Virus record (IMG/VR): IMGVR_UViG_3300013901_000001
DNA from: a virus
Reading direction: 5' to 3' (one strand)
Length of the DNA: 64,000 nt
This document shows, piece by piece, positions 1 through 64,000 of this stretch (its first letter is position 1; the number at the start of each line of letters is the position of its first letter). The notes below the pieces were generated by a model. That model saw nothing but the letters and a program-made list of their open reading frames with translations. It was not told the origin of the DNA and ran no database searches. The translations under genes and the position numbers were made by a program.

Positions 1-321
1 GAAGCTGATGTGAACAGTTACTTGAATTTCTGCAAGGTGAAAATGTTCCGTCCTCTTATTAACGGTGACACAGAAGAATGCTGTGAATTTATCTATAACG
101 GAGAGCCATACGGCCAGAGATTGAACCACGGCGCAAGAATTCTTGTTGAGATCGACATTTGCCGGGCATTTCAGAAGAAATATGAAGTGGAGATCCCGAT
201 CATTGTTGATGATACAGAATCTGTTGACGATTGGCGTATTCCGGAGATTGAAAGTCAGCTTATTTTACTGAAAAGGACGGATGAAAAGGAATTGTCCGTG
301 AAAGGAGTCGCGAATGGGTGA
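1..321 (+). CDS. hypothetical early protein, possibly 5'-truncated by window edge
   Basis: ORF 10..321; same frame stays open to base 1; stop overlaps next start. Confidence 0.4.
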   Translation, partial: EADVNSYLNFCKVKMFRPLINGDTEECCEFIYNGEPYGQRLNHGARILVEIDICRAFQKKYEVEIPIIVDDTESVDDWRIPEIESQLILLKRTDEKELSVKGVANG

Positions 322-736
322 GCCAGTTCAAGAAAGTCGATTTGAATACAAAGGATATCCTTGCGTTGTTTTGTTTCAACCTATCGGATTTAGGACTGGA
401 TATGTTGGGATTCGTTCTGAAAAAGCAATAAATATTGAAGGAATTAATTGTCACGGTGGAATTACATACGTGGAAAATTATCTTTACGGGCAGAGAGATC
501 AAGACATCTTATGGATTGGTTTTGACTGCGGACATTGTTTTGATGGATTCGACATTGAAAAAATCAAAGAGTACTACAAGGACGATGAACGGGTAATGAA
601 GCCGTTTGTAATAATGCAGACATTTTACCGGGAACGAAACAAAGAATTAGAAGTAAGAACTTTGGAATATGTAGAAGAAGAGTGCAAGAAAATTGTGGAA
701 CAGTTAATTTCACTTGAAAAGGAGGTAGAGGTATGA
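314..736 (+). CDS. hypothetical early protein
   Basis: 140-aa ORF, overlapping start/stop with neighbours in a same-strand operon. Confidence 0.5.
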   Translation: MGEPVQESRFEYKGYPCVVLFQPIGFRTGYVGIRSEKAINIEGINCHGGITYVENYLYGQRDQDILWIGFDCGHCFDGFDIEKIKEYYKDDERVMKPFVIMQTFYRERNKELEVRTLEYVEEECKKIVEQLISLEKEVEV

Positions 737-1044
737 AGTTGTATTTTCACTTTTTAGATTCTGGTGTCATCGGTGGTGTTCGAATTGAAGAGTGCGAGGT
801 TGCAGAAAAGCCAAAATCATATGTTGCTTCTGCAAAGTTTCCAGAAGGTTATACGGACAAACTGGTAAGAAAAACGGAAATCGGCGTGGTTATCGGTAGA
901 TTAAATCTGGTTGTTGTTCAATATAAGAATGACGAAGATTGCGCCAGAAAACTGTTTATCCGAAAGATCGTCGAGAAAATGAACGTTCTTGATGATGAAG
1001 AAGCAAGACTGAAAAAGCTATATGAAATTTTAAACCAAAAATAA
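733..1044 (+). CDS. hypothetical early protein
   Basis: 103-aa ORF, ATGA overlap with upstream gene. Confidence 0.5.
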   Translation: MKLYFHFLDSGVIGGVRIEECEVAEKPKSYVASAKFPEGYTDKLVRKTEIGVVIGRLNLVVVQYKNDEDCARKLFIRKIVEKMNVLDDEEARLKKLYEILNQK

Positions 1045-1057
1045 ACAGAGGTAGGAC

Positions 1058-1330
1058 ATGAAAATTGAAAAGACCACAAACATATGCGCCAAAACAACAA
1101 ACGGCGCAGAAATCAAGATAGGCGATTCGCTGTTGTTTACGGCAGAAGGAAAGAGCATTGTAGGAAAGTTTAATGGATTCGGTAAGCGTGGATCCTTGGA
1201 ATTTGAAAACATTATTGACGGTAGCCTGTTTGCGTTGATGCCGAAGAGCATTGAAAAGATTTATCCGGCGAAATTGGTTGTTGATGATGATTTCCCTATG
1301 AACAAACCAGAAGAAAGTGAGGTTAAGTGA
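1058..1330 (+). CDS. hypothetical early protein
   Basis: 90-aa ORF preceded by GAGGTAGG. Confidence 0.5.
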   Translation: MKIEKTTNICAKTTNGAEIKIGDSLLFTAEGKSIVGKFNGFGKRGSLEFENIIDGSLFALMPKSIEKIYPAKLVVDDDFPMNKPEESEVK

Positions 1331-1332
1331 TT

Positions 1333-2082
1333 ATGGCAGAAACGGCAGAGGTAGCAGTTAAAAACAAGGCAGAAGTAAAGGAAAGCACAAACAAGGTTAC
1401 AGATTATAGCCTTGGAATCTTTGGAACTTCGGACAACTTTATCATGGCGATGCAAATGGCAAAGGCACTTTCGGAATCAACCATTGTTCCGCAGATTTAC
1501 CAGAAGAATCCGTCAAACTGTTTGATTGCGATTGAACAGGCGCAACGACTTAATATCAGTCCAATTATGGTTATGCAGAACTTGTTTCCGATTCAGGGAA
1601 AACCGTCATGGGCGTCGAAATTCTTGATTGCCATGATAAACCAGTCCGGAAAATTCGACATGGAATTGAAGTATGAAGAGACGAAAGACAAGGATGGAAA
1701 GCCGTATTCTTGCGTGGCTTGGACTACGAAAAACGGCAGAAAAATTGAAGGCATGGAAGTCAATATGCAAATGGCAAAAGACGAAGGGTGGTACGGAAAG
1801 AACGGCAGTAAGTGGAAAACCATGCCACAGCTTATGCTTCGCTACCGTGCAGCTTCATTCTTTTCTTCCTTAAACTGTCCTGAACTTACGCTTGGTATTC
1901 ACACAAAGGAAGAATTAGAGGACGGAGATTTCAAGGAATATCCAATGGAAGATTTACAGAAGATTGTGCAGAAGGACATTGAACAGAACGCCAATGCACA
2001 GGAATTTGAAGAAATTGCAGAGGGAAAAGTTGTAACCGAACCGGACGGACAGTCGGCAACGGCTCCGTTTGCAGAGGGATAA
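1333..2082 (+). CDS. recT: RecT-family single-strand annealing recombinase (putative)
   Basis: ~250 aa; segments such as ISPIMVMQNLFPIQGKPSW and WKTMPQLMLRYRAASFF resemble RecT-type annealases; located near SSB and an MBL-fold hydrolase. Confidence 0.6.
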   Translation: MAETAEVAVKNKAEVKESTNKVTDYSLGIFGTSDNFIMAMQMAKALSESTIVPQIYQKNPSNCLIAIEQAQRLNISPIMVMQNLFPIQGKPSWASKFLIAMINQSGKFDMELKYEETKDKDGKPYSCVAWTTKNGRKIEGMEVNMQMAKDEGWYGKNGSKWKTMPQLMLRYRAASFFSSLNCPELTLGIHTKEELEDGDFKEYPMEDLQKIVQKDIEQNANAQEFEEIAEGKVVTEPDGQSATAPFAEG

Positions 2083-2085
2083 GGC

Positions 2086-2490
2086 ATGATGAAACAGGGT
2101 GATATAGAAGACATGATTCGGGACTTTTCAAGCGGTGTATATGACTTGACGGACAACGGAGAATGTACGAAATGCGGTTCGTGCTGTTCGAACTTTCTTC
2201 CTATGACGAAAGTGGAAATTGAAGTCATTCAGAAATACATTACGGAACATGAGATTAAGGAGCAGAGAATTTTAGTTCCAACCGCCAATGTATCATTTGA
2301 TATGAACTGTCCGTTTTTGAACACAAGGAAAGATAAGGACAAATGCGAGATTTATCCGGTTCGACCGAAGATTTGCCGAGATTTTATCTGTTGTCCGCAT
2401 AAAAGACCGAAAATGTCGTTGAAATATGCACTGACCGCAAAAGTGATTGATGTGAGAAAGGAGTTTTATGCAAGCGGAGTGGAAGATTAA
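2086..2490 (+). CDS. YkgJ-type cysteine-cluster (zinc/iron-chelating) protein
   Basis: CTKCGSCC near the N-terminus plus later CP..C and CRDFICC clusters. Confidence 0.55.
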   Translation: MMKQGDIEDMIRDFSSGVYDLTDNGECTKCGSCCSNFLPMTKVEIEVIQKYITEHEIKEQRILVPTANVSFDMNCPFLNTRKDKDKCEIYPVRPKICRDFICCPHKRPKMSLKYALTAKVIDVRKEFYASGVED

Positions 2491-2893
2491 AGGTATTTAC
2501 AAGGCAGACGCTCAAAAGATTGCGGATGAAATAGGGGACAACAAAATTTCTCCGCAAGAGTTACTGGAAAAGGCAAGGAACGAAGATTCTGAACTTCATA
2601 AGTGTTTTGAGTGGGACGATTCCGTAGCTGCCGAAAAGTACAGATTGATACAGGCAAGACAGATAATTGTAAACCTTGTGTATAAAAAGGCCACAAAAGA
2701 GGAACAGCCTGTAAGATGCTTTCAGATTAGTTCCGAAAAAACCGTCTATCAGCCAACGACACAATTTCTTGTGCAAGAGGACGAATATCAGTTATTGCTT
2801 AAACGGGCGAAATCGGAACTTGAAAGTTTCAAAAGGAGATATTCTACACTTACCGAATTGGAGTCGGTATTTGAAGCAATAGAAGCATTATAA
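2468..2893 (+). CDS. hypothetical protein
   Basis: 141-aa ORF overlapping the upstream gene end. Confidence 0.5.
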   Translation: MQAEWKIKGIYKADAQKIADEIGDNKISPQELLEKARNEDSELHKCFEWDDSVAAEKYRLIQARQIIVNLVYKKATKEEQPVRCFQISSEKTVYQPTTQFLVQEDEYQLLLKRAKSELESFKRRYSTLTELESVFEAIEAL

Positions 2894-2911
2894 AGGAACA
2901 AAAATATATTT

Positions 2912-3174
2912 AGTGTACTGGTAGGTGTTATGTTGGCATTAAAGTCAATAATTCAATAAAGCAAAATGCAGAACAGGAAAAATAACTAAAAATTGATTTT
3001 AAAGCTGACGCAATGCCTATCAGTACAAAAGGCATTTTCAAGTGTCTAGTAGGTAAGTTGATTTCTTACCAAAACACTACAGAACAGCAAACTACAGAGC
3101 AGAAAACTATAATGCAGAACAGCGTAGCAAAAAATAGATAAACCACATAGATTTTGACTTACCTGTTAGGCACT
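2912..3174. repeat. intergenic repeat cluster: 18-19 nt motif (two direct, one inverted copy) plus four T(G/A)CAGA(A/G)CAG boxes
   Basis: AGTGTACTGGTAGGT 2912-, AGTGTCTAGTAGGTAAGTT 3041-3059, inverted GACTTACCTGTTAGGCACT 3156-3174; boxes at 2967, 3078, 3093, 3113. Confidence 0.6.
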
Positions 3175-3200
3175 TGATGATGCAAAAGAAAGGAGAAAAA

Positions 3201-3878
3201 ATGGCAAAAGCAAAGAAAATTACAATCGAACCGCTGAAAGAAACTACAATGCTTATTTCTCTTGTTGGAGATACTGATTTGATTTTATCTTCTAGAAACA
3301 GGCTGTATGTTCAATCGGAAGTTTGGAGACAGTCGCATGACAAAGGAAGTGATTTGCCAGATATATTTAAACAATCTAAGAATATTTGGGAGAACAGAAT
3401 TACTTCTATTCACTGGAAGAATCCTATTGAATATCACGATGAAGATATTTCTCTTTACACGGAAGATGAATGGAAGAATTACATGAAAGAAAATCAGCCT
3501 TGCTTGCTCGGAATTGGCTTTAGAAAAAGTTTTAAAGAAGCATTTGTTACTTTTTACAAGGACAGTACAGGTAAAAACGGAACTGATTTTACAAGAGCAT
3601 TGTGTATGGGAGATACCATTTTTCCTATTACGTTTTCTTCTGTAAGAATTGAAGATACTCTTGTTCCGACTAATGAAATGTGCACAACCTCTGTTATACA
3701 GACACAGAATGTTTTTAGCGGTTGGAAATGCGATATTTTGATTAGTTGCGTTGATATTGTTTTCCCACCTGAAACAATCTTATCTGTTATTAATACAACA
3801 GGAAAATATATTGGCATTGGATCGCAACGCAAGAACGGGATGGGAAGATACCACATTGAAAATGTAAAAATGGTTTAG
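3201..3878 (+). CDS. hypothetical protein with C-terminal glycine-rich loop (IGIGSQRKNGMGRY)
   Basis: ATG 3201 preceded by AAAGGAG; 225 aa; no family recognised with confidence. Confidence 0.55.
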   Translation: MAKAKKITIEPLKETTMLISLVGDTDLILSSRNRLYVQSEVWRQSHDKGSDLPDIFKQSKNIWENRITSIHWKNPIEYHDEDISLYTEDEWKNYMKENQPCLLGIGFRKSFKEAFVTFYKDSTGKNGTDFTRALCMGDTIFPITFSSVRIEDTLVPTNEMCTTSVIQTQNVFSGWKCDILISCVDIVFPPETILSVINTTGKYIGIGSQRKNGMGRYHIENVKMV

Positions 3879-3892
3879 AAAGGAGTTTTTTG

Positions 3893-4120
3893 ATGAGAGT
3901 TATAAGTCAGGACGGAACACTTGATATTCCATATGAAGGTCATATATTCGGTGCAAGCACGGAAGAAAATTGCATAATAGCGGTACATTTTAAAAACCCT
4001 AGCCCATGTATGGATTGGTATTCTACGCAAGAAAAAGCACTTAAGGCTCTTAAAATGTTGCGCGAAGCGCGTAAAAACGGATGCGTAGTATTTCAGTTTT
4101 CAAAGGAAGATGAGGTGTGA
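3893..4120 (+). CDS. hypothetical protein
   Basis: AAAGGAG 7 nt upstream of ATG 3893. Confidence 0.5.
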   Translation: MRVISQDGTLDIPYEGHIFGASTEENCIIAVHFKNPSPCMDWYSTQEKALKALKMLREARKNGCVVFQFSKEDEV

Positions 4121-4122
4121 AA

Positions 4123-4479
4123 ATGAAGATTATTGAGGGAAAAGAAAAAGAATACAAGGAATGGTACGACAAAAACAGCGATTCTTATAGCAGAGCGTGT
4201 TTTACATTCGCTGAAAGATGGGCGGGACTTTTGGAAGAAAAAATAGACAACTCTTCCGATTGTCCGATGAAGGTAATTGTCGATAACGCAAAACAATTAA
4301 GTGATGAAGCAAACACAGAAAGAATCACGGGATTTATGTATGGTTGTTCTGTTAATATTCTATCAAGAGTGTGGAAATACGGTGATGAATTAAGAATGTG
4401 GCACAATGGAAAATACAATTATCAGGGCGAAGGAACTGTAAACCCGGCTATTCTTACGGTTGGTGGCAAAGATGATTAA
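4123..4479 (+). CDS. hypothetical protein
   Basis: GAGGTG upstream of ATG 4123; overlaps previous stop. Confidence 0.5.
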   Translation: MKIIEGKEKEYKEWYDKNSDSYSRACFTFAERWAGLLEEKIDNSSDCPMKVIVDNAKQLSDEANTERITGFMYGCSVNILSRVWKYGDELRMWHNGKYNYQGEGTVNPAILTVGGKDD

Positions 4480-5176
4480 TCTGAAATGCTTATCTTCCGG
4501 AAGTAAAGGAAATTGCTATCTTCTGGAAGCTGATAACGGAGAAGTCCTTATCATTGATGCCGGAATACCAATCATGGATATTAAGCGTGGTCTGAACTGG
4601 AATGTGAGAAGTGTAGTCGGTGCGGTTATTACGCACCGGCACACAGACCATAGTAAAAGCATTGATGATTTACGGCACATGGGAATAAGAGTTGTTGCAC
4701 CGTATGAATCCGGAAACGTAAAGTCCATGAGTTTTTCACTGGGAAGTTTTAGAATACAGGCTTTTGATGTTTCGCACAACGGCTGTTGGAATAACGGATT
4801 TCTGATTAAGACTTCGGACGGACAGAAAATCTTGTATATGACCGATTTGGAGTACTGCCCGTATTCTTTCCGGAAGCAGAGCGTAGACCATATGCTTATC
4901 GAGTGCAATTACATGAAATCACTGGTTGACACGGACGCTCCGAATTACGTCCACAAGATTCGAGGTCACTGTGAACTGGAAACGACAAAAGGAATTGTCA
5001 AGGAGAATGCGACAGATAGCCTTGTAAACGTTATATTGTGCCATTTAGGACGTGATACTTGCGAAGAGGACAAAGTTATCGAAGAAGTGAAAAAGATCGT
5101 TCCTAGAGTCATTGTGGACGTTGCGAAAGGCGGCAAGGAATGGATTTTAAGAAAGGTCGGTGAGTGTCCGTTTTGA
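4472..5176 (+). CDS. metallo-beta-lactamase-fold hydrolase (possible recombination nuclease)
   Basis: HRHTDHS = HxHxDH motif; sits between the RecT-like gene and SSB. Confidence 0.7.
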   Translation: MINLKCLSSGSKGNCYLLEADNGEVLIIDAGIPIMDIKRGLNWNVRSVVGAVITHRHTDHSKSIDDLRHMGIRVVAPYESGNVKSMSFSLGSFRIQAFDVSHNGCWNNGFLIKTSDGQKILYMTDLEYCPYSFRKQSVDHMLIECNYMKSLVDTDAPNYVHKIRGHCELETTKGIVKENATDSLVNVILCHLGRDTCEEDKVIEEVKKIVPRVIVDVAKGGKEWILRKVGECPF

Positions 5177-5345
5177 GCGTTTGGATTTCTCTGATTGATG
5201 CAATATCAATGGTGTCTTGCAGTTTCTTGGTGGCATTTTGGTATTTGCAGTTTAAAAAGAACAATAAGTTAAAAGATTTGTTTTGGATGATTATATTTTT
5301 GTCATTATTGATAAGAACAATTATTTGAAAGTGAGGTAAAACGCC

Positions 5346-5777
5346 ATGAACAAAGTAATTATATGCGGACGACTTGTCCGAGATCCGGAAGTGAGATATT
5401 CACAGGGAGAAAAGTCAACGGCTATCGCAAGGTACACGGTTGCGGTAGATCGGAAATTTAAGAAAGACGGAGAACAGAGCGCAGACTTCATTAGTTGCAT
5501 TTCGTTTGGCAAGACCGCAGAATTTGCAGAAAAGTATCTCCGTAAGGGAATTAAGATGCTGATTGTCGGTCGCATTCAGACCGGAAGTTACACGAACAAG
5601 GACGGTCAGAAAGTCTACACGACAGACGTTGTTGTTGAGGAACAGGAGTTTTCAGAAAGTAAGAATTTTTCTCAATCTGCAAATCAGAACACGCAAGCAC
5701 CGCCCGTTGGGGAATCTACTGGCGATGAATTTATGAGCATTCCGGACGGAATCGACGAAGAACTACCATTTAACTAA
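5346..5777 (+). CDS. ssb: single-stranded DNA-binding protein
   Basis: N-terminal OB-fold pattern (MNKVIICGRLVRDPEVRY...), acidic tail ending DEELPFN. Confidence 0.9.
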   Translation: MNKVIICGRLVRDPEVRYSQGEKSTAIARYTVAVDRKFKKDGEQSADFISCISFGKTAEFAEKYLRKGIKMLIVGRIQTGSYTNKDGQKVYTTDVVVEEQEFSESKNFSQSANQNTQAPPVGESTGDEFMSIPDGIDEELPFN

Positions 5778-5789
5778 GGAGTGTGCGAT

Positions 5790-6176
5790 ATGAAGAAAAA
5801 GGAACTTGCATATACCATGCTTCAAGGTGGTGCATCCATTAATGAAGTGGCCGAAAAGACAGGATTCAGCAAAGTTTACGTTAGAGAAATAAGAAGAAGC
5901 GCCATTCCCAAAATTACAATTTCGGATTATGAAGACAAAATTTGTTCCATGAGGGAAGACGGAAAATCATATGAAGAAATAGGCAGAGAAATCGGATATA
6001 GTTCATCGACAATCAAAAACTTCTTGCAGAAGGTTAGACAGGAAAGGAAGATCGTAGAAAACGCCGAGGAAGAAAGGGATCTTACATACGCTTCCAATAA
6101 ACCGCCAAGAAGCTATAGGGTTTCCTATCAGGGGAAACGGTATCTTTGTGAAAACGAGTTTTATATTCCGAGATAG
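5790..6176 (+). CDS. helix-turn-helix DNA-binding protein
   Basis: Two HTH-like segments (INEVAEKTGFSKVYV, YEEIGREIGYSSSTI); AAGGAG upstream. Confidence 0.5.
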   Translation: MKKKELAYTMLQGGASINEVAEKTGFSKVYVREIRRSAIPKITISDYEDKICSMREDGKSYEEIGREIGYSSSTIKNFLQKVRQERKIVENAEEERDLTYASNKPPRSYRVSYQGKRYLCENEFYIPR

Positions 6177-6452
6177 GAGGGTGCTTCCGTGAATCAGATG
6201 AACATATTTGATTTAATTAGAAAACCTATACAGATTACAAAGCCGATTCGTCTCATAGAATTATTTGCCGGGTATGGAAGCCAATCAATGGCATTGAAAA
6301 GAATTGGTGCAAACTTTGAGCATTATAGGGTTGTGGAATTTGATAAGTTTGCCATTGCAAGCTATAACGCAGTGCACGGAACAAATTTTCAAGCATTGGA
6401 CATTACAAAAATTCATGCAAATGATTTGAACATCTGTGATACAGAATCATTC

Positions 6453-6474
6453 ACTTACTTACTTACTTACTTAC
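6453..6474 (+). repeat. tetranucleotide repeat (ACTT)5+AC inside the methyltransferase, just before motif IV
   Basis: Read directly; removing one unit gives ...SFTYLLTYSFPCTDLS... in one frame. Confidence 0.95.
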
Positions 6475-6950
6475 TCGTTTCCTTGCACAGATCTTTCCGT
6501 AGCTGGGAAACGAGCCGGAATGAGTAAAGAAAGTGGAACAAGATCTGGACTTCTGTGGGAAGTGGAAAGAATACTTACTGAAATCAAAGAAGAAAAAGAA
6601 GAACTTCCACAGATTTTATTTATGGAGAATGTACCACAAGTGCATAGTTCGGATAATATGCCGGATTTTAGAAAATGGATAGATTTTCTTGAAAGCCTTG
6701 GTTACAAAAATTATTATCAGGACCTTAACGCAAAAAATTATGGAGTGGCGCAAAACCGTGAACGATGTTTTATGTTTTCGTTTCTTGGAGAATATAATTA
6801 CCATTTTCCACAGCCGTTTCCTCTTGAAAAGAAGTTAAAGGATTATTTGGAAGATAATGTTGATGAAAAGTATTACATCAATAATGAAAAATCCAAAAAG
6901 TTGATAAAGCAGCTTATTGACAACGGAACACTTCCTCAACACAATCTTGA

Positions 6951-7005
6951 GAGCAGAGCAGAGCAGAGCAGAGCAGAGCAGAGCAGAGCAGAGCAGAGCA
7001 GAGCA
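6951..7005 (+). repeat. pentanucleotide repeat (GAGCA)11 inside the methyltransferase
   Basis: Read directly; encodes (EQSRA)n in all three frames, so there is no stop in any frame. Confidence 0.95.
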
Positions 7006-7294
7006 AACTTGCGTTGACGGAACAATCTGCAATCCACAAAGAAGAAAGATTGCGAACTGTATCATGGCAAGAGACTACGGAATCTCAACACAGTCACAGA
7101 CAGGAAACCTTGTTGTTAAAAGGAATGTCAAGTAATAAATACGATCCATATGCAGAAAAAGCAGATATTTCAAGAACCATATGCGCTAGGGATTATAAGG
7201 GCTTAAATAATTTTGGACAGAATGGAGTAATTGAATGGAAATCATAGGAAGTATATACACGGGAGTTTCAGACGGATATCAGCACGGAATCTTA

Positions 7295-7304
7295 GGGGGG
7301 GGGG
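7295..7304 (+). repeat. G10 homopolymer at a frame break in the methyltransferase
   Basis: G9 would join ...HGILGGG to ISRCVKAENHDLGVV. Confidence 0.9.
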
Positions 7305-7418
7305 ATTTCCCGTTGTGTCAAAGCTGAAAATCATGATTTAGGAGTAGTTATGGCAGATGTGAATGTTTTAGGTAGTCTTGAATCGAAATTTGAGAGTACC
7401 AGTAGAATTTATGGAGTA

Positions 7419-7427
7419 GGGGGGGGG
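7419..7427 (+). repeat. G9 homopolymer at a frame break in the methyltransferase
   Basis: G10 would join ...SRIYGVGGG to VSPTLSTMQGGNQ. Confidence 0.9.
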
Positions 7428-7989
7428 TGAGTCCTACGTTAAGCACAATGCAAGGTGGTAATCAAAAACCGAAAATACTTGAAGTAAAACAGCTAGGATT
7501 TATGGAAAACGGAACTGGAAAACATCAGTCCAATACTGTATACGATGAAAACTCATTATCCCCTAGCATAACAACGGTTGAAAATGGTGGTACGCAACAG
7601 ATTAAAATATGCGAAAGCCAAATAGTTGCCATGCGTGGAAGAAATCCAGATAATCCGTCCGACAGAACTGCAGGAAGTCCAACGGAACAAAGACTTGAAT
7701 TAAATAAACATGAAACAAGTAATTGCATTACAAGTGTTCAAAAAGACAATATGGTTATGGAAAATCCCACATATCGCATAAGAAAACTTACCCCGAGAGA
7801 ATGCGGTAGACTTATGGATGTATCAGACGAAGATATTTCCAAAATGGAAAAGGTAAATAGCAACACGCAGCTATACAAACAGTTTGGAAATTCTATTGTA
7901 GTAGGTGTTATGTGCGAGATGTTTAAAAATTTAAACATAAATCAATAAGACCGGACAGTTCCGGTTTGCATAGTTTGGAGGAAAAGAAA

Positions 7990-8556
7990 ATGAAAGTAAA
8001 AAGAACAGTAACAATGAAAGTTAGCCATTTTGGGGTTGGAGACCAGATTACCGTAAAACTTCCAGAATACGGAAAGTTTACGGCTATGGCACATGAGATC
8101 ACGGACAAAGGAACATTATTTATCTTCGATGATTGTGTTTGCGAAAGATGGATGAACAAAGAAAATACGAATGAAGGTGGATATTTGGAATCTGACCTTA
8201 GAAAGTTTGTAACACAGGAGTTGCTAAAGGCATTTCCAGATAAACTGCTTGTAAGGATGGTAAAGGACGATAACGGAGATCTACTTTCCATTCCGACTTA
8301 CGGACAGGTTTTGGGTAAAGACTGGGACGATGAGTGGGATGAGAAAAACATTGAGATCGACAAGAGAGAACAATTGCCACTGATGCAGAAAAGAAAGAAC
8401 CGGATTGCAGATTTACAAAACGAATGGACATGGTACTGGTTGCAAAATAAAGTCCGGTCGTCGTCTCACTTCGCTCGCGTCGATGGCGATGGCCGTGCGG
8501 CCAACTACGGCGCGTCTGGCTCCGGCGGGGTTCGTCCGGCTTTCCTAATCAAGTAA
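7990..8556 (+). CDS. DGR target protein 1 (C-type-lectin-like variable C-terminus)
   Basis: GGAGG then ATG 7990; ends ...WYWLQNKVRSSSHFARVDGDGRAANYGASGSGGVRPAFLIK; 3' end matches the TR. Confidence 0.85.
   Translation: MKVKRTVTMKVSHFGVGDQITVKLPEYGKFTAMAHEITDKGTLFIFDDCVCERWMNKENTNEGGYLESDLRKFVTQELLKAFPDKLLVRMVKDDNGDLLSIPTYGQVLGKDWDDEWDEKNIEIDKREQLPLMQKRKNRIADLQNEWTWYWLQNKVRSSSHFARVDGDGRAANYGASGSGGVRPAFLIK
8453..8538 (+). repeat. DGR variable repeat VR1
   Basis: Gap-free match to TR 56391-56476; 17 of 18 differences are at TR adenines. Confidence 0.85.
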
Positions 8557-8564
8557 TCATTAAT

Positions 8565-8585
8565 CCGCGCCCCTTGTGGGCGTGG
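8565..8585 (+). promoter_or_regulatory. GC-rich hairpin downstream of VR1 (DGR homing-associated type)
   Basis: CCGCGCCC-CTTGT-GGGCGTGG, 8 bp including one G-T pair, 27 nt after the VR. Confidence 0.7.
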
Positions 8586-8621
8586 AAATGGAAGTAAATT
8601 GAAGATTAATGGAGGTAAACC

Positions 8622-8930
8622 ATGAAATATTTAATTGAATTAGAGCCAATCAAAGGAACAAACCTTTATAAGGCGAAGGGATTTAACACACTGGTTTTTG
8701 ATGAATACGGATTGCAACAGCTTACACCGGTTGAAGAGTTTCATAGGATTCCGGTAGTCGGAGATACCATAAGAACAGAAAACGGAACCACCCTTTATGA
8801 ATTTAGAGGTTACGACGAAAACGGAAGAACCAATGCGGTAAATATAACAAATGGATCGTATGTGAATTTGAGAAGCGACCATATCATCGTTGTAGACGAT
8901 AAAACTAATCCGGAAAAAATAGAGTGCTAA
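8622..8930 (+). CDS. hypothetical protein
   Basis: GGAGG upstream; 102 aa. Confidence 0.5.
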   Translation: MKYLIELEPIKGTNLYKAKGFNTLVFDEYGLQQLTPVEEFHRIPVVGDTIRTENGTTLYEFRGYDENGRTNAVNITNGSYVNLRSDHIIVVDDKTNPEKIEC

Positions 8931-8946
8931 AGGAGAACGATGCAGA

Positions 8947-9531
8947 TTGAGTTATCAAGATATAAGAAAGCAAAAGGCGATAGAGCAGAAGAACCGGAAA
9001 CGCCTGTTGGAAGTTAACGGGAGCCTTGATGATAGTAGCGGAATTTACTTTTTGACACGCACGGACGAAAACGGCATTAAATACGCCTACATCGGACAGG
9101 CAAAGCACATTCTCACAAGGCTTGCACAGCACCTTGTCGGTTATCAGCATATCGACCTCTCGTTGAAGTCTCATGGTTTGTATTCTGTTGATAATATTTA
9201 CGGTTGGAAGATTGGGTTTCTGCATTTTCCGTTAGAAAAACTGGACGAAAAAGAACAATATTACATAAGGCAGTATGCAGTGAATGGTTATCAGCTTCGG
9301 AACAAAACCGGTGGCGGTCAAGGAAAAGGGAAAGAGAAGATTGACGAATATCGACCGGCGAAAAGCTATTATGACGGCTTAAAACAGGGCAGAAAGAACC
9401 TTGCGAGGGAATTGTCCTGTATCATTGAAAAACACCTTGTTATTTCTTTGAAAGCGGAGAAACAGGGAAATAAGGTTTCACAGAAGCAGTACGAAAAGTT
9501 TATGGATTTGCTAAAGGTTGGTGATGAATGA
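8947..9531 (+). CDS. GIY-YIG domain nuclease
   Basis: GIYFLTRTDENGIKYAYIGQA... then YYIRQY and NGYQLRN. Confidence 0.65.
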   Translation: MSYQDIRKQKAIEQKNRKRLLEVNGSLDDSSGIYFLTRTDENGIKYAYIGQAKHILTRLAQHLVGYQHIDLSLKSHGLYSVDNIYGWKIGFLHFPLEKLDEKEQYYIRQYAVNGYQLRNKTGGGQGKGKEKIDEYRPAKSYYDGLKQGRKNLARELSCIIEKHLVISLKAEKQGNKVSQKQYEKFMDLLKVGDE

Positions 9532-9706
9532 CATGGAAGAGATCAAAGACGAAAGAGAGTATTGCGAATGGGAAGAGGTTTATACACCGAAAACACTTCC
9601 GTTTTTCAATACTTCATGTGGAAAAATTAGATTAAATTATTCCACAGGTTATGATATTTACTGCAATGCTTGCGGAAAGAAAATCAAGTTGATTAAGAAA
9701 AAATAA
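9524..9706 (+). CDS. small zinc-ribbon protein
   Basis: C..C...CNACGKK pattern; overlaps upstream stop. Confidence 0.4.
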   Translation: MNDMEEIKDEREYCEWEEVYTPKTLPFFNTSCGKIRLNYSTGYDIYCNACGKKIKLIKKK

Positions 9707-9758
9707 AGAAAGGAATAAGGTTGTGCGCACATAAAACCATGGTTTCCTTTCAAGAGAA

Positions 9759-11135
9759 ATGGATTACGAAGAGTTTTTAAAGAATAAAAGATTTGTTTTA
9801 GAAAGTAGTGGATTCGATATTGATAAATCCCAATTAAATCCGATGCTATACGACTTTCAGAAAGACATAGTTCGGTGGGCATTGAAGAAAGGAAAAGCCT
9901 GTATATTTGCAGATTGCGGACTTGGGAAAACACCTATGCAGTTATCGTGGGCGCATCAAGTTCACATGCATACTGGTGGGGATGTTCTTATTCTTACACC
10001 ATTAGCTGTTGCCGAACAGACAAAGCGAGAGGCTGAAAAATTCGGATATGATGCAAAAGTAGTTGATAAACAGGATGATTGCATCAACGGAATAAATATA
10101 ACGAACTATGAAAAGCTGGACAGGTTTGCTGCGAATCATTTTTCCGGAATTGTTCTTGATGAGAGCAGTATTTTGAAATCTTACAGTGGAAAAGTAAGAA
10201 CTGCCATTATTCAGAATTTCCATGAAGTTCCTTACAAATTAGCTTGCACAGCTACTCCAGCACCAAACGATTATATGGAATTGGGGAATCATTCGGAATT
10301 TTGTGGAGTGATGACAAGACCAGAAATGCTATCAATGTTCTTTGTGCATGATGGTGGAGAAACATCGAAATGGAGATTGAAAGGTCATGCAGAGGATGTG
10401 TTCTGGCAGTGGCTATCTACATTTAGCGTATTTGTTGATAATCCGAACAATATCGGATACGAGATTGATGGATATAATCTACCAGAACTTAAAATAAAAG
10501 AAATAATTGTGGATGGGGATACGACAACAACAGAGAACTTGACATTAACAGAACGGAGACAAGCGAGAAAGGATAGCTTGCAAAAAAGATGCGAATGTGC
10601 ATCAGAACTTGTAAATAATTCTAATGAGCAATGGCTTGTATGGTGTGACTTGAATGATGAAAGCCATAAGCTGCATGAATTAATCGAAGAAAGCGTTGAA
10701 GTTGAGGGAAGTGATAAAGAACAACACAAGTCTTCAGCCATGCTTGATTTTAGCAATGGGAATATAAAGTGTCTTGTTACAAAACCTAAAATTGCCGGAT
10801 TTGGGATGAATTGGCAGAACTGTCATAACATGATTTTTACCGGACTTTCGGATAGTTATGAGCAGTATTATCAGGCTCTCCGCAGATGTTGGAGATTTGG
10901 CCAGAGTGAACAGGTGAATGTTTATATTATCATTTCATCAAAAGAAGGATGCGTGAAAGAAAACATTGAAAGAAAGCAGAAAGACTTTGCAAAAATGCAG
11001 AAAGAAATGACAGAACTCACAAAGGAAATAACAAAAAAAGAACTAAGGAGTACGTGTAGGATTTCCACACCATATGAACCGCAAATACATCTAACTTTAC
11101 CGATGTGGGATGAATTTAAGAAAGGAAATGAATAG
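9759..11135 (+). CDS. SNF2/DEAD-like superfamily 2 helicase
   Basis: GLGKT Walker A, DESS box, TATPAPN, QALRRCWRFGQ motif VI. Confidence 0.85.
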   Translation: MDYEEFLKNKRFVLESSGFDIDKSQLNPMLYDFQKDIVRWALKKGKACIFADCGLGKTPMQLSWAHQVHMHTGGDVLILTPLAVAEQTKREAEKFGYDAKVVDKQDDCINGINITNYEKLDRFAANHFSGIVLDESSILKSYSGKVRTAIIQNFHEVPYKLACTATPAPNDYMELGNHSEFCGVMTRPEMLSMFFVHDGGETSKWRLKGHAEDVFWQWLSTFSVFVDNPNNIGYEIDGYNLPELKIKEIIVDGDTTTTENLTLTERRQARKDSLQKRCECASELVNNSNEQWLVWCDLNDESHKLHELIEESVEVEGSDKEQHKSSAMLDFSNGNIKCLVTKPKIAGFGMNWQNCHNMIFTGLSDSYEQYYQALRRCWRFGQSEQVNVYIIISSKEGCVKENIERKQKDFAKMQKEMTELTKEITKKELRSTCRISTPYEPQIHLTLPMWDEFKKGNE

Positions 11136-11136
11136 A

Positions 11137-12063
11137 ATGGACGTTTTAGCACAGACAATAGAAAAGAATTATGCAATTTACAATGGAGATAGTTGCGAAC
11201 TGATTAAGGCAATTCCGAATAATAGCATTCATTACACTATTTTTAGTCCACCATTTGCAAGCCTATATACTTACTCCAACAGTGATAGGGATATGGGAAA
11301 CAGCAAGGGAGATGATGAATTTTACGAACACTTTAAATTCCTAGCAACAGAACTTTATAGGGTAACGATGCCTGGACGATTGCTTTCGTTTCACTGCATG
11401 GATTTACCACTAATGAAAGAAAGGGATGGCGTGATCGGATTAAAAGATTTCCCGGCACTTGTAAGACAGATTTTTGAAGATTGCGGTTTTATTTATCATA
11501 GTAAGGTGACGATTTGGAAAAATCCGGTCACAGAAATGCAGAGAACTAAGGCACATGGGCTTCTTCACAAGCAAATAAGGAAAGACAGTACAATGAACAG
11601 GCAAGGAATCCCAGATTACATTGTTACGATGCGGAAACCGGGCGAGAATCCAGAGAGAGTATCGCATACACATGAAACATTTCCTGTTGATGTGTGGCAG
11701 AATTACGCAAGTCCTGTATGGATGGATATTCGGCAGTCTGATACATTGCAAAAGAAGTCTGCAAGGGAAAACAAGGATGAGCGTCATATCTGTCCGTTAC
11801 AATTAGAAGTAATTCAAAGATGCATTGAATTATGGACGAATAAAAATGACATAGTTTTAGATCCGTTTGCCGGAATTGGCAGCAGCCCATACGTTGCTGT
11901 TACGATGGGGAGACGTGGCATAGGATTTGAACTTAAAGAAAGCTACTATAAACAGGCTGTTGCAAACCTTGAAGCAGCAGTAAGTTTTAATAAGATGGAT
12001 TGCCCGGTAGGTCAAATGTCAATTGAGGATTTTTTAGGGGAGAATGTCTTGCAGTGCAGTTAA
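11137..12063 (+). CDS. DNA methyltransferase, N6-adenine/N4-cytosine class
   Basis: SPPF catalytic motif near the N-terminus and DPFAGIGSS AdoMet motif near the C-terminus. Confidence 0.85.
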   Translation: MDVLAQTIEKNYAIYNGDSCELIKAIPNNSIHYTIFSPPFASLYTYSNSDRDMGNSKGDDEFYEHFKFLATELYRVTMPGRLLSFHCMDLPLMKERDGVIGLKDFPALVRQIFEDCGFIYHSKVTIWKNPVTEMQRTKAHGLLHKQIRKDSTMNRQGIPDYIVTMRKPGENPERVSHTHETFPVDVWQNYASPVWMDIRQSDTLQKKSARENKDERHICPLQLEVIQRCIELWTNKNDIVLDPFAGIGSSPYVAVTMGRRGIGFELKESYYKQAVANLEAAVSFNKMDCPVGQMSIEDFLGENVLQCS

Positions 12064-12133
12064 CCATATTCGATTATGAATAAAAATATTCTGATTGGAA
12101 TAAAAAAATTCATGGAACTTGAAAGGAGTAAAA

Positions 12134-12697
12134 ATGCCAAAACATTATGATGATCCACAGGAAATTGCAAGAATGATGTTGGAATTGAAGCGTTTACGGC
12201 AGACGGCGCAGAGAAGTCCGTTTACAGGATTGCTTACCATTTTCTGCTATGTCTTGTGGAAAGATTACAAATACAGTCAGACGAAACTTGCGAAATTCTG
12301 CGAGGACTTTTCAAAGTACGATGCAGAATATGACGGACAGAATATTTCCAAACTTGATAACGGGTTATGGGATTATGCCGATTGGAAAGTGGAATTTACG
12401 CCGTATACTGAAAAGGATTATCCGTTTTACAAGTCCCCTATGGCACAGAAAGTAGTACGGGAACAGGTGAAAGCCAACAACGAAATTAATGAGAAAGCGA
12501 CGAGGTATTTAACCTACGGATTTACGGTTTTGATGAATGACGGAACGAAGAAACAGAAGTTGACAAACATCAAAGATAAAATCCAGAAGCGCATTGATGA
12601 AGTGACCGCCGATGAAAGAGACAAGTGCATCATGGATTTGTGGAAAGAGTTGGTTGACGAAGCCGGAATTTACATTGAGAAACCGGTGATCGATTAA
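12134..12697 (+). CDS. hypothetical protein
   Basis: AAAGGAG then ATG 12134. Confidence 0.5.
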   Translation: MPKHYDDPQEIARMMLELKRLRQTAQRSPFTGLLTIFCYVLWKDYKYSQTKLAKFCEDFSKYDAEYDGQNISKLDNGLWDYADWKVEFTPYTEKDYPFYKSPMAQKVVREQVKANNEINEKATRYLTYGFTVLMNDGTKKQKLTNIKDKIQKRIDEVTADERDKCIMDLWKELVDEAGIYIEKPVID

Positions 12698-12716
12698 AGG
12701 AAAGGAGTTGTTATGA

Positions 12717-13412
12717 GTGAAAGGAAAACGAACGTTTGACATAAAGCTTGTTAGTTCCGACGCTTTTCTTAATATGCCGATATCTGCACAATGTTTATTC
12801 TTCCACCTTTGCATCAGGGCAGACGATGAAGGATTTGTTGACCGTGTAAAAAGCATTATAAAACAGTGCGGTGCTACGGATGAAGATTTGGAAGTGTTGA
12901 AGAAAAAGAGATACGTTCTTACATTTCCAGAATCGAATGTCATCGTGATTAAACACTGGAAACTTCACAATCTGATTGACAAGGACGAGTTTGAACCTAC
13001 GGTATATGCCGAGGAAAAGTCAAAACTGTACGAAAAAGAGAACGGTGCTTATACCTTTGATTCACGCAAGGCTGAAAAGTTGAGTGAAAAATTGAGTATC
13101 TGTGAACGGAAAACTCAATTAGATACTGTAAAAGAAGTGATTTCCTATTTAAACGAGAAATGCGGTACGAAATACCGTTACTCCACGCTTGCTAATCAGA
13201 GAGGAATCGTTGCAAGGCTTAATGAGGGAAATTACACCGTTGAAGATTTTAAGGCAGTGATTGATAAAAAGGTGGCTGATTGGGGCAATAACCCTACAAT
13301 GTGCACCTATTTACGACCGGAAACTTTGTTCGGAAACAAGTTTGAAAGCTATCTTAATCAGTTATCTTCTTCCGGAAAAACTGAATTTGACGAATGGGGT
13401 GATTGCCGTTGA
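12717..13412 (+). CDS. phage replisome organiser-like protein
   Basis: N-terminal SDAFLNMPISAQCLFFHLCIRADDEGFV and C-terminal VISYLNEKCGTKYR...ETLFGNKFESYLNQ pattern; GTG start after AGGAG. Confidence 0.6.
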   Translation: MKGKRTFDIKLVSSDAFLNMPISAQCLFFHLCIRADDEGFVDRVKSIIKQCGATDEDLEVLKKKRYVLTFPESNVIVIKHWKLHNLIDKDEFEPTVYAEEKSKLYEKENGAYTFDSRKAEKLSEKLSICERKTQLDTVKEVISYLNEKCGTKYRYSTLANQRGIVARLNEGNYTVEDFKAVIDKKVADWGNNPTMCTYLRPETLFGNKFESYLNQLSSSGKTEFDEWGDCR

Positions 13413-14035
13413 CACGTGATGAAACAATAGAAATTTTGATGATGGTTCAAGCAGCTTACCCGAATTTTAACGTACCGGACAAAAAAGTCACGGTCAACAC
13501 ATGGTTTCTCTTCTTTGAGAATTACTCGGTTGATGTGATTAAGGGAGCATTAATGGCATACATCACAAGTGATAAGAACGGATTCGCTCCGGCAATCGGA
13601 CAGATTATCGAAATTGCAGAGTCCATGACAAACGCACAGGAACTTGACAGTATGGCGGCGTGGTCTCTTGTCAGTAAGGCATTGCGAAATGGATATTATC
13701 ACGCAAGGGAAGAGTTTGAAAAACTGCCGAAACTGGTACAACAAGCGGTCGGAAGTCCGGACAATCTTCGAAATTGGAGTACATCGGATTATAGTGCGAT
13801 TGAAACCGTGATTCAAAGTAACTTCTTACGGTCTTACCGGATATGCGTTGAACGTGATAAGAAGATGCGTTGTATGCCGGAACAAATCAGAAACCAGATC
13901 GAAAACAATATACCTGTTTTTCATCTTCCGGAATCAGAACCGAAACCGATGATTGAGCAAAATAAAACGGACGGAATTTCAGAAAAAACGGAAAAGTTGC
14001 TGGAAGAGTTTAAAAGAAAGGAAATGATGAATTGA
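13403..14035 (+). CDS. putative replication accessory / helicase-loader-like protein
   Basis: Position after the replisome organiser; weak resemblance only. Confidence 0.35.
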   Translation: MPLTRDETIEILMMVQAAYPNFNVPDKKVTVNTWFLFFENYSVDVIKGALMAYITSDKNGFAPAIGQIIEIAESMTNAQELDSMAAWSLVSKALRNGYYHAREEFEKLPKLVQQAVGSPDNLRNWSTSDYSAIETVIQSNFLRSYRICVERDKKMRCMPEQIRNQIENNIPVFHLPESEPKPMIEQNKTDGISEKTEKLLEEFKRKEMMN

Positions 14036-14442
14036 TGAAAGATTATTGTATTTTCCACGAACGAATGAAAAGCAGAATGAATCTTTGTTGTATGACCGGA
14101 AGAGAACTTTCCGAAAAGACGGGAATAACAGAAGTTTCAATAAGCAGATATTTAACAGGGCAAAGAGTTCCAAAAGCGACAGAAATAATAAAAATTGCAA
14201 ATGCTTTGAATTGCTCTTGTGATTATCTTTTAGGAAAAAATCCGAAGAAAAATTTATCCGTCAAAGAAGCTATCAATATTCTTGAATTAAATAGACCTTT
14301 TGAAGAAAATGAACTTCAAAATGCGCTTGATATTGCGATCGAATCGTTAAAAATGCAAATAAAAATGGAAAAAGAATGTTCTGCTTATGATGAGTGCCGC
14401 AAGTGTAATATTTGCCTTAGCGATTTCATTATAGAAAAGTAA
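14035..14442 (+). CDS. XRE-family HTH protein
   Basis: LSEKTGITEVSISRYLTGQRVPKATEIIKIANALNCSCDYLLG. Confidence 0.7.
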   Translation: MKDYCIFHERMKSRMNLCCMTGRELSEKTGITEVSISRYLTGQRVPKATEIIKIANALNCSCDYLLGKNPKKNLSVKEAINILELNRPFEENELQNALDIAIESLKMQIKMEKECSAYDECRKCNICLSDFIIEK

Positions 14443-14484
14443 ATGAACGGAAATATGAATATCCGGTATTGAGAAAGGATCTTT

Positions 14485-14688
14485 ATGAAGCAAACATTTA
14501 TAGTAGGAATCGAAACTAATCACAAAAGTTTTAATTCTTGGATTGCGGAACATGACAAGACAGTAAGAGAGAAAGCACTCGATGATGCGATTCTTTATTT
14601 TGAAAAGCACGCACACGAGATATACGATCATGTGAGTGCAAGAGATTTTATTTGTGACAGGTTGGAAGAACTGAAAAACAAAAAATAA
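14485..14688 (+). CDS. hypothetical protein
   Basis: 67-aa ORF in the same-strand operon. Confidence 0.45.
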   Translation: MKQTFIVGIETNHKSFNSWIAEHDKTVREKALDDAILYFEKHAHEIYDHVSARDFICDRLEELKNKK

Positions 14689-14705
14689 AAATGGAGGGTT
14701 TTAAA

Positions 14706-15275
14706 ATGAAAGCATGGAGAAAAGTAAAAATGGAGATCAAAAACTATAAGGTCGGAGATCAGATCGCGGTGAAACTCAAAGGTTTTGGGAAATTTACGGC
14801 TACGGCGCAGAGAGTTTATGACGATGGAAAAACGCTGTTTCTTTTCGATAACTGCGTTGCAGAACGGCATATGAACGAAAACGGTTCAAATTCCGGAGGT
14901 TTTTATGAATCCGACTTATGCAAGTGGATGAATACAAAATTGGTGAAAACTTTTCCTGCTAAACTTCTTGACCGCATGATTTATACGGACGAAGAGCATG
15001 AATGTCTGCTTCGAATTCCGACAAGAAAGGAAATGTTCGGAGAGAATGAATATAGCGAAAATTACGAACCTGATTTAGACAAACAGCTTGAACTTATGAA
15101 AGACAGAAAAAATCGTGTATGCTCACTTCCTGATGATGAATATGCATGGTATTGGTTGATGAACGCGAATATCCGGTCGTCGTCTGGCTTCGCTTGTGTC
15201 CCTAGCCGTGGCACTGCGCTCACCGGCGACGCGTCTGCCTCCCTCGGGGTTCGTCCGGCTTTCCTAATCAAGTAA
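14706..15275 (+). CDS. DGR target protein 2, paralogue of target 1
   Basis: GGAGG then ATG 14706; VGDQIAVKL...GGFYESDL...WYWLMNANIRSSSGFACVPSRGTALTGDASASLGVRPAFLIK. Confidence 0.85.
   Translation: MKAWRKVKMEIKNYKVGDQIAVKLKGFGKFTATAQRVYDDGKTLFLFDNCVAERHMNENGSNSGGFYESDLCKWMNTKLVKTFPAKLLDRMIYTDEEHECLLRIPTRKEMFGENEYSENYEPDLDKQLELMKDRKNRVCSLPDDEYAWYWLMNANIRSSSGFACVPSRGTALTGDASASLGVRPAFLIK
15170..15257 (+). repeat. DGR variable repeat VR2
   Basis: 88-nt gap-free match to the TR; all 19 differences are at TR adenines. Confidence 0.9.
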
Positions 15276-15283
15276 TCATTAAT

Positions 15284-15304
15284 CCGCGCCCCTTGTGGGC
15301 GTGG
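15284..15304 (+). promoter_or_regulatory. GC-rich hairpin downstream of VR2
   Basis: Identical to the VR1 hairpin; the ~70 nt after both stops are identical. Confidence 0.7.
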
Positions 15305-15341
15305 AAATGGAAGTAAAATTAAAATTTCGGAGGTAAAGTAG

Positions 15342-15929
15342 ATGGCACGATATAGAGCAAAATCATGTGAAATTGAAGCAATTCAATGGACTGATAATAC
15401 AAATGAAATAAAATCATTTTGTGGAAATAGTTGCACATATTCCGTAGAAGAACAGTGCATGGGAAGTTGGAAAGGCATTCCGATCGAGAGATTGGTTATT
15501 CACACATTGGAAGGAGATATGGTTGTAAGCAGAAACGACTACATCATAAAAGGATTGAAAGGTGAATTTTATCCATGCAAGCCAGATGTATTTAACCAAA
15601 AGTATAAATTAATAAATGATACTATGGAAATACAAGAAGAGCAGAGATGGATACCGGTAACTGAAAGGCTGCCGGAAGAACTTACACCAGTAAATATTAC
15701 GTGGATAAATAGAAATCCTGAACAATATTATGCGGATATAAAGGATGTTCCTTTTTCCGCTACAGGAGTTTTTCATCGCGGAAAGTGGTATTGGTGGTCG
15801 GTAGTAGTTGTTGATTATCTTTCGGAATATGGAAGATATGACATGGATTTAGTAGATAAAGATATTGAAATTGTAGCATGGCAACCATTACCGGATCCCT
15901 ACAAAGGAGAAAATAACCACAATATGTAG
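15342..15929 (+). CDS. DUF551-like domain protein
   Basis: C-terminal WIPVTERLPEE...VAWQPLPDPY pattern. Confidence 0.55.
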   Translation: MARYRAKSCEIEAIQWTDNTNEIKSFCGNSCTYSVEEQCMGSWKGIPIERLVIHTLEGDMVVSRNDYIIKGLKGEFYPCKPDVFNQKYKLINDTMEIQEEQRWIPVTERLPEELTPVNITWINRNPEQYYADIKDVPFSATGVFHRGKWYWWSVVVVDYLSEYGRYDMDLVDKDIEIVAWQPLPDPYKGENNHNM

Positions 15930-15956
15930 CAATCCCGGATCGCAAGATTTGGTATG
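15914..15956. repeat. 43-bp repeat, copy 1 (imperfect palindrome; candidate recombinase or regulator site)
   Basis: TAACCACAATATGTAGCAATCCCGGATCGCAAGATTTGGTATG; 40/43 identical to 28374-28416, same orientation. Confidence 0.85.
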
Positions 15957-15972
15957 GAAAGAGAGGAAAATA

Positions 15973-16344
15973 ATGGCAAGGAGAAAATTGTTACACATAA
16001 GTAAATTAAATGATTTTGGGGAATGGCTTGAAGAACAAGGATATATGATTTTACCAACGAGCAAAAATCCATATGAGGTTTTAAGAGCAAAAAAGGATAA
16101 GGATATAGTGATCATTTATTGCAAAGCAAGTAATAAGGAATATTTGTCCATAATGGATAAGGATTATTCCTTAATTCGTAGATTTATCAATGAAAGTAAG
16201 AAGCAAACCAATGCAGACCGGATCCGGAGCATGACGTATAAAGAGTTGGCGAGATTTCTTCTAGGATTTAAAAATACATTCGGTGAAGAATATGAAGGCG
16301 AATCGAGTTGCGTTGATTGGTTAAAATCAGAAAGTGAGGAATAA
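15973..16344 (+). CDS. hypothetical protein
   Basis: GAGAGGA then ATG 15973. Confidence 0.5.
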   Translation: MARRKLLHISKLNDFGEWLEEQGYMILPTSKNPYEVLRAKKDKDIVIIYCKASNKEYLSIMDKDYSLIRRFINESKKQTNADRIRSMTYKELARFLLGFKNTFGEEYEGESSCVDWLKSESEE

Positions 16345-16345
16345 C

Positions 16346-16489
16346 ATGAGCAAAACATATTATAAACCGCTTACGCCAAAATTAAGAGAAGAAATTAATG
16401 ATGAGATAATTTCCAATATGGCAGAGTTACAAACTTGTCAAAGTAATGTGTTTGTAAACGCGCAGATGATTGGATATGAAGCGTTTTAA
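16346..16489 (+). CDS. small hypothetical protein (47 aa)
   Basis: GTGAGGA then ATG 16346; below the ORF-track cutoff. Confidence 0.35.
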   Translation: MSKTYYKPLTPKLREEINDEIISNMAELQTCQSNVFVNAQMIGYEAF

Positions 16490-16551
16490 ACTATTATCAA
16501 TGCACTGCCAGACGGATATTTAATTCCATTTGAAAGAGAGTGAGGTATAGC

Positions 16552-17190
16552 ATGGAATATGGATATGTTAGAGTTTCTTCTAAAGAACAAAATGAAGCTA
16601 GGCAACTTGACGCGCTACGCAAACAGGGCATAGAGGATTGTAATATCTACACGGACAAGCAATCCGGAAAAGATTTTAATAGACCAAAATACAAAACTTT
16701 ATATCGAAAATTAGGAAAAGGAGATATTTTGTACGTAAAAAGCATTGATCGTATGGGGAGAAATTACGACGAGATAATTCAAGAATGGCGTAGAATTACG
16801 AGATTCCGTGAGGCTGATATTGTAGTTCTAGATATGCCATTACTTGATACGAGACGAGGAAAGGATCTCATGGGTACATTCTTAAGTGACATTGTTTTAC
16901 AAGTTCTTTCTTTCGTGGCAGAAAATGAACGTACCAACATTAAGCAAAGGCAGGCAGAGGGAATTGCTGCAGCAAAAGCAAGGGGAGTGAAATTTGGTAG
17001 ACCACCATTGCCAATACCGGAAAACTTTTATCAGATGTACAAAGACTGGCGGGCAGGGAAAATCACAATAGAAGAAGCTGCAAAGGCTTGTAATATGTGC
17101 CCTAAGACATTTTATAGTAAAGCTGTAAAATATGAAAGAGAGGAACAAGATGAACCAGTGTTGTGGAACGTGCAAATGGCACAGTTTTGA
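16552..17190 (+). CDS. small serine recombinase (resolvase/invertase family)
   Basis: MEYGYVRVSSKEQNEARQ...SIDRMGRN catalytic domain plus C-terminal HTH. Confidence 0.85.
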   Translation: MEYGYVRVSSKEQNEARQLDALRKQGIEDCNIYTDKQSGKDFNRPKYKTLYRKLGKGDILYVKSIDRMGRNYDEIIQEWRRITRFREADIVVLDMPLLDTRRGKDLMGTFLSDIVLQVLSFVAENERTNIKQRQAEGIAAAKARGVKFGRPPLPIPENFYQMYKDWRAGKITIEEAAKACNMCPKTFYSKAVKYEREEQDEPVLWNVQMAQF

Positions 17191-17734
17191 AAATATCAGT
17201 GACGGTTGGGTATGTGTGAACAATGACAGTGATTATTGCTCGGACTGGACGGAATATGAGGACAGTTGCGAAGAATGGGGAGGGAAAGGAGTAGCCATGA
17301 CAGAGAATGAAACAATAGAAATAATTGGCAATATTCCTATTGATGGAAAAGACAAGTGTTATACCATAGAGCAGTATCAGGACGCAAAAACAAAAGCAAT
17401 CGAAGCACTGGAAGAGGTTAAGCAGTACCGTAGTCTTGGAACACCGAAAGAATGCCAGACCGCAATGGAACTTTATAAGGAAATGCATAAGCGGAAGTTT
17501 ACACTTGAAGCCGTGGAAGAGTACATGAAGTTTGAGGACGAACTTGTGGAACGCGGACTTACATTTAGTGACCTGATTGATCTTATGGAGAAGAATACAC
17601 CGAAAAAACCGAAGTTTAACGGTAAAAACTGGTACAGATGTCACAATGGTTGCGAGGTTCATAAAAAGGAATTTGAAATGGATCGGTATTGTCCGAAGTG
17701 CGGACAAAAAATTGGCTGGGAAGGGGTTAGATGA
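17150..17734 (+). CDS. cysteine-rich hypothetical protein
   Basis: CCGTCKW... and CHNGC..CPKCG zinc-ribbon-like ends. Confidence 0.45.
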   Translation: MNQCCGTCKWHSFENISDGWVCVNNDSDYCSDWTEYEDSCEEWGGKGVAMTENETIEIIGNIPIDGKDKCYTIEQYQDAKTKAIEALEEVKQYRSLGTPKECQTAMELYKEMHKRKFTLEAVEEYMKFEDELVERGLTFSDLIDLMEKNTPKKPKFNGKNWYRCHNGCEVHKKEFEMDRYCPKCGQKIGWEGVR

Positions 17735-18236
17735 TGAAACGAAAAGAAGATTTTATGGATATTGACAAAGCAATAAGGATAGCACAAGAATACGGAAAGT
17801 GGATTTCGGTAGATAAGAGACTTCCAAAAAGAATAAGGGGGAAAAATGGAGAATATCTTCCGTCAAGTGATTATGTTGCTATATTGTCTGATTATGGAGG
17901 TGTATTTATTACTAAATACAATTTTGATTTTAAGACTTGGATAGGAAGATCGGATTATAAAATTACCCATTGGAAGCCAGTTAGGAATAAAAAATATAGG
18001 CGCAGAAAACTAATTGATTTTATGTGGATTCCTGTTTCAAAAAGGCTACCGAAAGAAGATACTTATTGCACAAGGGATCAAGTAAACCTTGTTTAGTTGC
18101 GGCTGGAAAATACGGAGTTTTTGATGCATATTATTATTTTGAAAACCATGAATGGGTTTTTCTTGAAGAAGAATGCTATATTTCTACAAATGAAGTCACC
18201 CACTGGATGCCAATGCCAAAAGCACCGGTAAAATAA
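17731..18236 (+). pseudogene. tandem DUF551-like protein with an apparent frameshift near 18070
   Basis: First unit ends ITHWKP. The second starts WIPVSKRLPKED in one frame and finishes ...VTHWMPMPKAP in another. Confidence 0.45.
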
Positions 18237-18272
18237 AAATTATCTGCATAATAAAACAAATAATCTCATATA

Positions 18273-18503
18273 ATGAAAGGGAAACGGCTTATGAAGTTTT
18301 CAAGACTTACAAAGCCGGAACTTGAAAAAATACTTCAAAATGCCAATTTTACGAAAGACGAAGAAGAAATATTTAAGGACCTGTCTAGGGGAATTTCTGA
18401 AAAAGAAATATCCCTTAGACATTCTATATCCGTAAGTACGGTTGAAAGAAGAACACGCCGTATCAAGGAAAAAATAAAAAGATTAAACAGGAGTGAGAAA
18501 TGA
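18273..18503 (+). CDS. small sigma-70 region-4-like HTH protein
   Basis: EKEISLRHSISVSTVERRTRRIKEKI; immediately precedes and overlaps the integrase. Confidence 0.5.
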   Translation: MKGKRLMKFSRLTKPELEKILQNANFTKDEEEIFKDLSRGISEKEISLRHSISVSTVERRTRRIKEKIKRLNRSEK

Positions 18504-19747
18504 GTCTTTCTGATAACGAATTATTGAAGTATGCCGTTGAAAATGGTATGATTGACACGGCACTTTTACGAAAAGAATTAGAAATGCGCAGAAGAGAGGA
18601 GATATTATCAAAACACCCATATCGTATATGGCAAGGAAATGACGGAAGGTGGAGAACATATTTACTTCCGGAAGACGGTAAAAGGAAAATGGTAAACCGT
18701 CAGACCGAAAAGGATTTAAAGGATGTTGTTGTTAGCTTTTATGAAGAAAACGAGAAGCATTCTTTTAAAAACCGATACGATGTATGGGTACAAAGACAAG
18801 AAAATTGTGGACGAGCAGAAAACACAATATACAAATACGAAACGGACTATGATCGTTTTTTCAAAGGAGATCCTTTTGAAAGAATGAAAGTAGAAAATAT
18901 TACAGACGAAGATATTTCTTTAATGATTATTGACCTTTTAAAAAGAAAAGATATTCCATACAAGGCATTAAAGGGAATGTTTGGGTACATGAACGGAGTC
19001 TTTGAAAAGTGTATCATTGACAAAATTATCAAAGAAAATCCTTGTAAATACATAGATTTGCCGATATATAAGAAATACTGCAAGGAATCAGGAGATAACA
19101 GAGTCGAAAGCAGAACATTATCTAGGGACGAAAGTAAAAGCCTTTTGGAGAAACTGGACGATTCTTACCAAAAGAAACCGAATTACATTGTTCAATACGC
19201 TTTGGAATTTTCAATGTATACCGGAATGAGAGTGGGGGAGTTATCAGGGTTAAGTTGGGATTGCATTGATTTTGAAAGGAAGACATTGACTATTTGCAAA
19301 TCAGAAAAATTTAATCGGAAAAGCAAGACGTATTATATTTCTTCAACTAAAAATGACAAAACAAGGGTAATTCCTCTTACAAAACAAATGGAAGAAGTGC
19401 TTTTAAAAGTCCGAAGTATAGAAGAGGAAAATGGGTTTTTAAGCGAATTTGTTTTTTCTGATTCAAACGGGAGAGTTCATTGCAGAAGAATTTCTGATTG
19501 TGCAAGAAACAGAACAATGTCGAAAGAATTTTCCAAGCCAAAAAGTATACACGCAATAAGGCGAACTGTAAACTCGGAATTACGTTGCAAAGGTGTTCCG
19601 GCAGTCGTAGCTGCATCACTTATTGGTAATACGGAAAGAGTCAACGAAAGCAATTACAGCTATGACATATCCGGAATGGAATATAAGTCTTCCGTATTCG
19701 CTGAAATAAACAAAGATATTCGTGATTACAGAAATAATCAAAAGTAA
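18500..19747 (+). CDS. int: tyrosine site-specific integrase
   Basis: N-terminal arm-binding-type segment (WQGNDGRWRTYL), MRVGEL, HAIRRT box, C-terminal Tyr region. Confidence 0.9.
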   Translation: MSLSDNELLKYAVENGMIDTALLRKELEMRRREEILSKHPYRIWQGNDGRWRTYLLPEDGKRKMVNRQTEKDLKDVVVSFYEENEKHSFKNRYDVWVQRQENCGRAENTIYKYETDYDRFFKGDPFERMKVENITDEDISLMIIDLLKRKDIPYKALKGMFGYMNGVFEKCIIDKIIKENPCKYIDLPIYKKYCKESGDNRVESRTLSRDESKSLLEKLDDSYQKKPNYIVQYALEFSMYTGMRVGELSGLSWDCIDFERKTLTICKSEKFNRKSKTYYISSTKNDKTRVIPLTKQMEEVLLKVRSIEEENGFLSEFVFSDSNGRVHCRRISDCARNRTMSKEFSKPKSIHAIRRTVNSELRCKGVPAVVAASLIGNTERVNESNYSYDISGMEYKSSVFAEINKDIRDYRNNQK

Positions 19748-19929
19748 TCAAAAATAATCAAAATTTCAGCAAACGCGAAAGCCGAAAAACCCAGTAAAAT
19801 CAAGGGTTTGCGGACTTTTTAAAGAGTGCCGGCAGTGGGACTTGAACCCACACCGCGCCCCGAAACCCCAGTAAAATCAAGGGTTTCAGAAATGCGTGTA
19901 ATCAAAATAATCAAGAAATAATCAAAAAT
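19744..19929. other. attP-like region: TAATCA arm-type repeats and 20-nt direct repeats flanking a tRNA 3' fragment
   Basis: TAATCA at 19745, 19755, 19899, 19908, 19919; CCCAGTAAAATCAAGGGTTT at 19790 and 19867. Confidence 0.65.
19827..19861 (-). other. tRNA 3'-end fragment (T-arm plus acceptor strand), probable att core
   Basis: Reverse complement reads GGGGCGCGGT GTGGG TTCAAGT CCCAC TGCCGGC A; no 5' half present. Confidence 0.7.
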
Positions 19930-20171
19930 TTATTACGAAAGGAGATTTCGTAAAAGTGCCGTAAATAAAAGGGTTGAGGGATATGTGAAGGAAAGTTGAC
20001 GTAAAAGTGACGGTTTTACCGTCTTTTTTTATGTCAAAATTTAGTTACAAGGAGAAACAGTTATGTTATTTAATTTCAGTTCAGTAGATTCTCCGGAACA
20101 ACCACTTTTTCTTACGCAAGATGAAACGGACATTCTGGTAGAATCAGAAAAACTTGATAGGAGGTCAGATC

Positions 20172-20672
20172 ATGCAACCGTATGTAAACCCGAACTACTT
20201 TAATTCTCAACCGCAATATGGAGTTGGCAATTATTATTCGTATCAACCGCAGAGGATTAATCCGGCAGAACAGAATTATACTTCTTATGCTCCGCAGATG
20301 CAGACCGGTCCCATTCAGCAAAATCAAGGCATTCACGGAAAATTTATTCAGATGCCGGAAAACATCGTTGCAAATGATGTACCTATGGACGGATCCGTTG
20401 CCATTTTTCCTATGCAGGATATGAGCAGTATATTTGTTAAAAGTTGGGGAGCAGACGGAAAAATCGCCACAATCGTTTTTAAGCCTGTTTTGAACGATAA
20501 CCCTAACAATTTACCGTCCGATGCAGAAAAGGCGAAATTTGACCTATCAGACGAAGCCACAGCGGTATTTATGAAACGCTTTGATGAATTGGAACAGAAG
20601 ATTGAGCAGTTAAAAACTTCGCAGACGCAGAAGAAAAATTCAACTTCGCAGAGAAAGGATGACGCAGAATGA
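20172..20672 (+). CDS. hypothetical protein with Q/N/Y-rich N-terminus
   Basis: AGGAGG then ATG 20172; PQYGVGNYYSYQPQ... low-complexity start. Confidence 0.5.
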   Translation: MQPYVNPNYFNSQPQYGVGNYYSYQPQRINPAEQNYTSYAPQMQTGPIQQNQGIHGKFIQMPENIVANDVPMDGSVAIFPMQDMSSIFVKSWGADGKIATIVFKPVLNDNPNNLPSDAEKAKFDLSDEATAVFMKRFDELEQKIEQLKTSQTQKKNSTSQRKDDAE

Positions 20673-20908
20673 TGAATATAAATCCAATGCAGTTTATGCA
20701 GATGTTTAAAGGAAATCCACAACAGGCCATGCAACAGCTTATGGGAAATAGCCAGATCATGTCAAACCCAACAGCTAAAAACGCTTTGAATATGGCTCAA
20801 AAGGGAGATTTCAAGGGAATAGAGCAGATAGCAAGAAATATATGCAAAGAAAACGGTGTAAACCCGGAAGAAATGTACAACAACGTAAAAAATCGTTTTG
20901 GTATGTAG
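20669..20908 (+). CDS. small hypothetical protein
   Basis: ATGA overlap with the upstream gene. Confidence 0.45.
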   Translation: MMNINPMQFMQMFKGNPQQAMQQLMGNSQIMSNPTAKNALNMAQKGDFKGIEQIARNICKENGVNPEEMYNNVKNRFGM

Positions 20909-20975
20909 CATATTAGAGGTGCGCGCAAATCTTAAGACCTCTTTATGAAATAATTTTATTAAGGAGGACAATAAT

Positions 20976-21761
20976 ATGTTCGAATCAAATACACCCTTTA
21001 CAATGCCTGTAATGCCGGCAAATGCCGGTTATGGCAATGACGGAGCATGGGGAGACGGTGGCTGGTTATGGATTATCGTTGTGTTTGCTTTACTCTTTGG
21101 CTGGGGAAATAACGGCTGGGGAGGATTCGGCGGTGGCAACGGTGGCGGTTATGTCGCAACGGCAGCTACACAAGCAGACATTCAGCGTGGATTCGATAAT
21201 TCCGCAGTAATCTCAAAACTTGACGGTATTACAAACGGATTATGTGATGGTTTCTATGCAGTAAATAACGGTATGCTTACCGGGTTTAATGGAATCAACA
21301 CAAACATCTTGCAGACCGGATACGGAATTCAACAGGCAATCAACGCAGACACAATAGCCAATATGCAGAACACAAACGCATTACAGGCTCAACTTGCGAA
21401 CTGTTGCTGTGAAACACGTGAAGCTATTCAGGGCGTAAACTACAATATGGCGCAGAATGCCTGTGCATTGCAGAACACCATGAACAGTAACACAAGAGAC
21501 ATTATTGACAGTCAGAACGCAGGAACAAGAGCGGTGCTTGACTACTTATGTGCAAAAGAAAATGCTGATTTAAGAGATAAAGTTCAGAAACTTGAACTTG
21601 CTGCTTCTCAATCAGCACAGAACGCATATATTGCCGCTAATCAGGAAGCACAGACAGCGGAATTAATTCGTAGAATTAATCCTATGCCGGTTCCTTCATA
21701 TAACGTTCCGGCACCATATCCTTATTCTGGATACGGTTGCAATGGAGGTTGCAATATTTAA
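20976..21761 (+). CDS. membrane-anchored G/W-rich and Q/N/C-rich hypothetical protein
   Basis: Hydrophobic WLWIIVVFALLFGW, GWGGFGGGNGGG, NCCCE; AGGAGG upstream. Confidence 0.55.
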   Translation: MFESNTPFTMPVMPANAGYGNDGAWGDGGWLWIIVVFALLFGWGNNGWGGFGGGNGGGYVATAATQADIQRGFDNSAVISKLDGITNGLCDGFYAVNNGMLTGFNGINTNILQTGYGIQQAINADTIANMQNTNALQAQLANCCCETREAIQGVNYNMAQNACALQNTMNSNTRDIIDSQNAGTRAVLDYLCAKENADLRDKVQKLELAASQSAQNAYIAANQEAQTAELIRRINPMPVPSYNVPAPYPYSGYGCNGGCNI

Positions 21762-21836
21762 TTTTCTGATTAGAAAATGCGGAATTGAGTTTGTGCCTAA
21801 TTTCTGATATAATATATGTAAAAGGAGGTTAGGCAC

Positions 21837-22682
21837 ATGTCAATAAATGATTTATCAGGAAAAAGATTTGGTATTCTTACAGTATTGGAATACGAAGGAA
21901 AGAGCGGAAGAGGTTATAATTTTTGGAAGTGTAAATGTGATTGCGGAAATATTGTCACAAAAAATGAAAAATTATTGAAAAATGGACACACAAAAAGTTG
22001 CGGTTGTATTCATAGGGCAAAAGACTTAACTGGAAGTAAATTTGGAAACTTGACTGTTATGGAAAAAGTTGGAAGAAAAAACCGTCATACGCAATGGCTA
22101 TGCAAATGTGATTGTGGAAAAGAAGTTTTTTGCTATCAATATAATCTTGAAAGAGGAACTAGTACATCTTGTGGATGCCTTAGAAGCTATTATGCCAGAA
22201 AAACAAGACCTTGTCATGGGGAATCCACGGGAAAACTTTATAAGAAATGGAGTTCTATAAAAACAAGATGTTACAATTCAAACACTCCGAGCTATAAAAA
22301 TTATGGCGGAAGAGGAATAAAAATGTGTGATGAATGGCTTAAATTCTGGAATTTTAGAGAATGGGCATATTCAAATGGATATTCTGAAGGACTTACACTG
22401 GAAAGAATAGATGTTAATGGAAATTACGAACCTTCTAACTGCAAGTGGATACCGATGAAAGAGCAAGCTAGTAATAAGCGCAATAATTCATTTATAGAAT
22501 ATGGCGGTAAAAAACAAACTTTGTCTCAATGGTCAAAAGAACTTGGGGTTGGAAAAGAAGTTTTAAGTTATCGTTATAGAGCCGGTTGGAATCCGGAAGA
22601 ATGTCTTTTTGGAAAAGAAACAAAAGGAAAACATCAACTTCCAAGAATTGAAATACCAAATTATTTAAAGAATCATGAATGA
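21837..22682 (+). CDS. zinc-ribbon repeat DNA-binding / HNH-like protein (putative)
   Basis: Two copies of G.(R/K)FG.LTV...W.CKCDCG...SCGC, then the ERIDVNGNYEPSNCKWI segment. Confidence 0.4.
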   Translation: MSINDLSGKRFGILTVLEYEGKSGRGYNFWKCKCDCGNIVTKNEKLLKNGHTKSCGCIHRAKDLTGSKFGNLTVMEKVGRKNRHTQWLCKCDCGKEVFCYQYNLERGTSTSCGCLRSYYARKTRPCHGESTGKLYKKWSSIKTRCYNSNTPSYKNYGGRGIKMCDEWLKFWNFREWAYSNGYSEGLTLERIDVNGNYEPSNCKWIPMKEQASNKRNNSFIEYGGKKQTLSQWSKELGVGKEVLSYRYRAGWNPEECLFGKETKGKHQLPRIEIPNYLKNHE

Positions 22683-22902
22683 TAACAACAACGGGTGGTC
22701 CTTTCTCGATATGCTTACCGTGTTTTCGGTCTTATTGCAAATGCTTGGTTATCAAAGCGACCAGAAGCAAGCGTCCAATGACGATATTTTAAGAGAGTTG
22801 CAAAGACAGAATATGGATTATCTGGAAAAGATCACGGCACAACAAAAGAAAATCATGGAAATTTTATCTGAAATAAAGTCAGATTTCGCCAATAATGGCT
22901 GA
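22675..22902 (+). CDS. small hypothetical protein
   Basis: Overlaps the upstream stop; followed by a terminator. Confidence 0.45.
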   Translation: MNDNNNGWSFLDMLTVFSVLLQMLGYQSDQKQASNDDILRELQRQNMDYLEKITAQQKKIMEILSEIKSDFANNG

Positions 22903-22907
22903 TAACA

Positions 22908-22937
22908 AAGGGTAGGCGAAAGTCTACCCTTATTTTA
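22908..22937 (+). terminator. intrinsic terminator
   Basis: AAGGGTAG-GCGAAAGT-CTACCCTT then ATTTTAAT. Confidence 0.7.
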
Positions 22938-22957
22938 ATAACAGGAGGTAAAAATTT

Positions 22958-23386
22958 ATGGCTTGCAGAAATGTATGTAAATTGTGCGACAATCTTATCA
23001 TTTCCCAGTCGGTCACGTTTACAGACGGAAACCTTATCATCAATCTTCCGGCCGGAAGTTATGCAAACGGAAAGAAAGCCTGCATCGTTGTAGCACAGGC
23101 AATTCCAGATGCAACAACGATTAATGCTCCGGTGTACATTACCATCGGAACAGGAACGGTTCTTTATCCACTTACAAAGCGTAATTGCCGACAGGTAACG
23201 GCTTGTGGATTAAGAATACGGACAAGATACAGTACTTGCGTAGAAACCACACCTACAGGCGGTTTATTCCGACTTCTTGGAGATCCTTGCTGTTCTCCAA
23301 ATAACAATCTTACATCAATTAATGGAACGGCTCCGGTTGCGCCGACAAATGATGTACAGACTCAAAGTGTGAAAGGAGTGAAGTAG
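22958..23386 (+). CDS. cysteine-rich hypothetical protein
   Basis: AGGAGG upstream; 142 aa. Confidence 0.5.
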   Translation: MACRNVCKLCDNLIISQSVTFTDGNLIINLPAGSYANGKKACIVVAQAIPDATTINAPVYITIGTGTVLYPLTKRNCRQVTACGLRIRTRYSTCVETTPTGGLFRLLGDPCCSPNNNLTSINGTAPVAPTNDVQTQSVKGVK

Positions 23387-23387
23387 T

Positions 23388-24074
23388 ATGCATATCAAAA
23401 GAATCCACGAAATGTTAGAATGTCTTACCGAAGTGGCAAAGACACAACTTGATAAAGGAGCCAGTTGCGTAAACACGGACGAAATGGGTAAGGCGGTAGA
23501 CATGATTAAAGACCTTACCGAAGCGGAATATCATGCCCTCATTGCAAAGTCCATGGAAGAATACGAAGAAGAAGAAAAGGAAGCCGAGAAATTCCGTCTA
23601 CATCTTTTTGAGGAAAGATTTGGTGAAGATGAAGGAAGAAGATTTTACGACCATTACAGATACGCCAACGGAAGATTCGCCCCTAAAGGATCCGGGACAT
23701 ATAGACGTAATTATACTCCTTATCTTGGCAGTTCTTCTTTCATGCCCGAATGGAACGACAATGAACCCATGTCCCAAAGAAGAATGAGAGACATGGACCG
23801 GAACGACGGAAGAATGTATTACACAGAGCCGTCCTATCAAGGAAGCAACCGTGAATACAGTGAAAGCCGATATGACAAGGCAAGGCGTATGTACACGGAA
23901 AGTAAGGAACTGCATAAGGCAAATACACAGACCGATAAAGACCAGAAGATGAAAGACCTTGAAAACTATTTCAAGGAAATTTCCGAGGACTTGACCGATG
24001 TGATTTCTGACGCTACGGCAGAGGAAAAAGCCATGTTGCGGACAAAATTAACCGGACTTGCCGGACGCATTTAG
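23388..24074 (+). CDS. charged low-complexity hypothetical protein
   Basis: 228 aa, E/K/R/Y-rich. Confidence 0.5.
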   Translation: MHIKRIHEMLECLTEVAKTQLDKGASCVNTDEMGKAVDMIKDLTEAEYHALIAKSMEEYEEEEKEAEKFRLHLFEERFGEDEGRRFYDHYRYANGRFAPKGSGTYRRNYTPYLGSSSFMPEWNDNEPMSQRRMRDMDRNDGRMYYTEPSYQGSNREYSESRYDKARRMYTESKELHKANTQTDKDQKMKDLENYFKEISEDLTDVISDATAEEKAMLRTKLTGLAGRI

Positions 24075-24079
24075 ATGAT

Positions 24080-24100
24080 AGGGGCAGAAATGCCCCTATT
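24080..24100 (+). terminator. hairpin, weak terminator
   Basis: AGGGGCA-GAAA-TGCCCCT then ATTCTT. Confidence 0.4.
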
Positions 24101-24211
24101 CTTGCACATTGACAACTAAATAGTGGCTAGTGATTAAAGCGTCTAAAGTTGATTAATTTTATCGAATATGGTAGAATTTTTGCATCATAAAAGAGAGGGG
24201 GATATATACAT

Positions 24212-25450
24212 ATGAAGATTTGTCCTATTTGTGGTGCGGAAAACGAAGATAACCGCATCATCTGTAAAGAATGCGGTTTTGGAATGGAATTGGAGGAAGA
24301 TACGCAACCAGTAATGCAACAGCAAAGCGTTCCTTATCGTAAACCAGAGAGGAAAACCGGTCTTGCACTTGCTTCGCTGATTTGTGGAATTATCGGTTTG
24401 GTTCTTTCATGTGTCGTTATTGGCATGGTTCCGTCTGTAATCGCATTAATTCTTGGAATTATTGCACTTACCCTAACAGAAGTTAAAAAGCAGAAGGTAA
24501 TGGCGATTGTAGGAATCTGCTGTTCCGTTCTTGCCACTTTGATTTCTATTGTGGCACTTGCGCTGTTTTTTGGTTCTGGCAGTTCTTCGAGTAGCGGAGA
24601 TTCAAACAGCAAGGCAGACAACGACACCAAAGAAGAAACGATAATTGATATGATTCAAGGTGATTCCAAAGAGCAGTTTATTAGCGAATGCGAGGACTTT
24701 AACTACAAAGATCTTGCCCGTGATCCGAACGGAAACATTGGAAAGAAGATCAAACTGGAAGTAAAGGTTCAACAGATTTTAACACAGGGCAAGAAAACCT
24801 ATTACAGAGTCAATATGAACGATGAGTATGGATTCTGGGGCGGTGGCGAGTTTATCATGTGGGATAACCGCAAAGACGATGACATGAAAATCCTTGTCGA
24901 TGATATTCTCATGGTTTATGCGGAATTTGACGGTACAGAAAGAATGGTAAGGGCATTTACAGACACCGAAGAAGATGTTCCGTCCATAAAGGCATATTAT
25001 GTGGAACTTCTGGACGAAGATGATTACACCTATGATTTTACTGGTGGTTCAACGGCAAATACCTTAAGCGAAGAAGTTTTGAATGACGGTACGATTGATA
25101 CGGATTTTGGAAACTTTACTCTGAAATATACCAGATATGAACTGTCGGAAGATTACGAGGGTAAGCAATGTGTCATAATCTATTTTGACTACACGAATAA
25201 TTCCGAAGAAAATTCCTGTTATTCATGGATGGCAAATGTGCAAGTGTTCCAGAATGGTATAGAATGTGGCGATGCATTTATACTGGACGATGACAACAAA
25301 GCATTGAATAATGATATGACGGAAGTCAAGAAAGGAACAACTATCAGTGTCGCATCTGCATTTTATATTGACGGATTGGACGATATTGAACTTGAATGTG
25401 GTGTTCTTTACGGCGGTTCGGTCGATACCATGACAATACAATTACAATAG
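24212..25450 (+). CDS. zinc-ribbon membrane protein with extracellular beta-rich domain
   Basis: CPICG..C.ECG, three hydrophobic helices, S/G linker, large C-terminal domain. Confidence 0.6.
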   Translation: MKICPICGAENEDNRIICKECGFGMELEEDTQPVMQQQSVPYRKPERKTGLALASLICGIIGLVLSCVVIGMVPSVIALILGIIALTLTEVKKQKVMAIVGICCSVLATLISIVALALFFGSGSSSSSGDSNSKADNDTKEETIIDMIQGDSKEQFISECEDFNYKDLARDPNGNIGKKIKLEVKVQQILTQGKKTYYRVNMNDEYGFWGGGEFIMWDNRKDDDMKILVDDILMVYAEFDGTERMVRAFTDTEEDVPSIKAYYVELLDEDDYTYDFTGGSTANTLSEEVLNDGTIDTDFGNFTLKYTRYELSEDYEGKQCVIIYFDYTNNSEENSCYSWMANVQVFQNGIECGDAFILDDDNKALNNDMTEVKKGTTISVASAFYIDGLDDIELECGVLYGGSVDTMTIQLQ

Positions 25451-25468
25451 GTGCAGAATAAGGGAATT

Positions 25469-25500
25469 GGGGCGGTTTAATCCGCTCCTTTTCTTTTTTT
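25469..25500 (+). terminator. intrinsic terminator
   Basis: GGGGCGG-TTTAAT-CCGCTCC then TTTTCTTTTTTT. Confidence 0.8.
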
Positions 25501-25510
25501 AAATTTGTGC

Positions 25511-25552
25511 TTGACTTTTTGTAGCGACAGTATTATATTTATTGTAGCGACA
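25511..25552 (+). promoter_or_regulatory. sigma-70-type promoter with duplicated operator TTGTAGCGACA
   Basis: TTGACT (25511) - 17 nt - TATATT (25534); operator copies at 25519 and 25542 bracket the -10. Confidence 0.6.
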
Positions 25553-25573
25553 AAAAAGAAATGAGGTGAGAAG

Positions 25574-25759
25574 GTGTCGCCAGAAAGAGAAAGAGGAAGA
25601 CCAAAATTAAACAATAAAAAAGACACTATGCTTAGAGTTCGTATTGATGATGATGTGGTTAAAAAATTGGAAATCGCTTCAAATAACTTGAACATAACAA
25701 AGTCTGATGTTGTTAGAAATGGTATAGAAAGTGAATACCAAAGGTCATTAAAAAAATAA
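25574..25759 (+). CDS. ribbon-helix-helix (CopG/Arc-like) regulator
   Basis: LRVRIDDDVVKKLEIASNNLNITKSDVVRNGIE. Confidence 0.6.
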   Translation: MSPERERGRPKLNNKKDTMLRVRIDDDVVKKLEIASNNLNITKSDVVRNGIESEYQRSLKK

Positions 25760-25884
25760 AGCGTTGCACCGCTACCAACGAAAACAACGCTTTAAGAACC
25801 GAGATTTCTCTCATGTGAAATATTCTATCACATGGGTAAATCTCTTTCAAGTAAATTTTAATTTTTGAAAGGTGGTAGAATACT

Positions 25885-26124
25885 ATGAACAAATTTTTAG
25901 AAATCATTTACATGAATCAGATTATGGACGAGGACTGGGACAAATGCGAAGAAAACTTCGCAAAGTTTAAGAACAGGCTGAAAGAAATCGTCAGCGAAGA
26001 AGTTTTCGAGGAATTAGACGAACTTCTCACGGACTGCATCACCGAAAACAATGCCATGTATGCCGTAGACGGTATGAAACTTGCAATCGGCGTTCTTGAC
26101 GGAACATTTATTCCGAAAGCGTAG
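25885..26124 (+). CDS. hypothetical protein
   Basis: 79-aa acidic ORF. Confidence 0.45.
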   Translation: MNKFLEIIYMNQIMDEDWDKCEENFAKFKNRLKEIVSEEVFEELDELLTDCITENNAMYAVDGMKLAIGVLDGTFIPKA

Positions 26125-26136
26125 GAGGTGACCGAC

Positions 26137-26271
26137 ATGAAAACATATAAAATGGTTACCATTCCACAGGAAAGATATGATCGTATGGTGGAATCCTACG
26201 ACAAGGCACTGAAAGAACTGGAAGAACTTGGGAAAGAGTTGGAACAGCTCAAGAAAGGCGGTGCTTGCTGA
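26137..26271 (+). CDS. small coiled-coil protein (44 aa)
   Basis: GGAGGTG then ATG 26137; stop overlaps the next ATG. Confidence 0.35.
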   Translation: MKTYKMVTIPQERYDRMVESYDKALKELEELGKELEQLKKGGAC

Positions 26272-26963
26272 TGAACGAAGTAATTACCATTGAAAACACC
26301 GAAATGCAGATAAGGGAGTACAACGGACAGAGAGTTGTCACGTTCAAGGATATTGACACGGTACATCAAAGAACAGACGGAACAGCTAGAAGAAACTTTA
26401 GGCAAAATAAAAAGCACTTTATAGAGGGAGAAGATTACATTATCGTACATAGGAATAATTCAATGGACGAATTTCGTCCATTGGATTTTCCCATTCCACC
26501 CAAAGGTATAACCCTTATAACAGAAAGCGGTTATTTGATGCTAGTAAAATCATTCAACGATGATCTGTCATGGAAAGTACAAAGGAGATTAGTCAATTCC
26601 TATTTTAACGCCAGAGAACAACAGGTAACCTGTGAAGAGGTAGAAAAGGAAAACGATGCGGACATTGACTTGATCGAGGAAAAACCGCAAGTGCCACTTA
26701 TCAAAGGGTGGCACAACCGTAACAAGGGCAGACTTGCAAGGATTCAGAGCCGGACCGGACTTACATTGACAAGGATTTATCATTGCATCCTTAAGAATGT
26801 CGGTGAAAAATACGACCTTAAGGAAGCAAACAATATGTACAAGAAATGCACCGGAAAAGAACCGGAATACGCAATGGACATTGTAGAATACTTTCCGGAA
26901 CTTGCGGAAGCTGCTGACAGGTATCTGGACGGCGTAGAACGAGCATTGAACGCAAGGAGGTAG
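26271..26963 (+). CDS. ORF6N/KilA-N-type antirepressor-like protein
   Basis: REYNGQRVVTFKDIDTVHQRTDGTARRNFRQNKKHFIEGEDY. Confidence 0.6.
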   Translation: MNEVITIENTEMQIREYNGQRVVTFKDIDTVHQRTDGTARRNFRQNKKHFIEGEDYIIVHRNNSMDEFRPLDFPIPPKGITLITESGYLMLVKSFNDDLSWKVQRRLVNSYFNAREQQVTCEEVEKENDADIDLIEEKPQVPLIKGWHNRNKGRLARIQSRTGLTLTRIYHCILKNVGEKYDLKEANNMYKKCTGKEPEYAMDIVEYFPELAEAADRYLDGVERALNARR

Positions 26964-26970
26964 ATAAACG

Positions 26971-27252
26971 ATGACAGAACCTAAAATATTGAACTGTTGC
27001 CCGTTATGCGGTGCAAAACTGAAATATATGGCAGTTAAGCAATATGGGGAAGTCCACGAAATTACTTCAAGAGGTCACATCAAGGCAAATTCAAGACGGG
27101 AAAGCATAGATTCGGTTAACACAAACTATCTGATCTGTTGCAATGATGAATGTAATTTCATAGCGGAAAATCTTCTGTTGGAAGATCACCCAGAAATCAA
27201 GATTTTCAAAGAAAGAGGTACATTTTATTACACCATGGAGGATAAGGCATGA
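26971..27252 (+). CDS. zinc-ribbon protein
   Basis: CCPLCGAK...CCNDECN. Confidence 0.45.
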   Translation: MTEPKILNCCPLCGAKLKYMAVKQYGEVHEITSRGHIKANSRRESIDSVNTNYLICCNDECNFIAENLLLEDHPEIKIFKERGTFYYTMEDKA

Positions 27253-27569
27253 GAAAGAAATATCAGGATTTTCTGCTTGAAGCACTGGACTTACTGGACT
27301 GCATACCTCCGGCAGAGGAAGATAGACCGCCGGAAATGGTAGCAAGGGACTACAGTAACGCCGTGTTCCTGATGCAGAGAATGAGACAGTACGTAGATGC
27401 CATGAACCGGATTGAACCGAAGATTTTACACGAAAGAAAGTATCGAAACGGAAAATACAACCTTGAAGAACTTACAGGAATGTTTAACAAGTACGGGGAA
27501 GAAGCCGAAAAGGAAATGGTGCGGTACAAGGCTTTTATCAATCAGAGAAAAGCTGAGAAATGGAGATAG
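27249..27569 (+). CDS. hypothetical protein
   Basis: ATGA overlap with the upstream gene. Confidence 0.45.
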   Translation: MRKKYQDFLLEALDLLDCIPPAEEDRPPEMVARDYSNAVFLMQRMRQYVDAMNRIEPKILHERKYRNGKYNLEELTGMFNKYGEEAEKEMVRYKAFINQRKAEKWR

Positions 27570-27577
27570 CAGTAAAG

Positions 27578-27612
27578 ACCACTAGCCAGTATTGGTTGGT
27601 GGTTTTTATTTT
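27578..27612 (+). terminator. intrinsic terminator
   Basis: 11-bp stem ACCACTAGCCA/TGGTTGGTGGT, GTAT loop, then TTTTATTTT. Confidence 0.75.
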
Positions 27613-27629
27613 GACAAAGGAGGTAGAAG

Positions 27630-27953
27630 ATGTATTTTACAGTAAACAATAATTCGTGGGTGCTGAAATTCGTATACCCACACAGCAAAGACTTAAAGAG
27701 AAGTGACGGTACTTACACGTTCGGAGTCACGGACAACTCCGTGAAAACCGTATTTATCATGCGTGGAATGTCTCCGGAAATGACCGAAAGGGTGTTATGC
27801 CACGAAATCACACACGTTTTCTGCTTCGAGAATGGTATTTCTATTCCGATTGAACTGGAAGAACGGCTATGTAACTTCATGGCTGATTATGGGAAAGAAA
27901 TCATTTATCTGTTGGATGATTTGTTGAAAAACATTGAGAGGATCGCAATATAA
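27630..27953 (+). CDS. small ImmA/IrrE-like zinc metallopeptidase (putative)
   Basis: HEITHV (HExxH) motif in a 107-aa protein. Confidence 0.45.
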   Translation: MYFTVNNNSWVLKFVYPHSKDLKRSDGTYTFGVTDNSVKTVFIMRGMSPEMTERVLCHEITHVFCFENGISIPIELEERLCNFMADYGKEIIYLLDDLLKNIERIAI

Positions 27954-28373
27954 GTAAAAATCGTAGTAATCGCGTACTAATGATTTTTAAGATTTTCCGT
28001 GAAAACCGATTTTCAAAAATCTCGGGAAAAACGCCAAAAAAAGATTCCACCCCAAAAAAGTCCGGGAGAAAAAAATTTCTTTCTTCCTCCCGGCTCCCTT
28101 TGTCAACAACAACGGCAATGCGATTATATTGTACCCATACCGACTACACACCGGCGCAACTCCGGCATCATACCGGCGTCAATACGGCGGTGGTTATGTA
28201 CGCTACTACATAGGGCGTATTTAAACGCGTAGAAATCCGTACACCGCACTAGAGGGGCACAATCAGACCATACAGACATAAATATATTATGGTATGGTAC
28301 AATGCCATAATAAAGCCTATCGGTGGCGTTGTCAAGGTGCTATCTGTTCTCAAGTGTGACAATCTGACACTTT

Positions 28374-28416
28374 TAACCACAATATATAGCAATCCCGGAT
28401 CGCAAGATATTGTATG
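28374..28416. repeat. 43-bp repeat, copy 2 (better palindrome)
   Basis: TAACCACAATATATAGCAATCCCGGATCGCAAGATATTGTATG; 17-nt arms around the central C match at 14/17. Confidence 0.85.
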
Positions 28417-28427
28417 ATTTTGAATAA

Positions 28428-28473
28428 AACCACCGCCCGGAATCGAACCGGGCAAGCATCCAATACGGTGGTT
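28428..28473 (-). other. tRNA-like minihelix 1 (8-bp acceptor-like stem plus perfect T-arm)
   Basis: Minus strand: AACCACCG-13 nt-CCCGG TTCGATT CCGGG-CGGTGGTT then TTTATT. Confidence 0.6.
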
Positions 28474-28585
28474 AACGCTCAAGTTCAAAGATCGCCCAAC
28501 GCAAAGCTGCGACCGCTTCGGCGTCCTTTTCTTTCTCCGCTCTTTCTAGCAGGGTGTACAATGTATCTAGCTTTTTTCTTTCCAT
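28472..28585 (-). CDS. 37-aa micro-ORF between two tRNA-like elements
   Basis: AGGAG 9 nt before the ATG; MERKKLDTLYTLLERAEKEKDAEAVAALRWAIFELER; its TAA lies inside the minihelix stem. Confidence 0.35.
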   Translation of the reverse strand: MERKKLDTLYTLLERAEKEKDAEAVAALRWAIFELER

Positions 28586-28616
28586 GGTTTCATACTCCTT
28601 TCTTTTATTTTGGATA

Positions 28617-28675
28617 TGGCAAAGCCGGGGAATCGAACCCCGGATAATACCGTCTATTCTTGCCTAGGCCAAGAT
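28617..28675 (-). other. tRNA-like element 2 (anticodon-arm-like hairpin, T-arm, acceptor 3' strand)
   Basis: Minus strand: TCTTG GCCTAGG CAAGA ...CCGGGG TTCGATT CCCCGG CTTTGCC A; no D-arm or matching 5' strand. Confidence 0.55.
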
Positions 28676-28706
28676 CATCCTAGCTGTACTATACACACAT
28701 TGACGG

Positions 28707-28937
28707 TTAAAACCGTGATGCTTGAAATCTCCAACGCTTGCGATTGTCTGTGCCGTGTTCGGATATTTCAAAAAAAAAAACCGTGAAATACTTGTCGAGC
28801 AGATCGTCCGGACACTCTAAACAGTTTATTGCGCCCTGGATCTCGTTCTTGTTGCTGTTCTGATAGATCCCGTCAATCTTCACGCCTTTTTCTTCTTGTA
28901 ATTGCTCTAATTTCTTTAGCATTTCGTATTTTGTCAT
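28707..28937 (-). CDS. hypothetical protein containing a T11 tract
   Basis: AAAGGAAG then ATG (28937); MTKYEMLKKLEQLQEE...; homopolymer at 28770-28780. Confidence 0.45.
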   Translation of the reverse strand: MTKYEMLKKLEQLQEEKGVKIDGIYQNSNKNEIQGAINCLECPDDLLDKYFTVFFFEISEHGTDNRKRWRFQASRF

Positions 28938-29017
28938 AATATTTTCTTCCTTTCTGCCCTGTCTCATCGGTACAGGTGGGGCGGTTCCTGTAGACGGTGG
29001 ATTTTCCACCGTTTCGA

Positions 29018-29188
29018 CTAAATTAATTTTCCGTAACCGAGAATTTTCTCGGCTTCTGGAATCGCAAAAAACATCGCTCTATATTTTGCAACGAAAGAGC
29101 ATTTATACACATTTCCGCTTTCGCATATGGCTAAAAAGTCGCCGTCTTTGTTTTCTTTTATAATGTCCTTAATACTGTAAAGATCCAT
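29018..29188 (-). CDS. small hypothetical protein (56 aa)
   Basis: AAAGGAG then ATG at 29188; below the ORF-track cutoff. Confidence 0.4.
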   Translation of the reverse strand: MDLYSIKDIIKENKDGDFLAICESGNVYKCSFVAKYRAMFFAIPEAEKILGYGKLI

Positions 29189-29270
29189 GATCTAAGTTCT
29201 CCTTTCGCTTGCTTGTCTCATCAGTGGCAAGGTTGCAACCCTACGCCAGACCGCCGAAGCGGTTTCGACT

Positions 29271-29468
29271 TTATGCACATAAAATATATACATAGTATTC
29301 ATCGTTTTCTTTGTATTCTGCTTCAACTTTTCTGTCGCCGTCTTCTGTTACAACATCACCGTTAAGGGTGTTATAATATCCAATCGAAAGACTTTTTAAA
29401 ATCTTTCTGATATTATCGTTTATGCTTCCGGTTTTCCATTCAAACTTTCCTATATACATTTTTTCCAT
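29271..29468 (-). CDS. hypothetical protein
   Basis: 65-aa ORF, first gene of the minus-strand operon. Confidence 0.45.
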   Translation of the reverse strand: MEKMYIGKFEWKTGSINDNIRKILKSLSIGYYNTLNGDVVTEDGDRKVEAEYKENDEYYVYILCA

Positions 29469-29644
29469 ATTGTTTTATCTCCTTTTTGGTTTGTTCTTTG
29501 TTATGGTCTTATTATATTGTAGTTATGTACATAACACAATAGGCAAGTTGCACAAAGTTGTGTACATAATATTGGTTGTTTTTGATATGTACATAACATT
29601 TTAATATTGCTACAATGATACCTGATAAAAAGGAGGTATTTCTA

Positions 29645-29830
29645 ATGGCAATAACAGAAGAAAGACGAAAATATTTATACGATTACCACAAGAACAACTT
29701 GAAGCGCGTGCCGCTTGATCTGCAATTATCAGACTATGAATTACTGAAAGCAGAAGCACAAAATGCCGGGGAATCGGTAAACGGTTTTATAAAACAGGCG
29801 ATAGCCGAAAAATTGGAACGAATGAATTAG
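29645..29830 (+). CDS. ribbon-helix-helix protein
   Basis: AAGGAGG then ATG 29645; LKRVPLDLQLSDYELLKAEAQNAGESVNGFIKQAI. Confidence 0.55.
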   Translation: MAITEERRKYLYDYHKNNLKRVPLDLQLSDYELLKAEAQNAGESVNGFIKQAIAEKLERMN

Positions 29831-29910
29831 GACGGGAAACCGCCCTTTTTCTTTGCGATTCTGGACGATAACGCTATATAGAATGTTATATAACAAGATA
29901 TATAATAAGC

Positions 29911-30005
29911 TATATAATAATTCATATATGGTAATTCTTATATAGTAATTCTGTATGATATTTACTATATAATAATTCTGTGTTATAATTACTATATAGT
30001 AATTC
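29911..30005. repeat. iteron array TATATA(A/G)TAATTC x4 at ~27-bp spacing
   Basis: Copies at 29911, 29939, 29966, 29993, plus degenerate half-copies between them. Confidence 0.8.
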
Positions 30006-30036
30006 ATATATAATAATCACAACAGGAGGTTTTACA

Positions 30037-30411
30037 ATGCCATTACCAAAATACGTTAAAAATGCGCAGAATAACTATAATTCTAAGTTTGATCTTGTGC
30101 AGATTAAACTACCAAAAGGAACAAAGGAAAAGATCCGGGAAATAATCAAAGAAAATGATACTATAAGCGGATTCTGTTTAAAAGCTGTCCTAAATGCAAT
30201 CGAAAACGGGGATCAGTTCAAAAAATACGACGAAAAGAAGCAACAGGACGAACTACAAGCCATGTTGGACGCTGCCAGGGCGAGACACGCAGCCAATAAT
30301 TACGAGGACAGTGAGCAGAAGCGCAGAGACACCATCGCGGCAGCTTCGGACATCAACGAAGGACTCGCTGACTACAAGAAACCCGACCCGGAGACCTACT
30401 TAAACGATTGA
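30037..30411 (+). CDS. ribbon-helix-helix protein with charged tail
   Basis: DLVQIKLPKGTKEKIREIIKENDTISGFCLKAVLNAIE; AGGAGG upstream. Confidence 0.5.
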   Translation: MPLPKYVKNAQNNYNSKFDLVQIKLPKGTKEKIREIIKENDTISGFCLKAVLNAIENGDQFKKYDEKKQQDELQAMLDAARARHAANNYEDSEQKRRDTIAAASDINEGLADYKKPDPETYLND

Positions 30412-30723
30412 AATTCGCTTTTAACCCCTTAGGTGGATAAATTATCAAGAAAAAATTATGCTACCTTGAAACACGATGTTAAGAGTCTTTAAAGCGGTCT
30501 TTAAGGTGACGATACCACCATAAGAGAAAACCGGACAATTTTTTCTCAACCCGGCACTTTTATTCCTGATCTCTGCCCCTATTATATTTATAACAGTAGT
30601 GTATATTAAAGGTCTCTGTATGTAAATTCTTGGCTACTCACTACAGTTTAGAAAAAATATAGATTATGAGGGGGAATAATGGCCGGAGTTGCGGATGCAA
30701 CCCGGAGCGCAGCGGAACATGGA

Positions 30724-30839
30724 GGATATAAATAAACATCTTTTCAGTTTATTTATATCCGACCGAGTGATAAATAAACATCTTTTCAGTTTATTTATCA
30801 CGAGTACAGATATTGAACATCTTTTCAGTTCAATATCTG
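30724..30839 (+). repeat. three tandem perfect hairpins sharing the loop ATCTTTTCA
   Basis: Stems of 14 bp (30724-30760), 13 bp (30767-30801), 12 bp (30807-30839); the third stem has an unrelated sequence. Confidence 0.9.
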
Positions 30840-30859
30840 AACACTACTGATATACCTAA

Positions 30860-30982
30860 ACAATCTCAACGTAAATAAAGCCAATAAACTATCGTTTAGC
30901 CAATACATTGTTTTTATAACACTCTCAACGTAAATACTACTAATAACTTACCGTGTAGCCAATAACTTATATTTATAACACC
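30860..30982. repeat. two ~59-nt tandem direct repeats (CTCAACGTAAATA...TAGCCAATA...TTTATAACAC)
   Basis: Units start at 30865 and 30924; roughly three quarters identical by eye. Confidence 0.7.
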
Positions 30983-31331
30983 ATTATTTACACTGTATAT
31001 ATTATATATAAAGGGAGTGCACTTAAAACCGACAGATTGTTGACGAAAATTAGTTGTTGCATCATTTCGGTATTTAGCGTATCGTTAAATCATAAGTTGA
31101 ACATCGAAAACCTAATATCGTACAACACACATTAGTTTTACCAGTTATACAAGTTTTATTTTTGTTTGATTTACCAAAAGATTTTTACAGTTTATAGTTA
31201 CACCATTTACGATTTGATTACATTTGATTACCAAGGAAGTGTTGAGGAATGGACGCGAATATATTTCTATGCGTTTATTTCTTGATGCTTCCTTTTTGTT
31301 TACCCAAAATGCCGAGAAAGGAATCGGAACG

Positions 31332-32111
31332 ATGAGCGAAGAAAAGAAAGTTGAAGTTGTCAGTTTTGCAGATCAGGTAGAAGCCGAATTTATCCGGCTT
31401 TATCAACAGTACCGCATAGCAGACGCCCCGGAGCGAAGAGTCCCGGACATGATCGACGCTATTTGGCCGAAGATCTACAAGAAGATCTTTGAACTGGACG
31501 AGTCCGAATCCTGGATCAATTGTAGCCATACCAGATTGAGAACTTGGAGATATTTAGACGTTGAATCTGTATGTGACACCTATATAAATCTTTGCCGTGT
31601 ATATGGTGGAAAGATAAAGATTAATTCTTTCTGTGAGTTAACCGGTATACATAGATATACTTTAGATCTATGGCACGAAAAGAATGTAAATAAAACCATT
31701 ATATTTGAATTATCTGAAAAGGATATAGAAAAAGAATATAAGGAGACAGTATATATATTTAATAATATAAATGGCGAGGATGTTGTAAGGAGGCCTGAAT
31801 GGAATGAGATGAGGCTAAGTACTAAAAGAATTGACGTGCGACAAAAAATTGTCACTGCCGCCCGTGAGCAGAGCCGAAACGCAAGGTCAATTGATACCGT
31901 CGGCAATATCCAGATGAGCAACAATGACGAAGAACTCGGTTTCCTGTATGATACTAAACGGGATTTCAGAAAGGAGAGCATCAGACAGGCGTTAACGGTG
32001 GATGATTTACCAAAACTGGGAAATCTTAACAGGAGCACAGAGATACAAGATATAGTATGTAACGCAATACCGAATACTACATATACGAAAATGACAGAAA
32101 ATAGCGAATAA
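31332..32111 (+). CDS. putative terminase small subunit / DNA-recognition protein
   Basis: Opens the late region after the repeat-dense stretch; HTH-like FCELTGIHRYTLDLW; assignment by position only. Confidence 0.35.
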   Translation: MSEEKKVEVVSFADQVEAEFIRLYQQYRIADAPERRVPDMIDAIWPKIYKKIFELDESESWINCSHTRLRTWRYLDVESVCDTYINLCRVYGGKIKINSFCELTGIHRYTLDLWHEKNVNKTIIFELSEKDIEKEYKETVYIFNNINGEDVVRRPEWNEMRLSTKRIDVRQKIVTAAREQSRNARSIDTVGNIQMSNNDEELGFLYDTKRDFRKESIRQALTVDDLPKLGNLNRSTEIQDIVCNAIPNTTYTKMTENSE

Positions 32112-32338
32112 AAATAGGGTATGGTCTATTTTTACGCATGAAAAATTGTGCAATATGACTAACGAATCCGGAATGACTCCTTGACCACCAGAAGCACCCG
32201 GGAGGGGGTTACACGGGAACCGCCGAAACCGCCCACTTAGCCCCTCAACCACCCCAAAAATCAAAAAGCCACTTATCCAAAACGGATAAACAAAGCAAGG
32301 ATAATCCAATTCTTAAAAATTTTTTAAAAACAAAAAAA

Positions 32339-32348
32339 GGGGGGGGGG
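32339..32348. repeat. G10 homopolymer preceded by A7, intergenic
   Basis: Read directly. Confidence 0.9.
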
Positions 32349-32391
32349 ATGAAATGAGAAAAATCACAGAAACACATACAGGGAAAGCTCC

Positions 32392-32422
32392 AAAATAAAA
32401 GACCTCTCCGAAGAGAAGTCCT
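32392..32422 (-). terminator. intrinsic terminator of the minus-strand RHH gene
   Basis: Minus strand GGACTTCTC-TTCG-GAGAGGTC then TTTTATTTT. Confidence 0.7.
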
Positions 32423-32428
32423 TTACAA

Positions 32429-32587
32429 TTATTTCCCAATGCTTTTTAAATAAGCATCCAGGGATTTATCCAATATTTTACTCATTGGTATGCTACTTTC
32501 ATCGGAATACTCCTTTAATCTCCGGTGTATTTCCTTGTCAAGAGAACTTGAAATGAAAATACGGTTTTTTAATCTTCTGTCAGCCAT
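32429..32587 (-). CDS. ribbon-helix-helix protein (52 aa), divergent from the recombinase
   Basis: AGGAGGTGATTAC then ATG; NRIFISSSLDKEIHRRLKEYSDESSIPMSKILDKSLDAYL. Confidence 0.55.
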   Translation of the reverse strand: MADRRLKNRIFISSSLDKEIHRRLKEYSDESSIPMSKILDKSLDAYLKSIGK

Positions 32588-32713
32588 GTAATCACCTCCT
32601 TTGGTGGATTATACAATAAAATTCCATACAGTTCAATAAGCTACTTGAAATTTCATTTGAAATGCTATATACTTATAGAAAAGTACATAAGCATTTATGA
32701 AAAGGATTGAACT

Positions 32714-33298
32714 ATGAAGATTGGATATGTAAGAGTTTCAACAGTGGATCAGAATGAAGATCGACAGATTGAAGGACTTGAAAAGTATGGGATTGAAAAG
32801 TGGTACATGGAAAAGGTTTCTGGAAAAAACATGAACCGGGAACAATTACAGGAAATGCTTTCCTGCATAAAAGAAGGAGATACGGTTTACGTACATGATT
32901 TTAGCCGATTGGCAAGAAGCACCAAGGATTTGTTGGAAATTGTAGAATCCCTTAATAAAAAGAGCGTGCACCTTGTAAGCAATAAGGAAAACATTGATAC
33001 ATCTACTCCACAAGGAAAATTGATGGTGACAATGCTTGCTGCAATTTATGAGTTTGAGCGAACTAATATGCTTGAACGTCAGGCAGAGGGAATTGAAATT
33101 GCAAAGAGAAAAAAGGTTTACAAGGGAAGAAAGCCGAAAGATATTTCCAGAGAGCAAGTAATTGACGGTCTTAAGAGATACAAAGCCGGACTTGTTACGA
33201 AAAAGGATCTTGCAAAAGAAATCGGGGTTTCGATCCCCACACTTAACAAGAACTTTGATGAATTTGATTTTTGGAACAGTGAAGATGGTGAAGAATGA
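32714..33298 (+). CDS. small serine recombinase (resolvase/invertase family)
   Basis: MKIGYVRVSTVDQNEDRQ...DFSRLARS...C-terminal HTH; 194 aa. Confidence 0.85.
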   Translation: MKIGYVRVSTVDQNEDRQIEGLEKYGIEKWYMEKVSGKNMNREQLQEMLSCIKEGDTVYVHDFSRLARSTKDLLEIVESLNKKSVHLVSNKENIDTSTPQGKLMVTMLAAIYEFERTNMLERQAEGIEIAKRKKVYKGRKPKDISREQVIDGLKRYKAGLVTKKDLAKEIGVSIPTLNKNFDEFDFWNSEDGEE

Positions 33299-33441
33299 AA
33301 GTTTTTGGAAAAGAAATAAACGATGAATGTAAAAACTGCGGAAAGATTCTTGAATGCGAATTGTTCCGTCAAGGTCACGGGATTGGCGTTGAGCGTACCA
33401 ACGTATCAGAAATGGTGCGCTGCCAACTAGACCACTATCAA

Positions 33442-33514
33442 AGGGATATCGCCAAGCGGTAAAGGCACAGGATTTTGATTCCTGTATTCGTGGGTTCGAA
33501 TCCCACTATCCCCG
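33442..33514 (+). tRNA. tRNA-Gln (anticodon UUG), no encoded CCA
   Basis: Cloverleaf folded by hand: TCGCCAAGCGGTAAAGGCA D-arm, CAGGA-TTTTGAT-TCCTG, GTGGG-TTCGAAT-CCCAC. Close to my recollection of E. coli tRNA-Gln. Position 1-72 is A-C. Confidence 0.8.
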
Positions 33515-33559
33515 TTTGGGTTACTTGTTTCATAACCCATGACATTTTTCTCCTTTATA

Positions 33560-33830
33560 CGTAAACCCACTAGCGGAAGGCTGTTAAGGATCGTCACAAG
33601 ATCCGGTGGGATTTCTATGGATAGTGCATTCCATAACCGTAAAGACGGACACCAAAGAAATCCTTTCTAAGTGTGAAATAGCTAGTGCCGGTTCAGATGC
33701 ACGGAGCCGGTGCGCATGGATAGTATGCAAACGGGCAAGCAGGAGGTCGAAAGACCAGATCAGCATTGCAAGGTTCGAGTCCTTGCCTATCCATTCTCCG
33801 TAAGGCCATACGGAGCCTAGGAGCCAGTCA
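33560..33830 (+). ncRNA. candidate structured RNA (GC-rich, multiple hairpins, tRNA-like module); family unknown
   Basis: Hairpins 33589-33605, 33617-33634, 33796-33815. TGGATAG...GCAAGG TTCGAGT CCTTGC CTATCCA at 33716-33794. Only junk-like ORFs on both strands. Confidence 0.4.
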
Positions 33831-33982
33831 TAGATCTGTTGCAAGCGAAAATGACGGTGAAAAACTTTATTCGTGGAGATAAGGAGAAAACGTGAGACAA
33901 CATATCCGTTTGGTAGCGAATAGCATTCTTGAAGTTTCAAATGGGTTTATAGGGAATGCCATGGAAAGGGAGTGATTGAGGA

Positions 33983-34747
33983 ATGATCTTGAATTGCATA
34001 AACTGTGGTGCACCGATTGATAATACAAAAACAAAATGCCCGTATTGCGACACTCCATATAAGTTAAATGGATTTGCTGGTGAGATTTCAGAGGAAAGTA
34101 ACTGCGGAGTGTTGAATATAGGCGGTCATTTCTACGATGACTATTTGTCCAGTGTAGAGGTAGGGGATTACGGATACATGGGATATAGGGATGCCACAGG
34201 AAGGTCGATAAGAGAAGTAAGAAACATTCACAGAACGTTACGTTGGAGACTTACTAACATGATGATAAATATTTTGTTTCTTGTGGATTCAATAGAAGAC
34301 GCTGCATTAGAAACATACATAACTGAAAATGTCGTGAAAGATAAACGAGGGATTTTTGACATTGATTACGAATATGCGATGATAAGCATTAATAACATAA
34401 AAGTGTGGTTTTGCGCTCCAGAAGCTGAAAGATGCATTTCTCCAATATTGTTTTGTGATTGTGTAGTTGTAGATGTAAATACGGCTAAAGGAATTTTGGA
34501 AAAAGAAAATCTGCAAAGAATGCGTAAAACGATACCGTTTTATGACAGATCTTGTTTTTATAAGACAATGATTGACGAATGGGAGAGGAAGAACGTGAAA
34601 AAGAGTATTATTGACCGTTGGAAGAAGCATGGAGAATTTACAAGGCGTTGCATGATAGCCGGATTTTCAAAAGATTTTATTCCTACACGGTTTGAATATG
34701 CAATTACAGGCACTAAACTTCATAAGTTAATCTATGGGAGAAACTAA
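33983..34747 (+). CDS. zinc-ribbon N-terminal hypothetical protein
   Basis: CINCGAP..CPYCDTPY; 254 aa. Confidence 0.5.
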   Translation: MILNCINCGAPIDNTKTKCPYCDTPYKLNGFAGEISEESNCGVLNIGGHFYDDYLSSVEVGDYGYMGYRDATGRSIREVRNIHRTLRWRLTNMMINILFLVDSIEDAALETYITENVVKDKRGIFDIDYEYAMISINNIKVWFCAPEAERCISPILFCDCVVVDVNTAKGILEKENLQRMRKTIPFYDRSCFYKTMIDEWERKNVKKSIIDRWKKHGEFTRRCMIAGFSKDFIPTRFEYAITGTKLHKLIYGRN

Positions 34748-35092
34748 ATGAGAGGGATATTTAGATTAAAAAAGTGCAGAAAATGCCCAATGCACACAAT
34801 TTATAAAAATGTAAAAGGAATACCGGAAGATTATTGCGTTCCAGTTCCATGGTTTTTCTTTAGTATTCCGTGTGTGAAAAGGTCAATAAAGGAATGCGAG
34901 GAAGTTAGAGATGATTATGAGGAGCATAAAAGGGGTATGACGAAATTTACAGAAAGAGAGATGAAATTGAAAATCGAAGAATGCGCCGAACAGATAGCTG
35001 AGTCTTTGTGCAAAGGTAAGGATATTGAGATTCGCAAGTCCACAAATGGAATCAGCGTTGCGGAAATAAGCAAGAAAGTTGTGAGACGATGA
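34748..35092 (+). CDS. hypothetical protein
   Basis: Starts directly after the upstream stop. Confidence 0.45.
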   Translation: MRGIFRLKKCRKCPMHTIYKNVKGIPEDYCVPVPWFFFSIPCVKRSIKECEEVRDDYEEHKRGMTKFTEREMKLKIEECAEQIAESLCKGKDIEIRKSTNGISVAEISKKVVRR

Positions 35093-35265
35093 AAAAGAAA
35101 ATGGAACGGATTATTGACTTTTTGGATTCTTTTTTCTATTATCCAAAGATGAAGAGATATTTTATCAATAAGGGGTTGTTTAGCTACAATCCTTGGCAAG
35201 ATGAAAAATTTGCCAGAATAAAATATGCGTGGTGGCATTGTCATCACGGAAGATTGAGAGATTAA
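35089..35265 (+). CDS. small hypothetical protein (58 aa)
   Basis: ATGA overlap with the upstream gene; below the ORF-track cutoff. Confidence 0.35.
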   Translation: MKKKMERIIDFLDSFFYYPKMKRYFINKGLFSYNPWQDEKFARIKYAWWHCHHGRLRD

Positions 35266-35348
35266 ATCTAACGGCACAACAGATATGGTTGTTGTGCAAC
35301 AAGTCAAAATGGAGACTTCTTTTATTTTGCAAAGGAGGTCTCTTTTTT

Positions 35349-37124
35349 ATGTCTGTTGAACTCCAACAAACAGTTCAAGGGTATGAAAATTACATAAAAC
35401 AAAACGGAATTGATGCACAAGCAATAGACGCATACGTTGAAGCGTGCAATTTTGCCATAAGAAAAGAAAAAGATATTTCATACGGATTGAAATTGACTAA
35501 TCATGCTAAAAAGTTGATAGAAAATTATTGTGTTTCAAAAACCGGAGTTTCAATTTGGAAACTTGAAAAATATGCACAAGAAAATAAATCTGAATACGGA
35601 TTGATAGATCAATATTATGAACTGCTAAAACTGGAAAGCTTCTGGAAACTTGAAAGCTATATATTTTTTATGGAGCGTAAAAGACCTTGCGGAAAAAGGT
35701 TTTATTACCCAAGAAAGAAAACCTTAAAAAAGGTTTTGGACGATCTGGAAGATCTTGAAAACAGAGTTATCTCTTTTTATGGTTTATCATTGCCGTCAAG
35801 AACCGGAAAATCAACTTTATGTATCTTTTTTCTTTCGTGGATAGCATTAAAAAGACCTAACAGCCATTCCGCTATGGGAGGTCATTCCGGAATACTTGCA
35901 AAAGGATTCTATAAAGAATTAATGAATCTTTTTACGACAAACGAATATTGTTTTGCAGAATTATATTACTTCTGGCATCCGGAATATGAAAACACTATTA
36001 TACCAACAGATAAAAGCGCAGATGAATATACAATTACTTTAGGTGATCCGGATAGATTTGCAACGATTACTTGCAGAGGTATTGACGGAACATGGACGGG
36101 AGCTGTTGATGTATCAGGGGACGGATATTTGTACGTAGACGATTTAGTAAGAGACAGAGAGCATTCATTAAGTCCGTCACGTATGGAAAATACATATCAA
36201 GAGTACTTGAACAAAATGGTTGACCGAAAAAATGACGGTTCCCGTGAATTAATGGTTGGTACTTTGTGGAATGTGCTTGATCCTCTTGAAAGATTAAGAA
36301 AACAGTATGACGGAAACCCAAAATACAGATTCAGAAAGATTCCGGCGCTTGATGATAATGATGAGAGCAATTTTGACTATGAAATAAATGGATTTTCAAC
36401 AGAATACTACCGCGATATGAGAGAGAAACTTGATAAAGCAGAATGGGAAGCAAAATTTATGCAACGTCCTTTTGTACGAGAAGGACTGCTGTTTCCTACT
36501 GATGAATTAAGATATTTTAACGGAATTTTACCAGAGGGAGATTTTAGAAGAATTGGTGTTACTGATATTGCGTGGGGAGGTGGAGATAGCCTGTCGATGC
36601 CTATCGGAGCGGAATATGAAAACGGAGACGTATATATTTATGACTGGGTATTTAATTCCGGGCCAAAAGAAGTAACAATTCCTCTTGTCGTCGGAAGAAT
36701 CATGGGAAATGAGATACGACAAACAAGATTTGAGGGAAACGTTGGTGGAGATCTTTATTGCCAGTACGTAGATGAAAAACTGCAAGAACAAAATTACAAA
36801 TGCTCTTGTACAAGCAAAAAAGCGTCAAATAAAATCGAAAAATTATCCAAAATCATCGCATATTCTGGAGATATAAAGCGAAAGTTTATATTTCTTGAAA
36901 GCAAAAAGCCTACACAAGAAGAACTTGAACACGATGCAGAAATGGGAATTGTACGATACAGACGTACAGATGAGTACCAAAAAGCAATGGACGAATTGAC
37001 AATGTTTGTAAGTATTGGAGGAAATGAACATGACGATGCGGCGGACGGACTTACACAGCTTGAAATGTTCATTGAAAATCCGGCATCGGTAAAAGTAGCA
37101 AAAATTATTCAGAGTCCAATTTAA
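35349..37124 (+). CDS. terL: terminase large subunit
   Basis: AAAGGAGG then ATG 35349; Walker A SRTGKST, LYVDDLV Walker B-like, nuclease-type C-terminal half; followed by the portal gene. Confidence 0.85.
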   Translation: MSVELQQTVQGYENYIKQNGIDAQAIDAYVEACNFAIRKEKDISYGLKLTNHAKKLIENYCVSKTGVSIWKLEKYAQENKSEYGLIDQYYELLKLESFWKLESYIFFMERKRPCGKRFYYPRKKTLKKVLDDLEDLENRVISFYGLSLPSRTGKSTLCIFFLSWIALKRPNSHSAMGGHSGILAKGFYKELMNLFTTNEYCFAELYYFWHPEYENTIIPTDKSADEYTITLGDPDRFATITCRGIDGTWTGAVDVSGDGYLYVDDLVRDREHSLSPSRMENTYQEYLNKMVDRKNDGSRELMVGTLWNVLDPLERLRKQYDGNPKYRFRKIPALDDNDESNFDYEINGFSTEYYRDMREKLDKAEWEAKFMQRPFVREGLLFPTDELRYFNGILPEGDFRRIGVTDIAWGGGDSLSMPIGAEYENGDVYIYDWVFNSGPKEVTIPLVVGRIMGNEIRQTRFEGNVGGDLYCQYVDEKLQEQNYKCSCTSKKASNKIEKLSKIIAYSGDIKRKFIFLESKKPTQEELEHDAEMGIVRYRRTDEYQKAMDELTMFVSIGGNEHDDAADGLTQLEMFIENPASVKVAKIIQSPI

Positions 37125-37138
37125 ATGGGAGGCATTTT

Positions 37139-37549
37139 ATGACAACACAGGAATACTTAAGTCAGGTAGAAAGATATAACCGCATGATTAAAAACAAACT
37201 GGAAGATATTGGAAAACTTCGGGCAATGGCTACGTCCATTACTTTAAGTCCAAAAGATGTTGATGTTCAGAAAACAACAGAAAAAGATAAAATCGGATCC
37301 GTTGTTGTAAAAATTATCGACATGGAAAAAGAAGTTGACGCCCTGATTGACAAAAGATGCCGAATTATTAATCAGATTGAAAGCGTGACGGATCAGAATA
37401 TGTATGAGGTTCTTGCGCAGAGATACATAAAAAACATTCAGCCTAAGTCAATTTGTATTGAAAAAATTGGTTCGGAGAGACACATTCGCCGGATTTTAAG
37501 ATCAGCAGAGACGGAATTTGAGCGTATGTATGGAGCGGAATATATGTAA
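37139..37549 (+). CDS. possible sigma-like / ArpU-type late regulator
   Basis: 136 aa, C-terminal HTH-like IGSERHIRRILRSAETEF; weak call. Confidence 0.3.
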   Translation: MTTQEYLSQVERYNRMIKNKLEDIGKLRAMATSITLSPKDVDVQKTTEKDKIGSVVVKIIDMEKEVDALIDKRCRIINQIESVTDQNMYEVLAQRYIKNIQPKSICIEKIGSERHIRRILRSAETEFERMYGAEYM

Positions 37550-37669
37550 TGTCCGCAGATGTCCGCATTTGTCATTATATGTCAGTTGAAATACGAAAAA
37601 CCGTATTTTATAATTAAAATCGAAATAGTACCGATAGAAGTATTCCTCATTTGTATCACCCCAATGTGA

Positions 37670-37699
37670 AAGCACCGTCTTTATGGATGGTGCTTTTTG
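37670..37699 (+). terminator. intrinsic terminator between terL and the portal gene
   Basis: AAGCACC-12 nt-GGTGCTT then TTTTGC. Confidence 0.6.
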
Positions 37700-37719
37700 C
37701 ATGTTGAAAAGAGGTTTTT

Positions 37720-37917
37720 ATGAAATACAAACCAAAAACCATATACTGTCCACAATGCAACCGCAAGGTAGGAACACATGATGGACGATCAACAAACAAT
37801 CTTATTTGCAGATGTAAGAAGTGTAAAAAGAGAGTTATTTATTATCCAGCAACTATGGAAACGGAAGTAAAGCCACTTCCGAAAAGAACCACAAGCAGCG
37901 GAATGACATTTATCTAG
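37720..37917 (+). CDS. Com-like zinc-ribbon protein
   Basis: CPQCNRK...CRCKKCKKR four-Cys ribbon in 65 aa. Confidence 0.45.
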   Translation: MKYKPKTIYCPQCNRKVGTHDGRSTNNLICRCKKCKKRVIYYPATMETEVKPLPKRTTSSGMTFI

Positions 37918-37925
37918 GAGTAATT

Positions 37926-39461
37926 ATGCAGACAGGAAGAACCGTTTTATACACTGATGTGCCAGAAATTACATACGATAACGTTATTGAAGTCTTAAGA
38001 AAAGCAATGTCGGGGCATACAGTCAATTCTGCAAGAATAAAGTTTTTGCTTGAATATGATGCCGGATATCAGCCGATTTTAAGAAAGAAAATAGTACGTC
38101 CTGAAATTGATTGTCAATGCGTAGATAACGTGGCAAATGAAATAACAGAATTTTGGTGTGGTTTTTGTGGAGGAAATCCGATTACCTTAGTCCAGAATGG
38201 AGATAGCACTAATCCTAGAATTGCAGAAGGAATCAAGGCATTAAATAAAGAATACGATTTAGCAAAGATAAAAACCAAAACGCAAGAAACATTTCGATAT
38301 ATGTTTGTTTGCGGAATTGGCTATGTACTGATTGACGTAAATACGGAATGGAAAAAAGGAAAAAGCCATTTTACTTACGATGTTCTTGATCCTAGAACAG
38401 CATTCGTTGTTAAGTCAAGTTATTATCCGGATCACAGGGTAATGCTTGGAGTTACTTATAGACATGATGATTCATCCGGAAATACATACTTTACTTGCTA
38501 TAGCAAAGATGAGCGATATGAAATCAAGAATCAAGTAGAGCATATGGAAAGAAGCGGAGAAATCAATTTATTAGGAACCATTCCAATTATTGAATATTTC
38601 AGATCCTATGATCGTATGGGAGTATGGGAAAGACAGATTCCGGAAATGGATAACTTGAATTTAATGATATCTGATTTTTCCAATGATGTAGACCAGAACA
38701 CACAGGCTATTTTTCATTCAAACGATATAGAATTTCCTAAAGTTACTGTAGAAAATGAAGATGGAACAGTTACAGAAGAAGTTAAAAAGCCCAAAAACGG
38801 TGACTGGCTACAAACTTTTACTACGTCAGAAGGAAAAACACCAATTATTGAACCAATATCAATAGATTATGATTATTCTGGAATGCTGAATAACATACAA
38901 GTAAGAAGGCAAATGATATTGGAAAAATGCAACGTTCCACAAAGAAATGATAATTCCGGTGGAAGTACGGGAGTTGCCATGAGTGACGCTACCGGGTGGA
39001 GTCATGCGGAAATGGCAGCTTCAAAGCAGCAGATGATTATTGATTCCTGCAAAATGGAAGAAGTAGAAGTTGTTCTCGCAGCTATTAATATTTCTCAAGA
39101 AGTGGAACAGGAGAATCCACTTAGGGAACTTAGCTTGGAAGATATAGAGCCAAACATTAAACGGCAAAAAACATATGAAATGTCTACAAAAGTTAATTCT
39201 ATGGCAACTTTGTTAAGCCATGGATTTAGCCTTGAAGATGCTGTCAATTCAATTCCTTTCTTTGATGATCCAAATGAGGTTTGCTTGAGAAGCGGAGAAG
39301 GAATAAAGAAATATCAAGATAGCATATTTAATAAAACTTCACAGAATCAAGCGCAAGGTGGAGATGGAGAACAAAAACCAAACTCTGACAGGACAATGCA
39401 GGATCTTTCCGATCAGGTTTCCAATAGTCCGGTAATTGATAAGAGCCGAACAGATAAGTAG
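37926..39461 (+). CDS. portal protein
   Basis: 511 aa, immediately after the terminase region and before the head-morphogenesis gene. Confidence 0.8.
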   Translation: MQTGRTVLYTDVPEITYDNVIEVLRKAMSGHTVNSARIKFLLEYDAGYQPILRKKIVRPEIDCQCVDNVANEITEFWCGFCGGNPITLVQNGDSTNPRIAEGIKALNKEYDLAKIKTKTQETFRYMFVCGIGYVLIDVNTEWKKGKSHFTYDVLDPRTAFVVKSSYYPDHRVMLGVTYRHDDSSGNTYFTCYSKDERYEIKNQVEHMERSGEINLLGTIPIIEYFRSYDRMGVWERQIPEMDNLNLMISDFSNDVDQNTQAIFHSNDIEFPKVTVENEDGTVTEEVKKPKNGDWLQTFTTSEGKTPIIEPISIDYDYSGMLNNIQVRRQMILEKCNVPQRNDNSGGSTGVAMSDATGWSHAEMAASKQQMIIDSCKMEEVEVVLAAINISQEVEQENPLRELSLEDIEPNIKRQKTYEMSTKVNSMATLLSHGFSLEDAVNSIPFFDDPNEVCLRSGEGIKKYQDSIFNKTSQNQAQGGDGEQKPNSDRTMQDLSDQVSNSPVIDKSRTDK

Positions 39462-39468
39462 GTGACCT

Positions 39469-40065
39469 ATGGACAAATTAAATGCATTGTCGTTTGATCG
39501 GTATTTTGGAGAAATGGAACTATCCGAAAGCCAAAAGAAAATGAGAATTGAAGAAGCAGACCAGTTTGAAGAAATGATGTTTTTTATCTTTGAACTGGTT
39601 TCTATTATGTCAGATTACCAGTACATAAACAAGGGATATCTGGAACAAGAACTGAAACAGCGTTATTTAAATATAGCTGAAAAGTATTCCGGCATTGATG
39701 ATTATGTAGAGGATTATGCACGTGAATTTGCTTCTTTAACCATTCAGGTTACATTAGAAAACCTGTCCGATGATTATTATACGTCAGAAGAGAGAGCAAC
39801 GCTGATAGCGGAAAATGAAGCCAATAGCAATATAAATTATTTTGACATGAAACAGGCTATTGAAGAAAGAAAAACAAAAAAGCGTTGGAAAACACAACGG
39901 GATAAGAAAGTAAGGGAAACACATAGACGGATTGACGGACAAGAAATTGACATTGAAGACGCTTTTCTTGTAGGTGACAGTTTAATGAGGTTTCCAAAAG
40001 ACATTTATTACGGTGCAAGACTTGAAGAGATAGCCGGATGTAGATGTGTAGTTGAATATTTATGA
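39469..40065 (+). CDS. head morphogenesis protein (SPP1 gp7 / Mu F-like)
   Basis: WKTQRDKKVRETHRRIDGQ...CRC motif region. Confidence 0.7.
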   Translation: MDKLNALSFDRYFGEMELSESQKKMRIEEADQFEEMMFFIFELVSIMSDYQYINKGYLEQELKQRYLNIAEKYSGIDDYVEDYAREFASLTIQVTLENLSDDYYTSEERATLIAENEANSNINYFDMKQAIEERKTKKRWKTQRDKKVRETHRRIDGQEIDIEDAFLVGDSLMRFPKDIYYGARLEEIAGCRCVVEYL

Positions 40066-40191
40066 TATCAAGCCATTAGGAATTTTTCTAGTGGCTTTTT
40101 ATATGCCCCAGAGAAGGGGTTTTTAAATTTCGCAAACGTCAGAGAAAGACGGAATAACGAGCAAAATTATTGAAAGAACGAGGTAAAAAAC

Positions 40192-40797
40192 ATGGAAGCA
40201 ACAGAAACCAAAACACAGTTACCAGATCAGCAGGTAAAGACGGATGTAAAACAGGTTCCGGAAGATTCTTCAAAAGAAAAGAATCAGGAAACTCCTAAAG
40301 CACCAAGCGTAGAGGAACTTATGGCACAGCTTGCCGCACAGAAAGCAGAAACTGAAAAATACAAAAATCAGTACAACAAAGCCAGTTCCGAAGCAGCAGA
40401 ATCCAAGAAGCAGTTAAGGTCTAAGCAGACAGCAGAGGAAATTGAAGCGGCTGCAAAAGCCGAAGCGGAGAGAATCAAGGACGAAAAACTTGAAGCCATG
40501 AGCAAAGAACTTAATCACATTAAGGCTGTTGCTGCTTATAAGAATGTTTCTGAAAAATCAATTGAAACCTTAATTGAAGCGGTTTCTGAAAACGACCATG
40601 CAGCAATCGCAACCATTATTGAAAACGAAGTGAAAGCTGGAATCACGAACGCACAGGCAGAATGGATGAAGAGCAGACCGAGAGTAAATGCCGGGAACAC
40701 TGCTTATTCCGGAATGACTGCGGATCAGATCATGGCTATCGAGGATAGAAGCGAAAGAAGAAAAGCAATCGCTTTAAATCCGGAATTATTCACCTAA
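40192..40797 (+). CDS. scaffolding protein
   Basis: Highly charged A/E/K-rich coiled coil directly before the capsid gene. Confidence 0.7.
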   Translation: MEATETKTQLPDQQVKTDVKQVPEDSSKEKNQETPKAPSVEELMAQLAAQKAETEKYKNQYNKASSEAAESKKQLRSKQTAEEIEAAAKAEAERIKDEKLEAMSKELNHIKAVAAYKNVSEKSIETLIEAVSENDHAAIATIIENEVKAGITNAQAEWMKSRPRVNAGNTAYSGMTADQIMAIEDRSERRKAIALNPELFT

Positions 40798-40813
40798 AAC
40801 AGGAGGTTAGGAA

Positions 40814-41959
40814 ATGGCAGCAGAAGAGAATTTAATTAAGAAAGAAGACCTTGCGAGAGCAAGAGAGATTGAATTTGTAAACCTTTTTGGATATTCCATT
40901 AAAAAGTTAATGGAAGCATTAGGGGTTACTAGAAAGATTCCGAAGGAAGCCGGGACTGTACTTAAGTCTTACAAGGCTACCGGAACATTGCAGGACGGAA
41001 ACGTTGCAGAAGGTGAGATTATTCCACTTTCCAAGTATAAGACCGAACCTGTCAACTATGATGAAATTACATTGAAGAAGTGGAGAAAAGCCACTTCCGC
41101 AGAAGCAATTATTGAGAGAGGTTACGATCAGGCAGTCCAGATGACAATGGATAAAATGCTTCAAGATGTGCAGAAGGGAATCAGAAAGAATTTCTTTGAT
41201 TTTCTTTCTACTGGAACCGGATCTTGTTCAGGAAAAACATTCCAGGCAGCTTTAGCACAGGCTTGGGGACAGTTGCAGGTTTTGTTTGAGGATGATGAAA
41301 TCGGAGCGGTTTATTTTATGAATCCGCTTGATGTAGCTGATTATCTTGCAACAGCGCAGATCACCATTCAGACTGCTTTTGGTATGACTTACGTTGAAAA
41401 CTTCCTGAATCTCGGAACCGTTATTTTTAACGCTTCCGTACCAAAGGGAACTATCTACGCAACGGCAAAGGATAATATTGTCCTTTACTACATTCCTACC
41501 AACGGAGCAGATCTTGATGAGGTATTCTCCTTTACCAGTGACCCGACCGGATATATCGGAGTGCATGAAAGTCCGGATTACGACAACATGACCGCAAAAG
41601 ACACCGTAATTTCCGGTATTGTTTTGTTTGCAGAAAGAATTGACGGTATCGTTGTTTCTACAATTACCGGTGACAACACCCTTGGAACACTTACTGTAAA
41701 CAGTGTTGCAGGAACAGCGGTTGGAGATACAAAAGTAACCGTAAGTCCGTCTCTTACAAGTGGAAATTCCTATAAGTACAAGGTTGCAGACACAGAGCAG
41801 GAAGTGACCTATGGAAAGAGCGTACAGGTATGGAGTGCTTGGAACGGAACCTCTGATATCACCGCAGAATCCGGAAAGGTAATTACGGTCGTTGAGTGCG
41901 ACAGTGCTTACAAGGCAGTAAAAGCCGGTCACGCAACAGTAACATCTAAGCAGTCTTAA
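40814..41959 (+). CDS. major capsid protein with C-terminal Ig-like extension
   Basis: 381 aa after the scaffold gene; C-terminal LTVNSVAGTAVGDTKVTVSP... beta-rich domain. Confidence 0.75.
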   Translation: MAAEENLIKKEDLARAREIEFVNLFGYSIKKLMEALGVTRKIPKEAGTVLKSYKATGTLQDGNVAEGEIIPLSKYKTEPVNYDEITLKKWRKATSAEAIIERGYDQAVQMTMDKMLQDVQKGIRKNFFDFLSTGTGSCSGKTFQAALAQAWGQLQVLFEDDEIGAVYFMNPLDVADYLATAQITIQTAFGMTYVENFLNLGTVIFNASVPKGTIYATAKDNIVLYYIPTNGADLDEVFSFTSDPTGYIGVHESPDYDNMTAKDTVISGIVLFAERIDGIVVSTITGDNTLGTLTVNSVAGTAVGDTKVTVSPSLTSGNSYKYKVADTEQEVTYGKSVQVWSAWNGTSDITAESGKVITVVECDSAYKAVKAGHATVTSKQS

Positions 41960-41969
41960 GGAGTAGATT

Positions 41970-42347
41970 ATGTCAGCATACACAGTATTGGAACAGGTAA
42001 AGATCCGTTTAAAACAATTTCATATGGAAACGGTTGAAAGCGATGGCTTTACTTCCAGTACTGTGATGTTTGACCGTAAGGAAGATAATCCACTTTTGGA
42101 GCAGTTAATCAATCAAGCTACGGAAGATATCAAGAACAAAAGAAGATATCCAAGCGATTATACAAAAGAAGAAATCGAGGAAGACCTTAAGCGGTATGAA
42201 TCCGTTCTTATCAATGTTGTCGTTTATGACCGTATGAAGTTGGGGGGAGATTTCCAACAGTCAGACAGTGAGAATGGGAAATCGAGAACATGGGTTGACC
42301 GAAATACGTTATTCAAAGAGATATATCCGATAGCTAGGATTGTTTAG
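41970..42347 (+). CDS. head-tail connector (gp6-like)
   Basis: Size and position after the capsid gene. Confidence 0.55.
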   Translation: MSAYTVLEQVKIRLKQFHMETVESDGFTSSTVMFDRKEDNPLLEQLINQATEDIKNKRRYPSDYTKEEIEEDLKRYESVLINVVVYDRMKLGGDFQQSDSENGKSRTWVDRNTLFKEIYPIARIV

Positions 42348-42453
42348 AAGATTGAGCGTTATGTTTTGCTGAAAACGGCAGAATGTAGCAGGGCGCATAC
42401 TTTTAAGTGGCGGTGGGCAGTATGCAAAATAAACGAGAAAGGCGGTATATGAT

Positions 42454-42768
42454 GTGACTATAGAAATTTCTACGGCAATCATTATCAGCGTTTTATCGCT
42501 TGGTTTTTCTGTATTTATGGGTTTGAAGAACAGCAAGAGAACAGATACAAAAGACATTGAAGAGAGAGTAAAGGAAAATACTCGTATCAACATGAAACTT
42601 GACGGAATCACCAGTAATACGGCAGAAATCAAAGCTGAACTTTCTGAAATGAGAAAAGAGATTAATTCTCACGATTCAAGACTTGTAAAGATTGAAGAAA
42701 GCGTTAAGTCGGCGCATCACCGGATTGACGGAATTGAAAAAGCGGTTCGGTGTGAAAAAGAGGAATAG
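42454..42768 (+). CDS. N-terminal TM plus coiled-coil protein
   Basis: GTG start; IIISVLSLGFSVFMGL helix followed by heptad-rich sequence. Confidence 0.45.
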   Translation: MTIEISTAIIISVLSLGFSVFMGLKNSKRTDTKDIEERVKENTRINMKLDGITSNTAEIKAELSEMRKEINSHDSRLVKIEESVKSAHHRIDGIEKAVRCEKEE

Positions 42769-42770
42769 CG

Positions 42771-43202
42771 ATGCTTGATATTAATAAGCAGAAAATGTTT
42801 TATTCGCTGATTGGCGGTAAAGTACCAGTTTACGAACTGGGTAAAGACGGAAAAGTTAAGACGGTTATTGTTGACGGTAAAGAAGTTCCGAAGACAACAG
42901 GAGAGTATCGGACAGGTTATGGAAAGCCTATCTGTTTTTATGCCAATATCAGCAATAAATTAGATGAAGCACTTGCTAAGTCTTTTGGTATTGATGATTC
43001 AACCAACTATGTGCAGATTTGCGCAGAAAAGAATGAACTGCCGTTGACCGTAGGAAGCGTAATTTGGAAAAGATCTGTAGTAGCATATGAAGATGCCGAC
43101 CAAACGATTGTAGACGCTCTATCAGCCGATTACACGGTTAAGGGCGTAGCTGATGAAGGACTTACCGTTGATTTGTTCTTATTACAGAGAAATGTAAAGT
43201 AG
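42771..43202 (+). CDS. head-tail joining protein (putative)
   Basis: Position in the connector cluster. Confidence 0.45.
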   Translation: MLDINKQKMFYSLIGGKVPVYELGKDGKVKTVIVDGKEVPKTTGEYRTGYGKPICFYANISNKLDEALAKSFGIDDSTNYVQICAEKNELPLTVGSVIWKRSVVAYEDADQTIVDALSADYTVKGVADEGLTVDLFLLQRNVK

Positions 43203-43210
43203 GTAACCGT

Positions 43211-43759
43211 ATGTCAAAGACAATCAACGTAAACATTTTATCGCAAAAATCCATACAGAACGCCATTAAAGAAATCCGTGATTATCAGAATGACTTCCAC
43301 AGAAAATTGGAAGTTTTTGTTTCGCGACTTGCAGATGCCGGAATTGAAGTGGCACAGAACAACGTTGGCGGTTTTGGAAGATACATTGTCTTTTCAAAAG
43401 AAGTTGACCCAAAAGAAACAGGGTGCACGGTTATTATTCATGCGAAAGAAACCGGAAAGATTATTAGCAGTTGGCAGACAAAAGACGGAGTTAAAAGTGC
43501 AGAAGTATCACCATTGCTTATGGCAGAGTTCGGATCCGGTTTCGGTGCTGAAAATCCCCAAAACATTCCGGGAGTAGGACAAGGAACATTCCCGGAACAG
43601 AAACATGCTTTTGATAAAGAAGGTTGGTATTGGAAAGATTTAGACGGAAATCTGCATCATTCCAGAGGAATAGAAGCCAGAATGCCAATGTACAAGGCAA
43701 GCCTTGAAATCATTGAGCAGTGCGGAAGAATTGCAAAGGAGGTGTTTTCCAATGGTTAG
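43211..43759 (+). CDS. head-tail joining / tail completion protein (putative)
   Basis: Position in the connector cluster. Confidence 0.45.
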   Translation: MSKTINVNILSQKSIQNAIKEIRDYQNDFHRKLEVFVSRLADAGIEVAQNNVGGFGRYIVFSKEVDPKETGCTVIIHAKETGKIISSWQTKDGVKSAEVSPLLMAEFGSGFGAENPQNIPGVGQGTFPEQKHAFDKEGWYWKDLDGNLHHSRGIEARMPMYKASLEIIEQCGRIAKEVFSNG

Positions 43760-44180
43760 GGAAGATAACTGGGCGTTTGAAATCGAATCGGAAATCTTTA
43801 CAACCGTAAAAGCGAAAGCAATGCCGATTTTGCAAGAACAATTTCCGGACACAGATTTTTCAGAATCTTTTACGAATGTTAAGGGAAGCCTTGATAAAGC
43901 TGTTTTTCCAACAATTTACATTCACGAATTGCCAGGAGTGCAAAAGGGGCAAGCACTTGATGTAGTTGGAATTGATGCAGTCCTTGAAAGTTTTCAAGTC
44001 GATGTTATCACAAATACAAGTCAAGGAGATACAAAAAAGATTCTCGGAATTATCTTGAACGTTTTTAGTATGCTTCGGTTTTCCGTAACGGCAATGCCGG
44101 AGTTTAACAATGAAAGTGAAAAGAAATTCCGATGTACGGGAAGAGTACGGCGTCTGATTGGCGCAAGCGATTCTTTATAA
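43752..44180 (+). CDS. tail completion protein (putative)
   Basis: AAAGGAGG then ATG 43752. Confidence 0.45.
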   Translation: MVREDNWAFEIESEIFTTVKAKAMPILQEQFPDTDFSESFTNVKGSLDKAVFPTIYIHELPGVQKGQALDVVGIDAVLESFQVDVITNTSQGDTKKILGIILNVFSMLRFSVTAMPEFNNESEKKFRCTGRVRRLIGASDSL

Positions 44181-44192
44181 AAACAGTAACAA

Positions 44193-44217
44193 AGAGCCGA
44201 TAGGCTCTATTTTTTTA
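44193..44217 (+). terminator. hairpin plus T-run before the major tail gene
   Basis: AGAGCC-GATA-GGCTCT then ATTTTTTTA. Confidence 0.6.
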
Positions 44218-44240
44218 TGCAAATTTAAGGAGGTATAGAT

Positions 44241-44714
44241 ATGGCAGTAGCTGGTTTAGCGTCACTCGGCATTAGACTGGGTTATGCAGTAGAATCAACA
44301 AAAGATACGAAGCCGACCGCGTTTACTGGTCTTACCAGAATTAATACGATCGGTGGAATTACCATTGATCCGGAGACAATTGATGCGTCTGCATTGGAAG
44401 ATCTGATTACACGTAACATTAAGGGACGCGCGGACACAGGCGGTTCATGGCCGGTAACCGTAAATATCACAGATGATACGATTACAGAATGGACTACACT
44501 GATTGCGGCTTACAAGGCATTGACTGGCGGAAAACGTATGTGGTTTGAGGTTTACCACCCGGATCTTGAAAAAGCGTTTTTTGTTATTGCACAGCCACCG
44601 GAACACATCCCGATGCCTGAAAGTTCTCAAAATGCTCTTTGGACGGTTGACATGAACCTTGTCATTGAAGAGTATAAGGGACTTGATACAAAGGTAGAAG
44701 TATCGGGGGAATAA
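44241..44714 (+). CDS. major tail protein
   Basis: 157 aa, AGGAGG upstream, directly precedes the chaperone pair and tape measure gene. Confidence 0.65.
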   Translation: MAVAGLASLGIRLGYAVESTKDTKPTAFTGLTRINTIGGITIDPETIDASALEDLITRNIKGRADTGGSWPVTVNITDDTITEWTTLIAAYKALTGGKRMWFEVYHPDLEKAFFVIAQPPEHIPMPESSQNALWTVDMNLVIEEYKGLDTKVEVSGE

Positions 44715-44852
44715 GTAGTCAATCACGCTCCAAGAAAAGCAAAGCCGTTGTGATTGACGAAGAAGAAACGGCAGACACTTATTGACAGAGTTTAGGGCGG
44801 TCTCCGGACTGCCCTTTTCCCTATAACTAGGGAGGGAAAAGCGAGGTAGAAT

Positions 44853-45185
44853 ATGAAAACATTTGAAATCAACGGGAAAAAGTACAAGTCAAAGGAATTT
44901 GACCTTAACATGATCTGCGATCTGGAAGACATGGGAATTTCCATGGAAGATGCGGAAAAGAAGCCTATGTCCATGGTGCGTGCATATTTTGGGCTTTGCG
45001 CCGGATTTAACAAGGAAAAAGCCGGAAAAGAGATTCAGGAACACATGATTTCCGGTGGTAAGTTTGACGGAATCATGGAAGCTATGGGGGATGAAATGAA
45101 TAACTCCGATTTTTTTCGCGCTCTCTCAGAGAAGAAGAAAGAGGAAAATCCAGAGGGAGAGACAACGGAGAATACGGAGAAATAA
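44853..45185 (+). CDS. tail assembly chaperone (G-like)
   Basis: Acidic 110-aa protein between the major tail and tape measure genes. Confidence 0.7.
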   Translation: MKTFEINGKKYKSKEFDLNMICDLEDMGISMEDAEKKPMSMVRAYFGLCAGFNKEKAGKEIQEHMISGGKFDGIMEAMGDEMNNSDFFRALSEKKKEENPEGETTENTEK

Positions 45186-45580
45186 CAAGAAAACGATACG
45201 GTTCGTTCCGGGAACTGTTTTTAGACCTGTGGTATCCGGAGTTGTACCCAATGGGAATAACGTTGGAACAATTCTGGAGTTTAAACCCACGGAAAATAAA
45301 GGCAATTCTTAAGGGGCATAACAATCTGCTTAAGGAAAGAGATCGTGAGAATTGGATTAACGGTCAATATATGATATCTGCCATTGCTACGGCATTTAAC
45401 AGCAAGGCAAAGTATATTGAAGAGCCGCTTCTTGAAAAGGCTGAAAGGGAAAACAAACCATTTAGCCATGAAGAGCAAATGGAAAAGGTTAAGAGGGTAT
45501 TCCAGTCCTTACAGATTATGCAGAGTAACTTTGAATTGTCGAAGATGAAAAAAGAAAATGAGGGCGGCGTGGTGTCATAG
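44853..45580 (+). CDS. tail assembly chaperone fusion (GT-like) via -1 frameshift at 45110-45116
   Basis: The -1 frame is open from 45104 and runs into ORF 45242..45580. Confidence 0.6.
45110..45116 (+). promoter_or_regulatory. -1 programmed frameshift slippery heptamer T TTT TTT
   Basis: Zero-frame codons are gaT TTT TTT cgc. Confidence 0.6.
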
Positions 45581-45609
45581 CTATGCCGTCTATTTTGCGA
45601 GGTGAGATT

Positions 45610-48600
45610 ATGGCAGAAATTGATGATTTAACCGTGAAAGTCAATGCCGATGCGAAACAAGCGGATAGTGCACTAGAAAAACTGGTATCTCAATTAGAAA
45701 CAGTCAACAGCGCACTTGGCAAGATCATGTCTGGAAATGCTTTTTCAAATATGGAAGAGAGTGCAAAAGCGGCATCTGCATCTATGCAAGGTATATCTAC
45801 CTCTACAAAGCGTGTATCAGACGAAATAGGCTCTCAAATGAAAAAGGCAAGCAATTCTATTAAGGGAGTTGAAACGCCCGTAAAAGAGACGTTTAAGAGC
45901 ATTGAGGACGTTATTGCCAAGCTTGGACAGAAGTCTATTGATATAAAGCCACAAATTGACACTGCCAATCTTGCCGGAGAACAGAAGAAATACACTGAAC
46001 AGTTAAAAAATATGCAGAATGGAATCAACCGTGTTTTAAATTCTGCACATCCGGAAAAGAAAATCGGAACTTTAGATTCTCTTGTTGTGAAGCTAAATGA
46101 AGCAAAGAATGCTTTGAAAGAAATTGAGAGTCTTCAAGGTTCTGTATCGACTTCTACATCGGAAATTCCGGAACCACATTTTTACTGGGAAGATACAAGA
46201 GATCCTAAAGATGTTATAGAGGATTATAAAAACAGCCTTGAAAGTTGGAAAAGCTATCTTGAAAACTTTAATCAAGGAAGCTACAATGCTCCGACAACCG
46301 GATTTGTGGAATCCGTAGAAAGAAGCATAGAAGAATTAAAAGCAAAATTTCCAGATGCAAAATCGCTTATTGCCGAATATGAAAAATTATTCGAGGATCT
46401 TTCTGCCGTTGCAGTTCCTAAAGTAGAAACAAGCAATGTGGAAATTGAAAGTCCGTTAAAGAATATAGAAAATGAAGTTGATAATTTTAAAAAAACCATT
46501 GATTCCATTAAGCCACTTGAATTTACTGGAAACTTCTATGAAATGGAAAAGTGGGTAGACGATCTAAACACCAAACTTATATCTTTACTTGATAAAAGAG
46601 AAAAGTTGACGGATTTAGGTGCAAATATGGACACTCAAAGAATCCAGTCCATGACGTACGACATTGAACAGCTTTCAAAGACCATTGAGAAATACGAAGT
46701 CAAGGTTGAAGAAGCACGGAAAGCCGGACAACTCGACATTAAGATTCCGAGTATTGATGAATCGCTGTCTAAAACTGGACTTTCTGCACAGAAATCTGCA
46801 TCTAAAGTAGCGGAAATCTTTAAAAATAATAAAATCATTGTTCAAACTGACGGATTTAAAAAAGTTCAGAGTGAGATACAGAAAGTAAAGAGGCAGTACG
46901 AAGAACTTGTAAAAACCATTCAGTTAAAGTCTCAAACCATAAGTTTTTATGGTGCAAGTAGTGATTTCAAAAAGAAACAGACAGAGTTGGCCGCTTTGCG
47001 TGAAGATTATCAGAGATTAATCAATAAGCAGAAAGAAATGGCTATTCTGCGATTTGATTCTAAAGGATTTACTGACGGTCTTACAAAACTGCAAGGATTT
47101 GTTTCTAAGACCTCAAACACACTTGGAAGAATTAACAAGAGAATTAATGAGTTTGGAAGAAAGCTATTATCCCTTGTAGCACCAACACAGAAAGCTAGAG
47201 CGGCACTTAAGGGATTAGATGTTACCAATATCGGACTTGCAAACAGTCTACTCCGCACAACCAAAATGTTAAAGCTGATGATTGTAAGAATGGCTTTGCG
47301 TGGTGTGATTGACGGAGTAAAAACCGGAATGCAGAACCTGGCAATGTATTCGGACGAAACGAATGCAAGCCTTTCTCTGCTAATGAACAGCCTTAATCAG
47401 CTTAAAAATTCCTTTGCGGCGGCAGTAGCACCTATTTTGAATGCCTTTGCACCGGCATTAGATAAGATTATTCAGTTATGCATTAAAGCCGTAAATGCCA
47501 TTAATCAAGTGATTTCCGCATTACTTGGAAATGGTACTTTTATTCGTGCTAAAAAACTGACAGACAGTTATAGGGATTCTATCAGTGGCGCATCAAGCGC
47601 GGCAGAAGAACTTAATAAGCAGTTACAGGGATTTGATAAATTAAATAATCTTACCACTTCAAAAAGCGGCGGTGGAGCCGGTTCTACAACAACGAATCCG
47701 GAAGATATGTTTGAAACTGTCAACATTGAAGATAAGTGGAAAGATTTGGCAGATAAAATCAAGAATATCTTAAGCAAAATTTTCGATCCGTTAAAAGAAG
47801 CGTGGAAACGTGCCGGAGATTTTGTAATGAAGTCTTGGAAGTTTGCGCTTCAAGAAGTATGGAAACTGGTTAAAAGCATTGCAAAAGATTTTCTTGAGGT
47901 ATGGAATGAAGAAGAGACCATACAGGTTCTTGAAAATATACTTCTGATTATTGGAGATATTGGTTTAACAATCGGATATCTTGCACAAGGATTTCGTGAA
48001 GCGTGGGAAGAAAACGACACCGGACTTCATATTTTGCAGAATATCCGAGACATTATCGGAGTAATCGTTGAGAACATTCTTCATGCGGCTGACGCAACGG
48101 TTGAATGGGCAAAAAACCTTGATTTTTCACCATTACTTACAAAGATCGAAGAATGGACTGCATCATTAGTTACGGTATTCGATAATTTATCCGGAATTGT
48201 TACTGATTTTTATGAAAAAGTTTTACTTCCACTTGCAAAATGGACGCTAGAAAAAGGTCTTCCTGACTTGCTACAAGTGTTTATTGATTTCAACGAAAAA
48301 GTTGACTGGGAGAAACTTCGTAATAATTTAAAGACTTTGTGGGAACACGTAGAGCCGTTTGCAGAAACAATCGGAGAAGGGTTGATTATTTTTGTAAGGG
48401 ATATATCAGATGCTCTTGCAAATTTTATAAACAGTCAGGAATTTGAGGATTTTCTGACAAAAATTGAAGAGTGGATGGACAACGTTTCTGCAGAGGATGT
48501 AGCAAATACTTTGAAAGATATAGCCGCCGGAATTCTTGTCTTAAAAGTCGCAACAGCAACGTTTAGTACATTATCACCGGCTATTGAAGTTATCAAGTCA

Positions 48601-49914
48601 CTTGTAAACGTTTTAAGTGGAATCAAAATGGCAAAAGCCTTACAGAACCTTGCTAAATTAGGCGGTGGCGGTGCAACTGCATCGGCATCTACCGGAGGCG
48701 TACTTAGCAGTCTTGGTGGGCTTAAAGGATTGCTTTTTGGTGATCTTGGCACTATTTTCGGTGCCGGAACAGCAACAGAAATTGCAGCCACAATAGGAGT
48801 TGGTCTTACTGGTTCATTAGCGGCGTGGTTTGTTGGAAATTGGACAGGAAAGCAGTTAGGCGCACTTCTTTTCCCGGAAATGAAAGAAGAATACCTAAAC
48901 TTCCATTGGCTTGGCGAAGGTGGATTTTTTGATCAGTTATTTGATAAAGAGGATTTTGCATCATTTGATAGCATTAAAGATAAATTCAAAGAGTTATCCG
49001 ATGCTTGGGATATGATGAAATCTGATTTTGCAGACAACCCATTAATTGCTTCGTTTACAACATTTATAGATACTACAGTAAACAGTCAAAATCATTTAGG
49101 AAATTTGATTGAAAAAATAAAAGAAGTTCCGGAAGCGTGGGAAACAGCAAAAACGCAGTTTTTGGAAATTGTAGAATCTGTGAAAGCAAAGTGGGAAGAA
49201 ATCAAGACAGGGTTTACAGACACCGTAGAAGAATGGAAGCAAAAAGCACTTGACCTAAAAGAGAATATCCAACAAAAAATCACAGATTTTGTAGACGGAA
49301 TTAAGGAAAAATGGGAAAACATCAAGGCAGACTTTGATGAACTGAAAGAATCTATCGTACAAAAGTACGAAGATTTCAAAGAAAAAGTCGCAAACAAGTT
49401 AGATGAAATGAAGCAGTCATGGAATGATACGTGGTCTGCAATTGGAGAAGCCGTAGGCGGTACAGTAAAATCTATCATTGATGCAGTTACCAGTGCAATT
49501 TCGTGGATTCAGAGTTTGATTGGAAACATCAACGCAATTCCGCAAACGGTAAACATCGGCGTGAATATGGGTACGGAAATCGGAAAGAACGCCGCAAAAA
49601 AAGTCCGAGGTTATGCTTCCGGTGGATTTATCGAACCGGCAACGTACTTCAAAGCCGGAGAAAACGGTGTACCGGAAATCCTTGGAACAGTCGGTGGTAA
49701 GTCGGCGGTAGCAGGTGGACAGGAAATCACCGGAATTTCCAATGCGATTTACAGTACAGGACAGACCGAAGCACAGCTTTTGTCAGCGGCGGTACAGTTT
49801 TTACAGACTATTGCGCAAAAAGATTTCAGCATCAATTCTTCCGATGCGTTCAACGCAATTCGGGAAGAAGCGCATTCATACGAGAAGCGGACAGGAGATA
49901 AGGCATTCACTTAA
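45610..49914 (+). CDS. tape measure protein
   Basis: More than 1400 aa, coiled-coil and hydrophobic glycine-rich segments; alternative start at 45583. Confidence 0.9.
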   Translation: MAEIDDLTVKVNADAKQADSALEKLVSQLETVNSALGKIMSGNAFSNMEESAKAASASMQGISTSTKRVSDEIGSQMKKASNSIKGVETPVKETFKSIEDVIAKLGQKSIDIKPQIDTANLAGEQKKYTEQLKNMQNGINRVLNSAHPEKKIGTLDSLVVKLNEAKNALKEIESLQGSVSTSTSEIPEPHFYWEDTRDPKDVIEDYKNSLESWKSYLENFNQGSYNAPTTGFVESVERSIEELKAKFPDAKSLIAEYEKLFEDLSAVAVPKVETSNVEIESPLKNIENEVDNFKKTIDSIKPLEFTGNFYEMEKWVDDLNTKLISLLDKREKLTDLGANMDTQRIQSMTYDIEQLSKTIEKYEVKVEEARKAGQLDIKIPSIDESLSKTGLSAQKSASKVAEIFKNNKIIVQTDGFKKVQSEIQKVKRQYEELVKTIQLKSQTISFYGASSDFKKKQTELAALREDYQRLINKQKEMAILRFDSKGFTDGLTKLQGFVSKTSNTLGRINKRINEFGRKLLSLVAPTQKARAALKGLDVTNIGLANSLLRTTKMLKLMIVRMALRGVIDGVKTGMQNLAMYSDETNASLSLLMNSLNQLKNSFAAAVAPILNAFAPALDKIIQLCIKAVNAINQVISALLGNGTFIRAKKLTDSYRDSISGASSAAEELNKQLQGFDKLNNLTTSKSGGGAGSTTTNPEDMFETVNIEDKWKDLADKIKNILSKIFDPLKEAWKRAGDFVMKSWKFALQEVWKLVKSIAKDFLEVWNEEETIQVLENILLIIGDIGLTIGYLAQGFREAWEENDTGLHILQNIRDIIGVIVENILHAADATVEWAKNLDFSPLLTKIEEWTASLVTVFDNLSGIVTDFYEKVLLPLAKWTLEKGLPDLLQVFIDFNEKVDWEKLRNNLKTLWEHVEPFAETIGEGLIIFVRDISDALANFINSQEFEDFLTKIEEWMDNVSAEDVANTLKDIAAGILVLKVATATFSTLSPAIEVIKSLVNVLSGIKMAKALQNLAKLGGGGATASASTGGVLSSLGGLKGLLFGDLGTIFGAGTATEIAATIGVGLTGSLAAWFVGNWTGKQLGALLFPEMKEEYLNFHWLGEGGFFDQLFDKEDFASFDSIKDKFKELSDAWDMMKSDFADNPLIASFTTFIDTTVNSQNHLGNLIEKIKEVPEAWETAKTQFLEIVESVKAKWEEIKTGFTDTVEEWKQKALDLKENIQQKITDFVDGIKEKWENIKADFDELKESIVQKYEDFKEKVANKLDEMKQSWNDTWSAIGEAVGGTVKSIIDAVTSAISWIQSLIGNINAIPQTVNIGVNMGTEIGKNAAKKVRGYASGGFIEPATYFKAGENGVPEILGTVGGKSAVAGGQEITGISNAIYSTGQTEAQLLSAAVQFLQTIAQKDFSINSSDAFNAIREEAHSYEKRTGDKAFT

Positions 49915-49949
49915 AAGGTGGGTGCCTTTTTCGTTATGGAGGTAAGCCA

Positions 49950-50354
49950 GTGAGTTATCAAGGATATATGTTTCAATTTGGTTCATACAAGTTTTCCAAA
50001 ATGATTCGGGCAGATACTTACAAGATTACCCCGAATGCAAGACAGGATTTGGATTCATACCGTGACGCAAACGGAGAATTGCACCGGACGGCATTAGACC
50101 ACACGGCAACAAGCGTCACATTTACCATTCCGGCGCATAAAGAAAGAGAGCACGAAGAAATGATGTCTGCTATTCGTAGCAGCTACATTAACGAAAAAGA
50201 GCGTGATGCACAGTGTTCTTATTATGATCCGGAGACTTGCACCTACAAGACCGGACATTTTTACATTGACTCAAACTGGACTTTTCAAGTCTATGGAACA
50301 TATGACGGACAGATTACGTTTCAAGAATACGAGGTTAGTTTTGTTGAGTATTAA
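49950..50354 (+). CDS. distal-tail-position protein
   Basis: First gene after the tape measure gene; GTG start. Confidence 0.4.
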   Translation: MSYQGYMFQFGSYKFSKMIRADTYKITPNARQDLDSYRDANGELHRTALDHTATSVTFTIPAHKEREHEEMMSAIRSSYINEKERDAQCSYYDPETCTYKTGHFYIDSNWTFQVYGTYDGQITFQEYEVSFVEY

Positions 50355-50369
50355 TCAGAGGGAAAAGGC

Positions 50370-51713
50370 ATGAACGTATCAGATGCAACCAAAACAGAAT
50401 ACAGAAATTCCAGTGTTCATAAGAACCTGACTATTAAATTTCCGGAACTTGGACTCACGATTGATAACACAAAAATTTATCAAGAAAGCATGAAATTGAA
50501 AGAGTCCATTCTGGAAAAGAATAACATTGAGTTTGTCGGTTGCATCGCCAGTTCCTTTTCCGTCCAGATTCAAGGACTTAAGGAAGATGTTAAGGGAAAG
50601 AAAATTGAAGCATCTATTACCACGGACGGAAGCACCGATGAGCCGATACCGTTGTTTCATGGCATCGTAGACAGTGCCGTATTGCAAGACAACCGGTTGA
50701 GCAAGACCATAACGGCATATGACATTCTTTATACCAAAGGAAATACAGAGGTTTCCGGTTGGTACAATTCTCTGACATTTCCTATCACTATAAAGCAGTT
50801 TCGGGATTCCCTGTTTTCTTACCTTGGGATTACACAGGACGAAACATCACTTGTCAACGATGATATTTCCATAAGCAAGCAGTACGATCCAAAGACGCTT
50901 AAGGCTTTGAACGTGATTAAGGCTATCTGCCAGATAAACGGAGTTTTTGGGATCATTAACCGTGACGGTATCTTTGAATACCGGACAACGCAAAGCGGTC
51001 TTTATCCGTCTGGAAACCTTTATCCGTCCGATGATTTGTACCCTTTTTCCGGTGAAGAAACGGAACTTACCGAAGAAGAAGTTGCGGAAGCAATGCAGTA
51101 TTACAAGAAAATCCGGTATGAGGAATTTAAGGTAAAGCCGGTTGACAAAATCACTATTCGGCAGAACGAAAACGATGACGGAGTGACTTATGGAAGCGGA
51201 ACAAACAACTACATCATTCAAGGAAATATGTTCACCTACGGACTTTCCAATGAAACGCTTTTGCAAATGGCACAGAACATTTATCCGTATGTCGAAGGCT
51301 ATTCCTACTATCCGTTTCAGGCATCAAACATGGGATTGCCGTTTGTGGAGTGCGGTGTTGATATTTTGTCCTACAAGGTGCGAAACCTTGACACCGGAGA
51401 AACGGAAAAGAAGTATTACAACGTGTTTAGCCGTGAGTTGACCGGAATACAGGCGTTGAGTGACAGTTACACGGCAAAGGGTGAAGAGTACCAAAGTGAG
51501 TTTATTACAGACTTGCAGACTTCGATTGATGTTATCAAGCAACAAGACCAACAGTATCAGCAGACTTTTAATGACTTTGATTCAAGGATTTCTGCATTGG
51601 AAAAAGGCGGCGGTGGTGGCGGTGGAATCAATATAGTTTCCGTTGATGTATTACCGGCTATCACAGCTGCAAATACAGTTTATCTGATTCAAGGAATTGT
51701 GGTGGTGGAATAG
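50370..51713 (+). CDS. tail-tip / baseplate protein (Tal position)
   Basis: 447 aa, second gene after the tape measure gene; C-terminal GGGGGGG run. Confidence 0.45.
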   Translation: MNVSDATKTEYRNSSVHKNLTIKFPELGLTIDNTKIYQESMKLKESILEKNNIEFVGCIASSFSVQIQGLKEDVKGKKIEASITTDGSTDEPIPLFHGIVDSAVLQDNRLSKTITAYDILYTKGNTEVSGWYNSLTFPITIKQFRDSLFSYLGITQDETSLVNDDISISKQYDPKTLKALNVIKAICQINGVFGIINRDGIFEYRTTQSGLYPSGNLYPSDDLYPFSGEETELTEEEVAEAMQYYKKIRYEEFKVKPVDKITIRQNENDDGVTYGSGTNNYIIQGNMFTYGLSNETLLQMAQNIYPYVEGYSYYPFQASNMGLPFVECGVDILSYKVRNLDTGETEKKYYNVFSRELTGIQALSDSYTAKGEEYQSEFITDLQTSIDVIKQQDQQYQQTFNDFDSRISALEKGGGGGGGINIVSVDVLPAITAANTVYLIQGIVVVE

Positions 51714-51718
51714 AAATA

Positions 51719-52936
51719 ATGGGAAAACAAAGTTCGAGAATTTATTTTCAAGGAAAAGACCATAAGGATATTTATTTTAATACATATTACAGTTCGTCAA
51801 TGGTGGTTAATAATGAAGTTTTTTGGAAAAAAATTTACGAATTAAATGGAATATATCAGAACGATGTTCCGGCTTCACGTAGGTGGTTTTGCAATTATAT
51901 TGACAAAAAACAATATAAAATATACGGAACAGGAAAAACAAGTTCCTTGATATATTACTATCCTATATCAAATGGATTTGCATTTTGTTATAAGTCGGAA
52001 TCAAGAAATTACAAAAATGTAATAGCAACCACCGGTGATCTTGCTGTTTTTAAAGAGGCTTGTGTGCTCGAGGAAGACTTCGATTATGATGAGACTGTAA
52101 TAATTGATGATGATGTTTTGTGTATGTGCAATGTGTCTCGTTATAGTAGTATAAAAAAAGATATTACATTTTTGTTGTATTCATTTTCTCAAAAAAAATT
52201 AAAAAAGTATGTAATACAAAACGCAAGATTAGTAGAAAACGTAAACGAAGAAATTAGCAATCGTTATGGAAAGGCTGTTTATTTAATTGAAATTGGAAAT
52301 GATGATTATGAGTATTTGTCAATTGACATGGAAGGCTACACACTTACAAAATGTTATATGTTAGATGAATATAATGATAAGAGAGCTCCATTTTTATATT
52401 ATAATGATAATTTCTACTATATAAAACAGACAATAGAAAAGGTAGGGACTGGTTCAAAAGCGTATAAAACGACGTATAAAGTATGTTGTTTTGATACAAA
52501 CAATGAAGAGCGTACCTTGTGTAGCATAAAAGAACTATTTAGTTCGAGCCAATATACGTATTATGAAACCAGTGAAATGTTAAGAAGATATACAACAAGA
52601 GTAAACAACAATACCTACATTTTATTTGACAGAGTAATAAGGTTTAATGATGAAAAAACTTCTGCTACAACAGAGGAATTTACGGGCGTAAACTTTGAAA
52701 TAGATAAATATAAAGAACAAAAAAAGGTAGGAACTATCAATTATTCGTTTGAAGAAAGCACGGCTGGAAATCTTTATAGCGGCCCTTATGTAATAGAAAA
52801 CGGGCAAGTCAATAGGAATTGTATGGTCGATTATATGACTAAAAATGAAAACGGAGAAAGGACAAGTTATATTGTTTTAGTTAAGGACTTATTTGAGAGT
52901 GATAACAATATAGCCATTTGCATTGATGAATTATAG
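51719..52936 (+). CDS. hypothetical tail-module protein, AT-rich
   Basis: 405 aa, N/K/Y/I-rich. Confidence 0.45.
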   Translation: MGKQSSRIYFQGKDHKDIYFNTYYSSSMVVNNEVFWKKIYELNGIYQNDVPASRRWFCNYIDKKQYKIYGTGKTSSLIYYYPISNGFAFCYKSESRNYKNVIATTGDLAVFKEACVLEEDFDYDETVIIDDDVLCMCNVSRYSSIKKDITFLLYSFSQKKLKKYVIQNARLVENVNEEISNRYGKAVYLIEIGNDDYEYLSIDMEGYTLTKCYMLDEYNDKRAPFLYYNDNFYYIKQTIEKVGTGSKAYKTTYKVCCFDTNNEERTLCSIKELFSSSQYTYYETSEMLRRYTTRVNNNTYILFDRVIRFNDEKTSATTEEFTGVNFEIDKYKEQKKVGTINYSFEESTAGNLYSGPYVIENGQVNRNCMVDYMTKNENGERTSYIVLVKDLFESDNNIAICIDEL

Positions 52937-52950
52937 AAAGGTGGTAGAAC

Positions 52951-53814
52951 ATGGCATATGTAAAGCAAACGTGGACTGACAGACCGTCAAAGACAACGCC
53001 GATTAATGCGGCACGGCTTAACTACATGGAACAGGGGATTTATGATGCAAGTCAAGGAAGTGACTTGTTTAATTCAAACGGCATTAGTTTTGGTAGAAAA
53101 GACGGAACAACAGCCGGATATAGAAGCACGGCAGAAGGTTTTAACACGACAGCTTCTGATACATATACACATGCCGAGGGTTTTCAATCTGTGGCAAGTA
53201 GCATTTCAAGTCATGCCGAAGGTCAAAACTCCGAAGCCAGCGGATATTATTCACACGCGGAAGGGTACGGAACAAAAGCCACAGAAGAAGCTACTCATGC
53301 GGAAGGATATTACACAGAAGCATCCGGTTCGGACGGTGCACATGCCGAAGGTTATTATACAAAAGCAACCGGTTCAAACTCTCATGCCGAAGGACGTGAA
53401 TCGGTGTCTTCCGGATATTATTCCCATGCCGAAGGTTATAAGTCTAAAGCGCAAGGTGACGGTTCGCACGCGGAAGGTCAGAAAACAACGGCTTCTGCTT
53501 ACGGATCCCATGCAGAGGGAGAAGAAACCACAGCTTCTGGAAGCGATTCACATGCGGAAGGCAGAGGAACTATTGCCAAAGGAATGTATCAGCACGCGGA
53601 AGGAAAATACAACATTGAAGATACACAAAATCAATATGCGCATATTGTAGGCGGAGGTTCAGAGTCGGAAAAAAAGAATATTCATACTCTTGATTGGGAC
53701 GGAAATGCGGTGTTTGCCGGAGATGTGACAAATGGTGAAGGAATTACCATGAACGGATTAAAGTCACTAATTGATGCTTTGCAAGTAGAAGTAGATGCGT
53801 TAAAAACAACATAA
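52951..53814 (+). CDS. tail fibre with eleven 14-residue HAEG repeats (YadA-head-like beta-roll)
   Basis: 11 HAEG motifs with spacing of 14 aa (one of 15). Confidence 0.7.
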   Translation: MAYVKQTWTDRPSKTTPINAARLNYMEQGIYDASQGSDLFNSNGISFGRKDGTTAGYRSTAEGFNTTASDTYTHAEGFQSVASSISSHAEGQNSEASGYYSHAEGYGTKATEEATHAEGYYTEASGSDGAHAEGYYTKATGSNSHAEGRESVSSGYYSHAEGYKSKAQGDGSHAEGQKTTASAYGSHAEGEETTASGSDSHAEGRGTIAKGMYQHAEGKYNIEDTQNQYAHIVGGGSESEKKNIHTLDWDGNAVFAGDVTNGEGITMNGLKSLIDALQVEVDALKTT

Positions 53815-53830
53815 AGCGAGGTGATGTTTT

Positions 53831-54139
53831 ATGAAACGAGGTACAACGCCAACTCTTGAAATAGCGGTAGACGGCGTAAAGGTCACGGATTTGTCAAATA
53901 TCTATGTCACGTTCAAACAAGATGATTTGATAATCACAAAGTCCGGAGAGGACATACAAGTAAATGAAGAGGATAATTTGTTAGGAGTTTCTTTAAGTCA
54001 AAAGGAAACTCTTTTTTTTCGCCCCGGATTCGTTTACTTGCAGATGCGAGCGGTTACAAGCGGTGGAAATGCCATTGCAACAGATGTTCAGAAAATGGAT
54101 GCATTGGAAATCTTGCAAGAGGGGGTAATTGACCTATGA
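53831..54139 (+). CDS. hypothetical tail-fibre-associated protein
   Basis: 102-aa ORF in the fibre cluster. Confidence 0.45.
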   Translation: MKRGTTPTLEIAVDGVKVTDLSNIYVTFKQDDLIITKSGEDIQVNEEDNLLGVSLSQKETLFFRPGFVYLQMRAVTSGGNAIATDVQKMDALEILQEGVIDL

Positions 54140-54357
54140 GTTGCGGATGTGGAATCAAGTTAACGGTTTCTGAAAAATTTCAAGAAGTAATTGGAACTGA
54201 TACCTACAAAGGGGATTACACTGTTATTCCCAAAGTGGAAGAACAAGTAATGGAAACAAAAAATAAAACAATGACCGACAACGTGAAAGTTTTAAAAATA
54301 CCTTACAGCGAGGTTGATAACTTGTCTGGCGGTCAAACAATTACCATAGGAGGTTAA
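54136..54357 (+). CDS. small fibre-cluster protein
   Basis: C-terminus IPYSEVDNLSGGQTITIGG resembles the C-terminus of the next protein. Confidence 0.4.
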   Translation: MSCGCGIKLTVSEKFQEVIGTDTYKGDYTVIPKVEEQVMETKNKTMTDNVKVLKIPYSEVDNLSGGQTITIGG

Positions 54358-54361
54358 AAAC

Positions 54362-54934
54362 ATGGCAGTTAACAAAGTAGTTTACGGAGAAGAGGTACTT
54401 ATTGATTTAACAGGAGATTCCGTTACGGAAGATACTCTTGCAAAAGGAATCACTGCACATGATAAGTCCGGCGCAGTTATTACCGGTACAAGCACAAAAG
54501 ATGTGGATTCCGCAGATGCAACAGCGGCAGTGGCTGAAATTCTTCTCGGAAAAACCGCATACGCAAGAGGTCAGAAGCTGACAGGTACAATGCCGAATAA
54601 CGGAGCGGTTACAGGAGAAATCACTGATAAAAATACGGATTACACGGTTCCTCTTGGTTTCCATGACGGATCCGGAAAAGTCGGAATCGCAACGGCAGAA
54701 AAGGCAAAGATTATTGCCGGAAATATTAAGCAAGGCGTAACCCTTCTTGGAGTTGAAGGGACATATTCTGGTGAGGGGGTAAATTTACAGGCTAAAACGG
54801 TTACTCCGTCAAAAACCGCACAGACGGTACAGGCAGATGCCGGATACGATGCCTTATCATCTGTTACTGTAAATGCGATTCCTTACACGGAAACAGATAA
54901 TGCCGCCGGAGGAAAGACGGCAACAATCGGTTAA
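54362..54934 (+). CDS. receptor-binding-type protein (invariant paralogue)
   Basis: N-terminal ~45 aa similar to the DGR target at 54949. Confidence 0.5.
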   Translation: MAVNKVVYGEEVLIDLTGDSVTEDTLAKGITAHDKSGAVITGTSTKDVDSADATAAVAEILLGKTAYARGQKLTGTMPNNGAVTGEITDKNTDYTVPLGFHDGSGKVGIATAEKAKIIAGNIKQGVTLLGVEGTYSGEGVNLQAKTVTPSKTAQTVQADAGYDALSSVTVNAIPYTETDNAAGGKTATIG

Positions 54935-54948
54935 AGGAGCAACGGATT

Positions 54949-55788
54949 ATGGCAATTAATAAAGTGGAATATAGCGGAAATACATTAATTGACTTGACTT
55001 CTGACAGCGTAACACCGGAATCTTTACTTTCCGGCGTTACCGCACATGATGCGTCTGGAAATTTGATTATAGGAGAACTTAATCCGCAAAGAATATTTGA
55101 TAATGCCGGATATCACAACAGTATTTTTCGTGGAAAGAACTTGGGAACGGCTGTTCCGGAAGAACAATACGAAGCTATTTCTTCCGGAGAGTTCACGGAT
55201 TTGTATGTAGGTGATTACTGGACTTTAAACAACGTTGTTTACCGTATTGCCGGATTTGATCTGTTTTTACATACGGGGGATACAGAGTTAACAACGCATC
55301 ATGTTGTTATTGTGCCGGATAAAAATATGTACAGTCACGTGATGAATGATACAAATGTGACCACCGGCGGTTACTACAATAGCAAAATGAAACAAAGTGG
55401 TCTGACACAGGCTCTGACTACGGTAAAGGCGGCATTCGGTGAAAGCCACATAGTAAAAAGAAGAGTAATTTTAACAAATGCCACAAATGGAGATAATCCA
55501 TCCGGATGGGCGTGGTACGATACCTACATTGACCTTATGACAGAACGGCAGGTATATGGATCTCCTGCATGGGGACAGGCGGCACATAATGGATATGATG
55601 CCGGATGTGAGTATTCAAGACTTCCGTTGTTTGCACTTGCACCGGAATTTATCACAAATAGAGAATGGTATTGGCTACGAGATATCCGGTCGTCGTCTGG
55701 CTTCGCTGGTGTCTCTGGCCAGGGCCGTGCGACCGACGCCGACGCGTCTCGCTTCGGCGGGGTTCGTCCGCTTTTTTTAATCTCTTAA
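54949..55788 (+). CDS. DGR target protein 3 (fibre-attachment N-terminus plus variable lectin-like C-terminus)
   Basis: Ends ...EWYWLRDIRSSSGFAGVSGQGRATDADASRFGGVRPLFLIS. Confidence 0.9.
   Translation: MAINKVEYSGNTLIDLTSDSVTPESLLSGVTAHDASGNLIIGELNPQRIFDNAGYHNSIFRGKNLGTAVPEEQYEAISSGEFTDLYVGDYWTLNNVVYRIAGFDLFLHTGDTELTTHHVVIVPDKNMYSHVMNDTNVTTGGYYNSKMKQSGLTQALTTVKAAFGESHIVKRRVILTNATNGDNPSGWAWYDTYIDLMTERQVYGSPAWGQAAHNGYDAGCEYSRLPLFALAPEFITNREWYWLRDIRSSSGFAGVSGQGRATDADASRFGGVRPLFLIS
55683..55770 (+). repeat. DGR variable repeat VR3
   Basis: 88-nt gap-free match to the TR; 19 of 21 differences are at TR adenines. Confidence 0.9.
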
Positions 55789-55798
55789 TCGTCAATCA

Positions 55799-55815
55799 CC
55801 GCCCCATGTGGGCGG
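55799..55815 (+). promoter_or_regulatory. GC-rich hairpin downstream of VR3
   Basis: CCGCCC-CATGT-GGGCGG. Confidence 0.7.
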
Positions 55816-55838
55816 AGTTGACGAAGAAAGGAGCATAT

Positions 55839-56366
55839 ATGTCAGAAATACCAAAGTCAAGAAGAAAAGAATCAAAATTAGAAGTAATTCACAAAGCGTA
55901 TAAATTACGAGCTAGAATAACAAATGAACTAATATGCAGCTTCGGATATTCTCAAAAGAAATATGAAGCACATTTAAACAAAGCGGTAAGACATATTCGG
56001 GACGAAACAGAACGCGAGGAAAAGAAAGAAGTTCTGCGCAAAATGGAAGGAAATTTTGATTTCTGGATTATTGAAAAAGAAAGAGACGATATTCTACATT
56101 ACACAAAAGGAATCGTAAATCATCTTATATCTGCAAACACAATATATCCGGTTAATGTATCGGAATATGAAGAACGCAGATTGGAAATGGATAGAGCGTT
56201 GGTGTGTTGCACGTGTCTTCAACAGGAATTGCAGTACATCGCAGAAGTTCTTCCGTCTGACAAGAATAAGTACATGAACATAGTGCTTGAAATTCAAACG
56301 ATCCGAGAAATGATAAAAGGGCTTCGCCAATCCGACAACAGATTTTTAAGAGATATCAATAAATAA
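55839..56366 (+). CDS. avd: DGR accessory variability determinant (Avd-like)
   Basis: GAAAGGAG then ATG 55839; basic helical 175-aa protein between the target and the TR. Confidence 0.7.
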   Translation: MSEIPKSRRKESKLEVIHKAYKLRARITNELICSFGYSQKKYEAHLNKAVRHIRDETEREEKKEVLRKMEGNFDFWIIEKERDDILHYTKGIVNHLISANTIYPVNVSEYEERRLEMDRALVCCTCLQQELQYIAEVLPSDKNKYMNIVLEIQTIREMIKGLRQSDNRFLRDINK

Positions 56367-56388
56367 ATAGCACATTGGGTAACCTTTG

Positions 56389-56476
56389 TATCCAGTCGTC
56401 GTCTAACTTCGCTAATGTCAATAGCAATGGCAATGCGAACAACAACGACGCGTCTAACTCCAACGGGGTTCGTCCG
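56389..56476 (+). repeat. DGR template repeat (TR)
   Basis: Non-coding; 23 adenines, variable codons AAC/AAT; matches VR1-3; ends in GGGGTTCGTCCG. Confidence 0.9.
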
Positions 56477-56611
56477 ATTTCACAACTACCTACTTGACAT
56501 AGATTCTACTGGTAGCAATGGGAAAGGAAAGGTTATCCGTTCAGCGGAAGCTGATAAAAGAAAATTCCGATATGCCGAGTTACGACAAGGTATTAGAAAC
56601 GGGGTTAAAAT

Positions 56612-57835
56612 ATGAATCCATTAATAGATGCAAATAGTTTATATGACGCCGGAACATTGGCGATAAAAAGTAGCAGCTTCAAGTACAAAACGCAATTATT
56701 TGAAATGAACCATCTTTTGGAAACTGCATTATTACAGAAAGAATTGCAAGAAGGAACGTACAGACCGGAAAAAGGAACAAAATTTCTGATCCATGAAAGA
56801 GGAAAAATCAGATACATCACAAGCAATACCATGAGAGATAAAACAGTCAATCATGTGTTGTGTGATGAAATCGTCACACCATCCATAGAAAAATATTTGA
56901 TCTATGATAATAGTGCTTCACAGAAAGGCAAGGGGATTTCTTTTGCCAGAAAGAGACTGGAAGAACATTTGCATAGTTATTATAGGAAATACGGGACAAA
57001 TGACGGCTACATCTTGTTGATGGATTTTTCAGGTTATTATGCGAATATTCCACACGATAAATGCAAGGACATTCTGTATAGAATGGTTTTCCGAGACGGA
57101 CTTGAAGAAGAACCGACCAAAGCAGTGATTGAAAATATTTTTAAATCCTACGAAATGGATGTTTCATATATGTCTGATAAAGAAATAAAAGTCTTGTATA
57201 GCACAAAGGTAGATCCTGTAATGAACCAAAACGTTCCGAAAGAATTGCTTACAGAACAAAAGATGCTAAAGAAAGGAGCGGACATAGGAAATCAGCTTGC
57301 TCAAGCAATAGGAATTACTTTTCCTTATAAGATTGATAATTATGTGAAAATCGTAAGAGGATGCAAATTTTACGCCAGATATACGGATGACAGCTATATT
57401 ATTTCGAGCGATAGGGAATTTTTGTTTGATGTTTTGGACGGTATTAAAGAAATTGCGGATGAACATGGAATCATATTGAACAAAAAGAAAACGAGGATAG
57501 TAAAGATTTCCTCGTTTTTCAGATTTATGCAGATAGGATATTCCCTAACTGCCACAGGAAAAGTGATAAAGAAAATAAATCCTAAAAATGTGAGAAGGGA
57601 AAGGGTGAAGCTGAAAAAATATAAAAATTTGTTAGATAATGGAAAAATGACATATGCAGACATAGAAAATTGCTTTAAGTCTTGGATATGTACATACTGG
57701 AAAATTATGTCGCACCAACAATTATACAATATGAACGCCCTGTATAAGGAGCTGTTTGGAAAGGGAATAAAATGGAAAACGAAAAATTCACGATTACATT
57801 GGCTGATGGAACACAAATCACCGGACTTTCGATGA
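56612..57835 (+). CDS. DGR reverse transcriptase
   Basis: RYTDDSYII (YxDD box), IGNQLAQ, finger/palm spacing; directly downstream of the TR. Confidence 0.9.
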   Translation: MNPLIDANSLYDAGTLAIKSSSFKYKTQLFEMNHLLETALLQKELQEGTYRPEKGTKFLIHERGKIRYITSNTMRDKTVNHVLCDEIVTPSIEKYLIYDNSASQKGKGISFARKRLEEHLHSYYRKYGTNDGYILLMDFSGYYANIPHDKCKDILYRMVFRDGLEEEPTKAVIENIFKSYEMDVSYMSDKEIKVLYSTKVDPVMNQNVPKELLTEQKMLKKGADIGNQLAQAIGITFPYKIDNYVKIVRGCKFYARYTDDSYIISSDREFLFDVLDGIKEIADEHGIILNKKKTRIVKISSFFRFMQIGYSLTATGKVIKKINPKNVRRERVKLKKYKNLLDNGKMTYADIENCFKSWICTYWKIMSHQQLYNMNALYKELFGKGIKWKTKNSRLHWLMEHKSPDFR

Positions 57836-58071
57836 ATGGAAATTGTTTTATCAGCAACACGGAGATTGAGGAATACAAACTTACTGACGACAACCTTTTG
57901 ACTGTCACAATTAATGAAGAAACATATGAGAATATGACTTGCGACAACCTTTGGGAGGACAACGGCGAGTGGTGGTTTATTCTCCGTGAAAAGACAAAAG
58001 AAGAATTAAAAGAATTGGAATTGAATGCAAAGATTGAGTTTTTGATGGCTATGCAAGGGGTGATCGAATGA
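57772..58071 (+). CDS. hypothetical protein (XkdW position)
   Basis: Overlaps the RT 3' end; precedes the XkdX-like gene. Confidence 0.4.
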   Translation: MENEKFTITLADGTQITGLSMNGNCFISNTEIEEYKLTDDNLLTVTINEETYENMTCDNLWEDNGEWWFILREKTKEELKELELNAKIEFLMAMQGVIE

Positions 58072-58202
58072 GTAAGAATTTTAAAAAAGTACAGATGTAC
58101 TACAAGATGGGTATTTACAATAAGCAGATGGTTAAAATGCTCGTTTGGAAACTTATTACTTCTGATGAATACGAACTAATTACCGGAGAAAAGTATGAAT
58201 AG
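58068..58202 (+). CDS. XkdX-like small protein (44 aa)
   Basis: MYYKMGIYNKQMVKMLVWKLITSDEYELITG pattern; ATGA overlap. Confidence 0.5.
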   Translation: MSKNFKKVQMYYKMGIYNKQMVKMLVWKLITSDEYELITGEKYE

Positions 58203-58434
58203 CACAGAAGAAAGATTCACAAGATCCGATGTGGAGATTGCGATAGAAGAAGCAATTGACAGCTATACGTTGCGCCTTATGGTTGCGGGTAGTAAAAAGC
58301 CGGATCTTCTTATCCAATCATACAAAAGACTATATGAAAGCGGAAAGATATTAAAGAAAGATCTTCTGGATCGCGTGATTTGGGAAATTATCACACGGGA
58401 AGAATACAATTACATAACCGGACAGGAGGTATAG
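58195..58434 (+). CDS. hypothetical protein
   Basis: 79-aa ORF before the holin. Confidence 0.4.
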   Translation: MNSTEERFTRSDVEIAIEEAIDSYTLRLMVAGSKKPDLLIQSYKRLYESGKILKKDLLDRVIWEIITREEYNYITGQEV

Positions 58435-58436
58435 TT

Positions 58437-58802
58437 ATGGAAGAATGTATTAAATTAATCGTTGTATTGGCAATCTTAGCGTTAGCCAACATCGTCGGCG
58501 GCGTTGTAAACAATGTTAAGCTGAAAAAGTTTTCTTTTAGTTGGAAAAAACTGTTGAATGGAGTGATTCAGTTTCTTGGAATTGGCTTCATGTTTGTGGC
58601 GTTGGCATACTGCATAGAAACTATTCCGGAGATTGGGAATGCTCTTGGCGTGCAACCGAAAACAATGATCTTGGCCGCCATTACCATATATGCAAAAAAG
58701 ATTTTCGAGCAGCTTAATGACTTTATCAATTTGAAGAAGGAAATCAAGGCAAATTTGGAAGAAGAAAAAGAAGAAGTAGACACAGAATACATGGATATGT
58801 GA
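58437..58802 (+). CDS. holin (putative)
   Basis: AGGAGG then ATG 58437; two to three hydrophobic helices and a charged C-terminus; precedes the endolysin. Confidence 0.7.
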   Translation: MEECIKLIVVLAILALANIVGGVVNNVKLKKFSFSWKKLLNGVIQFLGIGFMFVALAYCIETIPEIGNALGVQPKTMILAAITIYAKKIFEQLNDFINLKKEIKANLEEEKEEVDTEYMDM

Positions 58803-58812
58803 GGTGGTAGAT

Positions 58813-60123
58813 ATGGAAGTAAAAGAGTTTATTGAACTTATAGCACCAATTGCGGTTAAAGATTGGAAAGAAAGAAAAAATGTTCTTCCGTCACTTACCA
58901 TTGCACAATGTATTAAAGAATCCGGGCACGGAACATCTGAACTGGCAACAAAAGCCAATGCATTGTGTGGAATTAAAGCCGGAAATAACTGGACAGGTGC
59001 TACATATACTAAGGTTTCCAAAGAATGGGAAAATGGCAAGTATGTGGATAAAAAGAGTACATTCAGGGCGTATACAAGTTGGGGAGAGTCTGTTGTAGAT
59101 CACAATTCTTACATTGCGGAGCAAAAGATCGGAAAACAGAAAGAGCCAAACTTTAAAGAGGTTGTTGGGGAAACCAATGTAAAAAAGGCAATAGCCGGAT
59201 TGGTTGGAAATGGCTGTCGAGAAGATAATATTGCAAGTTGTACGGATTCCGAACTGGCTGAATTTGTAAAGAACGGAAAAACAGAATACACATATGCAAC
59301 AGCACCAAACTATGCTCAATCCTTACTTACAGATTACATTGAAAAATACAACCTCACGCAGTATGATTCCGATGCGGACCAGTCCGCAGAGCCGGAACAA
59401 CAGAAAAAGATTCGGTCATTCAATGTTCATGCTGGGCATAACCCTAGCGGTAAAGTCGCTTGCGGTTCGGTTGGTTATCTGAACGAGTCCGATGAAAACC
59501 GGAATGTCTGCAATGGATTGATTGAGAAGATCAAAAATGCCGGGCACGTAGCTTATAACTGCACCTGTGATGACGGTATAAGCCAAAAAGATGTATTGCA
59601 AAAGATTGTAGCAAAGTGCAATCAACATACGGTTGATCTTGATATTTCCGTTCACTTCAATGCCTTGTCAAAGGAATACATTTCAGACGGTAAGACAAAG
59701 GGCGTTGAGGTGTGGATTCATCCGAATAACAGAGGAAAAGAAGTCGAAAAAACCGCACAGGCAATTTGTAACAGTGTTGCTAAATTGGGATTTACAAACC
59801 GTGGCGTCAAGTATTCCGACGGCCTTTACGTGATTAAAAACACAAAATCTCCGGCGATGCTGATTGAATGTTGCTTTGTAGACGATGTAGACGATTTCCA
59901 ACTTTATGAATGTTCAAAAATGGTACAGGCTATTTATGACGGTCTTTCCATTGAAACAGTGGAAGATAAGGAAGAAAAGAAGTTGTACTATGTCATTGCC
60001 GGGGTATATTCTTCGGAAGAAAACGCAAAGGCATTTGCAGAATCGCTTGCAAGCAAGGGATACCTGATGAACGCAGACGGAAATCTTATCCGTGGAATTA
60101 CAACGCAGATTAAAGAAATGTAA
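58813..60123 (+). CDS. endolysin: glucosaminidase plus MurNAc-L-Ala amidase plus SPOR-like domain
   Basis: LTIAQCIKESGHGTSELA; HAGHNPSG...DISVHFNA; C-terminal KLYYVIAGVYSSEENAKAFAESLASKGY. Confidence 0.8.
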   Translation: MEVKEFIELIAPIAVKDWKERKNVLPSLTIAQCIKESGHGTSELATKANALCGIKAGNNWTGATYTKVSKEWENGKYVDKKSTFRAYTSWGESVVDHNSYIAEQKIGKQKEPNFKEVVGETNVKKAIAGLVGNGCREDNIASCTDSELAEFVKNGKTEYTYATAPNYAQSLLTDYIEKYNLTQYDSDADQSAEPEQQKKIRSFNVHAGHNPSGKVACGSVGYLNESDENRNVCNGLIEKIKNAGHVAYNCTCDDGISQKDVLQKIVAKCNQHTVDLDISVHFNALSKEYISDGKTKGVEVWIHPNNRGKEVEKTAQAICNSVAKLGFTNRGVKYSDGLYVIKNTKSPAMLIECCFVDDVDDFQLYECSKMVQAIYDGLSIETVEDKEEKKLYYVIAGVYSSEENAKAFAESLASKGYLMNADGNLIRGITTQIKEM

Positions 60124-60130
60124 GAAAAAT

Positions 60131-60162
60131 GGGGATGTCATTACGGCATCCCCTTATTTTTA
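60131..60162. terminator. bidirectional terminator between convergent genes
   Basis: GGGGATG-9 nt-CATCCCC then TTATTTTTA. Confidence 0.7.
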
Positions 60163-60954
60163 TCTTACACCTAAAGTTCCGTCAGAATTTAGAAATCCGA
60201 CAATATATCCAATTTTATCATCAATGTCTTTCTCCCTGAATACAAGGTTGCTGTTGATAACGGAAATGTATTCCCACATTTTCTTTCCATTAACAATTTT
60301 ACGGATTTTCTGAACCAGATAGATATATCCGTCAAGGGTAACTATGCACAGTTCGTTATTAAGTGCGTCACGGTCAGCAGAAATCAAGATAATTTCGCCT
60401 TGCATAAAATGTGGCATATAATAGTCGCATGGCATTTTCAGACCGCAGTAAACCTTATTTCTAATGGATTCGGGTAAGTCATTGATGCATAGAGTTTCCG
60501 TAACATTGGTTGTCATTAAGTGACTGTCAAGATATTTGGGAGTAAAGATGGAAATGTATTTTTTCTTCCATTCAAGTTTTGAGTATATTTTCTGTTGATG
60601 CCGGATAAAATATCTTACCATATACAAGGAATGTTCCGGAAGCGTTTTGCATATGGCAATAGATTCTTGCGTAACCGGGTTGATACAATTTGCGCCAATC
60701 AAATCGTCAACACTAATTTTAAGAGCCTTTGCAATGGAAACGACCGTTGATAACTGAATATCCTTTTTCCTCTTATCATAAAGGATATTGTTTAGCGTTG
60801 CAGTAGATATTCCGGTAAGGTCTGCAAATTCGCTTTGCGTCATATCCGGTTGTCTGGTATACAACATGATGTTGTTTCTCAAATTCTCGATACAATTTTC
60901 CGAATCATTTGAGAGTTTTGTCGATAAATAACGTATTCTTTCTTCCGATAGCAT
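60160..60954 (-). CDS. XRE-HTH repressor with C-terminal LexA/CI-like (S24-type) domain
   Basis: AAAGGGGA then ATG 60954; MTQSEFADLTGISTATLNNILY...VVSIAKALKISVDDLIG. Confidence 0.6.
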   Translation of the reverse strand: MLSEERIRYLSTKLSNDSENCIENLRNNIMLYTRQPDMTQSEFADLTGISTATLNNILYDKRKKDIQLSTVVSIAKALKISVDDLIGANCINPVTQESIAICKTLPEHSLYMVRYFIRHQQKIYSKLEWKKKYISIFTPKYLDSHLMTTNVTETLCINDLPESIRNKVYCGLKMPCDYYMPHFMQGEIILISADRDALNNELCIVTLDGYIYLVQKIRKIVNGKKMWEYISVINSNLVFREKDIDDKIGYIVGFLNSDGTLGVR

Positions 60955-61286
60955 AGTTTTCCCCTTTCGTAAACGTGTTAAGATGTAAGTGTCTTCCAAA
61001 AGGAAGATACAAGTTCCGGTTTGAGGGCGGTGTTTATTGGCGTTTTCACCGTCCTCATTTAAAATATTATAAATCGGTAAGAAAAATCGCACAAGAAAAG
61101 ATTGTGTAAAATATTGCATTATGTGATAAATTGTTTAATAATTTAACTGTGCAGAAAGGGAATTGAGAGGTGCGAAGTGGAAGAAGATTACAAAAAACAT
61201 ATAATTGATATGATAAATAAAATAAATGATGCAGGTACATTAGAATACCTGCATACATTCATAAGGTTATTTTTGATGAAATGGGG

Positions 61287-61664
61287 TTAGTCCTCGTTTT
61301 TACTTCTGGATAACATTGATTCTATCATGTCCATTACAATTTCCTTATCTCTTTGGGAAAGCAAAGAGTATTTATAATAGAAATCAAAATCTTGTTCTGC
61401 TTTAGCGGCAGAATCTTTTCTTTCAAAAGGAACATCAAAACCCATTAGCCATGCTTCCGTTACGTTAAGAGCCATACCGAGCATAACTAGTTTATCTTGG
61501 CTTGGTTCTGATTTCCCAGAAAGATATTGGCTAATATCAGATTTATTCATCTTAACATCAAATTTTGCGCAATATGGAAGTGCTTTATTAAGAATATCCA
61601 CTTGCCTTAAATTCTGTTCTTCCATTATCTGTTTTAATCTTTCCGAGGTAGTGAACCTTTTCAT
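61287..61664 (-). CDS. CI-like XRE-family repressor
   Basis: LRQVDILNKA....SDISQYLSGKSEPSQDKLVMLGMALNVTEAWLMG; divergent from the cro-like gene. Confidence 0.7.
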   Translation of the reverse strand: MKRFTTSERLKQIMEEQNLRQVDILNKALPYCAKFDVKMNKSDISQYLSGKSEPSQDKLVMLGMALNVTEAWLMGFDVPFERKDSAAKAEQDFDFYYKYSLLSQRDKEIVMDMIESMLSRSKNED

Positions 61665-61758
61665 TGTTTATAACCTCCTTTCCAATAAGAATATATCATT
61701 GTTTGAACAAAAGTTCAAGATATAAAACTTAAAAAGTTAAAATAATTGAATTTTTATA

Positions 61759-61787
61759 TTGACATGGCTTATGTGTGGTGATACTAT
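61759..61787 (+). promoter_or_regulatory. early rightward promoter
   Basis: TTGACA - 17 nt - TACTAT. Confidence 0.6.
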
Positions 61788-61828
61788 ACAATTAGTTAAA
61801 AGAATTGAACTTGAAGGGAGGTTTGAGG

Positions 61829-62053
61829 ATGGCTTTTAATTATAGCAAGTTAAAGGGAAGAATAGTGGAAAAGTATTCGAATCAATCCAATTTTGCAAAA
61901 GCATTTGGATGTTCGGAGCGTACACTATCTTTAAAAATGAACGGAAAGAGACCTTGGAAGCAACAGGAAATCTTGAATGCTATTAAACTTCTTGATTTAT
62001 CAGAGAATGATATACAGGAATATTTTTTTACCACAGAAGTTCAAAACATTTAA
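61829..62053 (+). CDS. Cro-like HTH protein
   Basis: GGGAGG then ATG 61829; SNFAKAFGCSERTLSLKMNGKRPW. Confidence 0.6.
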   Translation: MAFNYSKLKGRIVEKYSNQSNFAKAFGCSERTLSLKMNGKRPWKQQEILNAIKLLDLSENDIQEYFFTTEVQNI

Positions 62054-62140
62054 CTTTCCGGTAGAAAAATTTAGCGAAGAGTTGAGATGTCCGAAAAACG
62101 GACATCCGGAATTGAAGAAGTGGATAATGGGGGAACGAGA

Positions 62141-62311
62141 ATGCAAATTTATAGTATTGATGATTTAAAAGGAACTCTCTACCAACAGTTGCAGCTATTG
62201 GCAGAGAGAAGCAAAAAAGAGGATATATCGGTGAAAGAACTTTGCGATATATCTAACGAAATGAACAAACTGGTAAGTGCTATTTACGGATTAAGCGTTC
62301 GTTCAATATAG
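62141..62311 (+). CDS. small hypothetical protein
   Basis: ORF 62087..62311; ATG 62141 has the better RBS spacing. Confidence 0.35.
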   Translation: MQIYSIDDLKGTLYQQLQLLAERSKKEDISVKELCDISNEMNKLVSAIYGLSVRSI

Positions 62312-62474
62312 ATTGAATGTCGCTAATATTTCTTTGGATTGCTGGTAGTTCGGTAAGCATATCGTTTTGAGCCATATTTTGAACTGCACAACATTTCCTA
62401 TTAAGACTATTAAAATACCAAGCGCATTTATCTTTAATGCAATCTTGGAAGTTGTTCATAGGACATTTAGACAC
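62280..62474 (-). CDS. small cysteine-rich protein
   Basis: AGGAGGTGATACT then GTG start at 62474. Confidence 0.45.
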   Translation of the reverse strand: MSKCPMNNFQDCIKDKCAWYFNSLNRKCCAVQNMAQNDMLTELPAIQRNISDIQSILNERLIRK

Positions 62475-62523
62475 AGTATCACCTCCTTATAGGAGAGTAT
62501 AGCACACGGAAAGGAGAAACGAA

Positions 62524-63324
62524 ATGAAGGAACTTGTTAAGTCAGATATGAAAACGCCTATTGAGATTGCCCTTGGCGTAGACGAGAACGGAACGACTAC
62601 TGCAAGAGCGTTATATGAGTTTTTGGAACTTGCACAGGGGCAGTTTTCCAGATGGGCGAAAGCCAATATCGAATCCAACGAATTTTATGAAGAAAACAAG
62701 GATTGGTGGGGGTTCGACATCGTGTCGAACGGTAATAATTGCAAAGATTATCGTTTGACTACTGATTTTGCAAAGCATCTTTCTATGGAGAGTCATTCTG
62801 AAAGAGGTAAGGAAGCAAGGCGGTATTTTATTGCCATTGAGGACAGGGCAAAACAGGAAGTAATAAATCGTTCACAGCTTTCTCCGCAGACACAACTTAT
62901 TTTGCAGTTGGCACAAAGCATTGCCAATAAGGAAATGGAAGACAAGGAAAGAGACCGGAAGATTGCCATTGCACAGGAAACAGCACAAAAGGCGGTAGAA
63001 ACAACCAACAACATCAAGGAAGCCGTAAAGCCTGTCCTAGATAATTGGCGAGCAGAGATAAAAAGCAGAATAGCGAAGATAGCGCCTAAAGCGAACATGA
63101 ACTACGGAATCTTACAGGCAGAAATGTACAAGGAACTCGAACGTAGGGCAGGTGTTGATTTGAATAGGCGTGTCAACAATATGAAACAGAGAGCCAAAGA
63201 TTCTTGCAGTACAAAGAAACAGGTAGATGATATCAGAAAAATTGATGTGATTGAACAGGATAAGAAGTTGCGCGAGATTTACTCCAAAATTGTTACTGAA
63301 TACGAAATCAGATATTGTGCTTAG
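62524..63324 (+). CDS. AntA/AntB-type antirepressor
   Basis: ARALYEFLELAQGQFSRWAKANI...DYRLTTDFAKHLSMESHSERGKEARRYFIAIE. Confidence 0.65.
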   Translation: MKELVKSDMKTPIEIALGVDENGTTTARALYEFLELAQGQFSRWAKANIESNEFYEENKDWWGFDIVSNGNNCKDYRLTTDFAKHLSMESHSERGKEARRYFIAIEDRAKQEVINRSQLSPQTQLILQLAQSIANKEMEDKERDRKIAIAQETAQKAVETTNNIKEAVKPVLDNWRAEIKSRIAKIAPKANMNYGILQAEMYKELERRAGVDLNRRVNNMKQRAKDSCSTKKQVDDIRKIDVIEQDKKLREIYSKIVTEYEIRYCA

Positions 63325-63339
63325 GAAAGGGGTGAAATT

Positions 63340-63552
63340 ATGAAGAAAAATGAAGCATTGGCGGTGTTCAATTCAAGAATTGTAAATAATCAGGTTGAAA
63401 CTGAATTTTTGCATGACAAGCAGGAACTTAAAAGTGAAATAAGAAAACTTTCAAATAATGATGAGGGTTTTGAGGACGTAGTTTTTGAACTGGGATGCTC
63501 TGTATTGGCAAAGGAATACTTAAAGCAGATCAACAATAACGAATCGGAATAA
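63340..63552 (+). CDS. hypothetical protein
   Basis: 70-aa ORF in the early operon. Confidence 0.4.
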   Translation: MKKNEALAVFNSRIVNNQVETEFLHDKQELKSEIRKLSNNDEGFEDVVFELGCSVLAKEYLKQINNNESE

Positions 63553-63574
63553 CGATTCTTAGAAAGGAGCAGAA

Positions 63575-63988
63575 ATGAAAAACCGAGAGAAATACGCAGA
63601 TTTTCTTATTGAGTGTGCGATACGTGGAACAGGTGTTGCGGTCACAAAGGACGGCAAGCCTTGTAATTGCATGGATTTAGAGTGCGAAGATTGTCTTTTT
63701 AACAATCCGTCTGTGGATTGTGCAGAAATGACGAGAAAATGGGCGGACGCAGAGTACGAAGAACCGAAAGTCGATTGGAGTAAAGTGCCGGTTGATACGA
63801 AGATGTGGGTTAGGGATGAATTTTCAGATAAATGGCTTCCGAGATATTTTTCGGGAGATGTAACCGAAGACGGAAAACCATCTGTGTTTTTAGACGGAAG
63901 AACTTTATTTTCTTGCGATAGAAATGTAAATGGATTTCCATTTACAGCAACATTTCCGTACTACAAACTTGCGGAGGATATCTTATGA
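63575..63988 (+). CDS. hypothetical protein
   Basis: AAAGGAG upstream; 137 aa. Confidence 0.45.
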   Translation: MKNREKYADFLIECAIRGTGVAVTKDGKPCNCMDLECEDCLFNNPSVDCAEMTRKWADAEYEEPKVDWSKVPVDTKMWVRDEFSDKWLPRYFSGDVTEDGKPSVFLDGRTLFSCDRNVNGFPFTATFPYYKLAEDIL

Positions 63989-64000
63989 GAAAGAAATTGA

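Follow-up and report, generated by a model that had tools for sequence, protein, structure and literature searches.

Why does a viral gene that retains the motifs of a DNA methyltransferase in their proper order lie scattered over seven reading-frame segments, with simple repeats at most of its breakpoints? The question is raised by positions 6189-7948 of the window, by which we mean the whole 64,000-nucleotide stretch of DNA that was analyzed. We propose, from a comparison of the window with other copies and relatives of the gene, that this is probably a gut-phage contingency locus housed in a split C5 methyltransferase with multiple target-recognition domains (TRDs), in which changes in repeat length would switch both the activity of the enzyme and its TRD repertoire.

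The gene lies on the plus strand and runs through frames 0, 1, 2, 0, 2, 0 and 2 (coordinate modulo 3). The C5 methyltransferase motifs I, IV (PC), VI (ENV), VIII (QxRxR), IX and X are all found in the canonical order, in the window distributed over several of these frames (Table 1). Six minimal edits convert the gene into a 586-aa ORF, which matches the Pfam family PF00145 at 1.8e-56, and the PDB matches of ORF1 include an M.MpeI-type enzyme (5e-35) and M.HhaI (4e-22); in the alignment with M.HhaI, ORF1 corresponds to residues 9-221 and the end of ORF2 to residues 270-317. The product is a putative DNA (cytosine-5) methyltransferase of the PF00145 family, with a fold that can be recognized in the sequence. 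Between motifs VIII and IX lie six TRD-like units, here called A to F, each with the core x-[TCN]-[ILV]-x-[AST], and homologues of the enzyme display these modules in shuffled form. An earlier sequence-only reading of this DNA had claimed the frame path, the motif order and the six units, and all of these were located as claimed. The likeness to the enzymes of Bacillus phages that it had noted is also borne out, with the repaired protein recovering those of SPbeta (3e-31/2e-18) and M.SPRI (1e-26/1e-15) in BLASTP. Like the window enzyme, M.SPRI and the SPbeta/phi3T enzymes are phage-encoded, have the ten motifs in canonical order and carry tandem TRDs between motifs VIII and IX; they further share the DEKYY(L/I)NxEK segment that follows motif VIII, and TRD D of the window resembles RVYSPEGLSPTLTTMGGGHREPKI of SPbeta, while TRD E resembles the NVYNSSGLSPTITT unit of M.SPRI. 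Unlike the window gene, with its two ORFs and four hypermutable tracts, the Bacillus phage enzymes are single polypeptides without repeat tracts, and none of their TRDs are alternatives picked by the reading register, as two of those in the window appear to be.

Table 1. Coordinates of the features of the methyltransferase locus in the window; frames are given as coordinate modulo 3.
Feature	Position	Strand	Basis
ORF1 Shine-Dalgarno AGGAGGG (6175-6181) and GTG start (6189)	6175..6191	+	sequence
ORF1 N-terminal part, frame 0, with motif I	6189..6452	+	aligns from M.HhaI residue 9 onward
Motif I, FAGYG	6264-6278	+	sequence
(ACTT)5, proposed master ON/OFF switch	6453..6472	+	allele comparison
ORF1 catalytic core (motifs IV, VI, VIII, then DEKYYINNEK...LIDNGTL), frame 1 in the window	6473..6949	+	motifs, PDB matches
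Motif IV, FPCTDLS, with the catalytic Cys	6478-6498	+	sequence
Motif VI, ENV	6625-6633	+	sequence
Motif VIII, QNRER	6751-6765	+	sequence
(AGAGC)11, putative three-register selector	6950..7004	+	allele comparison
Register x (present one in the window): NLR, stop 7015-7017, ORF1 without TRD	7005..7017	+	sequence
Register A, frame 2: TRD A TCVDGTICNPQRRKIANCIMARDYGISTQSQTGNLVV, stop 7133-7135, overlaps register B	7007..7135	+	open frame, homologues
Register B, frame 0: linker KLALTEQ...ETLLL, TRD B RTICARDYKG (7173-7202), NGVIEWKS, stop 7245-7247	7005..7247	+	sequence
ORF1/ORF2 junction: GGAG, 7 nt, ATG 7235 in the -1 frame, overlapping the ORF1-B stop 7245-7247	7224..7237	+	conservation
ORF2 start and first half of TRD C MEIIGSIYTGVSDGYQHGILGG, frame 2	7235..7294	+	sequence
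G10 tract (G1)	7295..7304	+	allele comparison
Frame 0: second half of TRD C ISRCVKAENHD, AGGAG-ATG (7340-7352), TRD D start MADVNVLGSLESKFESTSRIYGV	7305..7418	+	sequence
G9 tract (G2)	7419..7427	+	allele comparison
Constant C-terminal ORF, 173 aa from GTG 7427, frame 2	7427..7948	+	aligns with M.HhaI 270-317
TRD D end SPTLSTMQGG, TRD E SPSITTVENGG, TRD F SNCITSVQKDN, motifs IX and X	within 7427..7948	+	sequence
Motif IX, RKLTPRECGRLM	7781-7816	+	sequence
Motif X, GNSIV	7886-7900	+	sequence

Four of the six frame changes coincide with the (ACTT)5, (AGAGC)11, G10 and G9 tracts. The first two are the sole tetra- and pentanucleotide repeats within the 64 kb, and the latter two represent two of its three G runs of at least 9 nucleotides; in dinucleotide-preserving shuffles the expected number of matches was 0.00 for both the ACTT and the AGAGC tracts and 0.20 for G9. 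The length of these tracts, which sets the reading frame inside the coding sequence, varies far beyond that of their flanks in near-identical genomes. Thus, the 19 other contigs of the same phage display 3-5 ACTT units, 4-11 AGAGC units, G7-G13 at the first poly-G tract and G7-G10 at the second, all of it variation seen between samples. One of these contigs (L101) aligns with window positions 5790-8556 (2.77 kb) with 0 mismatches and four gaps, which are exactly the four tracts, and gap openings number 0-10 in a control region of 21.5 kb from these genomes. The poly-G lengths were obtained from assemblies of short reads and may be technical in part; the Logan contigs, each built from a single sequencing run in an assembly collection separate from ENA, have the same poly-G lengths as the ENA contigs (L102 equals the window and L103 equals L101). 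Contigs ending at the AGAGC/GACA repeat were left out as evidence of within-sample heterogeneity, since assembly is interrupted at any repeat that exceeds the k-mer length. The sequence-only reading had suggested a phase-variable gene broken at slippage-prone repeats. Phase variability is supported by the differences at all four tracts, but its list of breaks had also included an A4 run (7118) and an A3 run (7238), which are identical in all 14 of the other same-phage alleles that cover both sites. The view of these two runs as lesions or sequencing errors was rejected, as they are invariant in every covering allele and match the conserved architecture described below: at the A4 run a segment with two open frames comes to its end, and the A3 run lies in the ORF1/ORF2 junction region (7224-7247).

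Beyond this phage, a relative of the methyltransferase is encoded by 317 matches in IMG/VR, of which we examined 80. They are 70-86% identical at the amino-acid level, and in most of them repeats of GACA or AGAGC, in 3-23 copies, occupy the corresponding sites; the relatives are phylogenetically related, and the locus counts given here and below do not represent independent events. A DNA search of GenBank phages yielded no close relative, the best match being the intact methyltransferase of Dulem virus 39 (~71% identity, without repeats), which we used solely to place the frame junctions.

The consequences of tract length differ from one tract to the next. With four ACTT units the segment TYLLTYSFPC is read in frame, as it is in in-frame homologues, and with three or five units ORF1 stops ahead of the catalytic Cys of motif IV. 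Among the same-phage alleles three units are seen in L104 and L109, four in nine contigs and five in the window and L110. This length change was seen in the lineage of this phage alone; in the IMG/VR relatives ORF1 continues in frame across the tract, whose copy number of 3 to 5 goes with the sequence variant. The window allele is in a non-productive register at all four tracts and is OFF.

The (AGAGC)n tract opens into three registers. A copy number of 2 mod 3 leads to an immediate stop, one of 0 mod 3 to TRD A and one of 1 mod 3 to a linker and TRD B; as predicted, the same-phage alleles with 4, 5, 6, 8 and 11 units have ORF1 sizes of 339, 264, 305, 269 and, for the window, a truncated form. 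An in-frame ORF1 allele from other contigs (P0012), which begins at GTG 6189, uses register B, and among the nine alleles that are ON at the ACTT tract, ORF1 ends without a TRD, with TRD A and with TRD B three times each. In the relatives the same site is occupied by (GACA)3-23 or (AGAGC)4-10, and, with either unit, the layout of stop, TRD A and linker plus TRD B is retained in ~58 of 61 related loci: register x meets a stop after 1-5 codons in nearly all of them, register A stays open for 39-54 codons in ~55 of the 61, and register B is kept over 74-87 codons. The TRD A module is also present in the fused enzymes P0020, P0025 and that of Dulem virus 39. Its diversity by codon position (0.104/0.106/0.208) is twice as high at the third position of frame A as at the first two, with 0.37 amino-acid changes per nucleotide change in frame A versus 0.58 in frame B; the corresponding diversity of TRD B is 0.227/0.227/0.372. 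Given that in the split lineages TRD A can be read solely as the tail of ORF1, an ORF1 with this tail is evidently expressed and selected. Hence, we interpret the AGAGC tract as what is, in all appearance, a selector between two alternative TRDs in overlapping frames, which goes beyond a plain ON/OFF break.

A different kind of discontinuity separates the two ORFs. The junction sequence AATGGAGTRATTGAATGGAA is kept in ~55 relatives, ahead of three different downstream modules, and both ORF1 and ORF2 are intact in ~17 relatives. The locus does not code for a single polypeptide, as there is a conserved stop at 7245-7247 with a restart at ATG 7235; fused relatives exist as well (P0002-P0010; L020, L023, L041, L057, L080 and L084 read NGVIEVMADV). 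The predicted enzyme is divided in its variable region in the manner of M.AquI, with motifs I-VIII in ORF1 and IX-X in ORF2. [quoted passage not shown] Because the Shine-Dalgarno-ATG junction is conserved and both ORFs are under selection, we infer that both polypeptides are produced and jointly needed; by inference, they would assemble as in M.AquI. M.AquI is a bacterial enzyme with one specificity and no phase variation, whereas the window enzyme has TRDs and repeat control in both halves. The sequence-only reading had considered a split enzyme with its second part starting at 7427. The split itself stands, but it is placed at the GGAG-ATG of 7224-7237: the second polypeptide is predicted to start naturally at ATG 7235, from which the intact 236-aa ORF2 of L101 and L103 begins, and GTG 7427 is a fall-back start at most. 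Further, phase variation and splitting had been offered as alternatives; each is supported, but not their exclusivity, as both hold together. As a precedent for splitting, the "alpha/beta subunit" of Streptococcus phage MM1 was rejected, being a nested ORF within a full-length gene.

Within ORF2, the first poly-G tract is in frame at G9, as in L101, L103, L113 and L132, and the G10 of the window ends ORF2 after 30 codons; the 20 alleles display ten forms of this tract, ranging over G7 to G13 and trailed by A, AA or AGA. At the second tract, frame 0 continues into the C-terminal frame with G7 or G10, and G9 leads to a stop at 7428-7430, the 20 alleles comprising four with G7, ten with G8, five with G9 and one with G10. 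ORFs of 198/199 aa from the ATG of the 7340-7352 site are called in L002, L105 and L112, and ORF2 forms of 236, 198/199 and 173 aa all occur among the same-phage alleles. Of 68 loci, 21 have an intact ORF2, and changes in G runs alone restore 43 more (a total of 64 of 68), with an A-run control restoring just 8 of 47. Nearly every disruption in the relatives falls within a tract, and stops or indels are not spread along the gene. The diversity by codon position is 0.112/0.062/0.383 in the ORF1 core and 0.070/0.039/0.312 in the ORF2 region of motifs IX-X. This codon-level pattern, taken together with that of TRD A, shows purifying selection on ORF1, ORF2 and TRD A.

Against this background the other explanations of the locus can be weighed. 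That the tract lengths are mere sequencing or assembly artefacts is scarcely credible, even though poly-G is error-prone with some Illumina chemistries and several contigs break at the AGAGC/GACA repeat: differences by whole units (ACTT 3/4/5; AGAGC 4/5/6/8/11), found in many samples and in contigs of high coverage, correspond to no known type of error, Logan and ENA agree on the poly-G lengths, and indels are very few in the 21.5-kb control. The notion of a decaying gene, also raised by the sequence-only reading, would have a dispensable pseudogene eroding at mutational hot spots. It would accommodate the six breaks of the window allele, the finding, which also weighs against the contingency model, that none of the 13 complete same-phage alleles has the maximal register at every tract, and the L111 contig, where a different methyltransferase occupies this slot. 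However, it is at odds with the purifying selection outside the tracts, where third-position diversity in the catalytic parts is 3-8 times that at positions 1 and 2, with the near-confinement of the breaks to the tracts, seen in the 64 of 68 ORF2s that are intact or G-run-restorable, and with the retention of tracts and junction across lineages at 70-86% identity; we regard it as highly improbable. A little less far-fetched, though still improbable, is the rejoining of the frames in the course of expression, by transcriptional slippage at the G runs, ribosomal frameshifting or hopping, to give one fused multi-TRD protein. Long homopolymer runs can make RNA polymerase slip, fused single-ORF relatives reading NGVIEVMADV exist, and six relatives have an apparent short hop site in motif I. 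Yet programmed -1 frameshifting at the junction was rejected, as no slippery heptamer is common to its three variants, which instead conserve the GGAG-7 nt-ATG; moreover, slippage is unable to rescue the ACTT or AGAGC registers, and at the G runs it would make the switch less sharp without taking its place.

The most serious competitor is plain ON/OFF phase variation, with one register combination being active and the truncated forms and alternative TRD sets functionless. This predicts the same tract variability and the same consequences for the frame as the contingency locus with a switching repertoire; nothing shows a change in specificity, and methyltransferases under repeat control are, in most known cases, ON/OFF switches (PMC7383803). 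However, a plain switch would neither account for the purifying selection on TRD A, which is readable in one register as the tail of ORF1, nor have any need for two overlapping open frames beside a third that is closed by a stop, as kept in ~58 of 61 loci, and the even representation (3, 3, 3) of the three ORF1 forms among the ACTT-ON alleles likewise counts against it. We consider it unlikely, but worth keeping in contention.

Under the favored model of a contingency locus with a switchable TRD repertoire, slipped-strand mispairing during replication would alter the lengths of the four tracts. The (ACTT)n tract, just ahead of motif IV, would set the whole enzyme ON at n = 4 and OFF at n = 3 or 5, whereas (AGAGC)n, after motif VIII, would determine whether ORF1 ends with no TRD, TRD A, or the linker and TRD B. 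The first poly-G tract would decide the attachment of TRD C, and the second that of TRD D, to the C-terminal catalytic part of ORF2, and internal Shine-Dalgarno and start sites at 7340-7352 and 7413-7429 may yield shorter versions of ORF2. If a TRD borne on ORF1 is active, as we presume, the outcome could be progeny phages with differing 5mC patterns or none, a possible form of bet-hedging between hosts with restriction enzymes blocked by methylation and hosts attacking methylated DNA. In its most extended form, the proposal is of a large phage family, probably of gut Lachnospiraceae, with a combinatorial epigenetic switch whose four hypermutable tracts, independent of one another, would give one OFF state and up to nine TRD combinations (three ORF1 tails, none, A or B, by three ORF2 lengths, with TRDs E-F, D-F or C-F), with one tract serving as a three-register overlapping-frame selector between two recognition domains, and with each burst releasing differently methylated phages as a hedge between hosts that carry classical restriction-modification and those whose restriction depends on methylation; here we find our confidence evenly balanced.

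Bacterial pathogens are the classic setting for methyltransferases whose phase variation is driven by repeats. In the phasevarions based on Type III mod and Type I hsdM/hsdS, repeats within the coding sequence shift the frame and alter methyltransferase expression (PMC7383803, PMC11868660). These enzymes belong to bacterial chromosomes and modify adenine at N6, and as a rule a single tract gives them an ON/OFF output, in contrast to the phage C5 enzyme of the window with four tracts, one of which seemingly chooses among three products. The nearest precedent for a repeat altering specificity rather than activity is NgoAV of Neisseria gonorrhoeae, where a poly-G tract in hsdS1 decides the fusion of a second recognition domain and changes the recognized sequence (PMC9577141); it is, however, a Type I specificity subunit outside phages, with one tract, two useful states and no overlapping alternative domains. 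On the phage side, a 2025 preprint, which calls phage contingency loci not previously reported, describes homopolymers in T2/T4 agt and rIIA and poly-G tracts in Campylobacter phage receptor-binding genes that result in mixed progeny and bet-hedging, and mentions, with no further study there, a poly-G tract in the methylase gene of phage BPP-1 (PMC12633550). Its cases are single homopolymers acting as ON/OFF switches, whereas the window combines tetra- and pentanucleotide repeats with two homopolymers on one enzyme and appears to change recognition modules. Our search of the open-access literature did not turn up any phage C5 methyltransferase with multiple TRDs that is described as repeat-switched. 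The locus would show that phages apply repeat switching to their own anti-restriction enzyme and would represent a new selector design, wherein a single repeat picks between two recognition domains in overlapping frames. Such genes are routinely annotated as three to six fragments or as pseudogenes, with the consequence that gut-virome surveys of phage methyltransferases and methylation motifs miss or mis-assign them. The phage also has a repressor-like gene, and lysogeny is hence possible.

Three-frame translation of 6189-7948 (+) recovers the C5 methyltransferase motifs I, IV, VI, VIII, IX and X in order, with six units resembling target-recognition domains (TRDs A-F) between motifs VIII and IX. 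It follows the frame path 0,1,2,0,2,0,2 that the sequence-only reading had traced, and once six minimal edits are made it becomes a 586-aa ORF matching PF00145 (1.8e-56); the observation of an interrupted, multi-TRD methyltransferase is thus confirmed. Apart from its ACTT and AGAGC tracts (see table), the 64 kb contain no tetra- or pentanucleotide repeats, and of the three G runs of at least 9 nt two lie in this gene and the third is intergenic at 32339. In dinucleotide-preserving shuffles the number of matches expected by chance is 0.20 for G9 and 0.00 for ACTT and AGAGC alike.

Repeat tracts of the methyltransferase gene and genes of the surrounding region
Feature	Position	Strand	Basis or remark
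(ACTT)5	6453-6472	+	sequence
(AGAGC)11	6950-7004	+	sequence
G10, first ORF2 G tract	7295-7304	+	sequence
G9, second ORF2 G tract	7419-7427	+	sequence
Metallo-beta-lactamase-fold hydrolase	4460-5176		faint Apyc1 match
Tad4-family gene (PF25186)	upstream in the record		
Second N6/N4 methyltransferase	11110-12063		intact
SSB and HTH protein	same neighbourhood		

These four tracts differ in length among near-identical genomes, with corresponding differences in the resulting ORF sets, which bears out the earlier proposal of phase variation. A protein search recovered P0012 (339 aa), identical to the window reading up to the AGAGC tract except for four ACTT units (TYLLTYSFPC); its AGAGC tract is short, unlike the 11 units of the window. 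Its three ENA contigs equal window 6100-8000 save for the four tracts, a single substitution at 7507 in contig L004 and a 1-nt insertion 3' of the stop codon in L003. Looking up identical neighbouring genes and the 173-aa C-terminal ORF raised the total to 20 same-phage alleles, which have 3, 4 or 5 ACTT units, 4, 5, 6, 8 or 11 AGAGC units, ten forms of the first G tract (G7 to G13) and G7 to G10 at the second; this is variation between samples, and the poly-G lengths, coming from short-read assemblies, may be technical in part. They nonetheless agree between Logan single-run and ENA contigs (L102 with the window, L103 with L101). L101, a 67,353-bp contig (ERZ808249, near the window's own ERZ808271 NODE_27), aligns to window 5790-8556 with 0 mismatches and 4 gaps, each gap being one of the four tracts; as a control, 21.5 kb of structural genes from these genomes show 0-10 gap openings against 17-78 mismatches. 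No allele of this phage has all tracts in the maximal register. The A4 (7118) and A3 (7238) runs are unchanged in 14/14 other alleles covering both; hence, the attribution of the frame breaks to slippage-prone repeats holds for the ACTT, AGAGC and two G tracts but not for the A runs.

Three readings follow the AGAGC tract: TRD A (TCVDGTICNPQRRKIANCIMARDYG...GNLVV; stop 7133-7135) in frame 2; a linker (KLALTEQ...ETLLLKGMSS) leading into TRD B (RTICARDYKG), NGVIEWKS and a stop at 7245-7247 in frame 0; and a stop three codons in, in frame 1. The TRD B register is read by P0012, P0037 and many ORFs of 340-360 aa, and the TRD A register by P0057, P0077, P0081, P0083, P0088 and P0105, all database proteins. 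Enzymes fused into one chain also use them, with TRD A in P0020, P0025 and Dulem virus 39, and the linker frame in P0019 and P0002-P0010. As both long registers occur in real proteins, the AGAGC copy number n would select the product: linker plus TRD B (339 aa) for n = 1 mod 3, TRD A (305 aa) for n = 0 mod 3, and no TRD (264/269 aa) for n = 2 mod 3. ORF1 sizes in the same-phage alleles are exactly those predicted by copy number, and the nine in-frame ACTT alleles divide 3, 3 and 3 among the no-TRD, A and B forms. What had looked like a break at the A4 run is, on these translations, most plausibly a three-register selector, a layout kept in about 58/61 scorable loci of IMG/VR relatives.

The apparent A3 break is best interpreted as a gene junction. 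One frame of AATGGAGTRATTGAATGGAA reads NGVIEWK and then a stop, and the -1 frame supplies GGAG, 7 nt and an ATG. This junction is conserved in about 55/80 IMG/VR relatives, in which three unrelated modules follow it (MEVIGSIYTGV, MEKLTDAIGIVLFE and MEQRRLGNLYG). ORF2 is open from the junction ATG through motif X in 21/68 loci, and ORF1 is complete as well in about 17 of these 21. On M.HhaI, ORF1 aligns to 9-221 and the ORF2 end to 270-317; this places the split within the variable region, where M.AquI is also divided (PMC3404938). The suggestion of a split enzyme thus stands, with the division at this junction and its own GGAG-ATG rather than at 7427 as first proposed, and the phase-variable and split readings hold together.

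A rival reading is that of a decaying gene. Of the 47 interrupted ORF2s, 43 are restored by changing only one or two G-run lengths by 1-2 nt, against 8 when A runs are altered instead. The 80 IMG/VR loci, mostly on 30-60-kb phage contigs (six shorter, two longer) with 70-86% ORF1 identity, share ancestry, so that locus counts overstate independent support; most carry ACTT-type repeats at the motif IV site, the selector site holds (GACA)3-23 or (AGAGC)4-10, and ORF2 has G6-G9 runs at one or two sites. Diversity at the three codon positions is 0.112/0.062/0.383 for ORF1 motifs VI-VIII, 0.070/0.039/0.312 for ORF2 motifs IX-X and 0.227/0.227/0.372 for TRD B. In the overlap stretch it tracks frame A (0.104/0.106/0.208), and the ratio of amino-acid to nucleotide changes is 0.37 in frame A against 0.58 in frame B; selection thus acts on the TRD A reading, and the linker frame is merely held open. 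Since TRD A in split lineages can be expressed only as the ORF1 C-terminal tail, that product must matter. The conserved tract sites and register layout, the G-run-restorable ORF2s and the codon-position diversity together argue against decay and point to an architecture both conserved and selected. The methyltransferase finding is real, neither artefact nor decay.

We propose that the ORF1 and ORF2 products assemble into a single enzyme. The ACTT tract would act as its master switch, since with 3 or 5 units ORF1 terminates ahead of the catalytic Cys. The AGAGC tract would append TRD A, TRD B or neither, and the two G tracts would govern the attachment of TRDs C and D to the constant C-terminal segment, which holds TRDs E and F and motifs IX-X. 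Shorter ORF2 forms may initiate at AGGAG-ATG (7340-7352) or GGAG...GTG (7413-7429), where gene callers place 198/199-aa and 173-aa ORFs. Mixed progeny with differing 5mC patterns could thereby hedge between restriction blocked by methylation and restriction targeting methylated DNA. With five ACTT units (OFF), 11 AGAGC units (stop register) and G10 and G9 out of frame, the window genome is predicted to be fully OFF, bar the open 173-aa C-terminal ORF. We hold a hypermutable, repeat-controlled split methyltransferase to be very probable, and the full model including specificity switching to be moderately favoured.

Helicobacter pylori has phase-variable C5 methyltransferases, so repeats in C5 enzymes are not new in themselves, and repeat control is likewise common to bacterial phasevarions. 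The multispecific Bacillus phage enzymes are homologous but are single polypeptides, unlike the window enzyme. In NgoAV recognition domains are changed via a repeat, as proposed here (PMC9577141). A 2025 preprint, whose cases are single homopolymers, describes contingency loci as unreported in phages until then (PMC12633550); the window locus has four tracts. The literature searched yielded no description of a repeat-controlled, split, multi-TRD C5 methyltransferase.

The window belongs to a tailed phage (terminase, SPP1-type portal, major head protein, 1,443-aa tape measure protein, repressor-like gene); coordinates in the 67,359-bp record imply that it is a rotated circular assembly whose ends overlap by about 55 nt. 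Relatives occur in metagenome-assembled genomes labelled Lachnospiraceae or Roseburia, and no close relative was found among GenBank phages. With the Tad4-family gene, hydrolase and second methyltransferase nearby, the neighbourhood (3174-5176 and 11110-12063) fits an anti-defence role and looks like such a region. In one contig, L111 (3399-5006), the same flanking genes enclose an unrelated 535-aa C5 methyltransferase without repeats, which suggests that the slot exchanges cassettes.

Six relatives (L037, L045, L046, L057, L065, L083) carry in motif I, at about 3066-3110 of their 7-kb loci, TTTGCTGGC TGA(C/A)C GGC TAC GGA, with an 8-nt insert past the Gly codon whose deletion gives FAGYGS. 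It looks like a short translational hop site, in which GGC would be the take-off codon, followed by a TGA stop and, 8 nt downstream, by a second, matching GGC; it could also be a conserved lesion. In one relative, L048, a 403-aa PAPS-reductase-like gene (664-1875; SGGKDS PP-loop motif), without counterpart in the window, lies about 2 kb upstream of the methyltransferase. It contains (ACAG)10 at 1084-1123, translated in frame to TDRQTDRQTDRQT, and is a candidate second DNA-modification gene under repeat control.

Elsewhere in the window, the intergenic G10 (32339-32348), flanked by A-rich sequence on its 5' side and by ATGAAATGAG on its 3' side, is also length-variable (G7, G8, G10 among same-phage contigs) and shifts no reading frame; just upstream, a short G+C-rich segment (ccagaagcacccgggagggggttacacgggaaccgccgaaaccgccc..., 32180-32260) lies within the AT-rich intergenic region. 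A 254-aa gene (33983-34747) is broken into 91 + 162/147 aa in the same-phage contigs L115, L117-L119 and L135, in L115 and L117 by a T2-to-T3 indel near 34238; this is ordinary indel polymorphism with no repeat tract. A dispersed 155-nt direct repeat has three copies (8453-8607, 15172-15326, 55685-55839; 74-100% identity), and several short contigs terminate at about 8,553, near the first. AT-rich tandem arrays in a gene-poor stretch (29868-30017 and 30859-30981; periods 12-41 nt and 59 nt) could represent regulatory iterons or an origin of replication.

Follow-up and report, generated by a model that had tools for sequence, protein, structure and literature searches.

Phase-variable methyltransferases are known as devices of bacteria. 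In the Type III mod phasevarions of Haemophilus, Neisseria and Moraxella, the coding sequence of the methyltransferase contains a simple repeat with a unit length not divisible by three; slippage puts the ORF in or out of frame, and close relatives differ in their number of units. These N6-adenine enzymes are chromosomally encoded, occur in Gram-negative pathogens, have a single long tract each and control a regulon that has been demonstrated. The NgoAV hsdS gene encodes a Type I specificity subunit which is truncated at a poly-G tract and has two states. On the phage side, the Bacillus subtilis phage enzymes (SPR, phi3T, rho11s and H2) combine one catalytic core with tandem TRDs in a variable region; rho11s is a single 503-aa ORF without hypermutable repeats. 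Work of the Trautner laboratory reportedly linked such multispecific phage enzymes with self-protection against restriction. A split in the variable region is found in M.AquI, a two-subunit C5 enzyme which is cyanobacterial, the monospecific partner of an R-M system and without repeats; it is established that C5 enzymes can be split and that their fragments can complement each other (PMC3404938). Phage contingency loci have been proposed only recently, for coliphage homopolymers: A-tracts in agt, the DNA-glucosylation gene of phage T2, toggle sensitivity between TgvAB and McrBC (PMC12633550). The loci of T2/T4, and the poly-G tracts in the receptor-binding genes of Fletchervirus, are single short homopolymers of lytic coliphages or Campylobacter phages, and their reversible mutation gives mixed progeny.

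The locus described here lies in the window, which is the whole stretch of 64,000 nucleotides that was analysed (IMG/VR record IMGVR_UViG_3300013901_000001). The proteins of the window include terminase, portal, major head, tape-measure and integrase-like proteins, and the gene is phage-encoded; the phage carries both integrase and repressor-like genes. The gene covers 1.76 kb (6189–7948, plus strand, as are all features below) and its neighbours are Tad4, SSB, a helicase and a second methyltransferase, an early replication/anti-defence module. Its family comprises 309 relatives in IMG/VR and at least 120 metagenome contigs. Relatives are found on viral contigs of 55–67 kb; relatives are also embedded in long Lachnospiraceae chromosome contigs and are therefore prophages.

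The frame-repaired protein matches PF00145 (E 1.8e-56). On the dcm profile (TIGR00675) alpha scores 140 bits (cut-off 100.65) and covers profile positions 2–213, while beta covers positions 221–329; M.MpeI and M.HhaI are the best solved relatives of the enzyme. The C5 motifs are present in order: FAGYGS (6264–6281), SFPC (6475–6486), ENV (6625–6633), QNRER (6751–6765), RIRKLTPRECGRLM (from 7775) and GNS (7886–7894). They are split among frames in the window and lie in frame within the alpha and beta ORFs of L228. About six TRD-like modules share the pattern ...T/C-L/I...G..V/I-V/I, and a pair of neighbouring modules aligns with a pair of neighbouring rho11s TRDs plus motifs IX–X at 36–37% identity; tblastn matches were obtained to the Bacillus phage enzymes rho11s and H2 (36% for H2). 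The predicted enzyme is thus a Type II-like multispecific (multi-TRD, rho11s/H2-like) C5 methyltransferase and not a Type III mod enzyme; its different TRDs probably confer different specificities. The NCBIfam family NF045953 (C5 N-terminal subunit) has a similar architecture, but the curated family is not matched (23.8 bits, cut-off 93). The initial annotation had drawn a parallel to the phasevarions; this applies to the switching mechanism and is limited to it, because the enzyme is not a Type III mod gene. A full-text literature search found no such switch described in a phage C5 methyltransferase of Gram-positive hosts, in agreement with the initial annotation, which knew of no case in a temperate phage of Gram-positives.

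Four long repeats are located within the gene, each coincides with a change of frame, and all four are in the OFF setting in the window. SSR1, (ACTT)5.75, is found at 6453–6475 (Tandem Repeats Finder: period 4, 5.8 perfect copies); its placement between motif I and the PC motif had been noted before, with an end at 6474 that is one base short. The ACTT 23-mer has one exact occurrence in the window, and 0.00 are expected from 100 dinucleotide-preserving shuffles. For the whole window, the repeat count (8, against a mean of 11 expected from mononucleotide shuffles) is uninformative because A/T homopolymers dominate; the non-randomness belongs to the specific tracts.

The alpha ORF has, as read from the sequence, a Shine-Dalgarno AGGAGG (6175–6180) and a GTG start at 6189 (together 6175–6191), and is listed as an ORF of 6189–6527. 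Segment A (6189–6452, frame 0) comprises the N-terminus with motif I and matches PF00145. SSR1 comes after motif I, encodes TYLLTY of motif IV and ends directly before the Pro-Cys codons (6481–6486). Segment B (6475–6949, frame 1) contains motif IV SFPC, ENV, QNRER and the pre-TRD region (...VDEKYY...), which shows homology to rho11s. With the 5.75 units of the window, the GTG 6189 frame terminates at the stop 6525–6527, as the initial annotation had deduced for five units and as translation confirms. The SFPCTDLSVAGKRAG frame is +1 relative to the GTG 6189 frame in the window translation, so one ACTT unit fewer joins both into ...DTESFTYLLTYSFPCTDLSVAGKRAG...; this is the motif IV context that had been predicted for four units, and it is found naturally in the metagenome contig L220/L228. 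The in-frame allele has 4.75 units, and SSR1 is the predicted master on/off tract of alpha. A reset of SSR1 to four units in the window would restore the alpha ORF only, because beta is out of frame at both poly-G tracts; nor is this natively split gene a single ORF. The switch proposed at ACTT is real, but it is only one of four hypermutable tracts, and those of AGAGC (6950–7005), G10 (7295–7304) and G9 (7419–7427) had been missed.

Natural alleles were compared in near-identical and related genomes. L220/L228 has 0 substitutions relative to the window across 3.0–4.6 kb and differs only at the four repeats: ACTT 5.75 to 4.75 units (−4 nt), AGAGC 11.2 to 8.2 units (−15 nt), G10 to G9, and G9 to G7. 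No reading frame is broken in this contig, which encodes an intact alpha of 269 aa and a beta of 236 aa. The near-identical genomes were located by exact-protein look-up; scanning IMG/VR for exact copies of window-like flanks around SSR1 gave no match. Ten species-level contigs (95–100% identity) contain ACTT at 3.75, 4.75 and 5.75 units, and every indel within the gene falls at one of the four tracts. In IMG/VR, SSR1 has 4.75 units in 45 cases, 5.75 in three (window included) and 3.75 in one. In the metagenomes, among the matches listed, 107 alleles have 4.75 units, seven have 5.75 and two have 6.75; this tally is biased because the search pattern was unable to match 3.75-unit alleles, which are known from the other sets. 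Family-wide, and again among the matches listed, 152 contigs have 4.75 units, and 12 (window excluded) have 3.75, 5.75 or 6.75, all 12 of them frameshifted. OFF alleles of SSR1 lie within lineages of differing flanks, hence they represent independent events. Differences at the tracts are also seen within clusters that are at least 99% identical in the alpha core (GACA 7.8–16.8, G6–G9, ACTT 3.75/4.75/5.75). The initial annotation had proposed to tally four-, five- and six-unit alleles, and held that finding five units alone across relatives would speak against a switch; the opposite is found, with alleles of 3.75, 4.75, 5.75 and 6.75 units, including among near-identical genomes. Since a tetranucleotide tract of five units is short and 92% of the alleles are ON (among the matches listed), SSR1 may switch slowly. 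The differences among assembled consensus sequences suggest switching within one population; poly-G lengths from short-read assemblies carry some error.

SSR2, (AGAGC)11.2 at 6950–7005, would determine which of three frames supplies the C-terminal tail of alpha. In the window it is set to the ‘null’ frame, which ends at the stop TGA 7015–7017; 12.2 units would give TRD-C, and 10.2 units the linker and TRD-D. The TRD-C reading (7004–7135, frame 2: TCVDGTICNPQRRKIANCIMARDYGISTQSQTGNLVVKRNVK, stop TAA 7133–7135) has the same frame in the intact single-ORF relative L079. The linker and TRD-D reading (7014–7247, frame 0: ...ISRTICARDYKGLNNFGQNGVIEWKS, stop TAG 7245–7247) is in the frame used by the intact relatives L002, L034 and L075; it overlaps TRD-C in the +1 frame, and its TTG at 7014 overlaps the TGA of the null frame. 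The layout of null, +1 (TRD-C, ~45 codons) and +2 (linker and TRD-D, ~75 codons) is found in 107 of 123 loci, and all three states occur across loci (C in 71, D in 32 and null in 16). The units of SSR2 family-wide are 4, 5, 7 or 8 nt long (AGAGC and GACA among them) and never 3 or 6, and homologous tract positions recur across lineages with differing unit sequences. Within the window's own species SSR2 has 5.2, 8.2 or 11.2 units, always in the null frame, so switching of the alpha tail is not seen in that lineage. The frame changes at ~7114 (A4) and ~7240 (A3) were considered as homopolymer errors or decay, which was rejected: the one at 7114 is the end of the TRD-C reading, where it overlaps the D reading, and the one at 7240 is the conserved alpha/beta junction.

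In this family the gene is, on the reading of its ORFs, natively split into alpha (motifs I–VIII) and beta (TRDs and motifs IX–X), which may assemble into one enzyme. The junction (7224–7237) consists of GGAG (7224–7227), a 7-nt spacer and the beta ATG (7235), which is in the −1 frame and precedes the D-reading stop by 8 nt. The junction GGAGTRATTGAATGGAA is kept in 107 of 156 loci with varied downstream modules; L082 and L083, relatives that lack the SSRs, have it as well. In beta, segment E (7235–7294, frame 2) translates as MEIIGSIYTGVSDGYQHGIL, the first half of TRD-E. The first poly-G tract (G10, 7295–7304) lies within TRD-E and is followed directly by ISRCVKAENH; the in-frame length is G9, so the window is OFF. 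Segment F (7305–7418, frame 0) comprises the remaining TRD-E and the first half of TRD-F, with a putative internal start MADVN (ATG 7350; AGGAG 7340–7344 upstream); an ORF of 198 aa is called from MADVN in L230. The second poly-G tract (G9, 7419–7427) lies within TRD-F, immediately upstream of VSPTLSTMQGG; the frame is kept with G7 or G10, so the window is OFF here too. Segment G (7427–7948, frame 2) contains the remaining TRD-F, two more TRD-like modules, motif IX and motif X, and matches the TRDs and motifs IX–X of rho11s (37% identity, E 1e-28). The alpha/beta C5 subunits of Streptococcus phage MM1 were rejected as an example of the same architecture, since that beta is nested within a full-length alpha.

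The poly-G tracts are in frame in 36–42% of the contigs, which is too near the 33% expected without selection to argue for selection toward ON. Complete alpha and beta are found together in only 2 of the 10 species-level contigs, and an uninterrupted single ORF in 4 of 80 IMG/VR relatives (ORF tracing); counting relatives as intact genes from one-frame tblastn HSPs was rejected, because the HSPs crossed stop codons. Either the enzyme is mostly off, or C-terminal pieces may be made from putative internal starts. A search for conserved restart codons downstream of the poly-G tracts found none that is general across lineages; candidates in the window are a GTG overlapping a TGA and the ATG within STMQGG, and restarts after the poly-G tracts are conjectural.

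Concerning selection, repeats are found at 199 per 142 kb within the gene versus 22 per 435 kb in the flanks. Entropy at synonymous sites amounts to 0.27 bit for the six codons of the SSR1 tract, versus 1.04 bit for the next twelve codons, which indicates selection on the repeat itself. The D frame is open across TRD-C in 107 loci, against 0.2–5.5% expected from synonymous resamplings. All inter-tract segments are open and conserved between lineages that are ~75% identical in DNA, and non-repeat frameshifts in the alpha core are found in only one lineage among 80 relatives. At the level of sequence, the comparison demonstrates the anatomy of the gene, its hypermutability and the consequences for the frame, and shows that both the repeat and the dual-coding region are under selection.

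We consider it probable that the ACTT tract is a slippage contingency locus, the master switch of a four-tract, two-ORF, multi-TRD methyltransferase, and that the mixed population hedges against restriction. Slipped-strand mispairing during replication of phage or prophage DNA would add or remove one 4-nt ACTT unit and shift the frame just before the catalytic cysteine, with 4.75 units ON and 3.75, 5.75 and 6.75 OFF. The second tract, which has units of 4 or 5 nt and stands at the end of the alpha core, would choose the alpha tail (none, TRD-C, or linker and TRD-D), and the poly-G tract in each of the first two beta TRDs would bring its module, and all that is translated through it, in or out of frame. 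As an outcome, the phage population would at all times contain genomes with and without cytosine methylation, probably also differing in the sequences that are methylated; the mixture would hedge between hosts with Type II restriction enzymes that are blocked by methylation and hosts with methylation-dependent (Type IV) systems. Bet-hedging of phage DNA methylation against restriction systems is the most likely function of the gene, and we infer that these systems are the selective agent behind the switching. A combinatorial specificity switch, in which SSR2 picks no TRD, TRD-C or TRD-D and the poly-G tracts add or drop beta TRDs via internal restarts, is proposed tentatively and may well not hold. 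If true, one genotype would give progeny with up to about nine cytosine-methylation repertoires and an unmethylated state, as a slippage-driven, phage-side counterpart to bacterial shufflon-like hsdS systems.

Other explanations were weighed against hedging by a contingency locus. The switch might act mainly in lysogens, where a prophage-borne phasevarion would alter the methylome and expression; this is compatible with the main explanation and rather unlikely as the chief role. It is favoured by the relatives which are prophages in Lachnospiraceae chromosome contigs, by the integrase and repressor-like genes, by a mechanism as in modA/modM (PMC1976455), and by PamA, an S. aureus prophage methyltransferase that alters the host phenotype (work cited in PMC13076061); however, the gene sits in an early replication/anti-defence module beside Tad4, SSB and helicase, and its homology is to multispecific phage enzymes, classically tied to self-protection against restriction. 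There is little likelihood that the gene is a decaying, dispensable pseudogene with neutral slippage at chance repeats and tracts without switching function. Decay predicts nonsense mutations, random indels and eroding repeats; instead, the segments between the tracts are open and conserved across lineages of only ~75% DNA identity, the 80 relatives include a single lineage with a non-repeat frameshift in the alpha core, all-ON alleles are present in the same species, synonymous sites within the repeat are conserved, the overlapping D frame is held open against the 0.2–5.5% expectation, and tracts built from different units are found again at homologous positions. These outweigh the breaks at four of four tracts in the window copy, the roughly neutral poly-G in-frame rate of one third and the few uninterrupted ORFs (4 of 80), all of which a pseudogene would also explain.

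Tract-length differences that are merely artefacts of assembly or sequencing are very improbable: perfect tetranucleotide (19–27 nt) and pentanucleotide (26–56 nt) tracts fit well within short reads and are no known error hotspots, the length differences are whole units (4, 15, 30 nt), identical alleles are found across independent samples and assemblers (ENA and Logan contigs agree on the G10/G9 and G9/G7 pairs), and the remaining 3–4.6 kb are identical with zero other indels, even though homopolymers of 8–10 G are error-prone on several platforms and the relatives are all metagenome assemblies. Transcriptional slippage at poly-G and poly-A runs is possible in some bacteria and phages, and the alpha/beta junction is a conserved −1 overlap; the frames could thus be rejoined in expression, by such slippage or by ribosomal frameshifting, so that tract length in DNA would not be decisive. 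We give this very little credence, as neither ACTT nor the alpha/beta junction contains a slippery heptamer, repeats with units of four or five nucleotides are not known to act as recoding signals, the Shine-Dalgarno-like GGAG 7 nt upstream of the ATG is typical of a separate coupled ORF, and in-frame SSR1 alleles are the majority, which would be superfluous if expression corrected the frame.

On the preferred reading, a slippage contingency locus, Lachnospiraceae phages of a family common in human and animal guts would possess a multi-tract slippage switch in their own DNA-modification enzyme, with all-ON and all-OFF natural versions on otherwise identical genomes. This would offer a testable system for a temperate gut phage hedging between methylation-sensitive and methylation-dependent host defences, and a natural case in which one repeat selects among three functional frames and the coding sequences of two recognition domains overlap in different frames. 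For annotation it is also a warning: such genes will be labelled pseudogenes or broken into three to five pieces, which is what gene callers did here.

Compared with the mod phasevarions, the locus has the same kind of repeat inside the ORF, the same toggling of the frame and the same variation of allele counts between close relatives, but its enzyme is a multispecific, Type II-like C5-cytosine methyltransferase with four tracts, and it is borne by Lachnospiraceae phages. It resembles the Bacillus subtilis phage enzymes in being phage-encoded, with one catalytic core and tandem TRDs, and has the pre-TRD region ...VDEKYY... in common with rho11s; unlike rho11s, it has the alpha/beta split, about six TRD-like modules, and hypermutable tracts upstream of the catalytic motif, upstream of the first TRDs and within two of the TRDs. 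The split in the variable region is like that of M.AquI, here with overlapping ORFs (dcm positions 2–213 vs 221–329) that are predicted to assemble. With the phage contingency loci it shares reversibly mutating repeats and mixed progeny; those of T2/T4 and Fletchervirus are single homopolymers, whereas here a single methyltransferase gene, carried by gut Firmicutes phages of temperate type, combines tetranucleotide, pentanucleotide and poly-G tracts, one of which would select among three frames. Finally, as in NgoAV hsdS, a repeat frameshift alters the C-terminal recognition part and so, presumably, the specificity, rather than merely turning the enzyme off; here the enzyme is a C5 methyltransferase with three tail states and two alternative TRDs in overlapping frames.

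The window is a phage, with genes for terminase, portal, major head, tape-measure, integrase-like and repressor-like proteins. Its C5 DNA methyltransferase gene (6189-7948, + strand) contains six frame changes; the protein joined from the open segments matches PF00145 (E 1.8e-56), and M.MpeI and M.HhaI are its nearest solved relatives. Four of the changes are located at long repeats: (ACTT)5.75 at 6453-6475, (AGAGC)11.2 at 6950-7005 (the second tract), G10 at 7295-7304 and G9 at 7419-7427. No long repeat marks the remaining two, near 7114 and 7240. Repeat density in the gene is about 28 times that of the flanks. About six short modules, patterned like target-recognising domains (TRDs), occupy the stretch from motif VIII (QNRER) to motif IX. 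In the C-terminal half, an alignment to the multispecific methyltransferase of Bacillus phage rho11s spans two adjacent TRDs and motifs IX-X (37% identity, E 1e-28), and phage H2 is matched as well; these alignments identify the enzyme as the multispecific phage type and not a Type III mod protein.

The first tract is a perfect period-4 array (Tandem Repeats Finder: ACTT x 5.8, + strand), and its 23-mer occurs once in the window, with 0 occurrences expected from dinucleotide-preserving shuffles. The array confirms the placement of a tetranucleotide repeat between motif I and Pro-Cys by the initial annotation. The ORF starting at GTG 6189, with AGGAGG upstream, carries motif I (FAGYGS), crosses the repeat and reaches a stop at 6525-6527, as had been described for five units. 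The frame one base ahead reads ...LTYSFPCTDLSVAGKRAG..., where the repeat encodes TYLLTY immediately before the catalytic Pro-Cys; frame reading bears out that one unit fewer fuses the two frames through this motif. The out-of-frame (OFF) products have 101 or 112 aa, and the next ORF begins past Pro-Cys and lacks motifs I and IV. As read here, OFF alleles cannot give an active enzyme, because the tract precedes the catalytic cysteine.

Near-identical phage contigs were found by exact-protein look-up with two window ORFs as queries. ERZ808271 NODE_27 (67,359 bp) is identical to the window, all tract lengths included. ERZ808249 NODE_90 (67,353 bp) has 0 substitutions relative to the window over 3.0-4.6 kb, and the sole differences are ACTT 5.75 to 4.75, AGAGC 11.2 to 8.2, G10 to G9 and G9 to G7; its in-frame tract lengths are those predicted from the window beforehand. 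In this contig both alpha, the ORF with motifs I-VIII (269 aa), and beta, the ORF with the TRDs and motifs IX-X (236 aa, MEIIGS...NINQ), are intact. Both poly-G pairs (G10/G9 and G9/G7) are also seen in two short Logan contigs. Eight more same-species contigs (95-99% identity) have 3.75, 4.75 or 5.75 ACTT units and 5.2 AGAGC units; their first G tract measures 8-15 nt, with a terminal A or AG in some copies, and their second 7-9 nt, with one copy interrupted. Within the gene, all indels of the species-level contigs fall at the four tracts. GACA count (7.8-16.8; the unit of their second tract), G-tract lengths and ACTT count also vary within clusters from other lineages whose alpha cores are at least 99% identical. 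At the sequence level, we conclude that the four tracts are hypermutable, change by whole units alone and decide the reading frame. The initial reading of a phase-variable methyltransferase was right in its core, the switching ACTT alleles, and covered only a quarter of the system.

Across the family, the ACTT tract is found at identical codons in most lineages. The IMG/VR sequences (window included) comprise one allele of 3.75 units, 45 of 4.75, three of 5.75 and none of 6.75; the 116 metagenome contigs among the matches listed comprise 107 of 4.75, seven of 5.75 and two of 6.75, 3.75-unit alleles being undetectable by the search pattern used there. Thus relatives possess 3.75, 4.75, 5.75 and 6.75 units, and not the five-unit allele alone. 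Alleles other than 4.75 produce a frameshift precisely at the tract, and they arose independently, since the flanking sequences of their lineages differ. Lineages which encode the same or similar residues by other codons (e.g. YCYMMTY) have neither tract nor frameshift there. In 43 TYLLTY haplotypes, synonymous entropy averages 0.27 bit over the six codons of the tract and 1.04 bit over the next twelve, and the Thr codon is ACT in 42/43 and 43/43 cases inside the tract, mostly ACG or ACC directly downstream. By these measures of codon use, it is the ACTT repeat itself that is conserved.

Relatives are found in Lachnospiraceae MAGs such as Roseburia, and they are prophages, because some lie within contigs >100 kb or a complete chromosome. 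The best 80 of the 309 IMG/VR relatives, from contigs mostly 50-60 kb, were studied. A tblastn impression of many single-frame genes was rejected, as the HSPs passed through stop codons; by ORF tracing, only 4 of these 80 have an uninterrupted gene, and the usual form is two ORFs, alpha and beta. Alpha ends in ...G-V-I-E-W-K plus one to three residues, and beta starts at an ATG within GAATGGAA in the -1 frame, with GGAG 7 nt before. The junction GGAGTRATTGAATGGAA is present in 107/156 loci, with several different downstream modules, and also in two distant repeat-less relatives (L082, L083). The frame change at 7240 was considered as an error and rejected, as it is this conserved junction. Alpha covers positions 2-213 of the dcm profile and beta 221-329, and the two-subunit enzyme M.AquI is split at the same place (PMC3404938). 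The repeat-laden split form is judged to be derived, because both rho11s and the lemur-gut relative Dulem virus 39 encode the enzyme in one ORF that lacks these tracts. Three of the 80 (L029, L032, L050) have an 8-nt insertion (TGGCTGAC or TGGCTGAA) within motif I, at gene positions about 95-105, the sole non-repeat frameshift of the alpha core in this set.

Concerning the second tract, a fixed cyclic three-frame layout follows it in 107/123 loci with a repeat there. One frame is null (stop after ~2 codons), the next reads TRD-C (~45 codons, then stop), and the third (~75 codons) reads a linker overlapping TRD-C and then TRD-D, ending at the alpha/beta junction. At present 71 loci are in state C, 32 in D and 16 in null, and 4 are fused; C and D both occur inside one cluster at least 99% identical. 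Both readings are real protein, because uninterrupted relatives use them (TRD-C in L079; linker plus TRD-D in L002, L034 and L075). When the TRD-C peptide was resampled with synonymous codons, the overlapping frame stayed open in just 0.2-5.5% of trials; 41 lineages <90% identical in that region have it open, and being related they do not multiply as independent tests. This retention through divergence indicates, by codon resampling, selection on the overlapping frame. ACAG/GACA is the unit in 87 loci and AGAGC in 46, others having a 7-/8-mer, and a 3- or 6-nt repeat is found at this position in none of the loci examined. The window's own setting is null; an added unit would give TRD-C and a lost one TRD-D. 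A more distant relative, a Treponema MAG contig (L090), has the heptanucleotide (GAACAGA)12 at the same position (gene position 746), and L085-L087 and L093 possess poly-G tracts without an ACTT tract; repeats at these positions therefore reach beyond the Lachnospiraceae phage group.

Each poly-G tract lies inside a TRD (G10 in TRD-E, G9 in TRD-F), directly before a conserved x-S/C-P-T-L or ISRCV element, and encodes Gly-Gly(-Gly), with family lengths of 6-10. The in-frame fractions are 41/97 and 21/59, near one third, and out of frame the beta ORF ends early. A second start (MADVN, ATG 7350, preceded by AGGAG) could provide a beta without the first TRD; gene callers predict a 198-aa product from it in one relative (L230). 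Among ten species-level contigs, tracts downstream of ACTT tend to share its OFF setting: the first G tract is in frame in 0/4 with ACTT OFF versus 4/6 with ACTT ON, small numbers which fit relaxed selection behind a closed master switch.

The early module around the methyltransferase encodes a Tad4 Thoeris inhibitor, SSB, a helicase and a second DNA methyltransferase (N6/N4 type, PF01555, 11110-12063), located after the helicase and without long repeats. Tad4 (PF25186, E 2e-31) and an overlapping metallo-beta-lactamase-fold protein (4117-5176), the latter with a faint Anti-Pycsar Apyc1 match in the stored annotation, lie just 5' of SSB, an HTH protein and the methyltransferase, which makes this an anti-defence neighbourhood. 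Elsewhere, an intergenic A7G10 tract (32332-32348) directly precedes a tiny ORF, flanked by an RHH gene (minus strand, 32429-32587) and a serine recombinase (PF00239, 32714-33298). The tract ranges over A6-7 and G7-10 among eight near-identical contigs, which makes it a fifth hypermutable tract of the phage, and it could affect a promoter or ribosome-binding site. Downstream of the resolvase, gene calls in several near-identical contigs split a 254-aa gene (33983-34747) into 91 aa and a remainder, with a T2/T3 difference near the break (L236 and L240-L242 versus L238). An AT-rich nested tandem array (29868-30017, periods 12-41) and a 59-nt direct repeat (30859-30981, 2.1 copies) lie in a region of few ORFs and may be an origin/iteron or regulatory region. 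The longest A/T run in the window is A11 (28770-28780).

The TRDs of Bacillus phage multispecific enzymes, studied by the Trautner laboratory, reportedly confer different target sequences, and those found here would do likewise. Fragment complementation and two-subunit assembly are known for C5 enzymes, and alpha and beta would assemble as in such experiments and in M.AquI (PMC3404938). The benefit of switching would be bet-hedging between hosts whose restriction is methylation-sensitive and hosts whose restriction depends on methylation. A phasevarion role in the lysogen is possible and compatible with bet-hedging.

Repeat-driven methyltransferase switching is a classical feature of Type III mod genes and is also found in Type I and IIG systems. 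The phasevarion analogy drawn by the initial annotation fits the mechanism; the label extends no further, the enzyme being a multispecific C5 enzyme and not Type III mod. Both the multispecific C5 enzymes of phages and C5 enzymes in split form are already known. In open-access papers and bioRxiv we found no report of a phage C5 methyltransferase switched by a tetra- or pentanucleotide repeat, of several tracts combined in one such gene, or of a repeat selecting between two TRDs in overlapping frames; this covers phages of Gram-positive hosts, and the initial annotation likewise named no described case for their temperate phages. The locus is of high interest on three counts: it is common, nature provides unusually clean evidence of switching, and a three-frame TRD selector would be new if its function is confirmed. 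A 2025 preprint proposed phage contingency loci and mentions, as an earlier case, a poly-G run in a Bordetella phage methylase gene. A recent experimental parallel to the proposed bet-hedging comes from T2, where A-tracts in the glucosyltransferase gene agt toggle phage sensitivity between TgvAB and McrBC (PMC12633550).

Follow-up and report, generated by a model that had tools for sequence, protein, structure and literature searches.

A variable repeat in an early-region gene is a very probable trans target of a three-target DGR in a temperate gut phage

The DNA analysed here (hereafter, the window) comprises the 64,000 nt of the viral record IMGVR_UViG_3300013901_000001 (IMG/VR) and contains one diversity-generating retroelement (DGR), with an Avd-like gene, a template repeat (TR), a reverse transcriptase (RT) gene, and three target genes that each end in a variable repeat (VR1, VR2, and VR3; Table 1). 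The TR and the three VRs form a four-copy repeat family (8451–8542, 15170–15261, 55683–55774, and 56389–56480), of which the last, adenine-rich copy is the TR. No fourth VR was found, either in the window or in the remaining 3.3 kb of the genome. Target gene 1, at the left of the window, had been proposed to carry a remote VR with a gap-free match to the TR, and re-alignment reproduced this match exactly, including the 18 differences, 17 of them at TR adenines. The coding sequence was also borne out, with a product of 188 aa and the C-terminal end that the original prediction had quoted. VR1 and TR align over 86 nt, and the sole non-adenine difference is a T>C change at 8478 (TR codon AAT vs. 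VR codon CGC), which is common to three independent assemblies and is therefore not a sequencing error. Using a hypergeometric test (89-nt block with 25 adenines), the probability that at least 17 of the 18 VR1 mismatches fall at adenines is ~2e-11. VR1 spans 13 adenine-bearing TR codons, including ten AAY codons (the others are CAG, AGC, and GAC), which correspond to ~4e13 protein variants per target under the genetic code.

Table 1 Features of the DGR and of its three targets, in window coordinates.
Feature	Position	Strand	Description
Target gene 1	7990 (ATG)..8556 (TAA)	+	188-aa single-domain DUF6273 protein, C-terminus ...WYWLQNKVRSSSHFARVDGDGRAANYGASGSGGVRPAFLIK
VR1, variable repeat	8453..8538	+	18 mismatches vs. 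TR 56391–56476, 17 at TR adenines
GC-rich core of IMH (initiation of mutagenic homing element), GGGGTTCGTCCG	8527..8538	+	Present in TR and all three VRs
Target-side block	8539..8598	+	VR1 and VR2 100% identical over 60 nt; not templated by TR
GC hairpin after VR1	8564..8586	+	9 pairs including one G·T, loop CTTGT, 26 nt 3′ of IMH core
Target gene 2	14706..15275	+	189-aa DUF6273 paralogue; Pfam E = 2.7e-11, 44.1 bits vs. cut-off 23.5
VR2	15172..15257	+	19 mismatches vs. TR, 19/19 at adenines
Hairpin after VR2	15283..15305	+	Identical to VR1 hairpin
Target gene 3	54949..55788	+	279 aa, last gene of tail module
VR3, cassette-linked	55685..55770	+	21 mismatches vs. TR, 19 at adenines
Hairpin after VR3	55799..55815	+	6-pair GC core, loop CATGT, longer outer stem; z = -3.75
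Avd-like accessory gene	55839..56366	+	175 aa, between VR3 and TR
Template repeat (TR)	56391..56476	+	Adenine-rich, 23 adenines in 86 nt
Reverse transcriptase	56612..57835	+	407 aa; RVT_1, E = 7e-13

The cassette lies 3′ of the tail module (tape-measure gene at 45583–49914, tail genes up to 54934), and lysis genes and a repressor come after it. The Avd-like protein matched phrog_3206 (‘Avd protein of DGR’) weakly (E = 1e-4) and had no sequence match in Pfam, NCBIfam, or PDB. The RT contains the motifs SQ (aa 103–104) and YTDD (aa 257), and among solved structures its best match is 8ub7 (an RT of 328 aa; E = 2e-8), which we take to be the bRT of phage BPP-1. A search of GTDB genomes with the RT returned only two matches of ~50% identity, both on short MAG contigs. 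The TR is identical in six out of seven related contigs. One contig (L011 2280–2365; ERZ26859195 NODE_285) carries a TR with four A>G changes (TR offsets 65, 66, 71, and 72) that are absent from its own VR1, VR2, and VR3, so that either the template mutated later than the last homing events or the element lies dormant in that lineage.

The target 1 protein matched Pfam PF19789 (DUF6273; E = 1e-8, 35.7 bits vs. gathering cut-off 23.5) and phrog_21980 (E = 7e-54), and it was called as a 188-aa gene in every related contig whose fetched stretch includes this position. Neither a signal peptide nor a transmembrane segment was found in the protein (hydropathy maximum 0.63), and hydrophobic segments are absent from both small target proteins. 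Target 2, which also belongs to phrog_21980, shares 50% protein identity with target 1 (BLASTP); its gene has an alternative ATG at 14691 and was called as 189 aa in related contigs. The C-terminal domain of target 3 is homologous to targets 1 and 2, with 31% identity between aa 113–279 of target 3 and aa 36–188 of target 1, even though the VR3 protein remains below the Pfam DUF6273 gathering cut-off (23.5). This identity extends across the whole domain, in agreement with the earlier proposal that the VR1 protein has the same scaffold as the fibre-linked target. The N-terminal ~45 aa of target 3 resemble the start of the upstream tail-fibre-like gene, and the small targets do not contain this segment.

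The GC core GGGGTTCGTCCG has exactly four copies in the window (8527, 15246, 55759, and 56465; 0.06 expected from shuffles), which close the TR, VR1, VR2, and VR3 and occur nowhere else. Beyond the core the copies continue as GCTTTCCTAATC... (VR1 and VR2), CTTTTTTTAATC... (VR3), and ATTTCACAACTA... (TR). The 60-nt block shared by VR1 and VR2 consists of the end of the gene (six codons and the stop), a spacer, the hairpin, and another 12 bases, and it includes the 3′ part of the IMH, whereas the sequence after the TR differs. The identical VR1/VR2 stretch totals 73 nt (8526–8598), and identity returns to chance 3′ of 8598. Upstream of the VR, a gap-free comparison likewise puts the two genes at chance nucleotide identity; inside the VR their non-adenine positions agree, as is expected if one template is copied into both. 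The 30 nt that follow each copy of VR1 and VR2 are identical in every related contig, and the target-side sequence of VR3 keeps the VR1/VR2 pattern with 44 identities out of 72.

A GC block and an 8-bp GC hairpin had been predicted after VR1, and both are present. The 8-pair stem (8565–8585) includes one G·T pair, T8564–A8586 adds a ninth pair, and the DNA fold has a z-score of -2.6 vs. shuffles. No such hairpin was found 3′ of the TR in the window. Hairpins with 5-nt loops lie 25–27 nt after the GC core in seven VRs from three phage lineages (the present phage, Fontainebleau, and JGI contig L037) and in none of three TRs, and their stems differ in sequence between lineages while the pairing is kept. 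Two other readings of this region were rejected: the hairpin is not terminator-like (no T-run lies behind it), and nothing marked VR1 as a transcription unit of its own (sites that resemble promoters or terminators are no commoner than in shuffles). The GC core, the hairpin, and the 60-nt block are conserved despite 50% protein identity between the VR1 and VR2 proteins, and VR1 looks homing-competent, as had been suggested. Judged from these alignments, the homing elements of VR1 are present and under constraint, and the 60-nt block is a candidate minimal target-recognition element for this DGR group.

Related contigs of 66–68 kb were found in many ENA metagenomes, and in two of them the window end joins the window start via 3,304 nt, with flanks that are 100% identical. 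Related assemblies of 67,359 and 67,423 nt equal 67,304 nt plus k-mer overlaps of 55 and 119, which makes the assembled genome a circle of 67,304 bp. In the forward direction from the TR, past the lysis, lysogeny, and early genes, VR1 is reached at 19.3 kb and VR2 at 26.0 kb. The distance of 47.9 kb between VR1 and TR that was first reported is correct in window coordinates, but it depends on where the circular assembly was cut and is no physical property of the element, given that the other arc of the circle measures 19.3 kb. A tyrosine integrase is encoded at 18500–19747, and if attP adjoins it, integration would keep the TR and all of the VRs together on the shorter arc. The predicted neighbours of the VR1 and VR2 genes include C5-methylase fragments, an SNF2-like helicase, an N6/N4 methylase, and a DnaD-like loader, as well as a helicase loader, an HTH protein, and a DUF551 protein. 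By this gene content, the two genes sit in a replication/DNA-modification module, and early expression of the VR1 gene would fit its surroundings.

Several other features were recorded in the genome. The C5 cytosine methylase upstream of VR1 is split into three ORFs (6189–6527, 6436–7017, and 7427–7948), and intact C5 methylase genes of 310 to 535 aa exist in some related contigs. A 43-nt direct repeat (93% identical; 15914–15956 and 28374–28416) brackets a 12.46-kb segment with a serine resolvase (16540–17190), the tyrosine integrase (18500–19747), and a membrane protein (24212–25450); the repeat copies may bound a nested mobile element in the manner of attL/attR, or they may be a regulatory site that occurs twice. 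The window encodes, at 16540–17190 and 32714–33298, two small serine recombinases with a Resolvase domain, which are paralogues and share DNA stretches with ~73% identity. Two tandem 59-nt units (78% identical; 30859–30976) lie in a non-coding stretch at ~30.4–31.2 kb where GC skew falls to about zero, and they may represent an origin or a regulatory region. The only known RNA family found was tRNA-Gln (33442–33514). In the 3.3 kb outside the window, a protein with a Spo0A C-terminal domain is encoded (L032 7161–7529), a hint that the host may be a spore-forming member of the Bacillota. By TerL, uncultured faecal phages and a Clostridium innocuum phage are nearest. No close relatives were found among GenBank phages (megablast with the VR1–VR2 region and with the cassette), and the adenine-masked TR pattern had no match in IMG/VR.

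Natural variation was assessed in the assembly consensus sequences of related phages. Among 13 independent metagenome contigs that represent this ~67.3-kb phage, VR1 has six alleles; VR2 has six alleles in 7 samples, and VR3 has seven alleles in 7 samples. The original prediction had recommended a comparison of related genomes and had made inter-isolate variation at TR-adenine positions its own test; VR1 passed this test, being polymorphic at all 23 TR-adenine positions vs. 5 of the 63 other positions (Fisher p = 2e-16). The corresponding counts were 23/23 vs. 1/63 in VR2 and 22/23 vs. 3/63 in VR3. Taken over the 19 alleles of the three VRs, the DGR signature amounts to 328 changed adenine cells out of 437, compared to 13 out of 1197 other cells, with 0–2 stray non-adenine changes per allele at each VR. 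None of the 19 distinct alleles is common to more than one of VR1, VR2, and VR3. Contigs L001 and L003 differ at 18 of 86 VR1 bases, compared to 71 of 6245 bases elsewhere; five of these 71 differences lie within ~1.1 kb upstream of VR1, none in the next 1.6 kb downstream, and most sit in a recombinant patch of the helicase gene. At the protein level (49 cluster-representative homologues of 188 aa), the ten most variable columns are the ten AAY codons, and mean entropy is 2.61 bits at adenine codons vs. 0.53 bits elsewhere.

Identical VR1 alleles recur in up to three samples each, and given this recurrence VR1 rewriting may be episodic, or absent in a given lineage. Two VR1 alleles other than that of the window carry changes inside the GC core (a T>C allele in three samples and a G>A allele in two), and VR1 alleles with an intact core recur as well, so that these counts give no clear sign that core changes freeze VR1. 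The allele combinations a1+b1, a1+b2, and a5+b2 were seen, showing that recombination also moves these loci between phages. Three contigs (L027, L028, and L031) end 55–80 nt before the DUF551 gene, just after VR2 (about 15263–15288 in the window). Such breaks are expected from the 73-nt VR1/VR2 identity, which is longer than common assembly k-mers, and are therefore no sign of within-sample heterogeneity. As read from the contigs compared, VR1 has undergone repeated rewriting in natural populations, to about the extent seen in the cassette-linked VR3. This phage itself shows how the repeats are built, that changes are specific to adenines, that the target-side elements are conserved, and that VR1 has been rewritten again and again in the wild.

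We conclude that VR1 very probably works as a trans target of the single DGR in this phage, a temperate tailed phage of ~67.3 kb found in gut metagenomes. For the cDNA route, and for what the IMH and the hairpin would do, we follow the analogy with Bordetella phage BPP-1. The TR would be transcribed, and the RT, probably with the Avd-like protein, would make a cDNA with misincorporation opposite template adenines. This cDNA would replace VR1, targeted through the 3′ end of the repeat, i.e., the GC core and then the target-only block with its hairpin. Rewriting would alter 13 codons in the C-terminal loop region of the 188-aa DUF6273 protein. The same TR would also serve VR2 and VR3, which corresponds to standard mutagenic homing in trans with three targets.

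Recurring alleles could also be explained if VR1 in the window genome were a frozen relic, written by the DGR in the past, with inter-contig variation that is old. Three other samples carry the same VR1 allele as the window, two more alleles are each seen in 2–3 samples, and the T>C change at 8478 is what would be expected if point mutations accumulate after the last homing. In addition, the four A>G changes in the L011 template that are unmatched in its own VRs show that lineages can go long without homing, and phages Lelie and CP11 had no read-level signal at their VRs (PMC11792537). However, the window VR1 retains an unbroken GC core and 60-nt target block, and contigs with ~1% background divergence carry completely different VR1 sequences. 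VR1 is also as polymorphic as VR3, whose alleles recur too (the window and ERZ808271 share one). We therefore consider a relic quite unlikely.

Alternatively, VR1 might not be a homing site at all, and its diversity might have come from the true targets (VR2, VR3, or those of other phages) through recombination or gene conversion. The 73-nt identity between VR1 and VR2 (8526–8598) could support gene conversion, and the a1+b1, a1+b2, and a5+b2 combinations show that these loci are shuffled between phages. This explanation is extremely unlikely, because no allele is shared between the VRs (0/19), VR1 retains its own complete set of target-side elements, and every VR1 allele consists of adenine-only changes to one TR plus 0–2 stray changes.

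The fold of the VR1 protein was modelled with AF2 (pLDDT 80, pTM 0.81), and the model is confident except in the VR loop. Foldseek against PDB returned a sole match, the DUF6273-bearing IgA peptidase 9qa6 (E = 4e-3), and did not return Mtd or TvpA; matches in BFVD were DUF6273 proteins (TM 0.66). Thus, the statement that the VR1 protein has a lectin fold rests on published models, in which DUF6273 is C-type-lectin-like (PMC10743442; bioRxiv 2024.10.15.618418). The homologue search yielded 572 sequences. Longer homologues of the VR1 protein (269–308 aa) have N-terminal extensions that match only families of unknown function, and these are therefore uninformative on virion attachment. A 231-aa homologue (P0058) starts with ~30 residues (MKYEIEVEKIEGTELYKAKGFNTLVF) that resemble the start (MKYLIELEPIKGTNLYKAKGFNTLVF) of the 102-aa protein encoded at 8622–8930, just 3′ of VR1. 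This likeness could reflect a fusion, gene-calling read-through, or a functional link with the 8622–8930 protein.

Our best guess is that the VR1 protein is a diversified accessory protein for ligand binding, that it acts on surface molecules of the host or the gut, and that it is either virion-borne or released at lysis. A different role has to be weighed, in which the small DUF6273 targets are cytoplasmic early binding proteins that recognise changeable host factors (e.g., defence or restriction proteins). Points noted for this intracellular role are the position in the replication module and the lack of a signal peptide and of a tail-anchor segment; the small target occupies an early-region position in at least four unrelated phage lineages. 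The small targets had no defence-family match (PADLOC). We consider the intracellular role unlikely. If true, it would give the phage an antibody-like counter-defence repertoire, which would be much more surprising than an accessory for surface molecules.

The system described here can be compared with the founding DGR of BPP-1 (Mtd, Avd, TR, and bRT). In both, an adenine-rich TR adjoins the RT, and the GC-rich IMH core in TR and VR is followed by target-only sequence and, at a short fixed distance downstream, by a GC hairpin. In BPP-1, a 14-bp GC element is followed by a 21-bp element and, a few bases on, by the hairpin, which would match the arrangement found here. The hairpin loop has 5 nt here, unlike the 4 nt of BPP-1. 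BPP-1 has one target, a tail-fibre receptor-binding protein encoded directly upstream of the cassette, whereas the present phage has three targets, two of them 19–26 kb off in the replication module, and its Avd similarity is marginal.

Closer parallels exist among gut phages. In Faecalibacterium phage FP_Toutatis, a remote DUF6273 target lies 17,480 nt from the TR (bioRxiv 10.1101/2024.10.15.618418). The only other annotated DUF6273 gene of that phage, gp24 (11505–12152), is located about this far away on the circle, in the early region, with DNA methyltransferases ahead of it and the replication initiator behind it. Phages Lelie and CP11 have large and small DUF6273 targets (Gulyaeva et al., PMC11792537), and CP11 shows adenine-specific variation at both VRs in alignments of related genomes (PMC11792537). 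Like the present phage, Toutatisvirus (Egorov & Atkinson), Lelie, and CP11 combine a cassette-linked target with a small remote DUF6273 target that carries a C-terminal VR; unlike it, they are unrelated myoviruses with two targets, the linked one being Hoc-like or Ig-bearing. Their small targets were not found by tblastn with the VR1 protein because they are too diverged. In Roseburia phage Shimadzu, ~2% of virion reads are mutated at both VRs (Cornuault et al., bioRxiv 10.1101/575076). Shimadzu has two VRs, the first within a tail gene that precedes the RT and the second within a gene whose function is unknown, and it differs from the present phage in being a relative of the myovirus Lagaffe and itself a myovirus. 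In gut phages nd4 and nd12, two DUF6273 targets belong to each DGR (Baykov et al., PMC10743442). Target 2 of nd4/nd12 is, as here, a single globular DUF6273 domain modelled as C-type-lectin-like, whereas the VR of target 1 is near the N-terminus (‘tentaclins’) and the targets are presented within the DGR cassette (PMC10743442).

The best annotated relative of the VR1 protein (tblastn; 45% identical, 189 aa) is encoded by Acutalibacter phage Fontainebleau (ON453893), a cultured OMM12 prophage, in a gene that is annotated as hypothetical and located between DNA polymerase I and a helicase. Its small VR (9800–9882) differs from the TR (35105–35187) at 14 positions, 14/14 at adenines, and the cassette VR (34390–34472) lies in a 311-aa protein just upstream of the RT (35351–36376), which itself lies after the tail genes. 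Shared with the present phage are the motif ...GVRPAFLI at the C-terminus and a hairpin that follows the GC core by ~27 nt; Fontainebleau differs in its 39-kb genome and in having one small target instead of two. In the Fontainebleau record, this two-target DGR appears only as a ‘reverse transcriptase’ plus hypothetical proteins, and neither DGR nor reverse transcriptase is mentioned in the paper that names the phage (PMC10197239). The same layout is found in JGI contig L037, whose remote VR lies 9.1 kb beyond the TR and has 19 mismatches, 17 of them at adenines. Given that Fontainebleau is cultured and inducible, the role of the small target is open to experiment.

The layout of a cassette-linked target plus a small remote target has therefore already been described in other gut phages, and, with Toutatis, Lelie/CP11, Shimadzu, and nd4/nd12 published, the kind of system found here is not new. 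What is new is a well-supported case with three targets, the recurring early-region placement across lineages, and a sharply bounded 60-nt target block. The phage provides a clean natural example in which one DGR template has three targets and the distant two are rewritten approximately as much as the linked one. The recurrence, in unrelated gut phages, of a small lectin-like target among replication and DNA-modification genes sharpens the question of its ligand and timing.
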